From Chlorokybus atmophyticus (taxonomy: Eukaryota; Plantae; Mesostigma and Chlorokybus algae), in contig RHPI01000560.1 of assembly GCA_009103225.1 (NCBI GenBank), positions 599,379-663,378 on the forward strand: DNA of 64,000 bases, given 5' to 3'. How positions within the stretch are numbered: the stretch's first letter is position 1; each line of letters begins with the position of its first letter. Positions 1 to 64,000 of the stretch are shown here, piece by piece. The notes under the pieces are model-generated. The model saw only the letters and a list, made by a program, of their open reading frames with translations, searched no databases and had not been told where the DNA came from. Both the position numbers and the translations under genes were made by a program.

Positions 1-251
1 ATTTTACAGCACTGGTTACACCTACTACGAATTTAAAGCAGAGTTGTTGTTGCTGGCCTGAACGAGACCCAACTGCCAGTCTTGGGTCAAATGGGCTAGA
101 GGTAAAGTGTAGGCTGTAATGCTGCAAGGCTTGCCACGGGATTTGTGGTTGCAAAGCGCGTGCCTGCACTTGGAGAAACAGGCAGGTTTGGCAGGCCATG
201 CGAGTCTAGTCAGTTGCCAAGCAATGGCCGGACTATACTAAGCGCAATGCT

Positions 252-3200
252 TCACTGTTGAGCTTGCATGTCTGCCTCTGCGCGCCATTCACCCATACTG
301 CTTTCGCTTACTTTGCTACCAGCTGACAGCAATCGCTGGTCTTGGCATATACTTTGGTAAGCTCCTGTTGTTGCTATCGCCGCTGAAGCAACTTGTTTGA
401 AGATAATCAGGGCAAGTTTTTCGTCAAAAGTTGTGGTTGTATCATATGCCTGTTTGAATTGCAGTGTGGTCATTGATTCCATTGCAACCACTACGACGTA
501 ACCACAAGCATTCTGATGTTATACCAGCTGCTCTGCTTGCATCTCAGCAGCAGGCTGACCCGGTACAGGTGTTTGTGCTGCACTCTCACTGCATTCATGG
601 CCGCGTCTGTAAGGTTGCGAACACCTGTCGCAGATGCGCTTCGTCTTGAATGTCTCAGCGTATGGGTTGTCCTCCACAGCACTCTTTTTCCGCTTCTTCT
701 TCTTCCGCTTGAGCTTGGTCTTCTTGCTGGATGACTTGCTGTTGTCCTGTGCTTCACTCGTGCCTGTCGCCTGGCCACTCTCATCAGGGTTTTTCCTTTT
801 CCTGCCCTTCTTCCGCTTCTGAGGCTTCTCAAGCTCGGGTAGCAACAGATTTGCATCCAAGGCATAGACCCGCATAGCCAGAGCTGAAATAGTGAATGCA
901 TGCATAGGTGCCTACAAAAAGAAGTGTGTCACTTGTGGTGTCAGCACGAGTACAGATGCCACGAAAGCGTGTTGTTACCTACCTGAGGTGACTGATGCAG
1001 CTGCCATCTTGGCATGAGCGCCGCATTGGTAAACATCCTTTCCAATAGCACCAGTGAAGCCGCCAGCTTGGAGACAGTAGTTGCACGGCGTGCAGCTGTC
1101 CGCCATGCCACTCTGCGCTCTGAAGACCCATACACTGCGTGTGCAACCTGTTGCATTATGCCTTTCGTCAGCGTCATACACTGCAAGTCTTCTGATTTGC
1201 TTGAGACATTCAGTTCTCCGCAAGCAGATTTACCTCATCCTTGAGGGACGCCTCAATGTTTTGCAGGTCCGCCCGTAGCTTGCCAATATAAACGCCAAGA
1301 ACGTGGCACCCTTCTGCTTCCGGTGTGTTCTCCGGCCATTCCTTCTGCTGCATGCGTAAAACTTTGGGGACCTCTGACTTGACTATGGACCTCTCCTGCA
1401 CCTGGAGGCACTGCTGAGCTCTGAGGTAGGCACCATGCAACAGCTGCCCTTCATCTCGCTTGCCTCGCTCATCCCGTGCCTGATGACGCATATCCCATGC
1501 ATTCAACAACTGTTCCACAACAAATGCATGTTACTCAGACATGTGTGGCCACCTTGAGAAGACTTGCATCTGACTGCCGCTCGCTGCCAGCACGCATGGC
1601 GCTCAATAACTGCTGCTCGAAGCGAATCAAAGCCTAACATTCATAGCAAGCACAGTTACAGCACGCCACTTGTTTGATAAAAAGGCAGGCAGCATCAACG
1701 ACCTTGCAACACCTGTACCTGGCGGAGTGAGCTTTCACGCAGCCCGCGAGGGTTGAGCCAGCCCAACAAGGCTTGCAATTGTTCAGGGGTCTCATACGCT
1801 GCCCATACACCTGGCGTGGTGGTGGCCTTATCATGTTGCAGCCAATATTTAGGTGCATTGGGTTTGTTCTGTATTGGAGCAGGTTCCACAGCTGTGTTGG
1901 TCTCAGCTGCCGTCTGTACAAGATCTGTAGCATGTTCTGCTGCAGGGAGTTGCAGCTGATGCAAGTCTTCTTGCTTTTGAGTACTGCCGATCGCTGTTCT
2001 CAATTCAGCAATAGCTTGCGCAGCTTCAACCACACGAGGGACAACCGTGATAGTCACAGGTTCACCAGCGTCGTCTATGCAAGTTTGCTGACACATCTGA
2101 TGTCGCTCTTCCACCAACAACTTTGGGCCATCGGGATAAGTCACCACCACGTACTCGCTACCCCATCGGTCATAGCCAACTCGCTCCCGCCGCACAGCTG
2201 CATGGAAGTGTCGTTGTATTTCCAGCCATGGCAACCAAAATACTGACAACGAGCAAATACCTGATGCTTGCAACTTTGGTAAGAGATCTGCCTTGATCTT
2301 GGCGAACTCCTGCTTGCTTTCTGCATTCTTGTCTGTTGGCTCTATGGTCTGGTTTTCTCGTACACCACCTGATGGATTCCAGTCATCGTTTTGACTATCA
2401 TCACTGTCAAGGGCCAATATTTCAGCAACATCCGCCTCCTCAAGCTTCACACCACTCCTGCGCCTGCCCCGTTGGCCTTTTGGCCTGTTCTCCTGCACAC
2501 TCACTCATCAGTTTGCCTCTTTCCAAGACTGATACTCCATAGTCACTGCAACGATGCAGTCAAGTTACACATGGGCGAGCGTACCTTCAAGACTTTTCGA
2601 TGAGATAGGTCGGCAGACCGTAGCTCCCGCTTGAACTCCAAGTGAGTTGCAAGGCTTTCATCCAGATGGATGCGCACGGCATCTGAGCAAAGGACTTCGT
2701 CGCACATCCAGAGCAGGAGAGCCAATCGCTGCTCGCAGAACAACATGCCTACATCAGTCGCATGCATTGAAGGTGCAGAATACAAGCGCAGATACTTACT
2801 TGTCCCACTGAAAGCTGCCAATACTCGCGTGCTGATATTAGTGCTATCAGCCATTGCCTTCTGGCTGAGTCAGTCGCCAGGCAAGGCTCGTGGCCGTCCA
2901 ACTGAAGAGCATTCTCTATAAACACAAACCACGCCATTCGCTGACTTGAAGCTATGTCATGTGGCAACACAGGGGTAGCAGCTGCATCAGGCAGTTCATT
3001 AACAGCCACTGCTGCTGTCTTTTCTGATCCTGTCTGCGGGATATGGAACGGATGCACCCCTGGTGCAGGGGTTGTGCTGACTTGTGCAGGCGGTGCAGCG
3101 ATAATCAGGCTTGCAGGGTTGTCATGTGCGTTGACTTGAACCAGACCAGGTTGAGCGCCATGCGTAGCAGGGGTTTGGCAAGCGTCGAATAGTGTTGGTT

Positions 3201-6200
3201 GGGATGACAGGATGCTCACTGGGGCCAAACTTGCCAGTGCCAGGTTGCTTGCATCCAACTGAGCAGCCTGAAGATTCATAGCTCCAGTCAAGCCTTGACA
3301 TTTTAAAACCCCAATACCGACACATGCGTTCTTAACTGACTAACTGCTTGCCTGACTGCCTTGACTGAAGCCATCCACGTATATGCCCTCAGGTTGGGCC
3401 ACAGGCTCGGTTGATGCTACAGCAGTTTCAACAGGGCTGGTCATTGCTGGTATATCTTCCTCTAGCCCTTGGTTCATCTCATCTAACCGCGTGCAGTTGG
3501 GACACAGCCATTCGCCCATTGGTACTTGTGTCAATGGTGGCGTGAGGCAATACAAGTGATATGGTTGGTTGCAATTGTCGCAAAGCAGGCTGCTGGTTGC
3601 ATCATCATCCCAACCACAAACCTGCAGTCAGCTCATCCGGATTCAGTTGCAAACATAGGGTTAAAAGGAAAGTGCAGAAACTGCTTAATCCTTCTGGTCG
3701 TTGAAGTTTCTTCTTAGCATTGAACGCAATACTCTAGAAATGTGATGGTTCACCTGACAGCTTTCAGAGGACCATGCTGCTTCAGGCAGGGCTGGCTCAT
3801 CAATGCAGCACGCTATGTTCACTGCCATTGGCCCCTTGGCGACATATGATACCACCTGTAACCAGAGTGCACAATGCAAGAGAGGGTGGGTGTAAGCCAT
3901 GCAAATAAACGTCACACAAGTTATTTCAGTCTGCGACCTACCAGCTCATCATACAGCTGCTGAAAATTTTCTAAAAGGCACCGGCAGGCCGGTATGTATG
4001 CAGCTTCTTCTTCCTCGTTAGCAAGTGTATTTTCCCAAAGCAGCTGGACCTAATCACATGCACAGCTTAGATGACCGCAAACATGCAAAAGGTTCACACG
4101 CCCGCTCCTTACATAACCCTTTGCGTGACTCTGTTTACATACCTCAGAGTAGAATGCTTCAGCGGAGGGGTAAGCGCCAGCGGCCAGTCGCGCATCTATT
4201 GTTTGTAGATCAACCACTATTGCAAACTTGCCAGGTCTGTAGCAGACATGGCCATCACCGTGCGTGCACAGGCGGATGCACAGGCGGGGGAAAGGAGGGG
4301 GGGAGGGGGGGGGTGACAAGGAGATGCTAACCTGCCATCAGCAACTCGGCAGAAGTCGCGTCCGCCATCCATGTTTGCAAGCTGCCTCACTACTACGCGG
4401 CAGCGCCGAAACACGCGCTGACGAAACACCTCATTCTGCTTGTGTTCTAGCCTTCTGTCCAGTCTCTGGCGGCTGGCACCTGTTGCCTTCACGGGCGTTT
4501 TGGAGTGAATGCCAATCATCGCAAGAGCCTGTGCGACGAGTTTCTGCGCAGTACAGATGTTAGCGCGTAATTCACCCACACAATCAAGTCCCAAAAAGGT
4601 CACCTTGGTTGGGCCACAGCCGTTATTCTTGTAGACGCCTTTGGCAATGGACTCCACGAGCAACAATCTCGCAGGCTCTGGCGGATCCATGCTGAGAGCA
4701 TCCTCAACTTTAGCCTTGATCCTGCTGCCATAGTTGGAGGCCATGTGTGCGACCTGACAGTGGGCAAGCATCAATCAGAAAGCTGTAACAAGTCCCAACT
4801 GGAGCACTGATGGTAGCTGAAGCGCCAGCTGTGCAAATCCTTCAGTTGGGCAAGCTAGCTACTTCAGCATGGTCAGTGTGAACATGCCTTGACGGCTCAC
4901 ATCTGTCAGCGCCAGGGCCCAAGCCGGAAGTGTCTGGTCAATGGGTGCAATGTCCTCAGCCTTGGCAGTTGCAGCTACCGGCGGTACTGCTTCCTCTGCA
5001 GCGATGTTTGCATCAACCCTATGTACCGTATCCTCTGCCTTGACGTTGGTGGCAACGTCGTCCAAGGAGCGTGGGGATAGCTTATATTTCATGGAAGGCA
5101 TATGCGCTTGCAACTGATTTTCAACGACAGCCAAACACTTGCTGTCGGCAAAGATTGCGCCACTCTGAAAGCCATCAACGGTCCGCAAGATGGTGCCACC
5201 ATCTCCTGACATGCAGTGCAACACCTGCATTCAACAAGAGCTGCTTGCAGTTCTTACGCAATTTGGAAAAAACAGCTACTTGCAAACGCCATGCACACAT
5301 GTAACACATGGCTATAGCTTCATACCTGTGTCCAGTCAATAGTTGTATCCGCAGCTTCTGCGGAGGAAACAACCAATTGCGCGATGAGGTACCGACGCGT
5401 AAGCTCCTGCCACGTCAATGCGTTCACAGGGCATCCTGCATCATTGTCCACATACTCCAGTGTTGCCACCTGCATCACAACGAGCACTTAAGAACGCATA
5501 ATACGCAATACAAGTCATGCTTTTTGTACAAGCTTGTCTACCTCAAGCTTCTGTAGAGCTGTTCGTCGCAGTTCAAACAAAAGTATCCGAAGCAATGATG
5601 CGTGTAGCTTTGTCAGCAAAGCCACACTTTCCAGCCGGCATGGGCTCAGCAGCATGTTCTCCAACTTCTCAGGGGTGGGCGGATGTCGGATCTCTAGTAA
5701 AGCAGCGAAGCGAGCACAACACTCCACAACCTGGACAACCCCAAGACGATCGATGAGCCAGATAACTTTGCATATGGCATGCTTCACAAACATGTTATTC
5801 AAGTGCTTGACCTGCACCACGTTGCCAACAAAGTGAGCTGGGAGCTTAGCGAGAAGCACATTGGCAGCAGGTGGAGGCTCCAGAGCTTGCGGCAAAGTCA
5901 AGTCCTCAGGATACTGCTTTGCTTGCTGTCTCTGTTATAAATCAAACCGTGCTGTCAGCAACAAACTCTGTATGGTTGCCATTAACCTGTCCGACTGAAG
6001 TGATGTAAAACACACACGCCTTGCAACACGCACATCACCTGTTGTCTTAACAGCTCGTTGGCTGCCTGCTGGGCTAGTCTAGCTTGCTGCCTTAGTGGCT
6101 GTGCTGGTATTCTTGCCACAGCCTCATCATTATGCTCAGGAAGCAGTTCTTGCACTTGCTCGACAAAAGCCTGCAGCATTCAAATATGCATCACTGCAGC

Positions 6201-7826
6201 AATTGCAGAGATTATGGCCACATACCAGACTGAATTTCACAATCACGAGCATGCGGCTCCCCCAAGTGTCTCACACAGCTAGCCAACACTTGCAATGTAT
6301 ATCAATGCATGCGCGGCCTTACCTCCTCTGCAGTTGAGTTTGGGTGCAGACCGCTCTCTTGCCGCCCATGCTGCTTGGCTAGGTATGCCAAGCGCCTCCT
6401 TTCACGCTTAACCTCTTCTGGAAGTCGCGGCCGGCCTGGCTTCCGTTTCACAGCAGAAGGTTCCTAACACAACTTGCACAATTAGTCAATACGCACATCC
6501 ACACTGACTGCAATCATGCGATATGCCGCTACTTCAGTTAAATCAGTATGCATAAGACCTGCTGTCTTAGTTGAGCAATGGCAGCCTGTTGAACCATCCT
6601 TGCTTGGTGCCTGAGTTGAACCGCTGCTGTGGACGGCAACTCCTGCTTGCAAGGAAGACGCACATGAGTTTGAACCAACTGGCCGTTGCAATTGTTTGGT
6701 CATGGTTGCAACTGAAGGTACTCAAAGACTCGTGCACTGCCCAACCTGGGGCTCAAGCAATGCACTAAGTGGTTCGAGCTGCGTTGCTTGCTCCATCTGC
6801 TGTGGATTGTCCTGCAATCACACAATCTATCGGTTCTGTTGGTGTGTCTAGTGGTGTATGTAAGTAAGAAAGCAACTGCTGGCTCAGACACCATTCCGTG
6901 TTAAGCAACAGTCGAACCAATGCGCCACCCTACTTCATGAGACTTACAATCACTTCAGCCTCCACTCAACTGATTTTCACTTACCGACTGGGATGAGGCT
7001 GCTGTGGTTATCGCTGAGGCGGCATCTTGCGCTGCATGTTCAGCAAGGCGTTGCTGATGTGCAGCTTCTGGATTTTGGCACTGCTCAAGCTTGACCTCTG
7101 CCTTGCGCGGTCGTCCAGGCTTGCGTTTGACAGTAGGTGGCTCCTGGCGCAGTAGCCTCAAGTGAGTCAAAACTTCTTTGCACACTTACAAGAGCTTACA
7201 AGAATAAACAACCACAGACTTGCAACCCAACTTATTCAGTTACAAGTCCATGCTGTGGTCCTTGCATTGGAGCGCACTACTGGCGACAAAGTGCCGCCTA
7301 GTGTCGCTGTGTACCTCATGTTGGCTGGGCTGGGCAGGCTGTGCTTGAGCTCGCTGTGCCTGTTGTTGCGTCAGTTTCTGCCGCTGTGCTTGAATCGCCT
7401 GCAGTCTTCGTTCAAGCTTGACATGCTCAGGCAGTGGGGGTCGACCACGTTTCCTTTTCATAGTCGCAGCAGCAGGCTCCAGGCTCTACACAGCATCACG
7501 TCATGGTTAGAACTTATACCAAAAATACATTCATACTTCTTGTGACAGTGAGCAATCAAGTCGACCAATGCAGTGTCCAATGAGTGCTCTCATGTGTGCA
7601 AGGACAGAAGAGAGAGGGTCCTGCTTGCCTTCGGTTCCAAGCCATTGTGCAAGTGCTGCTTGGCTTCAAGTGCTCTGCGCTGTCTCTTGAGCTTTTCCTC
7701 TGCAGACAAAGGCGGCCGACCTGGCTTGCGCTTGGCAGGCAGCGTTGGTTGTTGTGCTGTTACCTGAATTGTGCCAAAGATGTTGCTCACGACATGGCTT
7801 GCTTGGCCAATGCGTGTCAACCCCAC
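252..7826 (-). CDS. MBD9: Multi-exon MBD9-like chromatin protein (AT-hooks, DDT, bromodomain, PHD, WHIM1, WHIM2/3-WSD); 5' exons uncertain, may extend to ~8.6 kb
   Basis: Exon peptides in plant MBD9 order: DDT 'LPAHFVGNVVQV..ECCARFAALLEIRHPPTPEKLENMLLSP..LLTKLHASLLRILL' (5515-5901); bromodomain 'VDLQTIDARLAAGAYPSAEAFYSEV' (~4130-4240); PHD 'LPEAAWSSESCQ|VCGWDDDATSSLLCDNCNQPYHLYCLTPPLTQVPMGEWLCPNC' (3490-3800); WHIM1 'EQRLALLLWMCDEVLCSDAVRIHL' (2543-2854); WSD 'RRERVGYDRWGSEY' and 'WAAYETPEQLQALLGWLNPRGLRESSL' (1695-2504); KRKPGRP-type AT-hooks at 6.4-7.8 kb; GT-AG introns. Confidence 0.82.
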
Positions 7827-9105
7827 AAATAGAACGCTACCTCTTCAGATTTGACGCGAGCAGCAGCCTTGAGGCGCCTACTGATGTCATTGTTGCTGGG
7901 CTCATCAGCGGCCATGTTAGGTGCACTTGCTGAGAGTCTTGCAGAATACCGCAGGCAGCTTTGTTGTTAACATGAAAACAATCACCATGCCGACCAGCAT
8001 AGTTCAAGTGAATCGTTGCAACATTCGGGCGCTGTGTAACCAGTACACAGTACAGCCAACGGGCAGGCTAGTAACCCGATGTGCAAATGGTGCTTGTAGC
8101 GAAACACTGCAGCGCACTCGATGGTCTTCATGATACTCAAGCTGTTGACTTATGAAGAGGCATTAAAATCGCTTTGGTGCCCAGTGCTTTGATAAGCCTT
8201 GGCATACCACCACGTGCACGGTACGTAAGCTACACACTGCAGGCGCCTGCGTAGCACGATGCATTGCATGCGGTGAGGACACGACTGGCATGATATTACA
8301 TTGTGTGGCTGAGCTGCCATTGGCTGTGCGAATTGGTCAGAAAACAAGAAGTGATCATGATAAACATGGATGCTGCACAATTGGAGAGTGCATGCACGTG
8401 AACAACACCTCTAAAACCTGGATCCAGCATAGCCCATGCTGCACCGCCCTTCAAGGCTTTAAATTACAAGTCAACATTGATCTTACCTTGCAAAAACACA
8501 GCTTTCCAGCTTAGCAGCTATTGGCCCCCAACAAGACTTCAAAAGCTCCTTTGCCACAAGGTGAAGCAGCAGCTGCAAGGCCAGCTGCTCACAGCTGCTG
8601 CTTTCGCATTCCCCAGCAAAACAAATTAGGGTTTGTTCGGCACAAACAATGTTCCCGCGCTTGCCCACCTTGTGCCCAATCGCACAACCGGAGGAAGCGA
8701 GGGGCCGTCGAGAAACCCTGTGGACCCACCTCTATGGTATGGTAGTAAGGATAGAAGCTAAGAGAATAGAGGGTAAGAATCCCTCAGACACTTACCGAAA
8801 TAAGCGTTTATAAAGCTTAAATGATCAAAGGATCAAAGGACGCCGGTTGCGACCGGCAAACTCCGGTTGAGGACCGACAAAAGCGCGGAACTTGCGCGCT
8901 AAATCAGTCCAGCCTTCTGATAGGCTGAGTGATGTAAACAAGAATGGGGCCGTTGGATTAAAGTATAGCAGATCTGGACCGTCCAAACCACAACCCTACG
9001 TTGATAAGAAGCTCAAATACATGCATTAGAGTATGCAGAATGAGCACAACAACACGCACAGTGTCACTCACACGCGCATGCAAACATATATACAAGCAAA
9101 ACACT

Positions 9106-9503
9106 TGTCACGAAGGACTTGTATTAGTAGGGGTGCAACTTAAGCGACTGCTCGATGCACGAAATGACATGGAAATGAGACTGCCTTGTACACTATGCCT
9201 ATTATGGATCTTAAAAGGCCAAATGGCTATCAAATGCATAAAATAATTTTAAATAACAAAGAAACCTGGCCATAAAAGTAAATATAATCTGATGCATTAA
9301 AGAGCAAATAAGGAAAAAGGTCTATATACTTCCCCGTTAACTGGTGTGCTAGGGGGTAAGACCTGGCGCCTAGCCTCAGAGGGTAAGTCTCCAACGCTTC
9401 CAAAGGGGCGCGGCTTGATATGGAGGCTTTGAGGGACCTACATAGGTAGTAGGTCAGATACAGTGTGGGGCCATTAACTCGGTTAGTCCACCGGTTAGGC
9501 ACT
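9106..9503. repeat. 5' part of a diverged Gypsy-type LTR, homologous to 44777-45131
   Basis: Starts TGTCAC at 9106; ~9133-9503 aligns by eye with 44777-45131 (shared blocks such as ATATACTTCCCCGTTAACTGGTGTGCTAGGGGGT and TACAGTGTGGGGCCATTAACTCGGTTAGTCCAC). Confidence 0.65.
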
Positions 9504-9807
9504 TAGAAGTCCTCCCTCTTAAACCAAGCTCACCTGAGCGGTTATGTGTACAGTCAAAATTGACCGCGAGGCGTCAAAATAAGCTCCAAACCACGAGGGT
9601 TGGTAGCTGAACGCCATTTCAGAACCCACTCTTTTTGGTCGCCAACTAACTGCTTTCTAGCTACTTGGTGTGGCGAAAGTCCTGGTATATCAATCAGATA
9701 GTTTAACTAAAACAAAACTCTTACCGCGGACATGCCCCTTTGAAACCAGGTAGTCCTCGACAGGGGTCCGGCTTGAGGTCCCAAACCAGAAACAGCTCGA
9801 GCTGGGT

Positions 9808-10517
9808 TTGAAAACGCTCGGGTTCGATGGTTCCGGATCTCGGCGAGGAACCGGTTTTAGATCGCCACTCACGTGGCGTTTGCTATGCAGCAATGGTACG
9901 TCTGCAAGCCGCTCACACACTTCATTAACAAGGGGTGCCGCTGCAATTTCTAGTCTCACACCCAAGGGAGAGTCGTCTCCACCTCGCAAGCAATTACGGT
10001 GCTCGTATTGCGACATACGCAATCAGCATGAGACTAGTAGTTGTCCACACAAGTCCACCATCAGATTTAAAGATGTACTTGATGATGCACAAGTGATTAA
10101 TTTCCTCACAAGGGGGAAGGATGCATTAGCTGAAAAGCCCCGAGGTATCAGAAGAATGGTAATCAGCAGAGCCAAACGCTACTTTGTGAATGAACAAGGT
10201 TTGTGGCTGAAGTCAACCTCTACAGTTGAGAAGGACAGATTGATCCCTCCACATGAGACCCGTGCCAAGTTTATTGCGGATGCGCATGATAACTTAGGCC
10301 ATCGTTCCGCCACAGTGGTGTGCGAATGGCTAAGATAGCGATGCTTTGGGTACAAAATGGAGGAGGCAGTTAAAAAGTATGTAAAAACATGTATAGAATG
10401 CCACGCTAATGCTCTGAAAGTGCGTGAACCCGCACCACTCAAGCCAATCAAAGTGAGTGCAGCATTTGAGAGTAAGCACTGACCTCATAGGGCGTGTAGC
10501 AAGATCCAAGGGGGACA
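9808..10517 (+). pseudogene. N-terminal half of a Gypsy/Ginger-type integrase: CCHC-like knuckle, H2C2 zinc finger and start of the DDE core; truncated
   Basis: CSYCDIRNQHETSSC; 'AHDNLGHRSATVVCEWLR*RCFGYKMEEAVKKYVKTCIECH' (H2C2 with in-frame stop); then, after a frameshift, 'FE(R)VSTDLIGRVARSKGD' (first catalytic Asp region); no RT/RNase H upstream. Confidence 0.75.
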
Positions 10518-12510
10518 CTGTTGGTGCAACGTTATGCTAACTTCAATGTAATCAACTGCAATTTGTCATTTTTAATATATACTATATCAGTTGACACTAT
10601 GTGCAAGCTACTTGCAGTTGAGGCCAAGTTTGCGTTTATGTTCGATATGATACGCTATTGATGACTTAAGCAACACATCTGCGTGTTATTTCTTAACTAG
10701 TCAAAGGCAAACTCAGAGCATCTTAAACTTGCTAAGCTATGGCAATGTGCTTGTCACGCATAAGAAGCACGCCTCAACACCTCCAAAGATCTTTTTACAT
10801 AGGAGTGAGTTCTATACACATAAGGGCAACCGAAACAGCACACACAACGTCACAAACAAGCCAACTATATGTCCTGCTGTACAAGACTATCTCTGGGAGC
10901 AACAGTTATTGGACATGCTGACAGCAGCAAGGTAGTAGAACTCTATTATCATGAGCCTTCAAAGCGGCGAGGCATTGCCGGAGACTTGGCTTGCACTTGG
11001 GATGGAGAGTTGGCTTGCAGACCCAACCACATCCAAGTCTGGAAGGCTCGGTACCTGAGACTCCTGCTGTGATTCCTGAGGCCAGCACTGCTTGCAACCT
11101 TCAACATCTCGACACACACTGCAGCCTCGGATGTTGCGTGCCTGGGTTGTCTTACCTTGGTCTGCCATTGCCTGCTTCCACTCATCCGTCACGTCGGGGT
11201 GGTGGTCGGTGCATAGGGTCTGCTGGACCTCTTCCTTTCCTGTGAAGCGTGGAATGCACAAGTCGTGCAACTGCGTGGCACACCCAGCTGCGCCGCACTT
11301 GGTGGGGTGCATGCTATCTAAGTCAACAGTGATATCACAGTCAGAGACAGAACAGCCTTTCACAAACTGTGAGCGGCTCCCTGAGGCCACATCTGACTCA
11401 TTTTTCTTGTCATTTTTTTTCACATCAAGGACATTAGCCTCCTTGGGGCTGTTGGCTGTCAAATTCACAATGTTGCCGCTGCTGCTGATGGGCTTTGCTT
11501 CATTGGGCGAGGGCTCGCCTACATCGCCGCTCAGATAGTTGAGGTTTAAGAACGTATCCATCAAATCCGCTAGCGGATGCTGCAAAGCCTTTTCAGCTTG
11601 CTTGGCCTCTGCAGCAGCAGCATCATCCTGCTCTGCATCTGAACTCTCCTGCTTGTTGCTGTCGCCTTTGTCCTTGTGCTCATTAGCAGGAGGCTCTACA
11701 GCAGCTTCAGCATCCAAGTCCATAAATGCAGCGTTAGCTGGGGGGTCTGCCTTTTGCAACTCCTGCCACTTCTAATCGTCTGCCATTTCTTCCAGTGCCT
11801 CTGCGTAGCCATTCACTGCAAACAGACATGCGGGTTATGATACCTCCCGTAGCTGATCCTCGGCAATGCTCACACGTGTCACAACACAAGGCGCTTACTT
11901 GTCACAGCATTGGCCGCTGACTTAGACACCCACTGCTTCACTTTCTTGAACTTGTTGTCAACTCCAGCTTTTTGCGCAACATTGTCCTTAGTCAGCTATT
12001 GACCCAGCATTGCAAGGTGCCGAGCGGAGTTGTGGTTGAACCCTGTGAACATATCACGCACAATCTCCTTGGCTATGGCCGCATGCGTCTTGACTCGCGA
12101 AAGCGGCACAGGCGTCGCTGCGGGCTCTCCTGTAAGTGCCCTGTACTTGCTATCCAGTCCGCAGTTGTGCTTCTCGTACGCAAGCAAAGTGGTCAGCCAG
12201 GGAGCTGAGTTATGAGAGGTCCATTAACTCAAAGTGCACACTCTGCTTACTAGCTCCTCATAGGCTTTGCTAAACTTTCCGCAGTACACACTCAAAGCGT
12301 GGATGCAGGTGGGATCAGGGTCTACAAGGAATCTGCTGTACCCTTGCTTTAAGGCATATGTTGCACAGCCCGTAGCTCCAACACCAAGGTTTAAGAAGAA
12401 CATCTCCCTTGTGTCCTTGTGATAAGGCAAAGAGTCAAGAGCAAGCCTTCGGGAGAATCGCTGAGCTTGGTTGACCATCTTACTTTCAAACTTCGCCATT
12501 TGAGCGGTCC

Positions 12511-13302
12511 TGTAACAGACCACTAGGCCACAAAAGCACGAAGTGTGTTTTTGCGGCCATTGTGGCGTTATAATTTAATCGTCCGTGACATTCCCCCCCA
12601 CTTAGGTATCTAATGTCCTCATTAGATGTGAGTTTTTACAGGGCTTCTCGTCACTGAGCAGTGGAAGCGATTTTGCAATCATCACTGAGCAGTCGCAGCG
12701 CGCATTGCGCGTATGGGACCGACTGTCAGTCGCCGTCAGGCAAGTCGCGCAGTACTACCCAGCGGCGGCTCCAGGTACGCGCGACGCGTCAGAATGTCCG
12801 ACTGCCGTCCGGCAAGTCGCGCATTGACGCGCGACCCATTATGGATCGATAACAACAACCTCAAAAATCCTTCTTGGTCTACCGCTGCCAGGCGGTTTCG
12901 ACCTCAGGACCTTTTTGGTCTCAAGCTCCGATACCAATGTCAGGAGAGAGGGTGTGCCCCTCCTCCCTTTAATCCCCTACCCCAACACCACCACCAGCCT
13001 CGCCGCCGCCGCCGCCACTGCCGGGGCAGTTGCCAGAGCAAAAGATGCTCTGGCTATGGCGGCCGCTGCGTTAGCAGCGCCGCCATGCAGCTGATATCGA
13101 CATGAGACTCATGTCTCATGTCGATATCAGTGTTATAGTTAAGTAACACTACATTAGGGCCTTAACACTAGGTTAACGGCCCTAATAAGGCTTAATAGGC
13201 TGTATAATCCCGTCATCTTTCATCTTTTGCTCTGGCAACTGGGACCCTTATTTAATCCTAAATAAGGGCGGGGAACCTCTATGGAGGTAGCACACCGTTA
13301 CA
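12511..13302 (-). mobile_element. TRIM-like non-coding element with mismatched LTRs: chromovirus LTR (13302-12938), tRNA-iMet PBS, ~330 bp internal region, PPT and an 80-bp mini-LTR (12590-12511)
   Basis: Minus strand: LTR copy, then TTGGTATCGGAGC (PBS), then AATGAGGACATTAGATACCTAAGTGGGGGGGAA (nearly the same as the chromovirus PPT region), then TGTCACGG...GTTACA. Confidence 0.8.
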
Positions 13303-13638
13303 NNNNNNNNNNNNNNNNNNNNNNNNNNNNNNNNNNNNNNNNNNNNNNNNNNNNNNNNNNNNNNNNNNNNNNNNNNNNNNNNNNNNNNNNNNNNNNNNNN
13401 NNNNNNNNNNNNNNNNNNNNNNNNNNNNNNNNNNNNNNNNNNNNNNNNNNNNNNNNNNNNNNNNNNNNNNNNNNNNNNNNNNNNNNNNNNNNNNNNNNNN
13501 NNNNNNNNNNNNNNNNNNNNNNNNNNNNNNNNNNNNNNNNNNNNNNNNNNNNNNNNNNNNNNNNNNNNNNNNNNNNNNNNNNNNNNNNNNNNNNNNNNNN
13601 NNNNNNNNNNNNNNNNNNNNNNNNNNNNNNNNNNNNNN
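13303..13638. other. Assembly gap (336 N) between two head-to-head LTR copies
   Basis: Run of N flanked by ...CACCGTTACA and TGTAACGGTG... Confidence 0.99.
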
Positions 13639-14805
13639 TGTAACGGTGTGCTACCTCCATAGAGGTTCCCCGCCCTTATTTAGGATTAAATAAGGGTCCC
13701 AACGGGATTATACAGCCTATTAAGCCTTATTAGGGCCGTTAACCTAGTGTTAAGGCCCTAATGTAGTGTTACTTAACTATAACACTGATATCGACATGAG
13801 ACATGAGTCTCATGTGGATATCAGCTGCATGGCGGCGCTGCTAACGCAGCGGCCGCCATAGCCAGAGCATCTTTTGCTCTGGCAACTGCCCCGGCAGTGG
13901 CGGCGGCGGCGGCGAGGCTGGTGGTGGTGTTGGGGTAGGGGATTAAAGGGAGGAGGGGCACACCCTCTCTCCTGACATTGGTATCGGAGCACGGGCGGCA
14001 AGGGGCCTGTGGGAGGGGCGGCGGCAGGCGGCAGGCACTGCAGGGGCGGCGGCAGGCACTGCGTCGGCAGGCGGCACTGCGGCGGCAAACTAGCGGTAGT
14101 TAAAAGTTTTGTTTGGTTTAACTGTTGTAGTTAAACGCTGCTGCTGGTGCCTAGCCTAGCCTAGCCTAGCCTATGCATGCCATGCCATGCCATGCCTAAC
14201 TTGTCTGAGTTTAGTTGTTATTGTGTGAAGGGGGGCGGCCATCCAGGCCCCTCCCTGAAGCATTGCATCCAAGCACATAACAAAGTAATCATATATTGTT
14301 TACTATAATCTTTGTGTGCTAACCACCACGTGGATTCGTGGTGGTGAAGGGCTTTTTATCTATTTTTTTGGGTAAATTCCCTTGGGGGCAGTTCGGTGGC
14401 AACATCGACTGTCTCGGTACCGCCAGTCAGTGCGGTGAGGCCGCCAGAATTTTTCTGTGCGGTCGATATCAAACTCACAACTCACAACTTGTCAATATCG
14501 GCCTGTAGGGCTGATTCAACGAGATTTTGGCACTTTGGGTGTCAATTGTGATTGCAAGTTGAGCTGGGTTGTACAAAGTGAAAACATTGAGCAGCCATAG
14601 CTCGTGAGCCGTCGCGTGCATTCGCGTGCGGTTTGTTGCACAGTGATTGTCTAGTTGAGAGGTGTGTGGAGAGCTCTTGTTTGGGCTGAATACTCCACGT
14701 TTACCCCTCCAAACTTGACAGGACAAAATCACTAGTATTCGACGTTTTCATAGTGCACAACTTTCCGTGTTTGTGCACTATTTGAACAGTGTTATCCTTG
14801 GGCAG

Positions 14806-16272
14806 ATGTCTGACCAAGGAGAGGGAGGTGAAAAGTACTTTACCGTCCCTGATTCATCATCCTCATATGAGCCATCCAGTGATGACAAGGTGAGGGACTC
14901 GGACACGAGTGAGAGCTATAAGCTCACTGACAGTGACAAGGAAGAAGAGGCTAAGCAAGATAGCGAAGCTTCCCCCGACCTGTCTACCCACAGTGAGCCA
15001 GCTGTAATGGACACACCGAGTGTCATTGGCGGAGCCATTGAAAAGTATGCGCGCGAGCGCAAGACTTTACTTGACGCCCACCCGCAGCTTCGTCAAGAAG
15101 TGTGGGATGCATGGGCGCAGAAGGTTCGTAATGGCTATGAAACAGATTTTGCCACTCTCCCTCGCACTAGTAAGGAGATGGTGATCCGCATGATTGAGCA
15201 CGAGTTGACGAACAATGTTCCGCCACTCGTGCGTGGTGATCCAAAAGTGGCTGCTCTGATGGCCGTCTACGATAGGCCGCTCCCATACGAAGGGAAGCGG
15301 ATGGCGTTTGAGGCCTTAGCCAACTTGATGGTTGAAACGCAGCAGCGTTGCAAGGATGTGTTCTGGTACTTGGGACCTAACTTGGAAAATAAGTTGGCTG
15401 GCCGAGTGAAGTTGGAGGCACGCCTCGATGCGATGCAATCTGAGTTGATGGCGCTGCGTCAGCAAGTAGCGGGTGCTGCTTCATCAGTTGGCGCATCAGT
15501 GGGGCTGCCGGTTACGGCATTGAACAAACCTGAAAAGTTCAAGCCTAACGGTAGTGTAAGTATCCATGATTGGGTGGTGACTGTCGAACATTACCTGACA
15601 GCGCTAAAGCGCCCGGTGGGTGAGCACGTTGCCGTTGCTGAGTTGCTTATGCCATCTGATGCTCTCGCCGAGTGGGCACGACAAACAGAGCATGGCGCTG
15701 TGAAGACAGTACCAGCACTGTTTCAGTTTCTGATGGAGCGCTATGGTGGCATGGATCCGGCTACTCAGGCTCGTAACAAACTTAGCAAGTTGCGACAGAA
15801 TGGTCGAGCAGCATCAGTGTATCTGCAGGAGTTCCAAGCATTAGTTGGTCGTGCCAATAGCGGCCTGATGCCTATGGACAAAGCTGAGCAGTTCGAGTTG
15901 TACAAGCGTGGCTTGGATGCGCGTGTTCGCGATCAGCTGCAGTACAACACTGCAACGGGGCTTCCTTGGGTTCCTGATGACTTGGCCAAGCTGCAAAAGC
16001 TAAGTGTTTACCTGTACAATGATGACACGGTCGTGCAGGAAAAGTCGAACGTGACAGCTATGGCCAAGCCGCAAGGGGGGGGAATAAAGCGCTATCCTCC
16101 GCCGAGTGTACATGTGGCGAAGAAAGCGAAGACATTCGCTCCTCGAATTGGTGGTACGTCTGCTGGTAATGCACCTACTGCAGCTCGCACCTGTTTCATC
16201 TGCCATCAGCCGGGTCACGTTGCAAAGGCCTGTCCTACGAAGGCGAAGGGCAAAGCCAAGAAGGTTGAATAG
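14806..16272 (+). CDS. gag: Chromovirus Gag with C-terminal CCHC zinc knuckle
   Basis: 'KPEKFKPNG..SIHDWVVTVEHYL', 'ARNKLSKLRQNG..SVYLQEF', 'CFICHQPGHVAKAC'. Confidence 0.9.
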   Translation: MSDQGEGGEKYFTVPDSSSSYEPSSDDKVRDSDTSESYKLTDSDKEEEAKQDSEASPDLSTHSEPAVMDTPSVIGGAIEKYARERKTLLDAHPQLRQEVWDAWAQKVRNGYETDFATLPRTSKEMVIRMIEHELTNNVPPLVRGDPKVAALMAVYDRPLPYEGKRMAFEALANLMVETQQRCKDVFWYLGPNLENKLAGRVKLEARLDAMQSELMALRQQVAGAASSVGASVGLPVTALNKPEKFKPNGSVSIHDWVVTVEHYLTALKRPVGEHVAVAELLMPSDALAEWARQTEHGAVKTVPALFQFLMERYGGMDPATQARNKLSKLRQNGRAASVYLQEFQALVGRANSGLMPMDKAEQFELYKRGLDARVRDQLQYNTATGLPWVPDDLAKLQKLSVYLYNDDTVVQEKSNVTAMAKPQGGGIKRYPPPSVHVAKKAKTFAPRIGGTSAGNAPTAARTCFICHQPGHVAKACPTKAKGKAKKVE

Positions 16273-19200
16273 GATTACGCTGTGGCTGATGTAGCAAAGG
16301 TTGATAGTCAGTTGCTTGAGATACAAGCAGTTAACTGGTTTGATAATCTGTCTCAAATGCATGTAATGACGCATGCATGGCAAACACATCACAAGTTACC
16401 ACTGTTTGATGTTGCAACAGTGGAAGCAAATACTTGTGTACTGGTACATGTGAAATTTAACATGCTTACCGACGTGTTGCACACATTGAGTGAATTGCAA
16501 TGTAAACACAGATCCCTGAGTGTGGTAGCAATGGTGCCAAAATATCATGGCCCATGGTTGAAGTATACTCGAGGGGGTACTGTTTTAAAACAATTCACCA
16601 AGCGCGAGACTGGGACAATTCGATTATCAGCAATATTAATCAACCCCCGCATTAGTCACGGATTCTTGGCTACCTTTCAAGGACGAGTGGTACCTTTGTT
16701 GTGGACATTCAGTGGCACAATGCAAGGTGTGAATAGCTCGTTTTTGATTGACACTGGTGCGACACACAACTTCGTGGACGAGCAATGGGTTGCGCGCAAT
16801 AAAATCATGCGCAAACCCTCAGCATTTTCGGCTGCCGGTGCTGGGGGTACATTGCCAGTGACGGGAGAAGTAAAATTGAAGGTTAAAATTGGTAATTATT
16901 ATGCCAATCTTGCCTTTATAGTAGTAGCAATCAACATATCTGGTGTTGATGTGGTACTAGGCCAAGAATGGCAAAATAATGTCACAATGACATTGGATAC
17001 GGGTGCACGCTTGTGCACAGTAAAGAAAGGCGGTAAGCGGATTACATTGTCTGTGAAAGGGTCGCATAGCTTGGAATTCAAGCAACCCGACCCTGCGTTA
17101 CTCACGGCACTACAGGTGAAACGTGCGTTGCGCAAAAACACACCGGCTTTTCTGGTACATTTGTCTTCATCAGATGACATTGCGCCGGGTAGTACTGAAG
17201 GTGTGGCAGACCTCATTGAGGAATATCAAGATGTGTTCTCAGATGAGTTGCCGGGCTTGCCTCCTGACCGAGGTGTCGGACACACTATACCATTAATTCC
17301 TGATAGTGATCCTCCTTTTCGGCCAATATATAGGCTAAGCCCTAGAGAAAGGGGGGAAATGGAAACACAAATCAAGGAGTTATTGGAAAAAGGATTGATT
17401 GAACCAAGTTCTTCACCCTTTGGCGCACCCATCCTATTTGTGATGAAAAAGAATGGAAAATTGCGCATGTGTGTGGACTATCGTGCTTTAAACAAAATCA
17501 CGGTGAAAAATCGATACCCGTTGCCACGGATTGATGACGTGTTTGATAAACTATCAGGTAATGCATACTTCAGTACATTAGACCTGACAAGTGGATATCA
17601 TCAGATCCGAATTCATTCCGCTGATGTCTATAAGACAGCTTTCAGAACACCTTCGGGCCATTATCAATACAAAGTGCTACCCTTTGGATTGACGAATGCG
17701 CCTGCTGTGTTTTAGAAGGAAATGAATAAAATTTTCGGTAATATACTTGGCAAGTATGTTATGGTTTACTTGGATGACATTATTGTTTTTAGTAAAACTA
17801 AAGAGGAACATAAGCAACACTTAGAAGCGGTGTTTACTTTGTTGCGGAAGCATCATTTATTTGCCAGCCTTGCAAAATGTGACTTTTGCAAATCGGAGTT
17901 ACCATTCTTGGGACATGTTGTGAGTGGTGCGGGTGTAAAGCCTGACCCTCGCAAGGTGCAAGTTGTCAAGAATTGGCCTCAACCCAAAAATATTCATCAA
18001 CTGAGATCATTTTTGGGATTGGCAAATTATTTTCGCAAATTTATGATGGGTTATTCTACAGTTGTAATGCCCTTGACTAAATTGTTGCGAAAGGACGCGC
18101 CATTTTCTTGGACGTCAGACCAAGAAGCTGCTATGCAACAAGTGAAGTTAGCATTAACTTCAGCTCCAGTATTGGCATTGCCAAATTGGGATAAACATTT
18201 CACTGTGGTCAGTGATGCTTCCACCCTTGGGTGTGGTGCAGTACTACTGCAAGACGGCAGACCATGTGCTTATGAAAGTAGGAAGTTTATCCCAGCGGAG
18301 GTAAACTACACTACTACTGAGCAAGAGTTGCTTGGTGTCGTACATGCTCTCGAAACTTGGCGATGTTACTTAGAGGGAGTTCAGTTCACAGTGGTGACTG
18401 ATCACAACCCATTAGTATACTTCTCAACGCAGCTGACCTTGTCACGTAGGCAAGCTCGCTGGAATGAGTTTCTGTCGCGATTTACTTTTGAATGGGTATA
18501 TCGGCCTGGCAGAACTAATGTGGCAGATCCTTTAAGTCGCTGTCCGTCATTATTGGCAGTTATGCGTGCGCAATTGCTTGCGACGCAAGTTACATTGCCC
18601 GCTAATGATGCATTTGTGCAATCTGTTTTGCATGGGTATTCCTTAGACCCATGGTTCTCACGGCAAGAGAATATACAACAGCTTGAAGCACGAGACAACT
18701 TGTATTATATGGGTGCTAGCTTGGTGATACCTGACCATGCTGGGCTACGCATGCAATGCATAGCTGATGTACACGACCCACCGTACGCTGGGCACTTTGG
18801 AAATCGCAAGACTACCAAGGCAGCGCAACAGCTGTACTGGTGGCCATCGTTGCCTGTTGACGTAAAGCGTTATGTTGACACCTGTGACAAATGTCAGCGT
18901 GACAAGCCGTTACGTCAGAAACCCGCTGGGTTGCTGCGACCTTTGCCTGTTCCTGATGGCAAATGGGAAAGTGTGAGTATGGACTTAATTACTGAGCTCC
19001 CTAAGACACAATTAGGCCACACTGCGGTTGCAGTTTTTGTGGACCGATTGACAAAAATGGTTCATATTATCCCTTGTCGCACGGAGATAGGCTCCCGCGA
19101 TTTAGCAATGGTTTTTGTCGCGTCTGTTTTTAAGTTGCACGGCCTGCCGCGCAACTTTGTGTCTGATCGCGATCCGCGATTTGTAGCTCAATTCTGGAAG

Positions 19201-20043
19201 TCGCTATGCAGCTTCTTACGCATTCAGCAGAATATGAGCACAGCTTATCATCCACAAACGGATGGGCAAACAGAACGCGCCAATCAAGTGATTGAAGAAA
19301 CCATTCGGCATTATGTGAGTCCAAATCAGTCTGATTGGGATATTTATCTTCCAATGGCTGAGTTTGCGATCAACAATGCTTGGCAAGAGAGTGTGCAGGA
19401 AACGCCGTTCTTTTTAAATTACGGCGTGCATCCACTGAGTCCTGCGAATTTAAAATTGCCCGCAACCGATATAACTCGCGTACCTGCAGCGCGCGAGATG
19501 GCTTCGGCCATGCAGGATAGGTTAGCGTTGGCAAAGCACTGTCTGCGCGCAGCGCAAGATAGACAAAAAGCCCATGCTGATGCGCATCGTAGGGAGGCCA
19601 GCTACGATGTGGGCTGTTCAGTACTTTTGAGTACCAAAAATATATCCATCAAGGGAGTGGGTACCCGTAAATTTTTCCCTCGTTGGATAGGCCCTTTCAA
19701 AGTGATTGATCGGGTCGGCACTCACGCGTATCGTTTGGATTTACCAATGTCGATACGAATTCACAATGTGTTTCATGTGAGTGTACTGAAACCGTACCGA
19801 TCAGACGGTCGGGTTCAACCTCCTCCACCCCCAGTCGCAGTGGATGGTGACAATACATTTGAGTATGAGGTGGAAGCAATCCTAAGTCACCGTAAGCCTC
19901 GACGCGGACGCGCGCCGTCCTACTTGGTGAAATGGAAAGGGTATGGTGTTGAACACAATACATGGGAGCCCGAAAGGAATCTTACCAACTGCCAAGAGGT
20001 TCTTCGGGGGTACTGGAGTACTGTGTCCACACGCGAACGGTAA
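16273..20043 (+). CDS. pol: Chromovirus Pol (extra N-terminal domain, protease, RT, RNase H, integrase, chromodomain); one internal TAG at 17713-17715
   Basis: LIDTGA protease; '[12 protein letters not shown]', 'VYLDDI' RT; 'DAS..G.GAVL' RNase H; H2C2 and DDE integrase; chromodomain '[31 protein letters not shown]'; PAVF*KEMNK is probably CAG>TAG. Confidence 0.95.
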
Positions 20044-20764
20044 AAGGGTGCTGGCAGACATCTTTACCGCTTCGGCCCTGGTTCTCTCACTGCTTTCGTT
20101 TTGTGACTCGTGATGGGGCTTTGCTAACCCTTCAATGAGGACATTGAAACCTAAGTGGGGGGGAATGTAACGGTGTGCTACCTCCATTGAGGTTCCCCGC
20201 CCTTATTTAGGATTAAATAAGGGTCCTAACGGGATTATACAGCCTATTAAGCCTTATTAGGGCCGTTAACCTAGTGTTAAGGCCCTAATGTAGTGTTACT
20301 TAACTATAACACTGATATCGACATGAGACATGAGTCTCATGTTGATATCAGCTGCATGGCGGCGCTGCTAACGCAGCGGCCGCCATAGCCAGAGCATCTT
20401 TTGCTCTGGCAACTGCCCTGGCAGTGGCGGCGGCGGCGGCGAGGCTGGTGGTGGTGTTGGGGTAGGGGATTAAAGGGAGGAGGGGCACACCCTCTCTCCT
20501 GACAGGTCCAATAACTCCGCATTATGTCGCTGAGCAAAGCATTTCTGCGGTCACCTACTGCCCTGACGTCGAGCAGAATCTCCAGCGGATCCCGACCCTC
20601 ATCAACCTTGATTAGCTCCATCCTGGCATTTACCCTGCTCTTGAGATCTGAATGAGAGGCAAGGTGTTCTATCAGTTGCGGAACAACAGGTTGATTGTCG
20701 TGATAGCTGGGAAGGCTGAACTTGCGTGGCAAAGCGTAGATATGCCGGCTACCGACACCGCTCA

Positions 20765-23700
20765 TGTTGACGAACGACATCCAGTCAGCCTAACTCCCAT
20801 AGACTAAGGCATTGAGTGTTAGAAATGGCTAAGTCCTTGTGCACGTCGCACTTGCAATACGAGGACTGATATCGAGCAGTTGTGAGTCTAGAGCTCGATA
20901 TCGGTACAGACTGCTGGCGGACACTCGAAGACTCCGGACTTGGGAGCATCTGGAAGAGTCTGGCGACAGGCCAGAGCTTCGGTAGAAGTTGCGGAACTTC
21001 GTGGCTACTTAATTGCAAGGAACGTGGCATAGCTTGTTGGAAAGGTCTTGAAGCTGGCTACGTGGAGCAACTTAGAGCACCTCAATAGGACGCTTGTAAA
21101 AGGCGCAGGATCTTCTAGAGTAGAGGTGTGTAGTCTGGCTAAGTATATAAGCTAGCGGACTACACTTGCTTGAATGGAATAGTGATTGCTTTTAGCCCAA
21201 GCCTTGGCGGCTGTTGTGTTGTATGTGTCATGCCCTGCCCTGCTGCATGTGTCCACTAGCTTCCCCACAAAAGGTTAAAGGCCCACTCTACGCGTGAGGA
21301 GTGCGAGTTAGTGGAAGCGTGGTACACTGGTAGCTGACTGGTAGCATAGTCTTGGGTGTTGACTGGCTGGAGAGAGGCGCATTCAACCAAGATGGAGTCT
21401 AGCTACGACAAGGGGCAGATTGCAAAGCTGGACACTGACAACTACAGTACCTAGTGTGTGGAGATGAAGGCCTTGCTGATACACAAGAGGCTATGGAAGC
21501 ATGTGGATCCGAAGGCGACACCACCACCTGTTGAAGAGAGGTCTGTATGGCTCGAGAGCTCGCAACAGGGACTTGCCTTGATTGTGTTAAACTGCAAGTC
21601 GTATCACTTTCCCATGCTATCTGCATGTGAGGATGGTAAACAAGCTTGGGAGAAACTTGAGTCCGTGTTTCAAGCCAAGAACAATGCAAGGAAGCTGTCA
21701 CTGATGAAGCAGCTGAACTCCATCAAGAAGGAAGCTGGTGAGCCTGTCACAAAGTATTTGTCGCGTGCGAGAGAGTTGTGGGCGAACCTTGCTGATGTCG
21801 AGAGCAAGATGGAGGAGGAGGACGTTGTGCTGGCTGTGCTGAACGGGCTACCATCTGAGTATGAGGTTGTCACTCTACTGGAGACATCGTCATCGGTTCT
21901 TACCCTGGACGACGTGCTGCCCAAGCTACTCACCGTAGAGCAGAAGACAACAAAGAAGGACGACCATGCAGATGCTGTGGTTTTCTACAACAAGTATAGA
22001 AGGCCTGAAGGACACGACAAGCAGCTACGGACTGGCAACCGTGACAACAAAACTGGAAGCAGTACTGGTAAACGACATGCCAAGCTGAGATGTCATACCT
22101 GTGGAGTGGTTGGACACATCAGCAGAAATTGTCCCAAGCGTTATCAAGATGGAGGCGCAAGCACCAGCGGCAAAGAGAAGGCGTTTGCATTTGCTGCATC
22201 ATTGGGAAGACACCATGGAAGTTGGGTGATCGACTGTGGATGCGAGAGGCATCTCACGCCACATGTGGAGCTGTTGGAGGACTACACGAAGTTGACTCAT
22301 CCTGTAAAAGTGGAGGGCTTCAATGGTCATGTGCTGGAGGGCATTGGGGTTGGGAGCGTGAAGCTTCATACCCAGGTCGGTGACACTGTTCATAAGGTCT
22401 TGTTGAGGGAGGTGTTGCACGTTCCTGGTGCTGCTGCGAGTCTATTTAATGTAGCGACCGCTGAGCGCGTGGGAGCTGAGGTCATATTCAAGAATGGCCG
22501 CTGTGAAGTGAAGCTGGATGGGGTCGTGTGCATGGAGGGCGCTAAGCATGGAGGGCTCTACCTGGTACAACAACCTTGTCATATGCAAGCCTTGGTGGTG
22601 AAGGAGAAAGAGACTGCGGAGCTCTGGCATCGAAGGTTCGGGCACTTGGGCTACGGCAATCTCACTCGGTTGGTCTCAAAAGACATGGTTGTTGGCATCA
22701 ACCTGAAGAAAGAAGACTTTGAAACCGCATCCGGTGTGCACTGTGAATCATGTGTGTTGGCGAAGCAGCTTCGCGTGCGTTTCCCGTCATCTTCATTGCA
22801 TAGTCAGCATCCTGGCGAGCTTGTGCATATGGATGTTTGCGGGCCTATGCGCGTTGTGGCGAAGGGAGGGGTAAGGTACTTTGCGACATTTCTCGATGAC
22901 TACAGCAAGCTTTCCATCATCTTCCCATTGAAGGTGAAGTCTGAAGTTGCTGGAGCTGTGCGTACGGTCGTGGCATTGCTAGAGACACAAGGTGGCAAGA
23001 AGGTGAAAGCAATGCGGAGTGATCGAGGAGGGGAGTACATCAACAACGAGTTGAAGGAGTACTTCGCCAGCAAAGGCATACGCCACGAGACAACGGCACC
23101 CTACACCCCGCAGCAGAATGGAGCTGCTGAGCGTCTGAACCGGACCCTGATGGAGCGAGTACGAGCCATGCTCAACGACAATCAGCTGGAAGACAGTTTG
23201 TGGAGTGAAGCTGTCCTCACCGCCAACTATATACGCAATCGGTCACCTGTGAGTTCTGAGCAGAAGACACCGTGGGAGCTCTTCTATGGCACTGCACCAG
23301 ATGTGAGTGGCATGCGTGTGTTCGGGTGCATAGCATATGCACTGGTGCCCAAAGCTTTCAGGCACAAGTTGGAGCCAGTTAGCCAGAAAGGCGTTTTTTG
23401 TTGGCTATGAGCCGGGTTCCAAGGCTTACCGGATCCTGCTGGAGAAAGAGCAAAAGGTCATTGTAAGCAGAGATGTGGTGTTCCACGAGGGTTCATCACA
23501 GAGAGAAGCGGGTTTTTACCCCAAAAATGAAGATGAAGCACAGGCGCAGGAGTCTTTTAAGTGTGTGGAGACTGAAAGAGGCGCGGCTGTCATCGACATG
23601 GGTGCGAAGGAGAAGGATTTGGCTGTGGCTAGCAATGAAGAGCGGCATCAGCATCAGTCATCTCGGAGGTACCCTGAGAGGGAGAGAAACGAGCCAGACT

Positions 23701-25816
23701 TCTTCCACAAGGCACTTGCAGCAAAAGTGCATGAGGACAGTGAAGAGCCAAGCACCTACTTAGAGGCATTGCGGGCACCTGATGCAGAGCAATGGCAGCG
23801 AGCTATGGACGAGGAGATTGCGTCACTCCATGCCAACAACACTTGGGTGGTGGAGAAGCTTCCTGCAGGTGCGAAAGCTATCCCTGTTAAATGGGTCTTC
23901 AAGGTGAAGCGTGATGGTCAAGGCAACATCGAGCGATACAAAGCAAGGTTGGTGGCAAAGGGCTTTATGCAGCAAGAGGGAGTGGACTTTATTGAGGTCT
24001 TCGCGCCTGCAAGTAAGCATGTCACCTTTCGGGCATTGTTGGCTATGGTTACTGCGGAGGATCTAGAGATGCATCACCTCGATGTGAAGACTGCATTCCT
24101 CTACGGAGAGCTGGAGGAGGAGATTTACATTGAGCAACCACCTGGCTATGAAGAAGGCATGCGCGGTACGGCCTGCAAGCTGATTAACGCGTTATAAAGG
24201 CTACGACAAGCACCCCGTATGTGGCACATCAAGTTGACTCAAGAGCTTGAATCACAAGGCTTCAAGGCATCTACTGCTGATCCGAGGCTCTTCTTCCATG
24301 ATGAGAAGAAGGTGTGGCTACTCTTGTATGTGGACGACATCATCGTCACTGCCAGGCGGGTGGAGAACCTGCAAGAAACAAAGCTAGCGCTGCAGCAAGC
24401 ATTTTCTGTTCGTGATCTCGGGGAGGCCAAGTGGTTCCTTGGCATGGTGATCGAGAGGGACAGGGCTGCGCGTACAATTAAGATCAGCCAGGAGCAGATG
24501 GTGAAAAGACTTACAGACAAGTTTGGGATGACTGAGGCAAAGACCAAGTCTACACCTCTGGCGGTTGGTACAAGCCTCATCAAGGCAAAGGACGGGGAGG
24601 TACTCAACAAGGCTCAATATCCATACGGTGAGCTTGTAGGCAGCATGCTCTACTTGGCAGTGTGCACACGGCCGGATATTGCACATGCTGTTGGAGTTCT
24701 TGCTCGCTACATGTCTGCATCGCTTGAGCACTGGAAGGGTGCAAAGGCAGTGCTACGCTATGTGGCTGGGAGCGCTACTGTTGGCATCAAGTTTGGTCGC
24801 GGTAATATGGAGTTGATGGGATATTGCGACTCTGACTTTTGCTGGGGACCTTGATAGCCGAAGGTCTACTACGGGCTATGTGTTCATGCTCAACGGAGGA
24901 GTTGTGAGCTGGAACAGCAGGCTACAGCCAACGACGGCGGCATCCACATCTGAGGCGGAGTACATGGCAGCAGCAGCAGCAGTGAAGGAGGCATTGTGGC
25001 TTCGCAAGCTGATGGCAGATCTTGAGCATCCCATGGCATGCATCATGATCAACTGCGATAATCAGAGCGCCATCAAGTTGCTGAAGCACCCCATTGCGTC
25101 TTCACGCACGAAGCACATTGATGTTATGCATCATTTTGTGCGAAACAGAGTCACCAAGAAGGAGATTGCCTTTCAATACTGCAACACTGAAGACATATTC
25201 GCAGACTTTATGACCAAGCCATTGTCACCGGTGAAGTTCAAGGCATGTTGTGTTGGTCTTGGTATTTGTGTCTGAGCAGGAGCTTGAGTCAAGCTGCCTG
25301 CGTGGGAGTGTTGACGGACGACATCCAGTCAGCCTGACTCCAATAGACTAAGGCATTGAGTGTTAGAAATGGCTAAGTCCTTGTGCACGTCGCACTTGCA
25401 ATACGAGGACTGATATCGAGCAGTTGTGAGTCTAGAGCTCGATATCGGTACAGACTGCTGGCGGACACTCGAAGACTCCGGACTTGAGAGCATCTGGAAG
25501 AGTCTGGCGACAGGCCAGAGCTTCGGTAGAAGTTGCAGAACTTCGTGGCTACTTAGTTGCAAGGAACGTGGCATAGCTTGTTGGAAAGGTCTTGAAGCTG
25601 GCTACGTGGAGCAACTTAGAGCACCTCAATAGGACGCTTGTAAAAGGCGCAGGATCTTCTAGAGTAGAGGTGTGTAGTCTGGCTAAGTATATAAGCTAGC
25701 GGACTACACTTGCTTGAATGGAATAGTGATTGCTTTTAGCCCAAGCCTTGGCGGCTGTTGTGTTGTATGTGTCATGCCCTGCCCTGCTGCATGTGTCCAC
25801 TAGCTTCCCCACAAAA
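20765..25816 (+). mobile_element. Ty1/copia LTR retrotransposon, full length with disabling mutations
   Basis: 508-bp LTRs at 20765-21272 and 25309-25816 (at least 6 differences by eye); TSD GCTCA at 20760-20764 and 25817-25821; PBS-like GGTTAAAGGCCCAC; PPT GCGTGGGAG. Confidence 0.97.
21392..25275 (+). pseudogene. Copia gag-pol polyprotein (Gag, CCHC, protease, GAG-pre-integrase, integrase, RT, RNase H) with a stop at 21452 and frameshifts near 23400, 24197 and 24850
   Basis: 'NYST*CVEMKALL', 'CHTCGVVGHISRNC', 'WVIDCGCERH', 'LWHRRFGHL', 'DRGGEY', 'YKARLVAKGF', 'LLYVDDI', 'SRTKHIDV'. Confidence 0.95.
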
Positions 25817-28570
25817 GCTCATTCGGGTCCATACGCTCTGATGAAGGCGCTCAAGGTTCCATGGTGCAAACCAACATCATTGTCTTCGTCCTTGAAGCAG
25901 GCAACTACCACATGATCGCTGCTGGCCCGAGATGCTAAGTACGTGGCACAATTCAGTTGCTCTGCGGAAGACAACAAAGTAGCCTCAGTTGCTACATCAG
26001 GTTAATGGACCTTGCATATCCTGAAATACAACAACTTACTGCTGCTGGTGTGGTGGTAAGTGGATGTCTCCACAGCAAGGGCATCCTGTCTGAAAGTCTG
26101 CACGACGCTGCTAAGATGGTCGTCGTTTACGAGGACCACCGTGTTCCAAAAAGGCAACGGCTTGTTGTGACCGACCAGGATATCCTTTAAATCTTTGAAG
26201 CACTCGTCGGTGTTGTCAAAATCCTTGACGCTGCTGCAATGCTTGACAAACTCAATATCCACAAACACAATGTAAGATGACGGCAGAGGTTCCTCCGACT
26301 TGAACAAGCCGTTCTGGAACTACTGAGCAGTGTCCATTCGAAGGACGACACGTCGCCTGACCACTGGCAGGCGCTTTCTCTTCCAACTCCACATCTTGCG
26401 TCTACATGCAACACAGCACAGTCAGTGGCATTAACGCACCGTCAATAGACTGGCAAAAATAACCTCGACGTTGCTTACTGCGGAATTTCCACAGCGCCTT
26501 TAACTCGGCGGCTGTGTAGACCAGCTTGGAGCCCGTGAGTTCCTTAAAATCATTCCGGATGGCGACGAGAAGATCTAAATCTTCAAGTTGTTCGACATCT
26601 GTGGGCTGGCCTTTCCCTTTCACCTTGCCCGCCTTTTTGGGCTTTTTCTGTACCTTGGGTCTCGCTGCTATTAGCTCTCTGATAAACAGGTCATGCGTCT
26701 GAGCTCTCGAGAAGAGCAAATCCAGCTTGGCAAAAAGCTCAGGGTACTTTGCGCAAAGACGATCCTGATTGCTGCAAGCATAACAATTGCGTTCAGACAA
26801 ATGGCAAGCAGCTAAAAGTGGTACAAGATCTTAGACCAGGTTGAACATACCCACGCTTGCCAAAATCTTCATTAAAAGCCTTGGCAGCGATAAACCCATA
26901 GGATCTGCCTCTTTTTCGCATGTCGTCGCAGACAGTGACCAACTCTTTTTTTCTCAACAGGACAGCCGGCCGGAGTCTAAATGATCGACAACGCTCATGA
27001 TTTGGGGGGGCTCGAGTTTGGCAAAGTTGTGCAGGAAATTCAGGAAATGCCCTGCGCTGTGTTCCGCTTTCCATCGGCCATAAACAAGTCTTTTTGCTGT
27101 GCAGCACATGGAAAAAGCGCTGGTATTCTGGCTGTGAGAGGCCGAGCTCCATCGCAATCCTGCAATAGCACTGTAATTAACGGAGATGTAGAAAGCTGTA
27201 TCAGATGTTGTGCACTGTATACAGATACAGTTTCAAAGTCGTACATGACATGGACGCGCTTAGTTTGGGGGACTTTAGCCACCTCGTCATCCGTTGGAGG
27301 CGTCAAGGACTCTCGCAAAATGACCATCCATGACCGTGCGCAGTCAAGCCACGCTTCAGCCCCCCTTGTCTTGCGGGTCTACCCAATGGACAACCTAAAC
27401 GGTTGACCATACTGTTTCCCGATGTCACGCATGGCGTGCATGACCCCCAATGGCGTGGACTTTTGTCGCAGCTCATCCTGCAAGCTGTGCAGCCTACTCA
27501 GGTTGAGGATTTAAAGTCTATTGATGTTTGTCGCGACCTATCACATGTAGAGTTGTTGGTCAATTACTGAAAGTATCATAAGTTGGCAACAATAAAGCAG
27601 CCTACCTCGAACCTTTATGGCGCCCATTTTGGATCGTTTGGATGGTCATGATGCCTGCACTGATATATGGTCAGCGAGTGGTTCCCGTACAGAATCTCGA
27701 ACTGCATTCTTTTGCTCGACGGGTCCTGCAGAAACTCGTCTGCTGGCACTCGACGCCATTCTGTGGGTCTAGTCTTTTCGAGCACCAATCCAATCCACCA
27801 TTTGTAATTTGGCAGGCCAGCATCGATCACGCCCTCCACAAGCTTTAGCCTGGCCTCAGTCACCAGTCTCACGGAATGGCGCGGGCGAGCAAGCATCATC
27901 CAAGCAACGGGAACATTAAACAAGGTGTTTCCTCCAGAGCTTTGAACCAAAGGGGGCAGCTTCAACCGATCCAGCAGGCCTGAAACATAAGATAAGCAAG
28001 CGACTATTGAATATCCTATAGCAACGCACTTAGTAATTATGCCTTGAGTTAATGCACACAGAGTAATGACAAGCAGGCCAAAGCCGAATACAATAGCTCA
28101 CTTTTGTTACTAGTCTTAATGATAGGTGAGTAGTTTGCAGGTTTGTCACTATCGGAGTTATCTGAATCTTCTGATGTGGACGTGGAAGGCTTGGTTGCCT
28201 TGCCCTTGATTGGTGACGCGCTGTTATCGGGCAGGTCTGCATAGCATAACAAAAGTATTGGATTTGTCAAGCCCTTGGCAATGATATGGTATGCCATAAG
28301 CTACCTCGCAGCCATTCGAAGAACTTTTCGTTCAAGTCGTCTGTTGGATCCACAAGATGCTTTAGAACCCTTCGGTTGACACTAGCTGCAAGATCCAGTA
28401 GATCGAGCTCGTTCTCCGCCTCAGCTTCTGATTTGAAATATGAACCCCTCACTTTGGACAAAATCAGAAGTTCGGCTTTTGGCACAATGACGTCATTGTC
28501 GTCGTTGATATTGCTGTAGGCCAACCCGCGACAGTAGATGGGCTTTCCATCTGAGTGTGGGGGTTTAGGC

Positions 28571-28743
28571 CCAGGTTTAGCCGTCCTTAGACTCCAGTCA
28601 GCTTAGTCTAGCTAAGTACTGGAGTTTAAGACCATGTTTGGTCGTCCTTGAACTCCAGTCAGCTTAGTCTAGCTAAGTGTTGGAGTTTGGGACCAGGTTT
28701 AACCGTCCTTAGACTCCAGTCAGCTTATTCTAGCTAAGTACTC
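28571..28743. repeat. 61-bp tandem repeat (~2.8 copies), each unit with an internal hairpin
   Basis: Units at 28571, 28632 and 28693; core ACTCCAGTCAGCTTAGTCTAGCTAAGTACTGGAGT (ACTCCAGT/ACTGGAGT and CTTAG/CTAAG arms). Confidence 0.9.
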
Positions 28744-29835
28744 ATGACTTTCGTACTTAATCAACTCTAGTCCTAACCATTTCGCTGAAAACCGTCAGTC
28801 TTAACAATTTAAACCTTTTAAGACTGTTTTTGGGTCTGATGCTGACTAGACCTGCCTTGTATACTATCTTGAGCTTGTATATCGAGTTCTTTGCAGTGTT
28901 GACCGTTATTGGGTATAAGGGGACGCCCACACACGTTTAATATGGTTCACTTTGTTGATGCTCAAGTCTGGTGGCGGCGGAAGCCTTGGTCTTCTGTGGC
29001 GTTGTCTGGACTGGTCCGATCTGCTTGCACAGACGGTTTGAGGGTGTTGTGTTGTGTGTCTACGCCTAGGAAGCTTGCATCTCAACACTGAGCACCACGC
29101 TCCAAGTAGGGCGTAGGTAGTTGTGTTGCCCTGTGCACGGTAAGTTAAGCCGGATCTTGGAACTCAAGTAACCCACGATCTTGGTTCTCATGTAATCCAC
29201 GCTTATAAACACAACGCTCACCTTACGCTTCGCATTAAGACGGTTATTTCCTTGACCCATGTACCGCAACTATTAAACATGTTGGCGCTCAGCTTGACCT
29301 ATTGATTTTAAAACTGCAACGCTTGGTACGAGTCTGACTTTAATTGAATGTTTTTTTTTAGCCCATGGCAACTCCCAGTTGCTATCTGTCAACACAAGCT
29401 TGTCACGTACTTGTAAATGTCACACACAGTTCAGTTCAGAGACATCTGCTGCACACCCTTGGTTATTCAGATGAGTAGATGACCAGCTTATCTGCATCAC
29501 TGCTGACACTAGAATCTTCTTGGTCTTTCTCTTTGTTGTCGCTGGGCTGATCGTCACTAGTGTCTACTTGCTTCTTGTCTTGCTTGTCATCATTGGAAGA
29601 AATCTCGACCGGCTTTTTCAACTTTTTGAAATTTTCAAATGTGTGTCTTCTGCTGAGGAGTCTTGTCTTGCTTCCTTTGTTGTGGCACTTTGTTTCGACT
29701 GCGTGCCTGCAGGCTTTCGTTGCAATCCCTGATCAGGACAATTGCCAGGGGTTGTCTGCAGCTCACAAAGTAGTAAGTTCATACGTGCGAAGCAATCGTA
29801 CTTTACTTGAGAACTCTAAGAGCAGGAAGCTAAGG

Positions 29836-30140
29836 GAGGTTTAAGATCTTAAATTTCCAAGAGCAGGCAGCTAAAGAAGGTCTAAGATCTTGAACCTTTC
29901 TTAACTTGGAGTGAAGGGAGGTCCAAGATCTTAAACCTCCAAGAACAGGCAGCTAGGGGAGGTTTACGATCTTGAACCTCTGAGAGCAGGCACTAAGGGA
30001 GGTCTAAGATCTTAAACCTCTCTTAACTATAAGTCAAGGAAGGGTTCAAGATCTTCAACCTCCAAGAACAGGCAGCTCAGAGAGCTCTAAGATCAGGCAA
30101 TGACTCCACAAGATCTTGAAACTCCAAGATCTTGTGGAGT
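29836..30140. repeat. Array of ~22-bp AGATCT-centred palindromes (~41-bp period, six complete and one partial) ending in a 16-bp-stem hairpin
   Basis: Consensus GAGGTTTAAGATCTTAAACCTC is a perfect palindrome; 18-19-nt spacers of two recurring types; ACTCCACAAGATCTTG-aaactc-CAAGATCTTGTGGAGT at 30103-30140. Confidence 0.9.
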
Positions 30141-30466
30141 GATCTCAGCAGCAGGACAAGGAGCAGCAGAAGGAGTGCTGGAATGGTGAGGGCAGATGTG
30201 AATGCTTCGATCTGCACAAAGTAGTGTCCTCATGTGCTTTCTCCCCCTCTGGAGTGTCCTTGTTTGCACTGCATAGCACCATACACCATTAGTATCAATT
30301 TTCTACAACGGCAATAGCAGCTAGTGGCAAGGTGTTGCTGGTGGCTGTGCCGACAGCAAGGTACAGCTACCAGCAATGTACCAGTGTTCCAGCAATCAAC
30401 TACAACAACAACTTCAACACAGCAATTTGGTAACAGCGCAGCAACTTCAATTCAGCAACCACTCAA

Positions 30467-30690
30467 TTGCTGCGCACACAAGTTGCTGTGCGCAGCAATC
30501 AACTACAATTAGTAACAATGGCAACTGGGACACAACACACAACAATTTAGCAGCCAGTTAATTGCTGCGCACACAAGTTGCTGTGCGCAGCAATCAACTA
30601 CAATTAGTAACAATAGCAACCTGGACACAACACATAGTAATCAGCAACCAGTTGATTGCTGCACACACAAGTTGCTGTGCGCAGCAATCA
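30467..30690. repeat. ~95-bp tandem repeat (three hairpin cores, third unit partial), each core with a 12-bp stem
   Basis: TTGCTGCGCACA-caagttgc-TGTGCGCAGCAA at 30467, 30562 and 30656 (third has one mismatch). Confidence 0.9.
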
Positions 30691-31054
30691 ACCACAAAGG
30701 AATACAGTGTTGCTGGTGCTGCTGCTGCTGCTATAGCAGTAACAACTAGCAGCGGCAGCAGCGACAGCACCAGCAGCAGCAGTCAGAAGCAAGCATTGCA
30801 ATAACAAACACTACTAAAAAACACAACACAAACCTGGTCGACTTGCGCTCTGACCCCCCCATGCTGCTGCATGCACGCCCACGCCCTGCACCGGCCCCTG
30901 CCGCCCACGCCCACGTCGCCCCAATCAACCCTGTCCCCACACACGGAGGCGCCGCTTCTCAAACTCCTACACCCCTTGAAGTCTCAACACCGCCTCCGCC
31001 CCTGCCAACGCCGCCAAGGCCCCCGCCAACGCTACTGCCGCCCCCGCCAACGCG

Positions 31055-31227
31055 GCCCTAAACATTAGGGTTTCTGACTATGGCTGCCGAGGCTATGGCT
31101 GCCGAGGCTATGGCTGCCGAGGCCAGAAACCCTAAGTGGCTGGGCGCTACCTCTCATACCGCGAAAGCAACTCTGTCGCAGTAGCTCTCATACCGTGAGA
31201 GCTACTGCGACAGAGTTGCTCTCGCGG
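31055..31227. other. Structured module: telo-box inverted repeat around a 3x15-bp tandem repeat, followed by a 32-bp-stem hairpin
   Basis: TTAGGGTTTCTG (31065-31076) and CAGAAACCCTAA (31124-31135) flank (CTATGGCTGCCGAGG)x3; perfect 25-bp stem 31166-31190/31196-31220, extending to 31159-31227 with one mismatch. Confidence 0.85.
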
Positions 31228-32697
31228 AATGCGAGGTATAAAATCTCGGGACACGAATTAATTACCCAATGTTAATTGATTATTATATATACATGATTGC
31301 CGATGAGCTGGTAACCATCAGTTTTCGGTCTCATTTGATGGTGCGATAACCTCGGCAGTACCCAGCCTTTGCGCAAAATAGTATGCAAGGTCGTATCATA
31401 GTGCTAAAGGTAACGACATCTTAATTTGTTGCCATGCTACTTTTTATTGTCATATTCTTGGTGTTAAACTATTTTTAATGAACTACAACCAACTACTATC
31501 TCCATATGATGCCATTAAAATATAGACTGTGCCATGGATTATTATTTAATAAAACTATAAAGTAGATATGTATATTGTCATTTAAAAAATGACTCATGTC
31601 ATTAATTACTACCACACGTGTAAATGTTACTACGACACGATGCGATACCATCGCTGCGTCATTTACAACTTGTTATGGAAACGTTTTACGCATGATAGAT
31701 GAATAAACATGAATGACGATTTGTTAGCTTGATGCATACTCGTACATCAAAGCTGCATTCCTCATTGAATTGTGTCATCGATACCGCGATATACTTGGAG
31801 TAGTGTAACATAAATAGGATGATATAAATGCCATTATCATGGCTTCCTCAAAGCGAGTTGTGCAATAAAAGCATTACGTAACACGCGTATCATCAATTAT
31901 ACGCATCAGTCATCACTCACGGCATGTTACAAGTACACATGCCAAGGATGACGTAACACCTCACGCATTGCAAATAGCGTACACTTCAGCAAATTTTAAT
32001 ATAATACGACAGATTCATGATATCATCTATGCAATAATTACATGTAACAATCATGGATTGAAAAAATGACACATTACAATGTTGTTGTAGAGAAACAACC
32101 AACATTACATGTAACAATTATGGATTGAACAATACCACGTTATTATTTGTGCACAAAACAAAAACAACAGCATGATGCGTGTGCTGGGCCCTATTGAAAC
32201 CACTTTGCGAAGAGCGGTGTAATCACCATTCCACCATCAAGTGGTTTTAATAAATTCAAACACACAACATGCTAATTTAGATAGTGCACACATAAGTATC
32301 TGTACCGGTTATGCTCTTATGCAGCGCAAGCACTGGGGCGAGAGCAAGCAATACAATAAAAACCAACGTCGTCGTCCGTTAGATATATAAACGGTCAAGT
32401 AGATATATTAATTAAGTCAATCAATGGAAAGCTATGCTTTTTAATTGCGACATTAATCGCGCGTCGTACCCTTACCCCAAACCCTTACCCCCCTACTCGG
32501 TGAGCTCAACTCTAGTGCCGCAGTGCAGCTGGTCGGCGGCGGCGGTCGTGTAGTTGTTGGCGGCGGCGGCGGTGTTGTTTTCAGCTGGGCGCTAGTGTGT
32601 TTCAGTAGATCCCATTGTGTGTAGTGTAGCTAAAGCTTGCAAGTTGTAATTTGCAAGTTGAATGATTTGGTGCGGTAGCTGGTAAGTGAGTGCTGGC

Positions 32698-33186
32698 TTA
32701 AGGCGGTGGTATGGACGGCGATGTGGGGGCCATAGGGGGTGGCGAGAGCGAGCCAGGTGAGTTGAAGACCCTTGCATCCTTCGGGGTGTGTAGTTTGAGT
32801 GTCTCGTTGCTCTTCGTGTTATCAAAGATCATCTTAGCGCATGAAGAACATGAGCATTTCCTTTCAACAAGGTGACGGTCATACAAGAACACGCATCGGC
32901 GCAAGCGTTTGAAGATGAACAACGGCATGCGCATGCGCATGCGCATGCGCGTGCAACGCATGCTGCGAGGAGGCCGTTTATCACAAGACCGTACCTCCAT
33001 AGGAGGACGAGGGGTGTCGTCGCACTCGGGGTCGGAATCATCAATTTGGCGACGGCGCTTACGTCGAGGTGGGGTGGAGGTAGGGCTTGCAGCTACCTTC
33101 TTCCCCTTATCGCCTCCCTTGTACGTGAAGGGTGGCAGGTGAGGCACCTTTTGATACGCGAGCTCGTCGGCGCGGTCGGGAACCAT
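32698..33186 (-). CDS. Possible exon(s) of an unknown gene or transposon ORF
   Basis: Protein-like 'ADELAYQKVPHLPPFTYKGGDKGKKVAASPTSTPPRRKRRRQIDDSDPECDDTPRPPME' followed by a GTACGG donor and an intron-like (GCAT/GCGC) tract; no recognisable domain. Confidence 0.25.
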   Translation of the reverse strand: MVPDRADELAYQKVPHLPPFTYKGGDKGKKVAASPTSTPPRRKRRRQIDDSDPECDDTPRPPMEVRSCDKRPPRSMRCTRMRMRMRMPLFIFKRLRRCVFLYDRHLVERKCSCSSCAKMIFDNTKSNETLKLHTPKDARVFNSPGSLSPPPMAPTSPSIPPP

Positions 33187-34069
33187 GCCGCCGGGGTAAA
33201 GCTTGTAAAGGCCGCATGCCTTCCGCTACGTATTCACATGCTTCACGCGTGAGACCGTGTTGGCTTCGCCGCGCACGCGATGTCCCAATGGGTAATGGCA
33301 TGGTATCGTGTCCAACAAGTTGTCAGGAAAGGTCACTTGGATATGCATATACGTCCACGAAAAAGAAGCGTGCACGAGGCATTGTGACCTATGCATACAC
33401 ACGCGCGTGTTATCATAGATGTGCACAATGTGCCGATGGCCACAAATGTATGAAATACTTCGTATCTATATCCTAAAACTTGAATGCAACACTTGGTGTG
33501 CATTGTGTATGAGCCATGACATGAGCCATGACAGCTACATGAGCCATGACAGCTACACCAATACTCAGAGCTTAGCTAGGCTCAAATAAGTAGAACGATT
33601 GCGTCAAAGTCACCGCACAGTCATTTCCCTGGCGGTCAGGACGCTGGCGCCTATCTTACATGGCAGAGGCGTAACTCACGAATTATTGTTAACTGTGACG
33701 CAAATACCGAGGTCACAGTCAGATACTTAGCCAATTCGGCCGTTACATTGTTTTCCAACCCGGTTAAGGGCACGTTGATCAGCGGTTTGCGGCCGCGTTG
33801 ACCCATCTTGTTGACTGACAGCGCGTCAGTCAGTCGGTCGCGGGCGGCGTGGCCTGCCACGCAGGCGGCGTGTTGATTGGCCGGCCGCCGGTCATATGGC
33901 CATAAAATTGCCGCCCTGGCAGTTTATTGGTTGGTTTGTGGTAAACAGTAATTGAAAAACTCACAACAGGATCCGATTTGGGCCAAAGTTGAGCGCGTTA
34001 CTTCAACCCGGCTGCTCCACGCGGGCCCATAAGGACCATGATATCCCTTTTGAGGTAAATCAAGAAAAA

Positions 34070-34649
34070 TTACTTACTTTCCTCACCCCTCACAACATAA
34101 GGGACAAGCCTGTTGACATGCACCGTTTTGTAAGTGCCGGTATCAAGATGCCTGATTTCCACTTGACTTCTTTCTTTGTTGCAACTGCACTTGATCTCGT
34201 AATCCGTGAGCCACTTTGCTTTAATTTGTGCGCGGGGGCACGCATAACTTCATACGTTGCTTTCTTCTCAACCAAGACGCACTGTGAGGGTTGATGGGAG
34301 TTTTGCGAGATAAGAATTCAGCAGATTGCTTTGCCCGAGCTTCAGCAACATTGTTCGCCGCATGTTTATGCAACTTTTGCAATGCCTGTCCATTTTTTAT
34401 GAACCATTCTCCATCCAAATCTTCCAAGTCCATGACATGAAAGTTGTTTCCCTCAATTGCATTGTCACTAAGGAGTCGTGGTTCACAATTGTATAGCATG
34501 CAAAAAGGGGAGAATGTTGTGATGCGTTGGCGCATCGCGCAATATCTCAACATTGCAAAAGGTAACGTATCATTCCACATGTCTGTATACGTCTGTGCGT
34601 ACTTAGCAATTGCAGACGTGATGGGTTGATTGAATCTTCCAACCAATCC
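34070..34649 (-). pseudogene. C-terminal half of a Gypsy/Ginger-type integrase (catalytic Glu helix and GPY/F-type tail)
   Basis: 'GLVGRFNQPITSAIAKY..WNDTLPFAMLRY..TTFSPFCMLYNCEPRL', then after frameshifts 'KWLTDYEI..TVHVNRLVPY..ESK*'. Confidence 0.8.
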
Positions 34650-37600
34650 TGTCATGCCGATTGCTCGCGCATACCAGCCTTCATCGAGTACTAGTACGAG
34701 GGTGACCTCAGCAGCTGGGGCCTAACCTACAATCTCACCTACGAGCGGACCAGTAACGGGAGCAACGATCGTAGCAGCAGAGGCTCGCGTTCTGTATCCG
34801 GCTTCACTCCGTTCCTGTCTGCTCCTCGGTTTCGAGCTTCTCCACTCTCGTCCGACAGTGACGACTACCAGATGGAGTCTTTTAGCTCAACCACGTCCCT
34901 GCACTTTTTCGAACGTGCTAGCACTACCTCGCTGGACGAATTCATCATCAAGTTCCATTTAAAAATGCGGCAGCAGGCTCTGAAGAACAAAGACTGGTTA
35001 GATGAGAGTTTCTTTTCACATTGCTGCTCAGTATATGGACCATGAAGCACATGATGTCTGAAAGTCTGTTGCTGAACTAAATCGAGTTGATGGCTATCGC
35101 AAGCTCGCCAGCACCATATCATGTGCGTCACTGCACAGTTCAGCAGCCGTCTTTCCACCTGCTACTCCCGCTGCAGTCACCGTTTTGTCCATAGCGGCAG
35201 CCATTGACAGGGCAGAGGAGGAGGAATTGAGTTGGTGATCGTCAACCTGACCCCTGCAGAGATGGAGATCAAGATGGCCGCACGACGGGCCCGGACCCTG
35301 GAGCGTTCTGCTGCTATCCTTGCAGATTAACGAACGGTAGCCGTTGAGGTGGGCACACCCCTACCATTAGCAACACCTAGCTCTCGTGCGGGAGGCAGTG
35401 CTTTCACCCTCGGGCCAGTTGCACTGCGCGCACTAGCCATCACTGTAGGTGCTGCCATTTCTGACTCTCCCCTCAAGGACCTATACGCTGCATTTCGCCG
35501 CACCTTCCCACCGCAGACCACTAGTCAAGTGGAGGACTTGAGGCGGTTCCGACGCAAGCCCAACGAGGACCCTTTACGCTTGTACTCCAGACTGAAAGGG
35601 CTGTTAAAGAACACTGACTACAAAATCGTTTGGTAGAAGGCTGCTGCAGTAGTATATGTCAACATGTTGGATGCCACCCTAAGCGAGTCGACGTGCCTGA
35701 CCCTGAATTACAGCAGGCCCCTTGCCTACACGCTCAAGGAAGCTTTTGAGACTGCACAAGCCATCTATAAGCGCTTGGTGTATGAGAAGGCAGTGCCGGA
35801 CACCAACCGCAGTGCCTCACGGCCTGTAGCCAGCTCAACTACCGAGCCTCCTTGCCGCGAACATGGCCGGGACGCTCCACCGGCACGCGACAAAGGGAAA
35901 CGGTCAGTGCATACTGCTTTGTCTGCCCCTGTGCTGTGTCATCGCTGTGGACGGCATGGACACTAACAAAAGGAGTGCACCGAAGAGTACTCAACCCTAA
36001 TCTGCGACTACTGTCACAAGACAGGCCATTTGGAGTCAGTCAGTCTGCTGGCTCAAGTTCCCTGAGTTGAGACCGGCCAACAGCTACAACGGCAACAACT
36101 CGGGTGGCTACAACAGCAACCATACCGAAGGCCATAACCACCACAACAACAACGCCAACGCTTGCGGGGAAGAGCAAGGCTACATGGGGAAGAATCGTCC
36201 TCCTCAGCGCAAGGGACTGGAAGGACGTCCGCGCGCTGCTGCTGTTGCCGTCAAGGCTTAAGTCAACCCGCCAGCTGATGACCATATTGCTGCCCTCATG
36301 GCGCGTATGGCACGCTTGGAGGAAGACAAGGAGAAGGACTACCGCGCCTGCTACTCTGCCCGGTGGGCACCAATGGCTCCAAAGCGGACGAGAGACACCA
36401 GCATCCCGTTACGCGTTCAACCATCCGGACGAGTATGAGGGGAAGCGGCAACATCGTCAGCAGCTACCTTCTCTAAAGCCACCAGCGGTGCTGCACCGGT
36501 AGCAACAGCTACACCGGCTACGACGTCGACGCCGTCAATGTCAGCAGCAACTACTTCAGTACCAGAAGTTGGTACATCAGTGAGCACCGTGACGCCAACA
36601 CTCGTGAGCACGCTGGCGACAGCCACTACTGTCACCGACCTTGCAGCAGTAGGTCGCACCGGTCTCGCTCCGACTGCAGGACCACCTGTGTCAGCGAGCG
36701 TTGAGACCACTCTCTCACCACTGAGCGGCACTCTTGCAACCATTGATAGTGCCATTATCGAGCCCGCTGCCACTGCAGCGACGCGCGCAGCTACATGGCC
36801 CGTCGACATCGCTCAGGCTGTTCTGCGCGGCCAGCAAGCTGAGCGCGTATGGGAGACCATCATGGTAAAGCAGATCCCACAATCATTGCTTTTGGACGCG
36901 GAGGAGAGCGCACAACGCGCGTTGAACATAATGATTGCGTCTTCTCACTGCCTCAATATCACACAATGCCACAACAGACTCAACGGCAACTGGAGGATGA
37001 AATCCTCGCCAGCACGGCGCCTCCCATGCGAGACCGCAACTTTGTGGTCAGAACACCTGTGGTACTGGAGTTGGCACTACAGCTGTTTCGGACTCTGCAT
37101 AACAACATGCAAACTGCGCCACGCCAGCCCGCACCAGCCCGTCATGAACTTTTCGAGCCAAGCTCGCTGGACACGTATTGGGATCAGCAACCCAACGTAC
37201 AGATCGCACATCGCTGATACAGCCGACATGCCTTTTTGTGACAACGAAGCACTGAGACCTCTCAATACCGTTCGGCTTCACGAGCGTTACACCGCTCTGG
37301 AACAGGCGTTCACCTGGCGGCATGACCAAACGGCAGCAATCAATGCATAAGCGCAAGCCCTTGCCACTGCTCGTGATTCGGTTATTCAACCATAGTCGCT
37401 GGCCCATCATCCAGCACAACACCTCTCGTCGGTGAGCCCGACATTGACAAGTGGAGGGCGCTGGCCCAACAAACCAGGGGGATGATCGCCCCGCTGCTAC
37501 CCGTCTTGTTGGAAGACTTGCCTGACAATCAACAGGACCCAGGGAGAGGCTACCTCACACCACAAGGGTGTACACAACGGGATGGAGCAAGCTCAATTGG

Positions 37601-39385
37601 AGAACAGCAACTTCGCACTGCCCTATCGTGACAAGCAATCATGCTACATCGACATGAAGGCATCGGCCTGAGACGGATGTTGGGGATACGAGAAGGTGGC
37701 AGTGCAGCTCGAGCAAGACTAGTGGCTTGGCTAGTTACCAATCACCCCGCAGTCTCTCTATTCGCATTCGGCACCAGAATGTTATAGTTGGACGCCTTTC
37801 ATCGCTTGCTACGGCAAGCATGTGACGAGGTTGCCCCGGAAGCCATTGACACCTTGCAAGGAGCTCAAGAGGTCATACTCAGGTTGCCAAGGGTAGAAGC
37901 AACGCAATAATGCAGACGCATCGCAGCTGCTTATGAGCAGCATGTCCAACAGCCAGAGATTTCCCTTGCTGTGTGGGCACGAGCAACAACCGTGCTAGAA
38001 GTGGGAGTGGTCAATGACAGACGGGATGCCTACATGGCAGGGATCATAAGAGTTCCCACCATTACCCACGGCATAAGAGTGCGGCTCCTGCGCACAGTGT
38101 ATCTCTAGCCCATGCCTTAAAGTCACCACTGGAGTGACGTGGTCAACAATCCAACAGCCACGTGGAAAGGTACACTGGTCAGGGAGGCAGCTCATGCTGT
38201 ACGCTAGACTTATGTGGAAGAACAGGCTGCACGGGAGGCGGGCCTACAAACACCCGGTCCTCCAGGGTTTCCCCAACAGCGACTGGCTACGCCACCAGGT
38301 ATGGGGACCCCAGCCACACAGAGGCGCAATCCCCCTGCGCAACAACCAGGACAACCATAAGCAGCACCGCCATTCCCTTGGCCACAACGTGTATGCCAAC
38401 AGCCAAGACAAGGACGGTTCGGGCCAGGCCGCGATAAAGAGGTTCTCAAGACCCAGCTGGTCGAGGGGCGCTTGCCGCACTCCGCTCGACACCACCGGAG
38501 GAGACTGCAGCAGCTGTCACCCCACGCACATGCTACCGACGATTCAAGCGGCTGCGCATTCACGCCAACGCAGCCATGATTGCCAACAAAGGCAAGCATG
38601 TCACTATACATAGACGAGCACCCAAGCGCGTTATGCTGGACTTTGGAGCCCAGCCTGTTATCGTCGAACGGTACCTCGGACGCGACCTTGGCATCACCAG
38701 CGCTAAGCTGGTGCCTTGCCCATACGTGCTCGACACAGCAACCGGCAGCCGTGACAAGTTGATTGGCATCACCAAGCAGGTCCTCTGCATTTGCTTGACA
38801 GGGGTGGACCCCTCCCACATCACCGAGGTCATACAAAAGTGTGCGGTCACCAATGCAGGATCCTTCGACCTGTTGCTGGGACAGGACTTTAACTTCCCTG
38901 TTGGTATGGGGCTGGACTGCTGGACCGAGCAGGCATGGTTTCGTCCCCATTGGGATGAGGACAATGGAGAGGTTCAAGAATATCCGCCTCTCGAGCTGGT
39001 GGCTCGCACTCGCTCTCACCGAAGGTCAGTTGCAACAGCCATCTACAAGTCGATGTCGATAACGACTGACAGGTCAGCTGCAACAGCTACCTACAGTTCG
39101 GTTTTAACAACCACTAACAGATCAGCTACGGTAGTCACCCACAACTCTAACCAAAACTATCCTATCCCATACGACGAGTCACAGAAGGATGCCACTAAAG
39201 AAGTGGCCCACCAGAAACTAGCGAAAAAAAGTAGTAGATGTGCACAGGTGGTCGCACATCTACTACTGACCAAATCACGGCTCACGTCACGGTTCCCTCT
39301 CTACAAGGGCCAAGCTGCGGTCCAGGAGCAACACCAGGTGGCCACTGGAGTAGTGGCGTTTCACGTATTCCATCGACAACAAGGC

Positions 39386-40320
39386 ATCACTGTGTTGGAA
39401 CTATTTGGAGGTATAGGTAGTGGCCTCGCCGCTATCCTCATCACCGGCGCGACGGCCACCAAGTACTTCTACTGTCACCCTGATCCACACGCACAGATTG
39501 CCCTGAGCCACCACCTGCGCCACCCACACAAATGCTACCCGCAGCTGCTGCCGATATTGGCACTGCAAGGCAGTTTAAAGACACTGCCACACGACATCCG
39601 TTTAATCACTTCGGATCACCTCATAGCGGTGGGCAACATCGACTTGCTGATAGCAGGATGGGAGTGTCAAGGACACTCAAGAGCAGGTAGAGGCCAAGGA
39701 CTTATTGATCCTCGCTCGCGACTGTTCTGAGAACCAATGCACGTCATCAAAATCCTGCAAAGCAACCACCTGTTCAGGCCTTCGAGATACATCATTGAGA
39801 GTGTGCACTCCGAGGATGATAAGCGCCATCACGTGGCTAACAGCTTTCGACAGGTGTGTTTTTACTGGGACATCCTCTAAAAATCAACGCAGCGCGTCAT
39901 AGCTCTCGTGCTCATAGCGTCCGCGCAAAGAGGACCAACCTGGCTATAGTCAAGGATCTCTTGCTGCTGAATATCTGCACAGCAGTCGTCCACACGATCT
40001 TACCGTCAACGCTGTCCTGGACCTTGTGCGCACAGCACAACCGGTTACGCGACACACGATCACCAGCACTCCTACCAATGCAACCAGCCTGGTCAACCAC
40101 GTCGTGCACTCCCCACTCTGGTGTCTTACCCAGGACCATACGCCTGCCGCAACCAAGGCGAAGAAATGCTGTTGGACTCCAAAACAGGCCGACTGGGGGA
40201 ACTCAACGCACGTGAGCGCGAACGCGCCATGTGATTCTCTCCAAGCAGTATCACAGGTTCCACGCTGACCGACAATCAGCAATGTCAGTTGTTGGAACGC
40301 GCAATGGACCAGCATGGTGT
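39386..40320 (+). pseudogene. C5-cytosine DNA methyltransferase domain embedded in Gypsy pol
   Basis: Motif I 'ITVLELFGGIGSG'; motif IV 'IDLLIAGWECQGHSRAG'; motif VI 'YIIESV'; motif VIII 'SSRAHSVRAKRTNL'; motifs IX/X 'LNARERERAM*F' and 'QLLERAMD'. Confidence 0.9.
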
Positions 40321-40399
40321 GATTATTGGAGATATGCTTTGCTCTCCAGGACCGCCATGTGTTCTTCCAAGAGCTCGAACACCTTGGGGGGGGGGGGGN

Positions 40400-40599
40400 G
40401 CAACAGCTTGAGGAAGCTGTCTTTACAAGCTGTCTTTTCTTGTACTCAACAGTGCGTACACGAATGGAAGCTTTTCCGAGCAAGCAGCTGTCGAGGCCAA
40501 GTGGGCACACCTTGGCACGTTGGGTCCAGTCATCCAGCTAGAGCAGGGAGATGTTGTCGCAGTCACAGTAAAGAACTCCGCTCGCTTCCCGTTCAACTT
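40400..40599 (+). repeat. 200-bp copy, apparently identical, of the ferroxidase intron/exon segment 46343-46542
   Basis: Identical by eye; directly follows a poly-G run and a single N at 40399. Confidence 0.9.
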
Positions 40600-43500
40600 G
40601 CAAATTGCTTGCGAGAGACTAAAGCGGCACACACCACCCTCGAAATTAGCCATATGGAGGAGCAGGCAGCAGTCACTGTGGAGGACACTTCAGTGGTCGC
40701 CAATGCTACCTGTTGGTCCCATGCCATTGGACCACTGACTACAGGCCAGACGCGTGAACAACTTGAGGCTGTCCTCAACAAGTGGAGGAGTCAGTTCAGC
40801 TTCAGTGTGAAGGAACTGGGCATCTGCTCAGTTTATTAGATGGACATTGATTGGTTGGTGGACACCGAACCGGTGTTCCGACGATAATACCGACTCTTCA
40901 AGTCGGAAGAAGACTTGGTAGAGTAGAGGTGCAAGGCTCTGCTAGATGTCGGCCTGATTAAGGAGTCCACATCGGGCTTTGCGGCCGCCACCATCTTGCC
41001 CATAAAGAAGGATTCAGCAGGCAACTGGACAGACCGGCGTATGTGCGGCGACTACAGCCCCCTCAACAACAAGACCAAGCAAGACAGGTATGCAGTGTCT
41101 ATTGCAGAAGGTATCTTTGATGATGTAGGAGACTGTTCCGTCTTCAGCATCCTGGACATGCGCCAAGGGTACAACCAGATCGCCATCAAAGAGGTGGACA
41201 AGCACGAGACCTCTTTCAGGGGCAACCGGCAGCTACCTATGGAAGGTCATACCTTCGGACTGAAGAATGCTCTTGCCAAGTTCCAGCGCGTTATGGACAA
41301 AGCCTTGAAGGGGCTGGACTTCGCGCGATGCTACATTGACGTCATTCTCATCTTCAGCCGCAGCAACGAAGAGCATCTACAGCACATCGAGAAGGTGCTG
41401 GAGAGAATCCAGGGGGTGGGGATGACTGTGCACCCCGACAAGTGCACCTTCTTCACTCGTAAGGTACCCTACCTAGGGCACATGATTGTGCCCCACGGTG
41501 TGCACGTACAGCAGGTAAAGGTGGAGGCCCTGGCAGCTATCCCTGCTCAAACGGACCTTACGTGCCTGCGCGCCTTCCTGGGCCTTGCCAACTACTATTG
41601 CCTGTTTGTGAAGAACTTTGCAAAGATCGCGCGGCCCCTCGACGAGCTCCTGAAGAAGGAAGCGGAGTTTGCGTGGAAGGAGCCACAGCAGGCGTTTGAG
41701 GAGCTAAAGGGCAGGCTCACCACAGCTCCCATCCTTCAACGCCCTGACTACACCAAGCCCTTCATCCTCCACACAGACTGGAGCAAGCTCGGGATGGGGG
41801 ATGTGCTGGTGCAGCACGATGAGTACAAGAAGAAGCGGGTGGTGTCATACCCTAGCCGAAGCAACAACAACGCCGAGGCCAATTACAGCAGCTACGAGGG
41901 GGAGTGCCTCGCTGCAGTGTGGGCTATTTCCTTCTTCAAAACTTTCTTCGATTTCCTCTTCGGTCAAAAATTTCAGCTGACCACCGGTCATCAGCCACTC
42001 AAGTGGTTGATGACCAACCAACATCTGACAGGGAAACTTGCTTGCTGGGCCCTGTTGTTGCAGGAGTATGACTTTGAGATCGATTACCGCGCCGGCCTCA
42101 CCAAGCAAGACGCCGATGGCCTCAGTCGTAACCCTCACCTTAGCACCAACGATGCAACCGGTGCTCGGCATGAGCTCGGCATAGCAGCAGCAGCTTCCAC
42201 CGTGGCAGCCATGTTTGCTGTTGCCGCATTACGCTCAGAGCGCCAGATCAACACCACTGCCGCATCAACGACGGTGGAGATTCCTGCCCTTGTGTTTACC
42301 GGCCCCATTGTGACCGCATGTCTAGGGGATGCCGACGCGGTCGACATTGAAGGCGACGACACCGAGCTGGCTCCCACCGCCACCAGGCAGGACACATGGC
42401 TGAACAAGCCATCACTCTCCTTCCTTCAAAGTGGCCAGCTTCCCTCCGGTATGAGTGCACAAGAGAGTGATCATGTCAACCAGCGCACCCGCGACTATCG
42501 GTGGGCGGATGACAAGTTGTATTGCCGTGTCCGTAATGACAAGGAGGTGGCGACACTAGCCACACGCGAGGGCATCATCACTGCCCTTTACACTGAGCTT
42601 GGACACTTCGGTGTGAAGCGTACAATCAGCCTGGTAAGGGCGCAATATTAGTGGTATGGGCTGTCCAAACAGGTGCAGGGGTTCGTCAGTCACTGCCAAC
42701 AGTGTGACATGATACGTGCCAGCCTCAACACACACAGCGTCACCTTGCACCCTCTCCCCCATCTTCGGTCTTTTTTTATCGCTGGGGACTCGACAGCTTG
42801 GGAGACTTGGCACCCTCGGCACGTGGCAACCGTTACATCCTGGTTATGATCGAGCACTTCTCTCCAAATGGGTGGAGCTGGTGCCATTACCCGACAAAAG
42901 CAGCAGGGTGGTGTCTCAAGCCTTCCTCTCCCATGTCCTGAGCCGGTTCGGCAGCTGCGATGAGGCCATCACCGACCAAGGCACAGTTTAGAGGGGAATT
43001 CGACACCCTGTTGGACAGATGCTACATCAATCATCGCCGCACTTCGCGTAACCACCCCCAACCCGACGGTCTCGCCGAGCGTACAGTGCGGACCATCAAG
43101 AAGGCACTCCGCAAGTACGTGCTGGAGTATGAGAAGAACACCTGGGACGACCATCTTCCGTGGGTGGCCCTTGGATACGGATTGTTAAACAAGCAGGCTC
43201 TGTGCGAGTACAGCCCATACTACCTGCTGTTCGGGCGTCCGCCATTGCTTCCCTTTTGTGAACAGCAGGAAGTAGATTGTGTGGTGAACAACCTCGACGA
43301 TCCCGACCGGATGCACCACGACATTACCACACGCGCCGCGCTGTTCGAGCACACCGTCCCTATGACCTTCAACAACCTACGCATCGCACAGCACCGCAAC
43401 ACCTTGCGCTACGAGCGCGTGCGGAGCGGCTTCCACAAAGAGCGCCAACGGCGGTTTCGAGTAGGGGACTTTGCCTTCCGTATGGCAGCCTTCACGGACA

Positions 43501-43687
43501 CGCTCGACACCTCCGTGGGCCGCACCATTCACAAGGTACTCAAGGTGTACCCCACAGGAGTGCTGGACCTCCTCGGCCAAAACGAGCGAGGTTGAAAGAC
43601 AACATGGTGAACTGCGCGCCATGTCACCGTCCTTACATAGCTGGCTTTGCGCGCATCCAGCACCCTCGCTCTGCCCGCAGCACACGC

Positions 43688-43837
43688 TGTGAACGCTGCG
43701 GCAGCGCCGATGACGACGCACTCATGATGCTCTGCAATGGCTGTAACAAGGGCCTACATTGCTACTGTCTGGAGCCCCCATTGGACGCAATACTCATGGA
43801 GGAGTACTGGTGCGACAATTGTATTGAGATGCGTTAA
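43688..43837 (+). CDS. PHD finger at the C-terminus of the Gypsy integrase
   Basis: CERCGSADDDALMMLCNGCNKGLHCYCLEPPLDAILMEEYWCDNC (C4HC3). Confidence 0.9.
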   Translation, partial: CERCGSADDDALMMLCNGCNKGLHCYCLEPPLDAILMEEYWCDNCIEMR

Positions 43838-44776
43838 CAAACCTACACATGCACATGTGTGCACGCCACCCAACACCAACGCCAAGAGGCTGCAACAACA
43901 AGACTAAGACCATCTATTGCCATCATGTCCGCGGGTTTTATACCCGCCAAGAATACACCTGTCTACTCTAGAAGCTACCACGTTCGCTACACTTATTCGA
44001 ATGCTGCGTTCAAAAAAGCATGTTGTAGCTACGTTTAGAGGCTATCTGCTGAGCTCTAGATTGCCCAAATCCATACAGTAACCACCGCGTTATAACGATT
44101 CTCGTGCAGGCCTGAAAGTCGCCAGACTCCGGACTCGAGTCCGCGCCTAGAACCTTCACGTGCCTGGAACTTTCGACTTGAGTCCTCGTCTGGAGCCTTC
44201 TCGCGACCATTCCTATTCAGAGGGCAAGCTGACCGCCCGCCTGGATGTAGGAATATCTTTAACACTCCCACGCGAGCAGCTTGGCCCTCAACTTTTCTCC
44301 CCTTTATACTCATGCACCAATAGCTCTCATGCTAGCCTTGCCTCTCTTCTTTCGTACGATTGCGACGAAGCCTTTGACCTTCTCTTCCTCCAGCTCCTCC
44401 ATGCTTCCCGTGAGCGCCTGGAACCGATTCTCTTTTAAAGATGTGTCCTCCACAGCAACTTGAGCCTTCGAGACGTCCTCTTGCATCTTGCTCCCATGCT
44501 GCACTTGCTCCTTGTCGCCCTGCGCCTGCTGCACCTGTCCTCCTGAGACAGCAACTCTAGCTCTGGTGGTAGCCCTTGGCTCTTCCTTGACCACCTTGCT
44601 CTCCACCACTTGCTTGTAACTCTTTGCAGCTCCCACGGGCTCCGAGCTTGTCCTTCTGCTTTATAGCAACCTTCAGTGCCTCCTTGTTGCACAAACCTTG
44701 TGGTGTCTTGAACTCTTTCTCAACCACCCTTGTCTTTGCGACAACCTTGTGTGCGATGTTTTCCGTCTTCAACATA
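43832..44776 (-). mobile_element. Copia-type fragment: internal remnant, PPT and ~433-bp LTR (44264-43832), related to the 20.8-kb copia
   Basis: Minus strand AAGCTGCTCGCGTGGGAG|TGTTAAAG matches AAGCTGCCTGCGTGGGAG|TGTTGA of the copia; shared LTR blocks (GAGTCTGGCGAC, TTCTAGAGTAGA). Confidence 0.75.
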
Positions 44777-45352
44777 GTGCAACTTGAGCAACTGCTGGAA
44801 GCACGAAATGACCTCAAAATGAGACTGGTTTATAGTATGCCTATCACTGATTTAAAAAGGCCAAATGGCTATCACATGCATAAAAGCAATAAAGTTAACT
44901 AAAAAACGTGGCTATAAAAGTAAATGCAACCTAATGCATAAAGGAAAAAAGTCCATATACTTCCCCGTTAACTGGTGTGCTAGGGGGTGAAAAACCCAGC
45001 GCCTAGCGCCAGGGGGTAAGTCTCCAACGCTTCCAGTGGGGCGAGGCTTGATATACAGGATTTGAGGGACCTACACAGGCAAATATCTACAGTGTGGGGC
45101 CATTAACTCGGTTAGTCCACTAGTTAGGCACTCACGTGTCCTGGGGCAGAGCTTGTGCGGCTCGCACAAGGCTTCCACGTAAGCAGCGAAGTTGTCGCGA
45201 CCATGATGATGAAGGCTACGCGTTTTAGGCCGAGGCGTGTGGGAGCCATGCCGAGTGCCTGTGCATTTCAGTCGAGGGCGCGGGGCCTGCCTGTGGCGGC
45301 GCACGCCGAGACCGTCCCCACGAACGTTACCCTCAGCCAGAGACTGGTGACA
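44777..45352. repeat. Gypsy-type LTR lacking its first ~28 bp; candidate 3' LTR of the DNMT-carrying element
   Basis: Ends GGTGACA at 45352 (inverse of the TGTCAC start of the 9106 copy); homologous to 9133-9503. Confidence 0.55.
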
Positions 45353-45508
45353 ATGTCATAACGCTAGGGGAGAGTAACAACTATTGTAACGTGACGAGGG
45401 ACTGGCTTAGTAGGCTACAGTGTTAAAGGCTCAGCTAGCACCCAGATAGTTTACTGTGCGTTTGGCGGCGGCAGTAGTGAAGGCGGAGGCGGAGGCAGCG
45501 ACGCCGCC

Positions 45509-48500
45509 ATGAATGCTAAGGAGGGCTTCGCAAGCTCCGGCAGCGTCATGTTGACCAATGGCTACGACGAGGAGAAGGCTGTGAAGACCGCAGGAAAAGG
45601 AGGCAGGCTGGTGGGCCACGCCTCGTCTGCAGGTGAAGCTTCAGCCCTGCATGCTGCTGTCCCAGTGCTTGTGAATTTGGTTTGAAGGGAATGTGACTGT
45701 GCGTTGTGCTGATTGCTTCAGGTGGCGACACCCGCAAGCTCAAGTTCATCGCGCTGCTAGCCCTGCTGGGCCTCATCGGCACCGTCACCTTTGCGGTGCT
45801 GTACGGCGTTGAGGAGTCCAAAGAAAGCAACAATGTGTCCTTTCTCTCCTCAACTCAGGTGCCACTCACGCATGCTATTAGTTTGATATGACCAACTGTC
45901 TCGGGTGCGAGCACGCGTGTTGTAACACACCACACTGCGTGCTGAAGCACACTTGCAGCTTGCAGCGCGCGTGTTGTCACATGTTGTGACAGCCATGCCT
46001 ATGCCAGTGTGTCTGCATGCAAGCTGCATACAACAGACGCAGTTCTTGTTGCATGTGACACATAACACTCATCCAACGCATGCAACGCAGGGCAGCTCGC
46101 AGGACCAGGTTGGCAACTACTCAATTCCGATTGGTACCGGTAGTGTGCGGACTCATTACATCGGCATTGACGAGGTGGAGTGGGACTACAGCCCTGAGTC
46201 GCATGAGATCAATGCGTGCTCAGGCGTAGCCTACAGCAACGACCAGCTCGTGTATGTCCAGCCGGGTTCCACACGGATCGGCAGCGTGTACACCAAAGCG
46301 TTATTCCGGTAAGCCTTTACGAAGCCACAAGCACGGCACTGAGCAACAGCTTGAGGAAGCTGTCTTTACAAGCTGTCTTTTCTTGTACTCAACAGTGCGT
46401 ACACGAATGGAAGCTTTTCCGAGCAAGCAGCTGTCGAGGCCAAGTGGGCACACCTTGGCACGTTGGGTCCAGTCATCCAGCTAGAGCAGGGAGATGTTGT
46501 CGCAGTCACAGTAAAGAACTCCGCTCGCTTCCCGTTCAACTTCCACGCCAGCGGCCTGCTTCGCTTGGCGATAGGCCCTGAAGATGGCTACGTGACCACC
46601 GATGTTGATGGTGACCCGGCCCTCTCTCTCGGCGACACGTAAGCAACATCACTAACACACTTGGGCTGCTTGCCTTCTAGCCTTGCATGCATGCATATGT
46701 TACATAGGAGCCAACACATTACGTGTTCGCAGGGTCATCCTGCCAGGAGAGGTAATGACCACCTACTGGATGGCGGACAACGACTCAGCTCCCGGAGTCG
46801 ACGATGTTTCGTCCACAGTATGGCTGTACAGGTCCGTTGTTGAAGGCGCCCGCGACAACTATGCCGGGCTTTACGGGCCGATCATTGTCACCAAGAAAGG
46901 TTCTGCCAACGATGATGGGTCCCCAAAAGATGTGGACACGCAGTTCGTCACACTGTTCATGGTGAGGACCCCGCCGGCGGCTGCATGCTTGGGTCACCAC
47001 CCATGTGGTGCTGTTGTGTTAACCCAAGCTTTACCTTTGCACGCAGGTGAGCAATGAGAACTCTAGCCCCTACCTTGTTGACAACCTCGCCAAACTACCC
47101 GATTCAACGAATGGGGCCGGCGAAGTCAACGACAACGGAACAATCAGCCTTGGCAATTTGGATGCGGGCGCTGTGCTCCAAGCATTGTATCAAGCAGTGG
47201 CCATTAGGTATGTTTGTCAACACAAGCATCGTCAACCGTCTGCATGGATAGAAGCATGTGTACATGCATGCACGGGTGGTAACTCAATCTTGCTTCTTCT
47301 TTGCAGGCAGAAGACTGACCCGGGCAGCCTGTCTAGCAAAGAAGCCAATCAGTTGCTTCAGCGCAGCAATGGTGCGGTGGGGAGCGTCAACGGAGTGTCT
47401 CTAGGCAACATTACCATTTCAGACTCTTCATTGAGAATTGGGAGCTATGATGACATCATCGCTGAGGGCGCTGCACAGGTGTGCATTTGCACAGCAAATG
47501 TATACGTCCTTCTGACTACTCAAGGGCTGCATGGAATACCATTATAATCATTGCATGTACCCAGGCTGCGATTATCAATATGGCGAATGCCGCGCGTCAG
47601 CAGCTGCTGAATGACAATGCGGATGACTTCGAAGAGAGCAACCTGATGCACTCCATCAACGGGTACGCTAGTGGCAATGTCGCGAATGAACGGTAGTTGA
47701 TTCTAACGCGCGGCGCTCATGGCATACACTTTCTGCAGGCATGTTTTTTGCAACGGACACGACGCCTTGTCCATGTCGACAAACAACACCGTGCGTTGGT
47801 ACACCGTTGCACTCGGAAATGAAGTGGACCTCCACACGCCTCACTGGCATGGACACACTCTGCAGGTGGGGCAAGCAAAGGAAACAGTGTACACCTCATT
47901 GAAAGCAAACCGAAGTGCACTGCATGATCTTCTTCCTATCTGTGCAGGTGTCAAACCGGACTGTGGATCTGTTTAACCTGCTGCCATTCACATCCATTGT
48001 GGCCGACATGGTGCCGGACAACCCCGGCATGTGGCTGTACCACTGCCACGTGAACGACCACATAAAGGCGGGGATGGTAACCAAATACACCGTGTCATCG
48101 ACTCCTGATGCCAACGCTGAGGCTCTTCCCGGCGTCGAACGCGAGTACTTCATCCAGATTGAGGAGCAAGACTGGAATTACGCCCCATCTGGAGTAAACC
48201 AATGCACCGCCTCAGGTACTTGAAAAGCCTCTTTCTCTCTTCGGTCGCAGGTGTGCCTGCGTGCTTTGACGCACATGCACACAAGCACACGCACGCGTCA
48301 CCAACGGTTGCTGTCACAACGTACTGAACTGAACCTGAGTTACGTTGTCATGGTGCTAACAAGGCTTCATCACATGCAGCTGACGCGCCAGACCCCGAGC
48401 TGCCTTACTCAGACACCACATGGCGCAAGGCGCGGTACATCGAGTACACGGATCAGAGTTTCACAACTCGCCGTTCCGTTGTTACCGGGTCCGAGTACAC

Positions 48501-51349
48501 TGGCATCTTGGGCCCCATCCTAAGAGCCGAGGTGGGCGACACCATTGTCATCAACGCCCGCAACAATGCCAGCTACCCTTTCAGCCTCCATCCACACGGC
48601 GTCCTGTACGCTAAGTCTTCCGAGGGCGCAGCCTACGCTGATAGCAACACCACACAGACCCTGGCTGCTCAAGGCATTATGGAACCTGGAGCTGAACTTG
48701 TGTATGTGGTAAGTACTGTGTACATGTGCACTGTGCAATCCATGTGCGTGTGTGCATGCGCGCGCATGTGTATGTACACCTGTGTGCATTCTGTGCCCAC
48801 GGTTGTGAATGATTGTCAGAGACACTGCGTCTCTCATGCATTTCTCTTGTTTTGCAGTGGGAGGTTCCTGAAAGGGCGGGTCCCGGGCCTTCAGACCCGT
48901 CTTCCATTGTGTGGCTTTACCACTCTCACGACGATGAGACAGCCGATACCAACGCTGGCCTCGTTGGCGCCATCATTGTTACCCGCAAAGGCAGCGCAAT
49001 ATCACAGGAGTAAGTGTCGTCATGACTACACACTTGCATGGTAGCACTTCCAACGTGGGTTCACACCATCTTGCATCACACAGGGATCCGTCGCCATCGG
49101 ATGTGGACAAGGAGGTAGTGCAGCTGTACGCTGTCATGGATGAAAACACCAGCAAGTACGCCTTGACCAATGGAATCGCAAGGCTCGGGTCTGATGACGA
49201 GACCGAAGTGGAAGAGTACTTGGCGAAGGACACCGTCATTGAAAACAATCTCATGCACTCTGTCAATGGCTACATCTTCTGCAATGCTCCCGCAATCAAC
49301 CTCACTACCAATGAACGCGTGAGGTAATTTTGTGCTCAGGGGCACACACATCCGCACAAGAGTTCGCGCGCACATGTGCGCACACATGCACACAGCATCT
49401 TGTGTGATCACGATCACGTCTGCATGGTAACCAAAGTCGACCCCAAACTGCAGGTGGCACTTCATTGCGCTCGGGACAGAAGTTGACATGCACACGCCAA
49501 CGTTCCACGAGGACACATTGATCGCGCTCAACCGCCGCCGCAACGCGGTGCAACTCCTCCCCGCGTCGATGGTCACCGCAGACTTCTCCCCGCAGCGTGC
49601 TGGCACGTTCCAAGTTGGGTGCCAAGTGTACGACCACGTGTTGGCGGGTATGTTGGCGCAATACTCGGTGACGGGTGACAATGCATCACCAAGCAATAGC
49701 TCGGGAAGCACGAGGACTTATTACATCCAGGCTGAAGAGCAGCTGTGGGACTATGCCCCAGAGGGCGTGTTGACAGAATGCAGCGGCGCTGAGTTCAGTG
49801 AGACGGCCGATGCTGAGACTTTTATCGCCAACGGGCCACAGCGTGTGGGCAGCGTGTACTGGAAGGTCAGTTGAGACACATACTTGCGCTTGCACACTTA
49901 CAGGCAAACGCACGAGGACATGCATGCGCGCATCAGCGCTTCTCTTCTTGGTCGATGCTGACGCATGTGTGCGAAATCAGGCTTTGTACCGAGGCTATAA
50001 GGATGACAACTTCAACGAGCGCCTTTCTGAGAGTGATGACGCTGAGCATTTGGGCCTTCTCGGACCCGTCATGCGCGCAGCTGTTGGCGACACTCTGCAA
50101 GTGGTGTTTCGAAACAACCTCACAAGGGAGGCTAACCTGCATATCCAAGGCTTTGAAACAGACGGTATGTACGATTGGTGCACTGTGTGCGTGCATGCAT
50201 GGATGTGCGTAATGCATGTGGCAAGTTACAAGCATTGCAGGACAATCTCAGTTGAGAGTATGAAGTAGTAGTACTCATGTCTTTGTTAAGATGCACGCAC
50301 TCAGCTGCCATGAGTCCCTATCTTGTATCTGCTTGCTTCGAGCGCGCATCACCAATACCTTGCAATAGATGCGCCGGTGGCTCCCGGAGACACGGTCACC
50401 TACACTTGGAACGTGACGGACGCCTACAGCCCCGTCGATGATGAATCAAGCTCAATAGCATGGTGGTACCTCAGCTCCGTGGACACCATTGCTATGACTT
50501 ATGCTGGCTTACTCGGCCCGCTCATCGTGACACGACGAGGTGCGTGTTGCGGGATGATGGGAGGTGGCTTATGTGTTGTTCTTGATACTCATCGCACATC
50601 ATATGTGTGCTCAGGTGCATCCAAGAGCGCTGATGACCCGTTTCCAAATGACACCGACCGTGAGTTGATGATGGCTTTTGGCATTTGGAATGAGAACCAG
50701 AGCCCGTACATTCAGAAGAACGTATTTGAGTTTGCTCAGCAGGTACTGCGTTCATGTCATATAAGCCATCCATGTCAACAAACAGGACTGCACTGACTGA
50801 ACCATGTGCACAGCCTTTGGAACTCACTGACTTTGAAAATGAGGACTTCCAAGAAAGCAACCTCATGCATTCCATCAATGGCCGCCTGTACTGCAACCTG
50901 CAAGGTGAGACACAGACATGCACACACGTACACATACTAGGACATCCCCGCATATGCGTACGTGCGCATGCACGCGCACATGCATGCAGGCACGCATCCG
51001 CTGCATACACTCACAGTTGACATGGCATCGTTGACTTGGCATCCAAAGAGTACAAAATGAATGACCAAAGCAACTCTGTTCTGCAGGCTTGCAAGCGACT
51101 GTCGGCGAGCGCGTGCGGTGGCACTTTTACGGCATCGGTTCCGAGCTTGACTTGCATTCACCCAACTGGCAGGGCGGTCAGACGGTGTTGCAGCAGGGCG
51201 CACACGCGATGTCGGTGCTGATTATGCCCGGCACGGTCGCCACGGCCGACACGCTCGCCGCCACCCCCGGCTCATGGGTACTACACTGCCCGGTGAATGA
51301 CCACCACGCCGCGGGGATGTTTGCTCTGTACAGTGTCAGTAGCAGCTGA
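45509..51349 (+). CDS. FOX1: Six-cupredoxin-domain multicopper ferroxidase with N-terminal membrane anchor (FOX1/ceruloplasmin-hephaestin type), multi-exon
   Basis: TM segment 'LKFIALLALLGLIGTVTFAVLYGV'; three repeats of the 'Y(I)..EE..WDY', 'LGP.....GD....N' and 'NLMHS(I/V)NG' blocks; Cu motifs 'LHTPHWHGH', 'WLYHCHVNDHIKAGM', 'LHPHG', 'WLYHSH', 'GCQVYDHVLAGM', 'HCPVNDHHAAGM'. Confidence 0.92.
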
Positions 51350-52302
51350 AAGGGAGATGTGTTCTATGCATGTACCTGTTTGGTTCAGCGCGATTGGTGT
51401 GTACTAGTTGATATTATTTTTTCTACTTACTTGGGGTACTTGCCCCATGATGGCGTCGTAGGTTAAGCTTAGAGATTGAGATTAGTAGCCTGTAAGAGTG
51501 TATAGAACCAATAACGCCATTGGCTTTGTTATGTTACATACCGTGTGAGAGTGCGAGGTAACATGCCAAAATTGCTTGTGGTCATGATTGCGTGATGAGT
51601 GTTGGTCGTAATTGTCTGCATTGCAGAAACATTCAACACTTTCGGATGTGTCATGTGTGCCACAGCAAACAGTGACGCAGCCATGCAGTCTGCTAATCTT
51701 CCAGGTGGTCGGTATACCATACCAACCACAATAATAAGCATGCACTGGCATGCACTAGCAGTTTAGTCACTTTGATGGTATCTGTGCCATGTGCGTGTGC
51801 ACTCTGGACCTGTACCTTGCACAGGGCTGTGTCAATTCTAATGCGGCCATGCACCTGCTCCACTACTCAGAAGATCCAGATGCGAGCTCACAAAGGGTAG
51901 AACAATGGCAAGGGAACCAAGTAACATTTTTGGTGTTGGTGACAATGCCTTTTCTTTCAACAAAAGCGAACAAAAGCGGCTTTTGTTCTTCTTACAGCAA
52001 GCGCAAATAAGTCAGCAAGTGGACAAAGTTGGACAGACCAAGAGGCCAACTCAAGCTCTGTATGCGTACAAGCAGCGGACTTAGTCATTAAAGTGCAGAG
52101 GGGGGTAGGGTTGGAAAGACTGCTACGATGGTGTCACCTGCAGCAGGGCATATGAACACATGTCAAAGCATGTATGCGCACGAACAGCATGCCACCACAC
52201 CACATTGTGTGGTTTTGTGTGCATGACTGCGCACGCGCACTGACTGAGATCGTGTACAAATGGGAGTTACATTCACAGTACACCCTGTACAGTATACAAA
52301 CA

Positions 52303-55300
52303 TCATCGTTCGTGTAAGAAAGTGCAACTATCTCCTTTCCGGCAGTTGCCTTGCGGGAAAAACCTACACGGTTTCCTCTTCCTGTTTGAGTCTCTATCCC
52401 CAAACATGTCCCGCTCTCTATGACTCCTTCCCACATCCCACTCGGTATCTCTATCTCTGTATAACCCCACATCACGCCCTTGAGCATATGAACTTGTGGA
52501 CAGAGGTGGCAGCACGCTCTGCGGTTGTGACAGCTCTGTGCGCGTGTAGTGATCGAGCACGTCCGACAGTAAAACCGCATCGGAGTTGTTGCGCCCGTCC
52601 GCCCACACGCGCAAGTCTGCGGGAAGCTTAGCCCTCCAACTCAACAACTTGTCCACGCCAAAGGGCCCGTGCTCTTTACCAGTTGGATCATAATAGTGCC
52701 AACCTCTTGCACTGAACAAAGCACTTGTGTTCTTTGTTTCATAGCTATCTCTACTACTGCCTGCTTGGTTGTCGTTGTTATAGCGCGTGTCCCTGTTGTA
52801 GTCCCTTGTGGGCAAGTCTGAGCCACCCCAACTTTTGTTGTTGTTGTGTCGAGCATCGCGCGTGTACGTGTCTTCCCGCCTGCTTGGGCTTGCGCCATCC
52901 CGCCGCCGACCATTGCCTTCAAATTGCCTGGCTCCACTGCAAAGGGGCACACACCACCACCACAACAACAGAGAACAACATATCAGTACCAGCAATCCGC
53001 TGCCGGCGCCTGCAGCGGACTGCTGGTACTGATAGATGATACATGCGTTCACGCACACGCAAAGGTCAGAATTTCACTTTCAGGCCAGCAGCACACACTA
53101 CAACTACAAACATTCTGCCAACTTGTGCCTAGGCTGCATGCGTGTATGCATGTGCAAGGAGTGGACCTCATAGATAAAACACAAAGCATACCTCCCCCAA
53201 CCTCTGTTGTTGCCTCCTCCTTGTGTCTCTTCGTTGCGTCTATACGACGTGCTAGGCGAGTCCGTCCTGTTGGCACCCCACGCGTTACCCGTGCCAGCAG
53301 AACCCCACGAAGGTCTCCTTTCCACGGGCTTGTCATTGCTGTTTGCGGGGGGCACATTGTTGTTGTCAACGTTGTTGTTGTGGTTGTTGTTCACACCACC
53401 CAATGCGCCCCATCCCGACTTGGCAGCAGGCACAGCAGGCCCCTCAGCTGGCTTGTTTGTGTTGTTGTTGTTCCATGTTGGACTCGCTGCCGGCTTTTCA
53501 GGCGTGACAGGTGTGGCCATCCTGTCCCCCGCCGAGGGAATCTACACCACACCACGCAAATAATTTAACACAATGATGCACAGAACATGTTGGCCAATAT
53601 CCTGCCCACCAGGAAGGAGCTGTATTGGAAGGAAGGAGCGAGGTCGGGGCTGCGAGGCCGTCTCTCTTCCTCTGGCGGCGGGGGACTTTCCGGTGCGTCG
53701 GGGGCCATGAGAGGGTCGTCCTCGATGGGCGGCAGAGCCAGCAACTGCTTGATCTGTCGATGTTGGCACGCAAGGTTTGCTGGTTACAAGCAAACAAAAA
53801 CACACGCGCACGCCCACGCATGCTTGCACAACCGGTCTAACTCGTAGACGGCCTCTTAACCACGCGACGGTATGACACTAACCAAAAGCACGCACCATCC
53901 CATGTCGTCCATCACATCATGACAACACCATGCAACGAGTGGGCTTGAAAAAGCTGCAGTCATTGCCCTTGACTGAGCCGGCAGCAAGTTTGTTGGACAC
54001 AGTGGCGGAGCAACACGCACGCACACGCAAATGTACCTGCGCGGGGTCAGAGAGTCGCCGTAATGCCTCATCAGCCTCGCGCAGCGCTTTCTTGGCTCCC
54101 TGCTCGCTCGCCCTATCCCGCAGATTAAGTTGCTTCCTCCTCTCTTTCGCCAATTCCTCTCTCCTCTTCAGCACCGCACAAGCGTTGGCTCTCGCCTCCA
54201 TCTCACGCACTGTGGGAGCACTGGGCAACACGTGGCCGAGCCGCACGAGCTCGCGCAGGCGGCGGCACTCATCTGGCGTGAAGTCCGCGTTGGACACGTT
54301 CGTGATGCACACGTCCTCTTTGCCTTTGAGGTTCTGGACTTCGAGACGCTTGCGCGTGGAGAGATTGAGGTCGGGACGAGAGAGGTAGATCGGGTACGGG
54401 TCGCCGAGCTCAGTCACGCCAACCACGGGGACGAGACGGTACATCTGCATCTGCTCGCCGGGCTTCATCGGGATCATGATGCGCACGAAACCTGTGGCGC
54501 ATTGGCACGAGTTTTAGCCACATGTGCGCACATGCACGTGTGTGCATGCATACGCATGCATGCACACACAAGCAAAGATGCACATGCACACACGCCTGCA
54601 TGCACACAGTCACACCTGAGACGACACTCCGGTCAAACAGTGGCTCTGTGTGGCGATCAGCCAGCGCATCCTCCAGTACAGACCGCCGCAAATAGAGGAG
54701 GTTGATGTTGCGAGGGTTGATTGCAGCCCACAAACTCTGCACACAAACAAATTCGCTGTTGAGCTTCATCGAGTAACCAACATTTCGTTGGTTACTCCAT
54801 GAAGATGCCATACACAACCACATCCGCTGTAACCACAATCAAACCAACAGAGCCTATGCCGCACACAGCAGCACAGATGACCCTACTTTGCCATTGTCCT
54901 GGTTCGAGCCCGCCAGAGGGCCAGAATTTCGCCTCCCGAGCGGCGTGTGCGTGGATTTTTGTGTACCCAACATCTGCTTCTTAAATGCGAGGTGTGGTCG
55001 AAGCAGGCGCGAGAACTCGAACGAGTGGCCGATGGAGGGGCTGTGGAAGATGGCTTGCAGGGCGTCATCGCAGAGGATGCGCCGGCGGTCGCTCGGGTCC
55101 TGCAGGTCATGAGCCTTGATGTAGGTCCAAAGGTGCTTCACCAGGGTGAAGAGACGGATAGGGTAACGCGTGTCCACCTGTGTGCAAGCAACAACACGGA
55201 ATTTGTATCCCTGCTAATAGACGCACCCACGCACATATGCATGCAAGTCCACACGAATGGCATGGGCGGACAATGTTATATGCACATGCACACGCAGTCT

Positions 55301-57577
55301 TATAAACACGCACTCATACACACGCTCATGCATGGACAAACATGCACGCACGTACACGCGTGCATACAAACGCGCAAGCGCGCGCGCATGCACGTGCGCA
55401 CAGTCATATCTGCGCCCACGCCCAAGCTGCTTGTGCCTGCGCATGCAAGCACACGCAACTCACATTGATCTTCTTCAATAGCTCCAGCAAAGGCGGCGAC
55501 CCCCATCCCGAAAACGGCGGCACAACCGGTACGGGCGTGGGCGTGCGTGGCGCAGACCCTCCCCTCGGCGTGTCCACCGCTTCCTCCTCTTGCTCCTCAT
55601 CGCTCTGTGTCAGCTCTGAGCCCTCCTCACCCTCTTGTTGACGCTCCTCCCCAACAACATCATCCACAAGTGCATCATCGCCCACCAACTCAGCCTCACC
55701 CTCAGCCGTCAAGTCCACAAGCCCACCAGCAGCAGCCTTAAGACTCTCATGCGTGCTCTTACGCGCCGACTTTGCCACATTACCATTCCCCGAAGCAGGC
55801 GAGTCCAACACTCGCTTCCTCCCCTTCTTGTTGTTGGGTTGAAGCACACTTCCCGCTAGCGGTGGGTCACTATCCATCGGATACTCTACTCCAAACCCAG
55901 GCTTCACCGTATTCTCCCAATACCACTTTAGAAACGACACCTCATCACTGTCTACCCCACCGTCCACCCCACCATCACCACCCACCCCAACATCAACACT
56001 CCGTCCCTCCACTAACCGCACAAGCGGATGACAGTCTCCGCACAGCCCAAGTGCAGCAGGCTTGGCGTTGGGTAGTAGTAGCACATGTTGGGATGACTCG
56101 ACATGGTCTCTGCAGGAAGCGCTGGGACAGGTGAGGCAGCGCACGCCGCCCGTGCGACCGATCGAACGGCTGCACTCGGCGCAGTAGTGCCAGCCGCAGA
56201 CCCAACGGGCCTTGTCGGCGAAGTAGGCGGCGTCGCGGGCGATGCAGGGAGGGTGGTACGCCTGTTGTTGCACATGAGAGAGAGAGAGAAATAAGGCACA
56301 AGGAGACAGACACATGCATGTGTGCTGATGCAACAGTGCTTGACGCGTGAATCTCATGCTTGTACGCGTGCACTTGCTCTCTCTTGTGTACATGTGTGTG
56401 TATGTGCGTGCTTACTTGTAGTGTACGCATGCATGTGCATGCCTTACGTGTGCGTACTTACTGTCAAATGTGTGCATATGCGCGTGCGCATGCATGCAAC
56501 TGAGCGCACTAGTTGTATTGTACAATGGCAGGTGCATGCCTTACACGCATGCATGCAAACGTGCACACTCTGAGGCGGAATGCGCATCCATAACTGCTTC
56601 AAACACTTGCACAAGGAGTCACACCGTGTTGCATGCTTGTTGAACAAAATACGTTTGCAATTACCAAAAGTACCGGAATGTGCAAGCCTTTTCGTGATTA
56701 CGTTTGGAACGTGCTAAGCGTGTTGTTACAGTGTGCGTTGTGCTAGCAATGTGCGTGAACACAACAATCACAAGGCATGGCATTCATACACATGTAGTGT
56801 TGCACGTAGTTGGTGTGTGGGTCGTGTGGGGATGCGGCAAGAACGATGATGCTCACCAATTCTCTTACAACAACGCCGTGTGTTGGGTTCTCTGACTTGA
56901 TAACCATAAAAACTGATGCCACGTATGCATGAACCATACCCGCACATGAGCACATGTCAGTCTTACATGTCAGGTTGTACCCTTGCATTGCAGTCAAGTC
57001 TTAAAATGAAAACGCCTGTCAAGTGTATCAATTACGAATGCGCTGTCGTGCAATATCGCCATTCTTGGTCTATTTAACACATGCATGCTTCATGGATTGA
57101 CAACGAAACAACAGCAAACCTCTTATTACGCACATGACAGCAATCAATCCGTAATAAGGAAGATATGTATAAGAAGCTCTGTGTTGTACAACTCTGACAT
57201 GTGTGTTGACAGCAAACACACTTTCCACATTGCTAATGTGTGTGCGTGTATGTAAGTGAAAGAGAGAGAAACCCCACACAGTCATCGCGGACAGTGCACG
57301 AACTCCTGTGTGCAATCCATGCAGGACGACAACAACGCACACCACGACAACAACGACGACCATACTCACAACAAATTGGGTCAAACATGCCCAACAACAG
57401 GGCTCACACCTTAGGGCAGTTTTTGTCGTCGCACACAACCAGGCTTCCCCCATCTTTGCACACAAAGCAGACGTCCTCCTCTTTCTTCTTCTCGTCCTTC
57501 TTCTTAGCCGCCCCGCGCGGCCTAACGGCGGCGGAGGTGCTCGCACCCCCACCTCCAGCTTCACCACTGTCCCCCAT
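52303..57577 (-). CDS. NERD: NERD/C3H19-like protein: PHD, SWIB/MDM2, Plus3, GYF, CCCH zinc finger; multi-exon
   Basis: 'EEDVCFVCKDGGSLVVCDDKNCPK|AYHPPCIARDAAYFADKARWVCGWHYC'; SWIB 'HLWTYIKAHDLQDPSDRRRILCDDALQAIF'; Plus3 'AAINPRNINLLYLRRS..YRLVPVVGV'; GYF 'WHYYDPTGKEHGPF'; 'KPCRFFPQGNCRKGDSCTFLH*'. Confidence 0.92.
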
Positions 57578-58843
57578 GGATCCGCCACCGTGACGCCCAC
57601 CACGACGACGACGACACCCCCGCCGCCACTGCCGCCGCCAAGCACAAAGGCTCTGGCCAGGCGGTGAGGGTTAACTGATAGAAGCCGCAGCTGACTAAGA
57701 ACGTTGGATATCGAGTGGTCTCCAGTCGATAAACGGCTGCTTCTTCATTGTTATCGGACAGGTAGCGAAACTAGCGATACAACCGGTACGGCAATACTTT
57801 TGTAATGTTACTAACTGCGGTTTAGCTGGGCGGCGGCGGCGGGGTTGTTGTTGTGGGCGTCGACGTCGTTAGTCATGAATGTCTCCTTGGCAACTTGAGT
57901 TGGCTGTTTCCTGCACAAAACTCCAGTGAGGCTTTTTGAGCTCTGTGTGCGCCTGCGAACGGCTTGTCAATGTGCCTTGTGTGCATGCAAATGAGTGTGC
58001 ATGAGACGAGCTGTTTACAAGCACTGGCGTCGACTATTATAATTTGTTGTAAGTGACAGAAGCTTGCTCGCCACCGAGTCATTTACCATACACATGCATG
58101 GCCCAAAGCAGCTGTAGCCAACCTCCACATCAAGGGCCTTAGACCAGCTCAGCCCAGTGTGTAGTATATAAGGGGTATGGTACGGTGTATATGAAGGGTA
58201 TGGTACGGTGGCAACATGCATGGTGTGTACCTCAGCTCTGCCGCATGTTGCTGGAAGGTGAGCGTGCAGGCATAGATGTGCATGAACCATGTGGGTAATC
58301 TCTTAACGGTTATTCGCCACGAGAAGTAAGAGGTTTTAGGATGACATCTGCAAGCGCACAGGCACAATAGTATCAACCTGGAATAGCACGCTGCCTTGCT
58401 CACAATCTTGTTTACTTGTGAAAGGCAACAAGGCTTTAGCATATCAGGTCAAGTAAATGCGATACTTGATTGATTGAAGACAAAGCATGCAGCCCTGCTC
58501 CTATCTCTTATTCTCTGTGCTTACCTGCTATGCTTGCTGCTCTCGGCGTGTGAGTGTGCAGGTGCTCTATGCATCTATCTGCAGTAATCCAACCCGAAAG
58601 CTTTACATGGTTTGACCCTGCGTGTACCCTAAACTTGATGACAGTGTCGACTACACAAGCATGCTAAATTGGACTGCATGCAACGAGATGCTAGCATGCG
58701 TAGCTGCCTACGCAATACACATACCAACCTACTGATTTTTTCGCACACTGCACCGCTCGCACCTCATTGCATTCTTTGTACACTACGAGCAACGCCCCTC
58801 CCAAAATTACAGAACGATATCATACACCTGTACAAGCTATCGC

Positions 58844-60840
58844 TCACGATAGATATCTACCAGACGCATGCAGCTCGCGTATATCGCTCGGGCCCAGCAG
58901 GCGATGCACGTCGGGAGTGGGCACCTCCACCAGACTGACTGCACAATCCGCCATCCTGCATGAAACCACACCAAATGTGTGCGTATCCGTGTGTGTGGGC
59001 ATATCCGTGTGCTTGCGTGCGCATGCATATACGGCATGCGTACAGCACGTGCGTACACGTCCACATGGATGGCGCCTTCAAGGAATGGTCCCAAGCTGCT
59101 CCCGCCAAACCGTCGCCACAGATGCAAGCAGGGTGCCAGCAAAGTCGAGCCTGAATATCAGCAACAAACACGACGGAACATATTACCACTCTCTTACTTA
59201 GCGAATCTTAGTAAATAATATGTAGGAAACAAACGTATCACAAGCAACATCAGCCAAAATAATCCATGCTTGCGTGTGAGTGGCATACAAGCAGCTTGTG
59301 CGGGCCAGTTTGACAGATACACAGTGGCACAAAGTGAGACAACAACTCCTTACCTACTCGCTCCATGCCATACAGAAACCCGGGCCTCAGAACACTGGTT
59401 GAAAGCCCTCTTGTGCTCTCCTGCAAATGGTAGCAGACAAAGCGTCGTATGTAGCAACATAGCAGTCTGTCAGCGTCATCTACGGTGTTCACATGACAAT
59501 CAGTGTCTAGGCGTACGCATGCACGCATACACGCACGCGCATGTGTGTGTGCGTGTGTATGTGTGGTAAGGCAGTGCACGCGTGCGAGCGTGTTGTAAGC
59601 GCATCATGTGTGTGCATGTGTGCGTGCGTGCATCACAGCATCACTACCAGCAGCGACTCGGCCTTGCGCTTGGATGCGACGGCGTCTTGATGCGCGAGCG
59701 GCGGGCTCGATATCGCCGACACCAGCACGAAAGACGACGCGCCGATGTGCTCAGCAGCCTTCAGCGTCTGATATCGCAGAGGATAGTAGAAATGTACGCA
59801 TTGTGGTTAGATAAGTTGCCTGTGTATAAGTTTAAGAGGGCACACGGTATGCATTGAGAGTCGTCACGCACATTGCGCACGGACACGATATTCACGTCCT
59901 CGAGGGTTCGGTTGGGGTACTGCCTGTCGTCCTTGAACGTGCCAACCTGCACACGCGTGTGTATAGAAGTGTGGTGAGTGGTGCATTCTGGTGCAGGGCT
60001 GGCAGCAGTATCAGCTTGCGTGCGTGCATGTGTGTTTATGTGTGTGTGCGCGTGTGTGCACACACAAGCGCACGGGCATGCGCGCATGTGGTCGCATGCG
60101 ACACATCAACCCAAACACACGCATATGCACACATTGTTGAAGTTGTGGCCAATATGCTGAGCAACCATCATCATCAAGTTGAGTATACACCTACTGCGTG
60201 CAATATGGCGCTGCAGCCTTGCAGTGCTTTCTCAAGTGCAGGGATTGCGGTCGGCTTGCACACGTCCACTCGCCTGAACCGATGATGGTTGTTAGTACTT
60301 GAACAAACAACACGGATGAGAGACAATCATCATGACACAGTTAAAGCTGTGCTTCATACAGCAGTGAAACTTGTAACTTGACAACGTGCTATGACATGCT
60401 GCGGCAGCTAGGGGCTGTTCTGTGCTTGGCTGTGCCTATTGCATTGTCTGTTCAAAGCTCATGATGTGGACTCCCGCATGTGTGAGGACGCGCGCACACA
60501 CTGGCGTAAAGGCATGCGTGCGCGCGTCCATGTGTGTGTGCGTGCGTGCGTGTGTTGGAGGGTGTCTCAATCCACTCACCTCCACACCACGGAGTCGGCC
60601 CAGAACGGCGTCAACGCCCCCTGAAACTGCGAGAACTGGTGCCCCGACTGCCCACACACAACCACACATCACTCAAACCTCCTCATTTCACATGATGATG
60701 TTGCACTGGACAGTACTCACGTAAGGGTAGCATCCCTGCAGGCTCACGCTGACGACGTCGAGCCCGCGCTTGATCCCTGCCTTGCAGAGGGCGCGGCCGA
60801 CGAAACCCGTGCCGCCCACCACGCCGATGCGCACGCTCAT
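58844..60840 (-). CDS. NAD(P)-binding Rossmann-fold atypical SDR/epimerase (Coq11/NDUFA9-like family), multi-exon
   Basis: 'MSVRIGVVGGTGFVGRALCKAG', 'WADSVVWR|RVDV', 'AILHA|VGTF', 'FVLVSA..SKRKAE', 'VLRPGFLYG'; stop at 58844-58846. Confidence 0.85.
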
Positions 60841-61582
60841 GCCTGCGTGTGGGTGAGTATGGGTGGGTGAGTGGGTCAGTGGGTGTGCGCGAGAGAATGT
60901 GGGGGGGATGTCTGGTCGTGTGTGGGCGCGAAGGTGTATGTGTGCGCAGGTGTGCACGCACGCACGCGCGCGTATGTGTATGTATGCGCATGCATGTTCA
61001 AGAGTGTGCAAAAATGACGCTTTGCTCAGAGTAAATGACAACAATTGATACTGCTAGCAAACACCACAGCGATGCGCACTCAGAAATGAAGAAAACTTCA
61101 GAGCTGAAACACCCCCCAGTCCTGGTCTGTGTGCGAGCCTTGTGCTCTCACACGCTCTGCTGCTTTCTCAGCCATGATGTGAGCTGCTTCAAGCAGCACT
61201 TGCATGCAAAAGGTGTAATTATACCGTCAAACAAAAACTGCTCTAGCTAAGCATGCATGTGTGATTAGACTATCCTAGGCTTGCAGGTTTGCTCAGGCTC
61301 AGAACGCAACAGCTTGTTCGCCGATCAATAACGCACAAACCTTCTCGCTGAGTATGTATGTCTGCTGTGAGAAAGCTAGCTGCCTCTACCCACGCATGCG
61401 TTGCCAGCGCATACGCGTCGTCGTCGCCGCCATCATCGACATCGCCGCCGCAGGCAGGTTGCCGTCTCAGTCAAGGCTGAGATTTAATTACTCCATACCA
61501 AGGTTAGCTAACTTGAGAACTAGCTACGATGCACATGTGAGGCAAGCAGTGACACTCAGTTAGTTGACTGGTGGAACCAACC

Positions 61583-63691
61583 ATGGCGGCGGTGGCGGCG
61601 AGGTTGCCCGCGGCGTGGACGTCGTTGTCGTCGTCGTCGTCGTCGTCATCGCCTTCGTATCTAGCAGCGTCTACGTTACGACCCACTCAACGACACCAGC
61701 AATGGCGCAAGCAACAGCCCTCCAGGCTCCCGCCGCCGCCGCCTGCGCTGGCCCTGCAGCTGCTGCCGCCCCGGAGCAGCTGCAGGCGGCGGCGGAGGAC
61801 ACCGTCGGCGAGGTGCTCAGACTTCTCCTCTCCCTCCTCATCGTCGTCGTCCGTAGAGTCATCATCGTCGTCGTCGTTGTCGCTGGCGGAGGAGGTGGCG
61901 GAGCTGCTTGAGGGGGTGTCGGTTTATATTGTGGGCATGATGGGAAGCGGCAAAACGACTGTGGCAGCAGCGTTGGCGTCAGCTCTAGGGTGAGTTTCAA
62001 TATTGCATGTCATCATGCATTTGTAGAGTTTGTGATTATAGTCAAGCAATCCAAAAGCATGTGCAATGCAACCAACTCCACTTCTTCATATACATATACA
62101 CAAGCGCATACAAGCCAGTTGTTACTTACATTGCAATTGCTTGCGCACACGCACTGCATTGCTTTTGCGACACACATTGCGCTTATGTCTGTACAAGAAG
62201 GGCGTTGCACAGACACATGTGCAAGAGATTGGTTACATGAGGCTGTGCAGTGTTTCATACTGCAATACTTTATCCATGACATGGCACATGCTATTGGAAC
62301 GCGTATGTACAAAGCCCAGCATGTGATGCATATGTACTTGCGTCTGTGAGTAGCTGCTTCCAATGGCAATCGCATGGTGTTGGTGTGCAACCAAAAGGCA
62401 CATACACCCCTCTTGCGTGGATTTGCATCACATTGTGTCGTATAGTAAATGGCAGTGATCAACATACGCGTGCATAGAGTGCTTGTGTACACGCGATCCC
62501 ATGCGGTGGTTTTATGCGCACTTACGCCCACACGCCCATGCGTATGCATGCATACACTCACAAACACGCACGTACAGACCTGCACATGCGTCCGCGCGTG
62601 CACACATACGCCCGTCAATGCCTGCACGCTCACTACTGTTTTCAAGCACACGCATGCACGCACGCACGCGCGTGCCTAATGCATGCGCGGTTGTTCAGGT
62701 ACGCGTGCCTGGACTGCGACTCATTGCTTGTGGCTGCGGCCGGCAACCGCCCCATCCGTGTTATATTTGCCGAGGAGGGAGAAGATGCTTTCAGAGACGC
62801 GGAGTCGGCGGTGCTGAGCCAGGCGTCCGCCTACAAGCGCGTCGTGCTCAGCACGGGGGGAGGGGTCGTGCTGAGGGGGAGCAACTGGGGACACCTGCAC
62901 GCGGGACTCGTCGTGTGGTTGGACGTGCCAGTCGAGGTGGGTTATGGGTTGGTTATGGTACATGTCGTGTTTGACATGCGAGTAGGGGGTGATGTGTGTC
63001 GGCGCGTGCGGTTGAGTGCATGCACGGCAGCTGTTGACATGTGTGCGTGCGGTGTGGCTGTTATGGTGACATCAGCTTGTATTGGAATGCTGGTTGTTGC
63101 CTGTGCACACACATGCATGCATGAGCGCATAATCTCACACGCATACCAGGATGCGCGTCTACACGTTTTTGTTTGTAAGCTGTGTGCACAGTCCTGCACC
63201 TGACACACACGCACATGCACGTGTACCATCTGGTTGCACGCGAATGCGCGTGCAACCAGGTGCGCTCCTGCATGTTCTTGCTCGTGCGGGCGTTTTCATG
63301 CGCAATTATGCACTGCATGCATGTACATTCACAATCCCACGCACGCACACGCACACGAGCACAAGCACAACCATGCAAACAAGCATATGCTCCCGCACAC
63401 ACACATCTCCTCCACCACTCTACTCAACCTTCCTCCCCTCACCAACCCCACCATTCACATCCTCCCCTCCTTCGCAGCACCTAGCGGCTCGCGTCATCCA
63501 CGACGGCGCGTCCTCTCGTCCCCTGGTAGCTTCCGCGTCGTCGCAGTCGTCGTCCTCCTCCTCCGACGATGACGAAGCGGACGCGTACTCGGCGGCATAC
63601 GAGCGCCTGAGCGGTATCTTGAGAGAGAGGAGGGCGCTGTACGAGCAGGCGGACGTGGTGGTGAAGATCGACGGGGGGAGCGGACAGGAAG
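61583..63691 (+). CDS. SK1: Plastid-targeted shikimate kinase; three exons seen, C-terminal exon(s) probably lie beyond 63691
   Basis: Ser/Ala-rich transit peptide; P-loop 'VGMMGSGKTT'; 'IFAEEGEDAFRDAES', 'STGGGVV', 'VWLDVP', 'ERRALYEQAD'. Confidence 0.9.
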
Positions 63692-64000
63692 GTGAGGGGA
63701 GGAGTGCAAATCAACAAGCTGTTGACTGGATGGAGTTGATGGCTTGTTCTGTTTGTTTGTTTTGCGATGTTTGTCCCCGTTTCTCGCATTGGTGATGCAT
63801 GCACGTGTTTGCGCATGCGCGCACATGTACATGCGGACGCACGCATCTACCTGTGCGCACATACAGCCACATGCGCAAGCACGCACCCACACATGCGGGT
63901 ACGCTGACATCGACACTCATCTACTCACGTTCATCCACGCACGCACACACGCGCGGGTACACCCGTATATGCCCGCACCCCCCCCTCACTCTTCTCCCCC

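Follow-up and report, generated by a model that had tools for sequence, protein, structure and literature searches.

The stretch of Chlorokybus atmophyticus DNA analysed here (64,000 nt of contig RHPI01000560.1, positions 599,379 to 663,378; hereafter the window) probably contains the dead remnant of an accessory ('cargo') gene from a multi-copy family of cut-and-paste DNA transposons in this algal genome. The open frames between positions 10959 and 28524 form one gene-like series on the minus strand, which lies under two LTR insertions. The evidence supports the classification of this copy as a pseudogene, and the existence of a multi-copy family supports its association with a transposon. 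The encoded protein may once have combined DNA-binding and methylase-like parts, a kind of protein already published for algal transposons. The initial annotation, made from the sequence alone, had described an intron-containing gene combining ParB, methyltransferase and PHD domains beneath these insertions; the frame series, the insertions and the motif strings were all recovered, whereas the domains were recognisable only at the level of motifs.

Both LTR insertions are flanked by 5-bp target-site duplications, as originally described. The nested Copia LTR retrotransposon (20765-25816, plus strand) contains 508-nt LTRs that are 98.8% alike and is bordered by GCTCA at 20760-20764 and 25817-25821. 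The nested Gypsy-type block (12511-20504, with GGTCC at 12506-12510 and 20505-20509) is composite and consists of an inverted LTR and primer-binding-site unit (13302 down to 12511) positioned head to head with a full Gypsy-type element (13639-20504, plus strand), the LTRs of which are 98.8% alike. An N gap (13303-13638) separates the 5' ends of the two LTRs. A single GGTCC duplication flanks the entire composite block, and excision of the block together with one GGTCC copy fuses ...SYWT to AQMAKF... in frame, reproducing exactly the junction reported previously. Since the N gap is located within the Gypsy block, no host frame crosses it, and the placement of 10959-12510 next to the remainder of the series therefore depends on the scaffold join, the matching duplication and the frame.

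The series comprises nine open frames on the minus strand (E1 to E9), on which all four of the motif strings quoted in the initial annotation were located (in E2, E6, E7 and E8). E1 (28267-28524), the first of them, contains no ATG. E2 (27615-27965), which includes the ParB-like motif EILYGNHS (27698-27675), ends in a TAA situated 12-14 nt before the nearest GT, a likely splice donor. E3 and E4 (26793-27327) form a single coding stretch that is broken in this copy by the loss of one base each at 27092 and 27042; sister copies have an extra base at both positions. This stretch reads through in one frame once an unknown base is placed at each site, and at least this one frame change, from 27327-27040 to 27152-26793, is due to the two deletions and not to an intron. 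Together with likely premature stops, these deletions bear out the earlier view that the copy is otherwise a pseudogene. E5 (26402-26800) includes a lysine-rich stretch resembling a nuclear-localisation signal, and E6 (26002-26307) contains the proposed 'motif IV-like' strand IVFVDIEF (26271-26248), which has no prolines. E7 (20505-20762), with YHDNQPVVPQLIEHL at 20705-20661, joins E8 (12224-12508) once the Gypsy block is excised, and E8 contains a segment resembling motifs I-II of SAM-methyltransferases (LNLGVGATG...VDPDP, 12394-12311). The last open frame, E9 (10959-11759), encodes an acidic low-complexity part followed by a Cys/His finger (11354-11190) and a second CxxC...CxxC cluster reaching 11085.

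Contigs aligning to the stretch were found in run X1 (36 contigs) and run X2 (25 contigs), most with 88-95% identity. The contigs of both runs behave like low-coverage DNA. They cover 25950-28430 at 88-95% identity and represent several copies that differ by 5-12%, span frames and spacers alike and contain frameshifting indels, which identifies the family as a decaying repeat. No more than three distinct sister-copy contigs cover any one site, and the contigs extend to about 28800. A shared form with a 556-nt deletion lacking GT/AG borders also occurs among the contigs, so that both diverged and internally deleted copies exist, as for a multi-copy transposon cargo gene. A single-copy host gene was considered and ruled out because the diverged copies cover the spacers as well as the frames; the previously suggested transposon-borne nature of the gene thus gains a multi-copy family in its favour.

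Tandem inverted-repeat arrays with periods of 61, 41 and 95 bp (28563-30697) lie beside the ParB-like gene, on its upstream side. The first (28563-28742) immediately precedes E1; it consists of three 61-bp units and has inverted arms of 13 nt. The second (29814-30133) contains about seven 41-bp units, each with the GATC-centred palindrome AAGATCTT; TRF called a period of 41 with 6.9 copies over 29814-30094, and the last two palindromes (30110 and 30126) are located just past this call. The palindrome occurs nine times in the window versus 0.63 expected (14-fold enrichment), with seven of the nine sites in 29814-30133 and all of them confined to 10786-30133, and the units in the array are candidate binding or target sites. 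A lone site at 10786-10793, 166 nt past the stop codon, suggests that the element extends at least that far. We infer that the third array (30448-30697; TRF, 95 bp x 2.6, with an internal inverted repeat) also belongs to the element; it shares a 14-nt motif with 10550-10563. Element ends, the definition of which had been proposed as a check, did not emerge: comparison of 10300-11000 with 28750-33500 for terminal inverted repeats yielded only 9-14-nt motifs. Furthermore, no transposase-like frame is present in 28800-34400 or anywhere else in the window. Given the lack of both transposase and terminal inverted repeats, the copy at 10959-28524 is truncated or rearranged.

The proposed domains are motif-level resemblances detected by no profile library. 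Pfam, PHROGs and NCBIfam returned nothing relevant for the nine pieces, so that the profile searches suggested to verify the ParB/Srx and methyltransferase assignments gave no library match for any piece. A PDB sequence search with four pieces produced chance matches only, as did tblastn against phages apart from a single phage ParB-like match, and tblastn against plasmids gave no ParB or methylase match. Two pieces were also scanned against viral and metagenome sequences, with a single false positive as the only result: a metagenome 'relative' that proved to be a chance resemblance within a bacterial membrane protein. All searches were run piece by piece, and domains split across pieces may therefore be under-scored.

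For the ParB-like piece (27965-27615), the three libraries gave no match even at E 1-10, the gathering score of the ParB/Srx N-terminal domain (PF02195; Pfam ParB_N) was not reached, and a word search and an exhaustive search of 1.84 billion proteins found no relative. As no relatives were available for a multiple alignment, an AlphaFold2 model was built from the single sequence and was unusable (pLDDT 36). The lead to ParB came from the language-model Atlas (score 0.91) and from a phage ParB-like family, which was chosen through the piece's own short tblastn match (E = 7). BLASTP aligned this family to E2 with 46% identity over 26 residues, and FEILYGNHSL...HPNDPKW coincides with the G-N-H and W positions that never vary within the family. 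The hhalign probability of 74% over 28 columns and the HMM E-value of 0.004 within the window both refer to a family picked via the E2 match itself. Of the ParB/Srx-like domain claimed initially, the short motif match thus survives without any profile-library match, and a ParB-like motif in E2 is weakly supported.

The Cys/His cluster said to follow the methylase-like part is present in E9 and has the spacing C-x4-C-x13-C-x4-C-x4-H-x2-C-x14-C-x2-H. Its description as PHD-like is weakly supported by profiles that score below their cut-offs (PHD_NSD, E 0.075, 13.8 bits, cut-off 23.9; zf-RING-like, E 0.015, 15.9 bits, cut-off 26.6).

The enzyme-like part had been interpreted as a genuine phage-derived beta-class N6A/N4C DNA methyltransferase with the motif order IV ... 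HPxQKP ... I, perhaps altered in its catalysis and joined in one protein to ParB and a PHD reader, a reading we regard as unlikely. Prophage fusions of ParB with beta-class enzymes do exist, as the annotation stated: Pfam confirms ParB_N and N6_N4_Mtase in the 'DNA methylase' of Wolbachia phage WO (L013:934-2163), which follows the proposed order of ParB, DPPY, HPxxKP and motif I, and PF01555 domains have been published in algal transposon cargo (10.1101/2025.02.11.637652, PMC12477816). Yet the Wolbachia phage protein is a compact, intronless product of 409 aa that retains DPPY and has its HPTMKP at a distance of 25 residues ahead of motif I, and the Chlorokybus pieces showed no BLASTP or HMM similarity to it. 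In hhalign, GVGATG...FLVDPDP aligns to GSGTT...fiGiEi of beta-class enzymes in the proposed register (P 0.046, probability 1.1%), which gives the motif I-II assignment weak support at a very low probability. As in beta-class enzymes, this segment closes the enzyme-like part on its C-terminal side, and IVFVDIEF is separated from motif I by about 180-230 residues, close to the range of 152-184 measured in real enzymes. An AlphaFold2 model of the motif I piece without alignment was unusable (pLDDT 45).

Membership in the N6_N4_Mtase family was not borne out, as Pfam gave no match (PF01555) for the methylase-like pieces and an HMM of 12 beta-class enzymes showed no signal above window background. 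The three pieces assigned to the methylase ranked 714th, unreported and 375th among 1661 six-frame segments of the window, 1037 of which gave a reported match. The site proposed as catalytic motif IV reads D-I-E-F, and a (D/N/S)PP(Y/F/W) pattern was found in none of the three minus-strand frames of any gene part; judged from these frames, this copy lacks the motif with which an amino-methyltransferase performs catalysis. The HPxQKP-like string (HDNQP) fares no better, being located about 105 residues before motif I (GVGATG) versus 25 residues for the HPxxKP-type motif in all three reference enzymes where both were found.

Another possibility, which we consider quite unlikely, is that the gene encodes a transposon protein of unknown fold, in which short motifs resembling ParB, methylase and PHD domains arose by chance within some 1,000 decayed residues. 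The negative library, PDB and exhaustive searches, the plasmid search without a ParB or methylase match and the spurious metagenome relative would all be expected under this reading, and the language-model scores of 0.86-0.91 share few features. On the other hand, three independent weak leads follow one another as the domains do in a published architecture, the ParB-like match coincides with the invariant columns noted above, and the palindrome arrays adjoin the gene, an arrangement also reported for transposon genes of the ParB-like kind.

An alpha-class Dam-type methylase of the chlorophyte type, with an N-terminal ParB helix-turn-helix and directed at the GATC cores of the palindromes, is highly improbable: the Atlas clusters nearest the motif I piece are Dam/D12 fragments (score 0.86), the palindromes are GATC-centred and a ParB-HTH Dam family has been described (PMC4738411), but Pfam gave no match to the Dam/D12 class (PF02086), hhalign and a custom HMM made from 9 Dam enzymes gave background scores for the window pieces, BLASTP against E. 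coli Dam found no match, and the acidic tail begins only about 450 nt after the motif I piece, which leaves no room for the catalytic half with its target-recognition region and DPPY. Both custom HMMs (nine Dam and twelve beta-class enzymes) were built from phage and E. coli records; the sequences retrieved by a word search with E. coli Dam were all near-identical enterobacterial Dam proteins, too uniform to serve as a profile.

The favoured reading, a decayed transposon cargo gene, is supported by comparison with published systems, as the proposed architecture fits a known class of accessory proteins carried by algal transposons (PMC12477816, PMC4738411, bioRxiv 10.1101/2025.02.11.637652). 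Sola1-1_Ec32 of Ectocarpus, a giant Sola-superfamily DNA transposon, likewise contains a large gene, encoding ParB-like and N4/N6 methylase domains opposite the transposase (PMC12477816). Those domains were called on an intact 1104-aa product, whereas the Chlorokybus copy is broken, has no transposase in the window, is recognisable as a methylase only at motif I-II and encodes a zinc finger thereafter. In red-algal Plavaka elements, PAG2 combines PF01555 with SET, and PAG3 combines a ParB-like part with a 2OG oxygenase and is adjoined by inverted-repeat arrays (10.1101/2025.02.11.637652). Carriers of PAG2 and PAG3 include EnSpm/Plavaka, Mutator, Zisupton or Fanzor-encoding elements (10.1101/2025.02.11.637652). 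The Plavaka cargo resembles the Chlorokybus family in its tandem inverted-repeat arrays beside a ParB-like gene, in the degeneracy of most copies and in a ParB-like part that is weak even for HHpred (e-value 0.29 in that study), but distributes the two activities over two genes, whereas the single Chlorokybus series appears to combine ParB-like and methylase-like parts. Chlorophytes encode a ParB-HTH module fused to a Dam-type adenine methylase, with ancestry in phage ParB-terminase loci (Iyer et al., PMC4738411); this is a comparable green-algal fusion, but its motif I precedes the catalytic motif, for which the Chlorokybus layout has no space at that position.

The probable cargo-gene copy at 10959-28524 is fairly ordinary because it is broken, lacks a transposase, is cut by retroelements and may have encoded a protein of a kind already published. 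Nothing functional is possible in this copy, which adds little and mainly records how LTR elements became nested in an old DNA transposon. The intact gene would have encoded a large nuclear protein of three parts, namely a DNA-binding part of ParB/Srx-like type towards the N-terminus, a part resembling SAM-methyltransferases that ends with motif I-II, and a zinc finger of the cross-brace type. If it acted like the published accessory proteins of algal transposons, the ParB-like part would bind the palindrome arrays of its own element and the enzyme-like part could then mark the bound DNA or chromatin, which might help the element to evade silencing or to regulate its own activity. A more specific proposal, that in intact family members a single protein forms a self-addressed epigenetic system in which the ParB-like module recognises the element's own GATC palindrome arrays and a divergent amino-methyltransferase or pseudo-methyltransferase, in concert with a histone-reading finger, writes or reads a mark there, is speculative and has the odds clearly against it.

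Transposon-borne proteins with DNA-binding and DNA- or chromatin-modifying parts are a recently recognised route by which elements manage their own epigenetic state. Should other loci of the C. atmophyticus genome contain active members, the family would extend this class to an early-diverging streptophyte lineage, and the GATC palindrome arrays would provide a concrete, testable binding or methylation target.

The series of minus-strand open frames at 28524-10959 is split by two LTR retroelement insertions within a eukaryotic, LTR retroelement-rich window, and its anatomy, including both insertions and their target duplications, was correctly recognized in the initial annotation. The Copia element (20765-25816), whose LTRs of 508 nt are 98.8% alike, is bracketed by the target duplication GCTCA at 20760-20764 and 25817-25821. 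The Gypsy-type block (12511-20504) is flanked by GGTCC at 12506-12510 and 20505-20509. It is a composite of a complete, chromodomain-bearing Gypsy element (13639-20504; LTRs of 339 nt, 98.8% alike; tRNA-Met-type primer-binding site) and a small inverted unit running from 13302 down to 12511, whose start repeats this LTR and primer-binding site. An N gap (13303-13638) sits between the mutually facing LTR 5' ends of both units, and therefore lies wholly within inserted retroelement DNA and is crossed by no host frame. The gap flanks are 100% complementary over 289 nt, and a single 5-bp duplication (GGTCC) brackets the head-to-head pair. Either the two units were inserted as an unusual inverted dimer, or their arrangement is an artefact of assembly where scaffolds were joined. 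As initially noted, excision of 12511-20509 rejoins SYWT to AQMAKF in a single frame, and this restored frame and the matching 5-bp duplication argue that the scaffold join across the gap is correct.

Open frames tile 84% of the minus strand at 25822-28524, vs 45% of the plus strand. The region 25700-28900 was compared with contigs of two other public runs, which are short and shallow and most likely represent DNA. The two runs contribute 36 and 25 matching contigs, mostly at 88-95% identity, which span frames and inter-frame spacers alike with at most three distinct contigs per site. Both runs also contain a 556-nt deletion form (26939/27496) with one filler base and without GT/AG ends, which marks a derivative of the element family that has lost internal sequence. 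The diverged contigs over frames and spacers, together with the common deletion form, are characteristic of a decaying repeat family, to which the gene series belongs, and a single-copy host gene was rejected. Furthermore, the 13 substitutions listed among the contigs for the ParB-like frame (27965-27615) are distributed 3/7/3 over codon positions 1/2/3, and several sister copies carry indels of 1-2 bases; hence these copies are without purifying selection.

At two positions, 27092 and 27042, sister copies are one base longer, and insertion of an unknown base at both sites causes the frames 27327-27040 and 27152-26793 to be read as one. Because the sister-copy bases restore one frame at 27327-26793, the present copy contains two frameshifting 1-base deletions rather than an intron. 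Likely further defects are a TAA at 27617-27615, which lies 12-14 nt ahead of the closest GT (a predicted splice donor), a stop interrupting the frame upstream of 27327, and the absence of an ATG from the first open frame. The initial description of this copy as a pseudogene was correct.

Upstream of the first frame are three tandem arrays, with units of 61 bp (x 3; 28563-28742), 41 bp (x 7; 29814-30133) and 95 bp (x 2.6; 30448-30697). The 41-bp units bear the GATC-centred palindrome AAGATCTT, which occurs nine times in the window (0.63 expected), ranging from 10786 to 30133, with seven copies in the array, one in the gene and one 166 nt beyond the stop codon. It is absent from the nested retroelements and the rest of the window, a distribution which suggests that the old element covers at least 10786-30133. 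No transposase-like frame adjoins the element or lies elsewhere in the window, and a search for terminal inverted repeats between 10300-11000 and 28750-33500 found none. A Gypsy-type integrase N-terminal zinc-binding-like fragment at 9808-10338 (+), ~600 nt past the gene's stop codon, may mark the truncation point or the insertion point of the old element.

The four motif strings and the Cys/His cluster behind the proposed ParB, beta-class N6/N4 methylase and PHD-like gene were all found where they had been reported. Searches were conducted piece by piece, without a joined or spliced product, and no piece matched Pfam, PHROGs or NCBIfam at E values up to 1-10 or any relevant PDB chain. For the ParB-like piece, no relatives were identified in a word search or in an exhaustive search of 1.84 billion representatives, and its clusters in a protein language-model atlas were ParB_N and DUF6551 at 0.90-0.91, with few features in common. 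A phage tblastn returned one chance-level match (E = 7), to a protein annotated as a ParB-like nuclease, and this match coincides exactly with the protein's motif. When aligned by hhalign with a 39-member alignment of this phage family, which was chosen via the same match, the piece yields 28 columns at a probability of 74%, and the G-N-H and W that are invariant in the family are among the matched residues. An HMM of the family singles out the ParB-like frame among the window's 1661 segments (E 0.004; runner-up 6.3). The phage-family match supports, but does not prove, the ParB-like assignment, since the family was picked through the same match. A single-sequence AlphaFold2 model of the piece has a pLDDT of only 36 and gives no usable structure.

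Membership in the beta-class N6/N4 methylases is not borne out by the tests applied. HMMs built from 12 beta-class enzymes, including a Pfam-verified ParB_N and N6_N4_Mtase fusion of Wolbachia phage WO, and from nine Dam enzymes score the candidate pieces no higher than window background, and (D/N/S)PP(Y/F/W) is absent from every minus-strand frame. The proposed HPxQKP-like string, HDNQP, lies ~105 residues ahead of motif I, vs a spacing of 25 residues in all three reference enzymes showing both motifs (HPxxKP to motif I). For the motif I piece (12508-12224), hhalign pairs GVGATG...FLVDPDP with motif I-II of the beta-class enzymes, and the register is the one originally proposed, but P is only 0.046. 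Its atlas match to Dam-type fragments is weak (0.86), and a Dam layout would require a catalytic half after motif I, for which there is no space here. The single-sequence AlphaFold2 model of this piece is likewise unusable (pLDDT 45). An apparent metagenome relative (L022:1371-1463) shares ALDSLPYH within a 720-aa bacterial membrane protein and was dismissed as a chance match. The putative PHD-like finger does contain the Cys/His cluster (C-x4-C-x13-C-x4-C-x4-H-x2-C-x14-C-x2-H), but its Pfam matches, PHD_NSD and zf-RING-like, are sub-threshold.

Elsewhere, the window contains a host-like multi-exon gene at 1695-4774 (-), in which a WSD/DDT-type domain (Pfam E 5.6e-12) is accompanied by bromodomain-like frames. 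Host-like fragments with Pfam matches to multicopper oxidase, GYF and CCCH zinc finger, Plus-3 domain and shikimate kinase are located at 48508-50268, 52303-54486 and 62514-63203. The initial annotation also called a putative Gypsy element at 38576-41100 (+) whose protease and reverse transcriptase are separated by a C5 cytosine methyltransferase.

Transposon-borne genes of the ParB-like plus methylase kind have already been published in algae. Ectocarpus Sola1-1_Ec32 encodes a ParB-like and N4/N6 methylase gene (1104 aa) opposite its transposase (PMC12477816). Red-algal Plavaka elements encode PAG2, which combines PF01555 with SET, and the weakly detectable ParB-like PAG3 beside inverted-repeat arrays (10.1101/2025.02.11.637652). 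Furthermore, fusion to a ParB helix-turn-helix has been described for a Dam family of chlorophytes (Iyer et al., PMC4738411). The copy analysed here is dead and truncated; at the level of its family, a transposon-borne, phage-like ParB and methylase module is a plausible reading by analogy with these elements.
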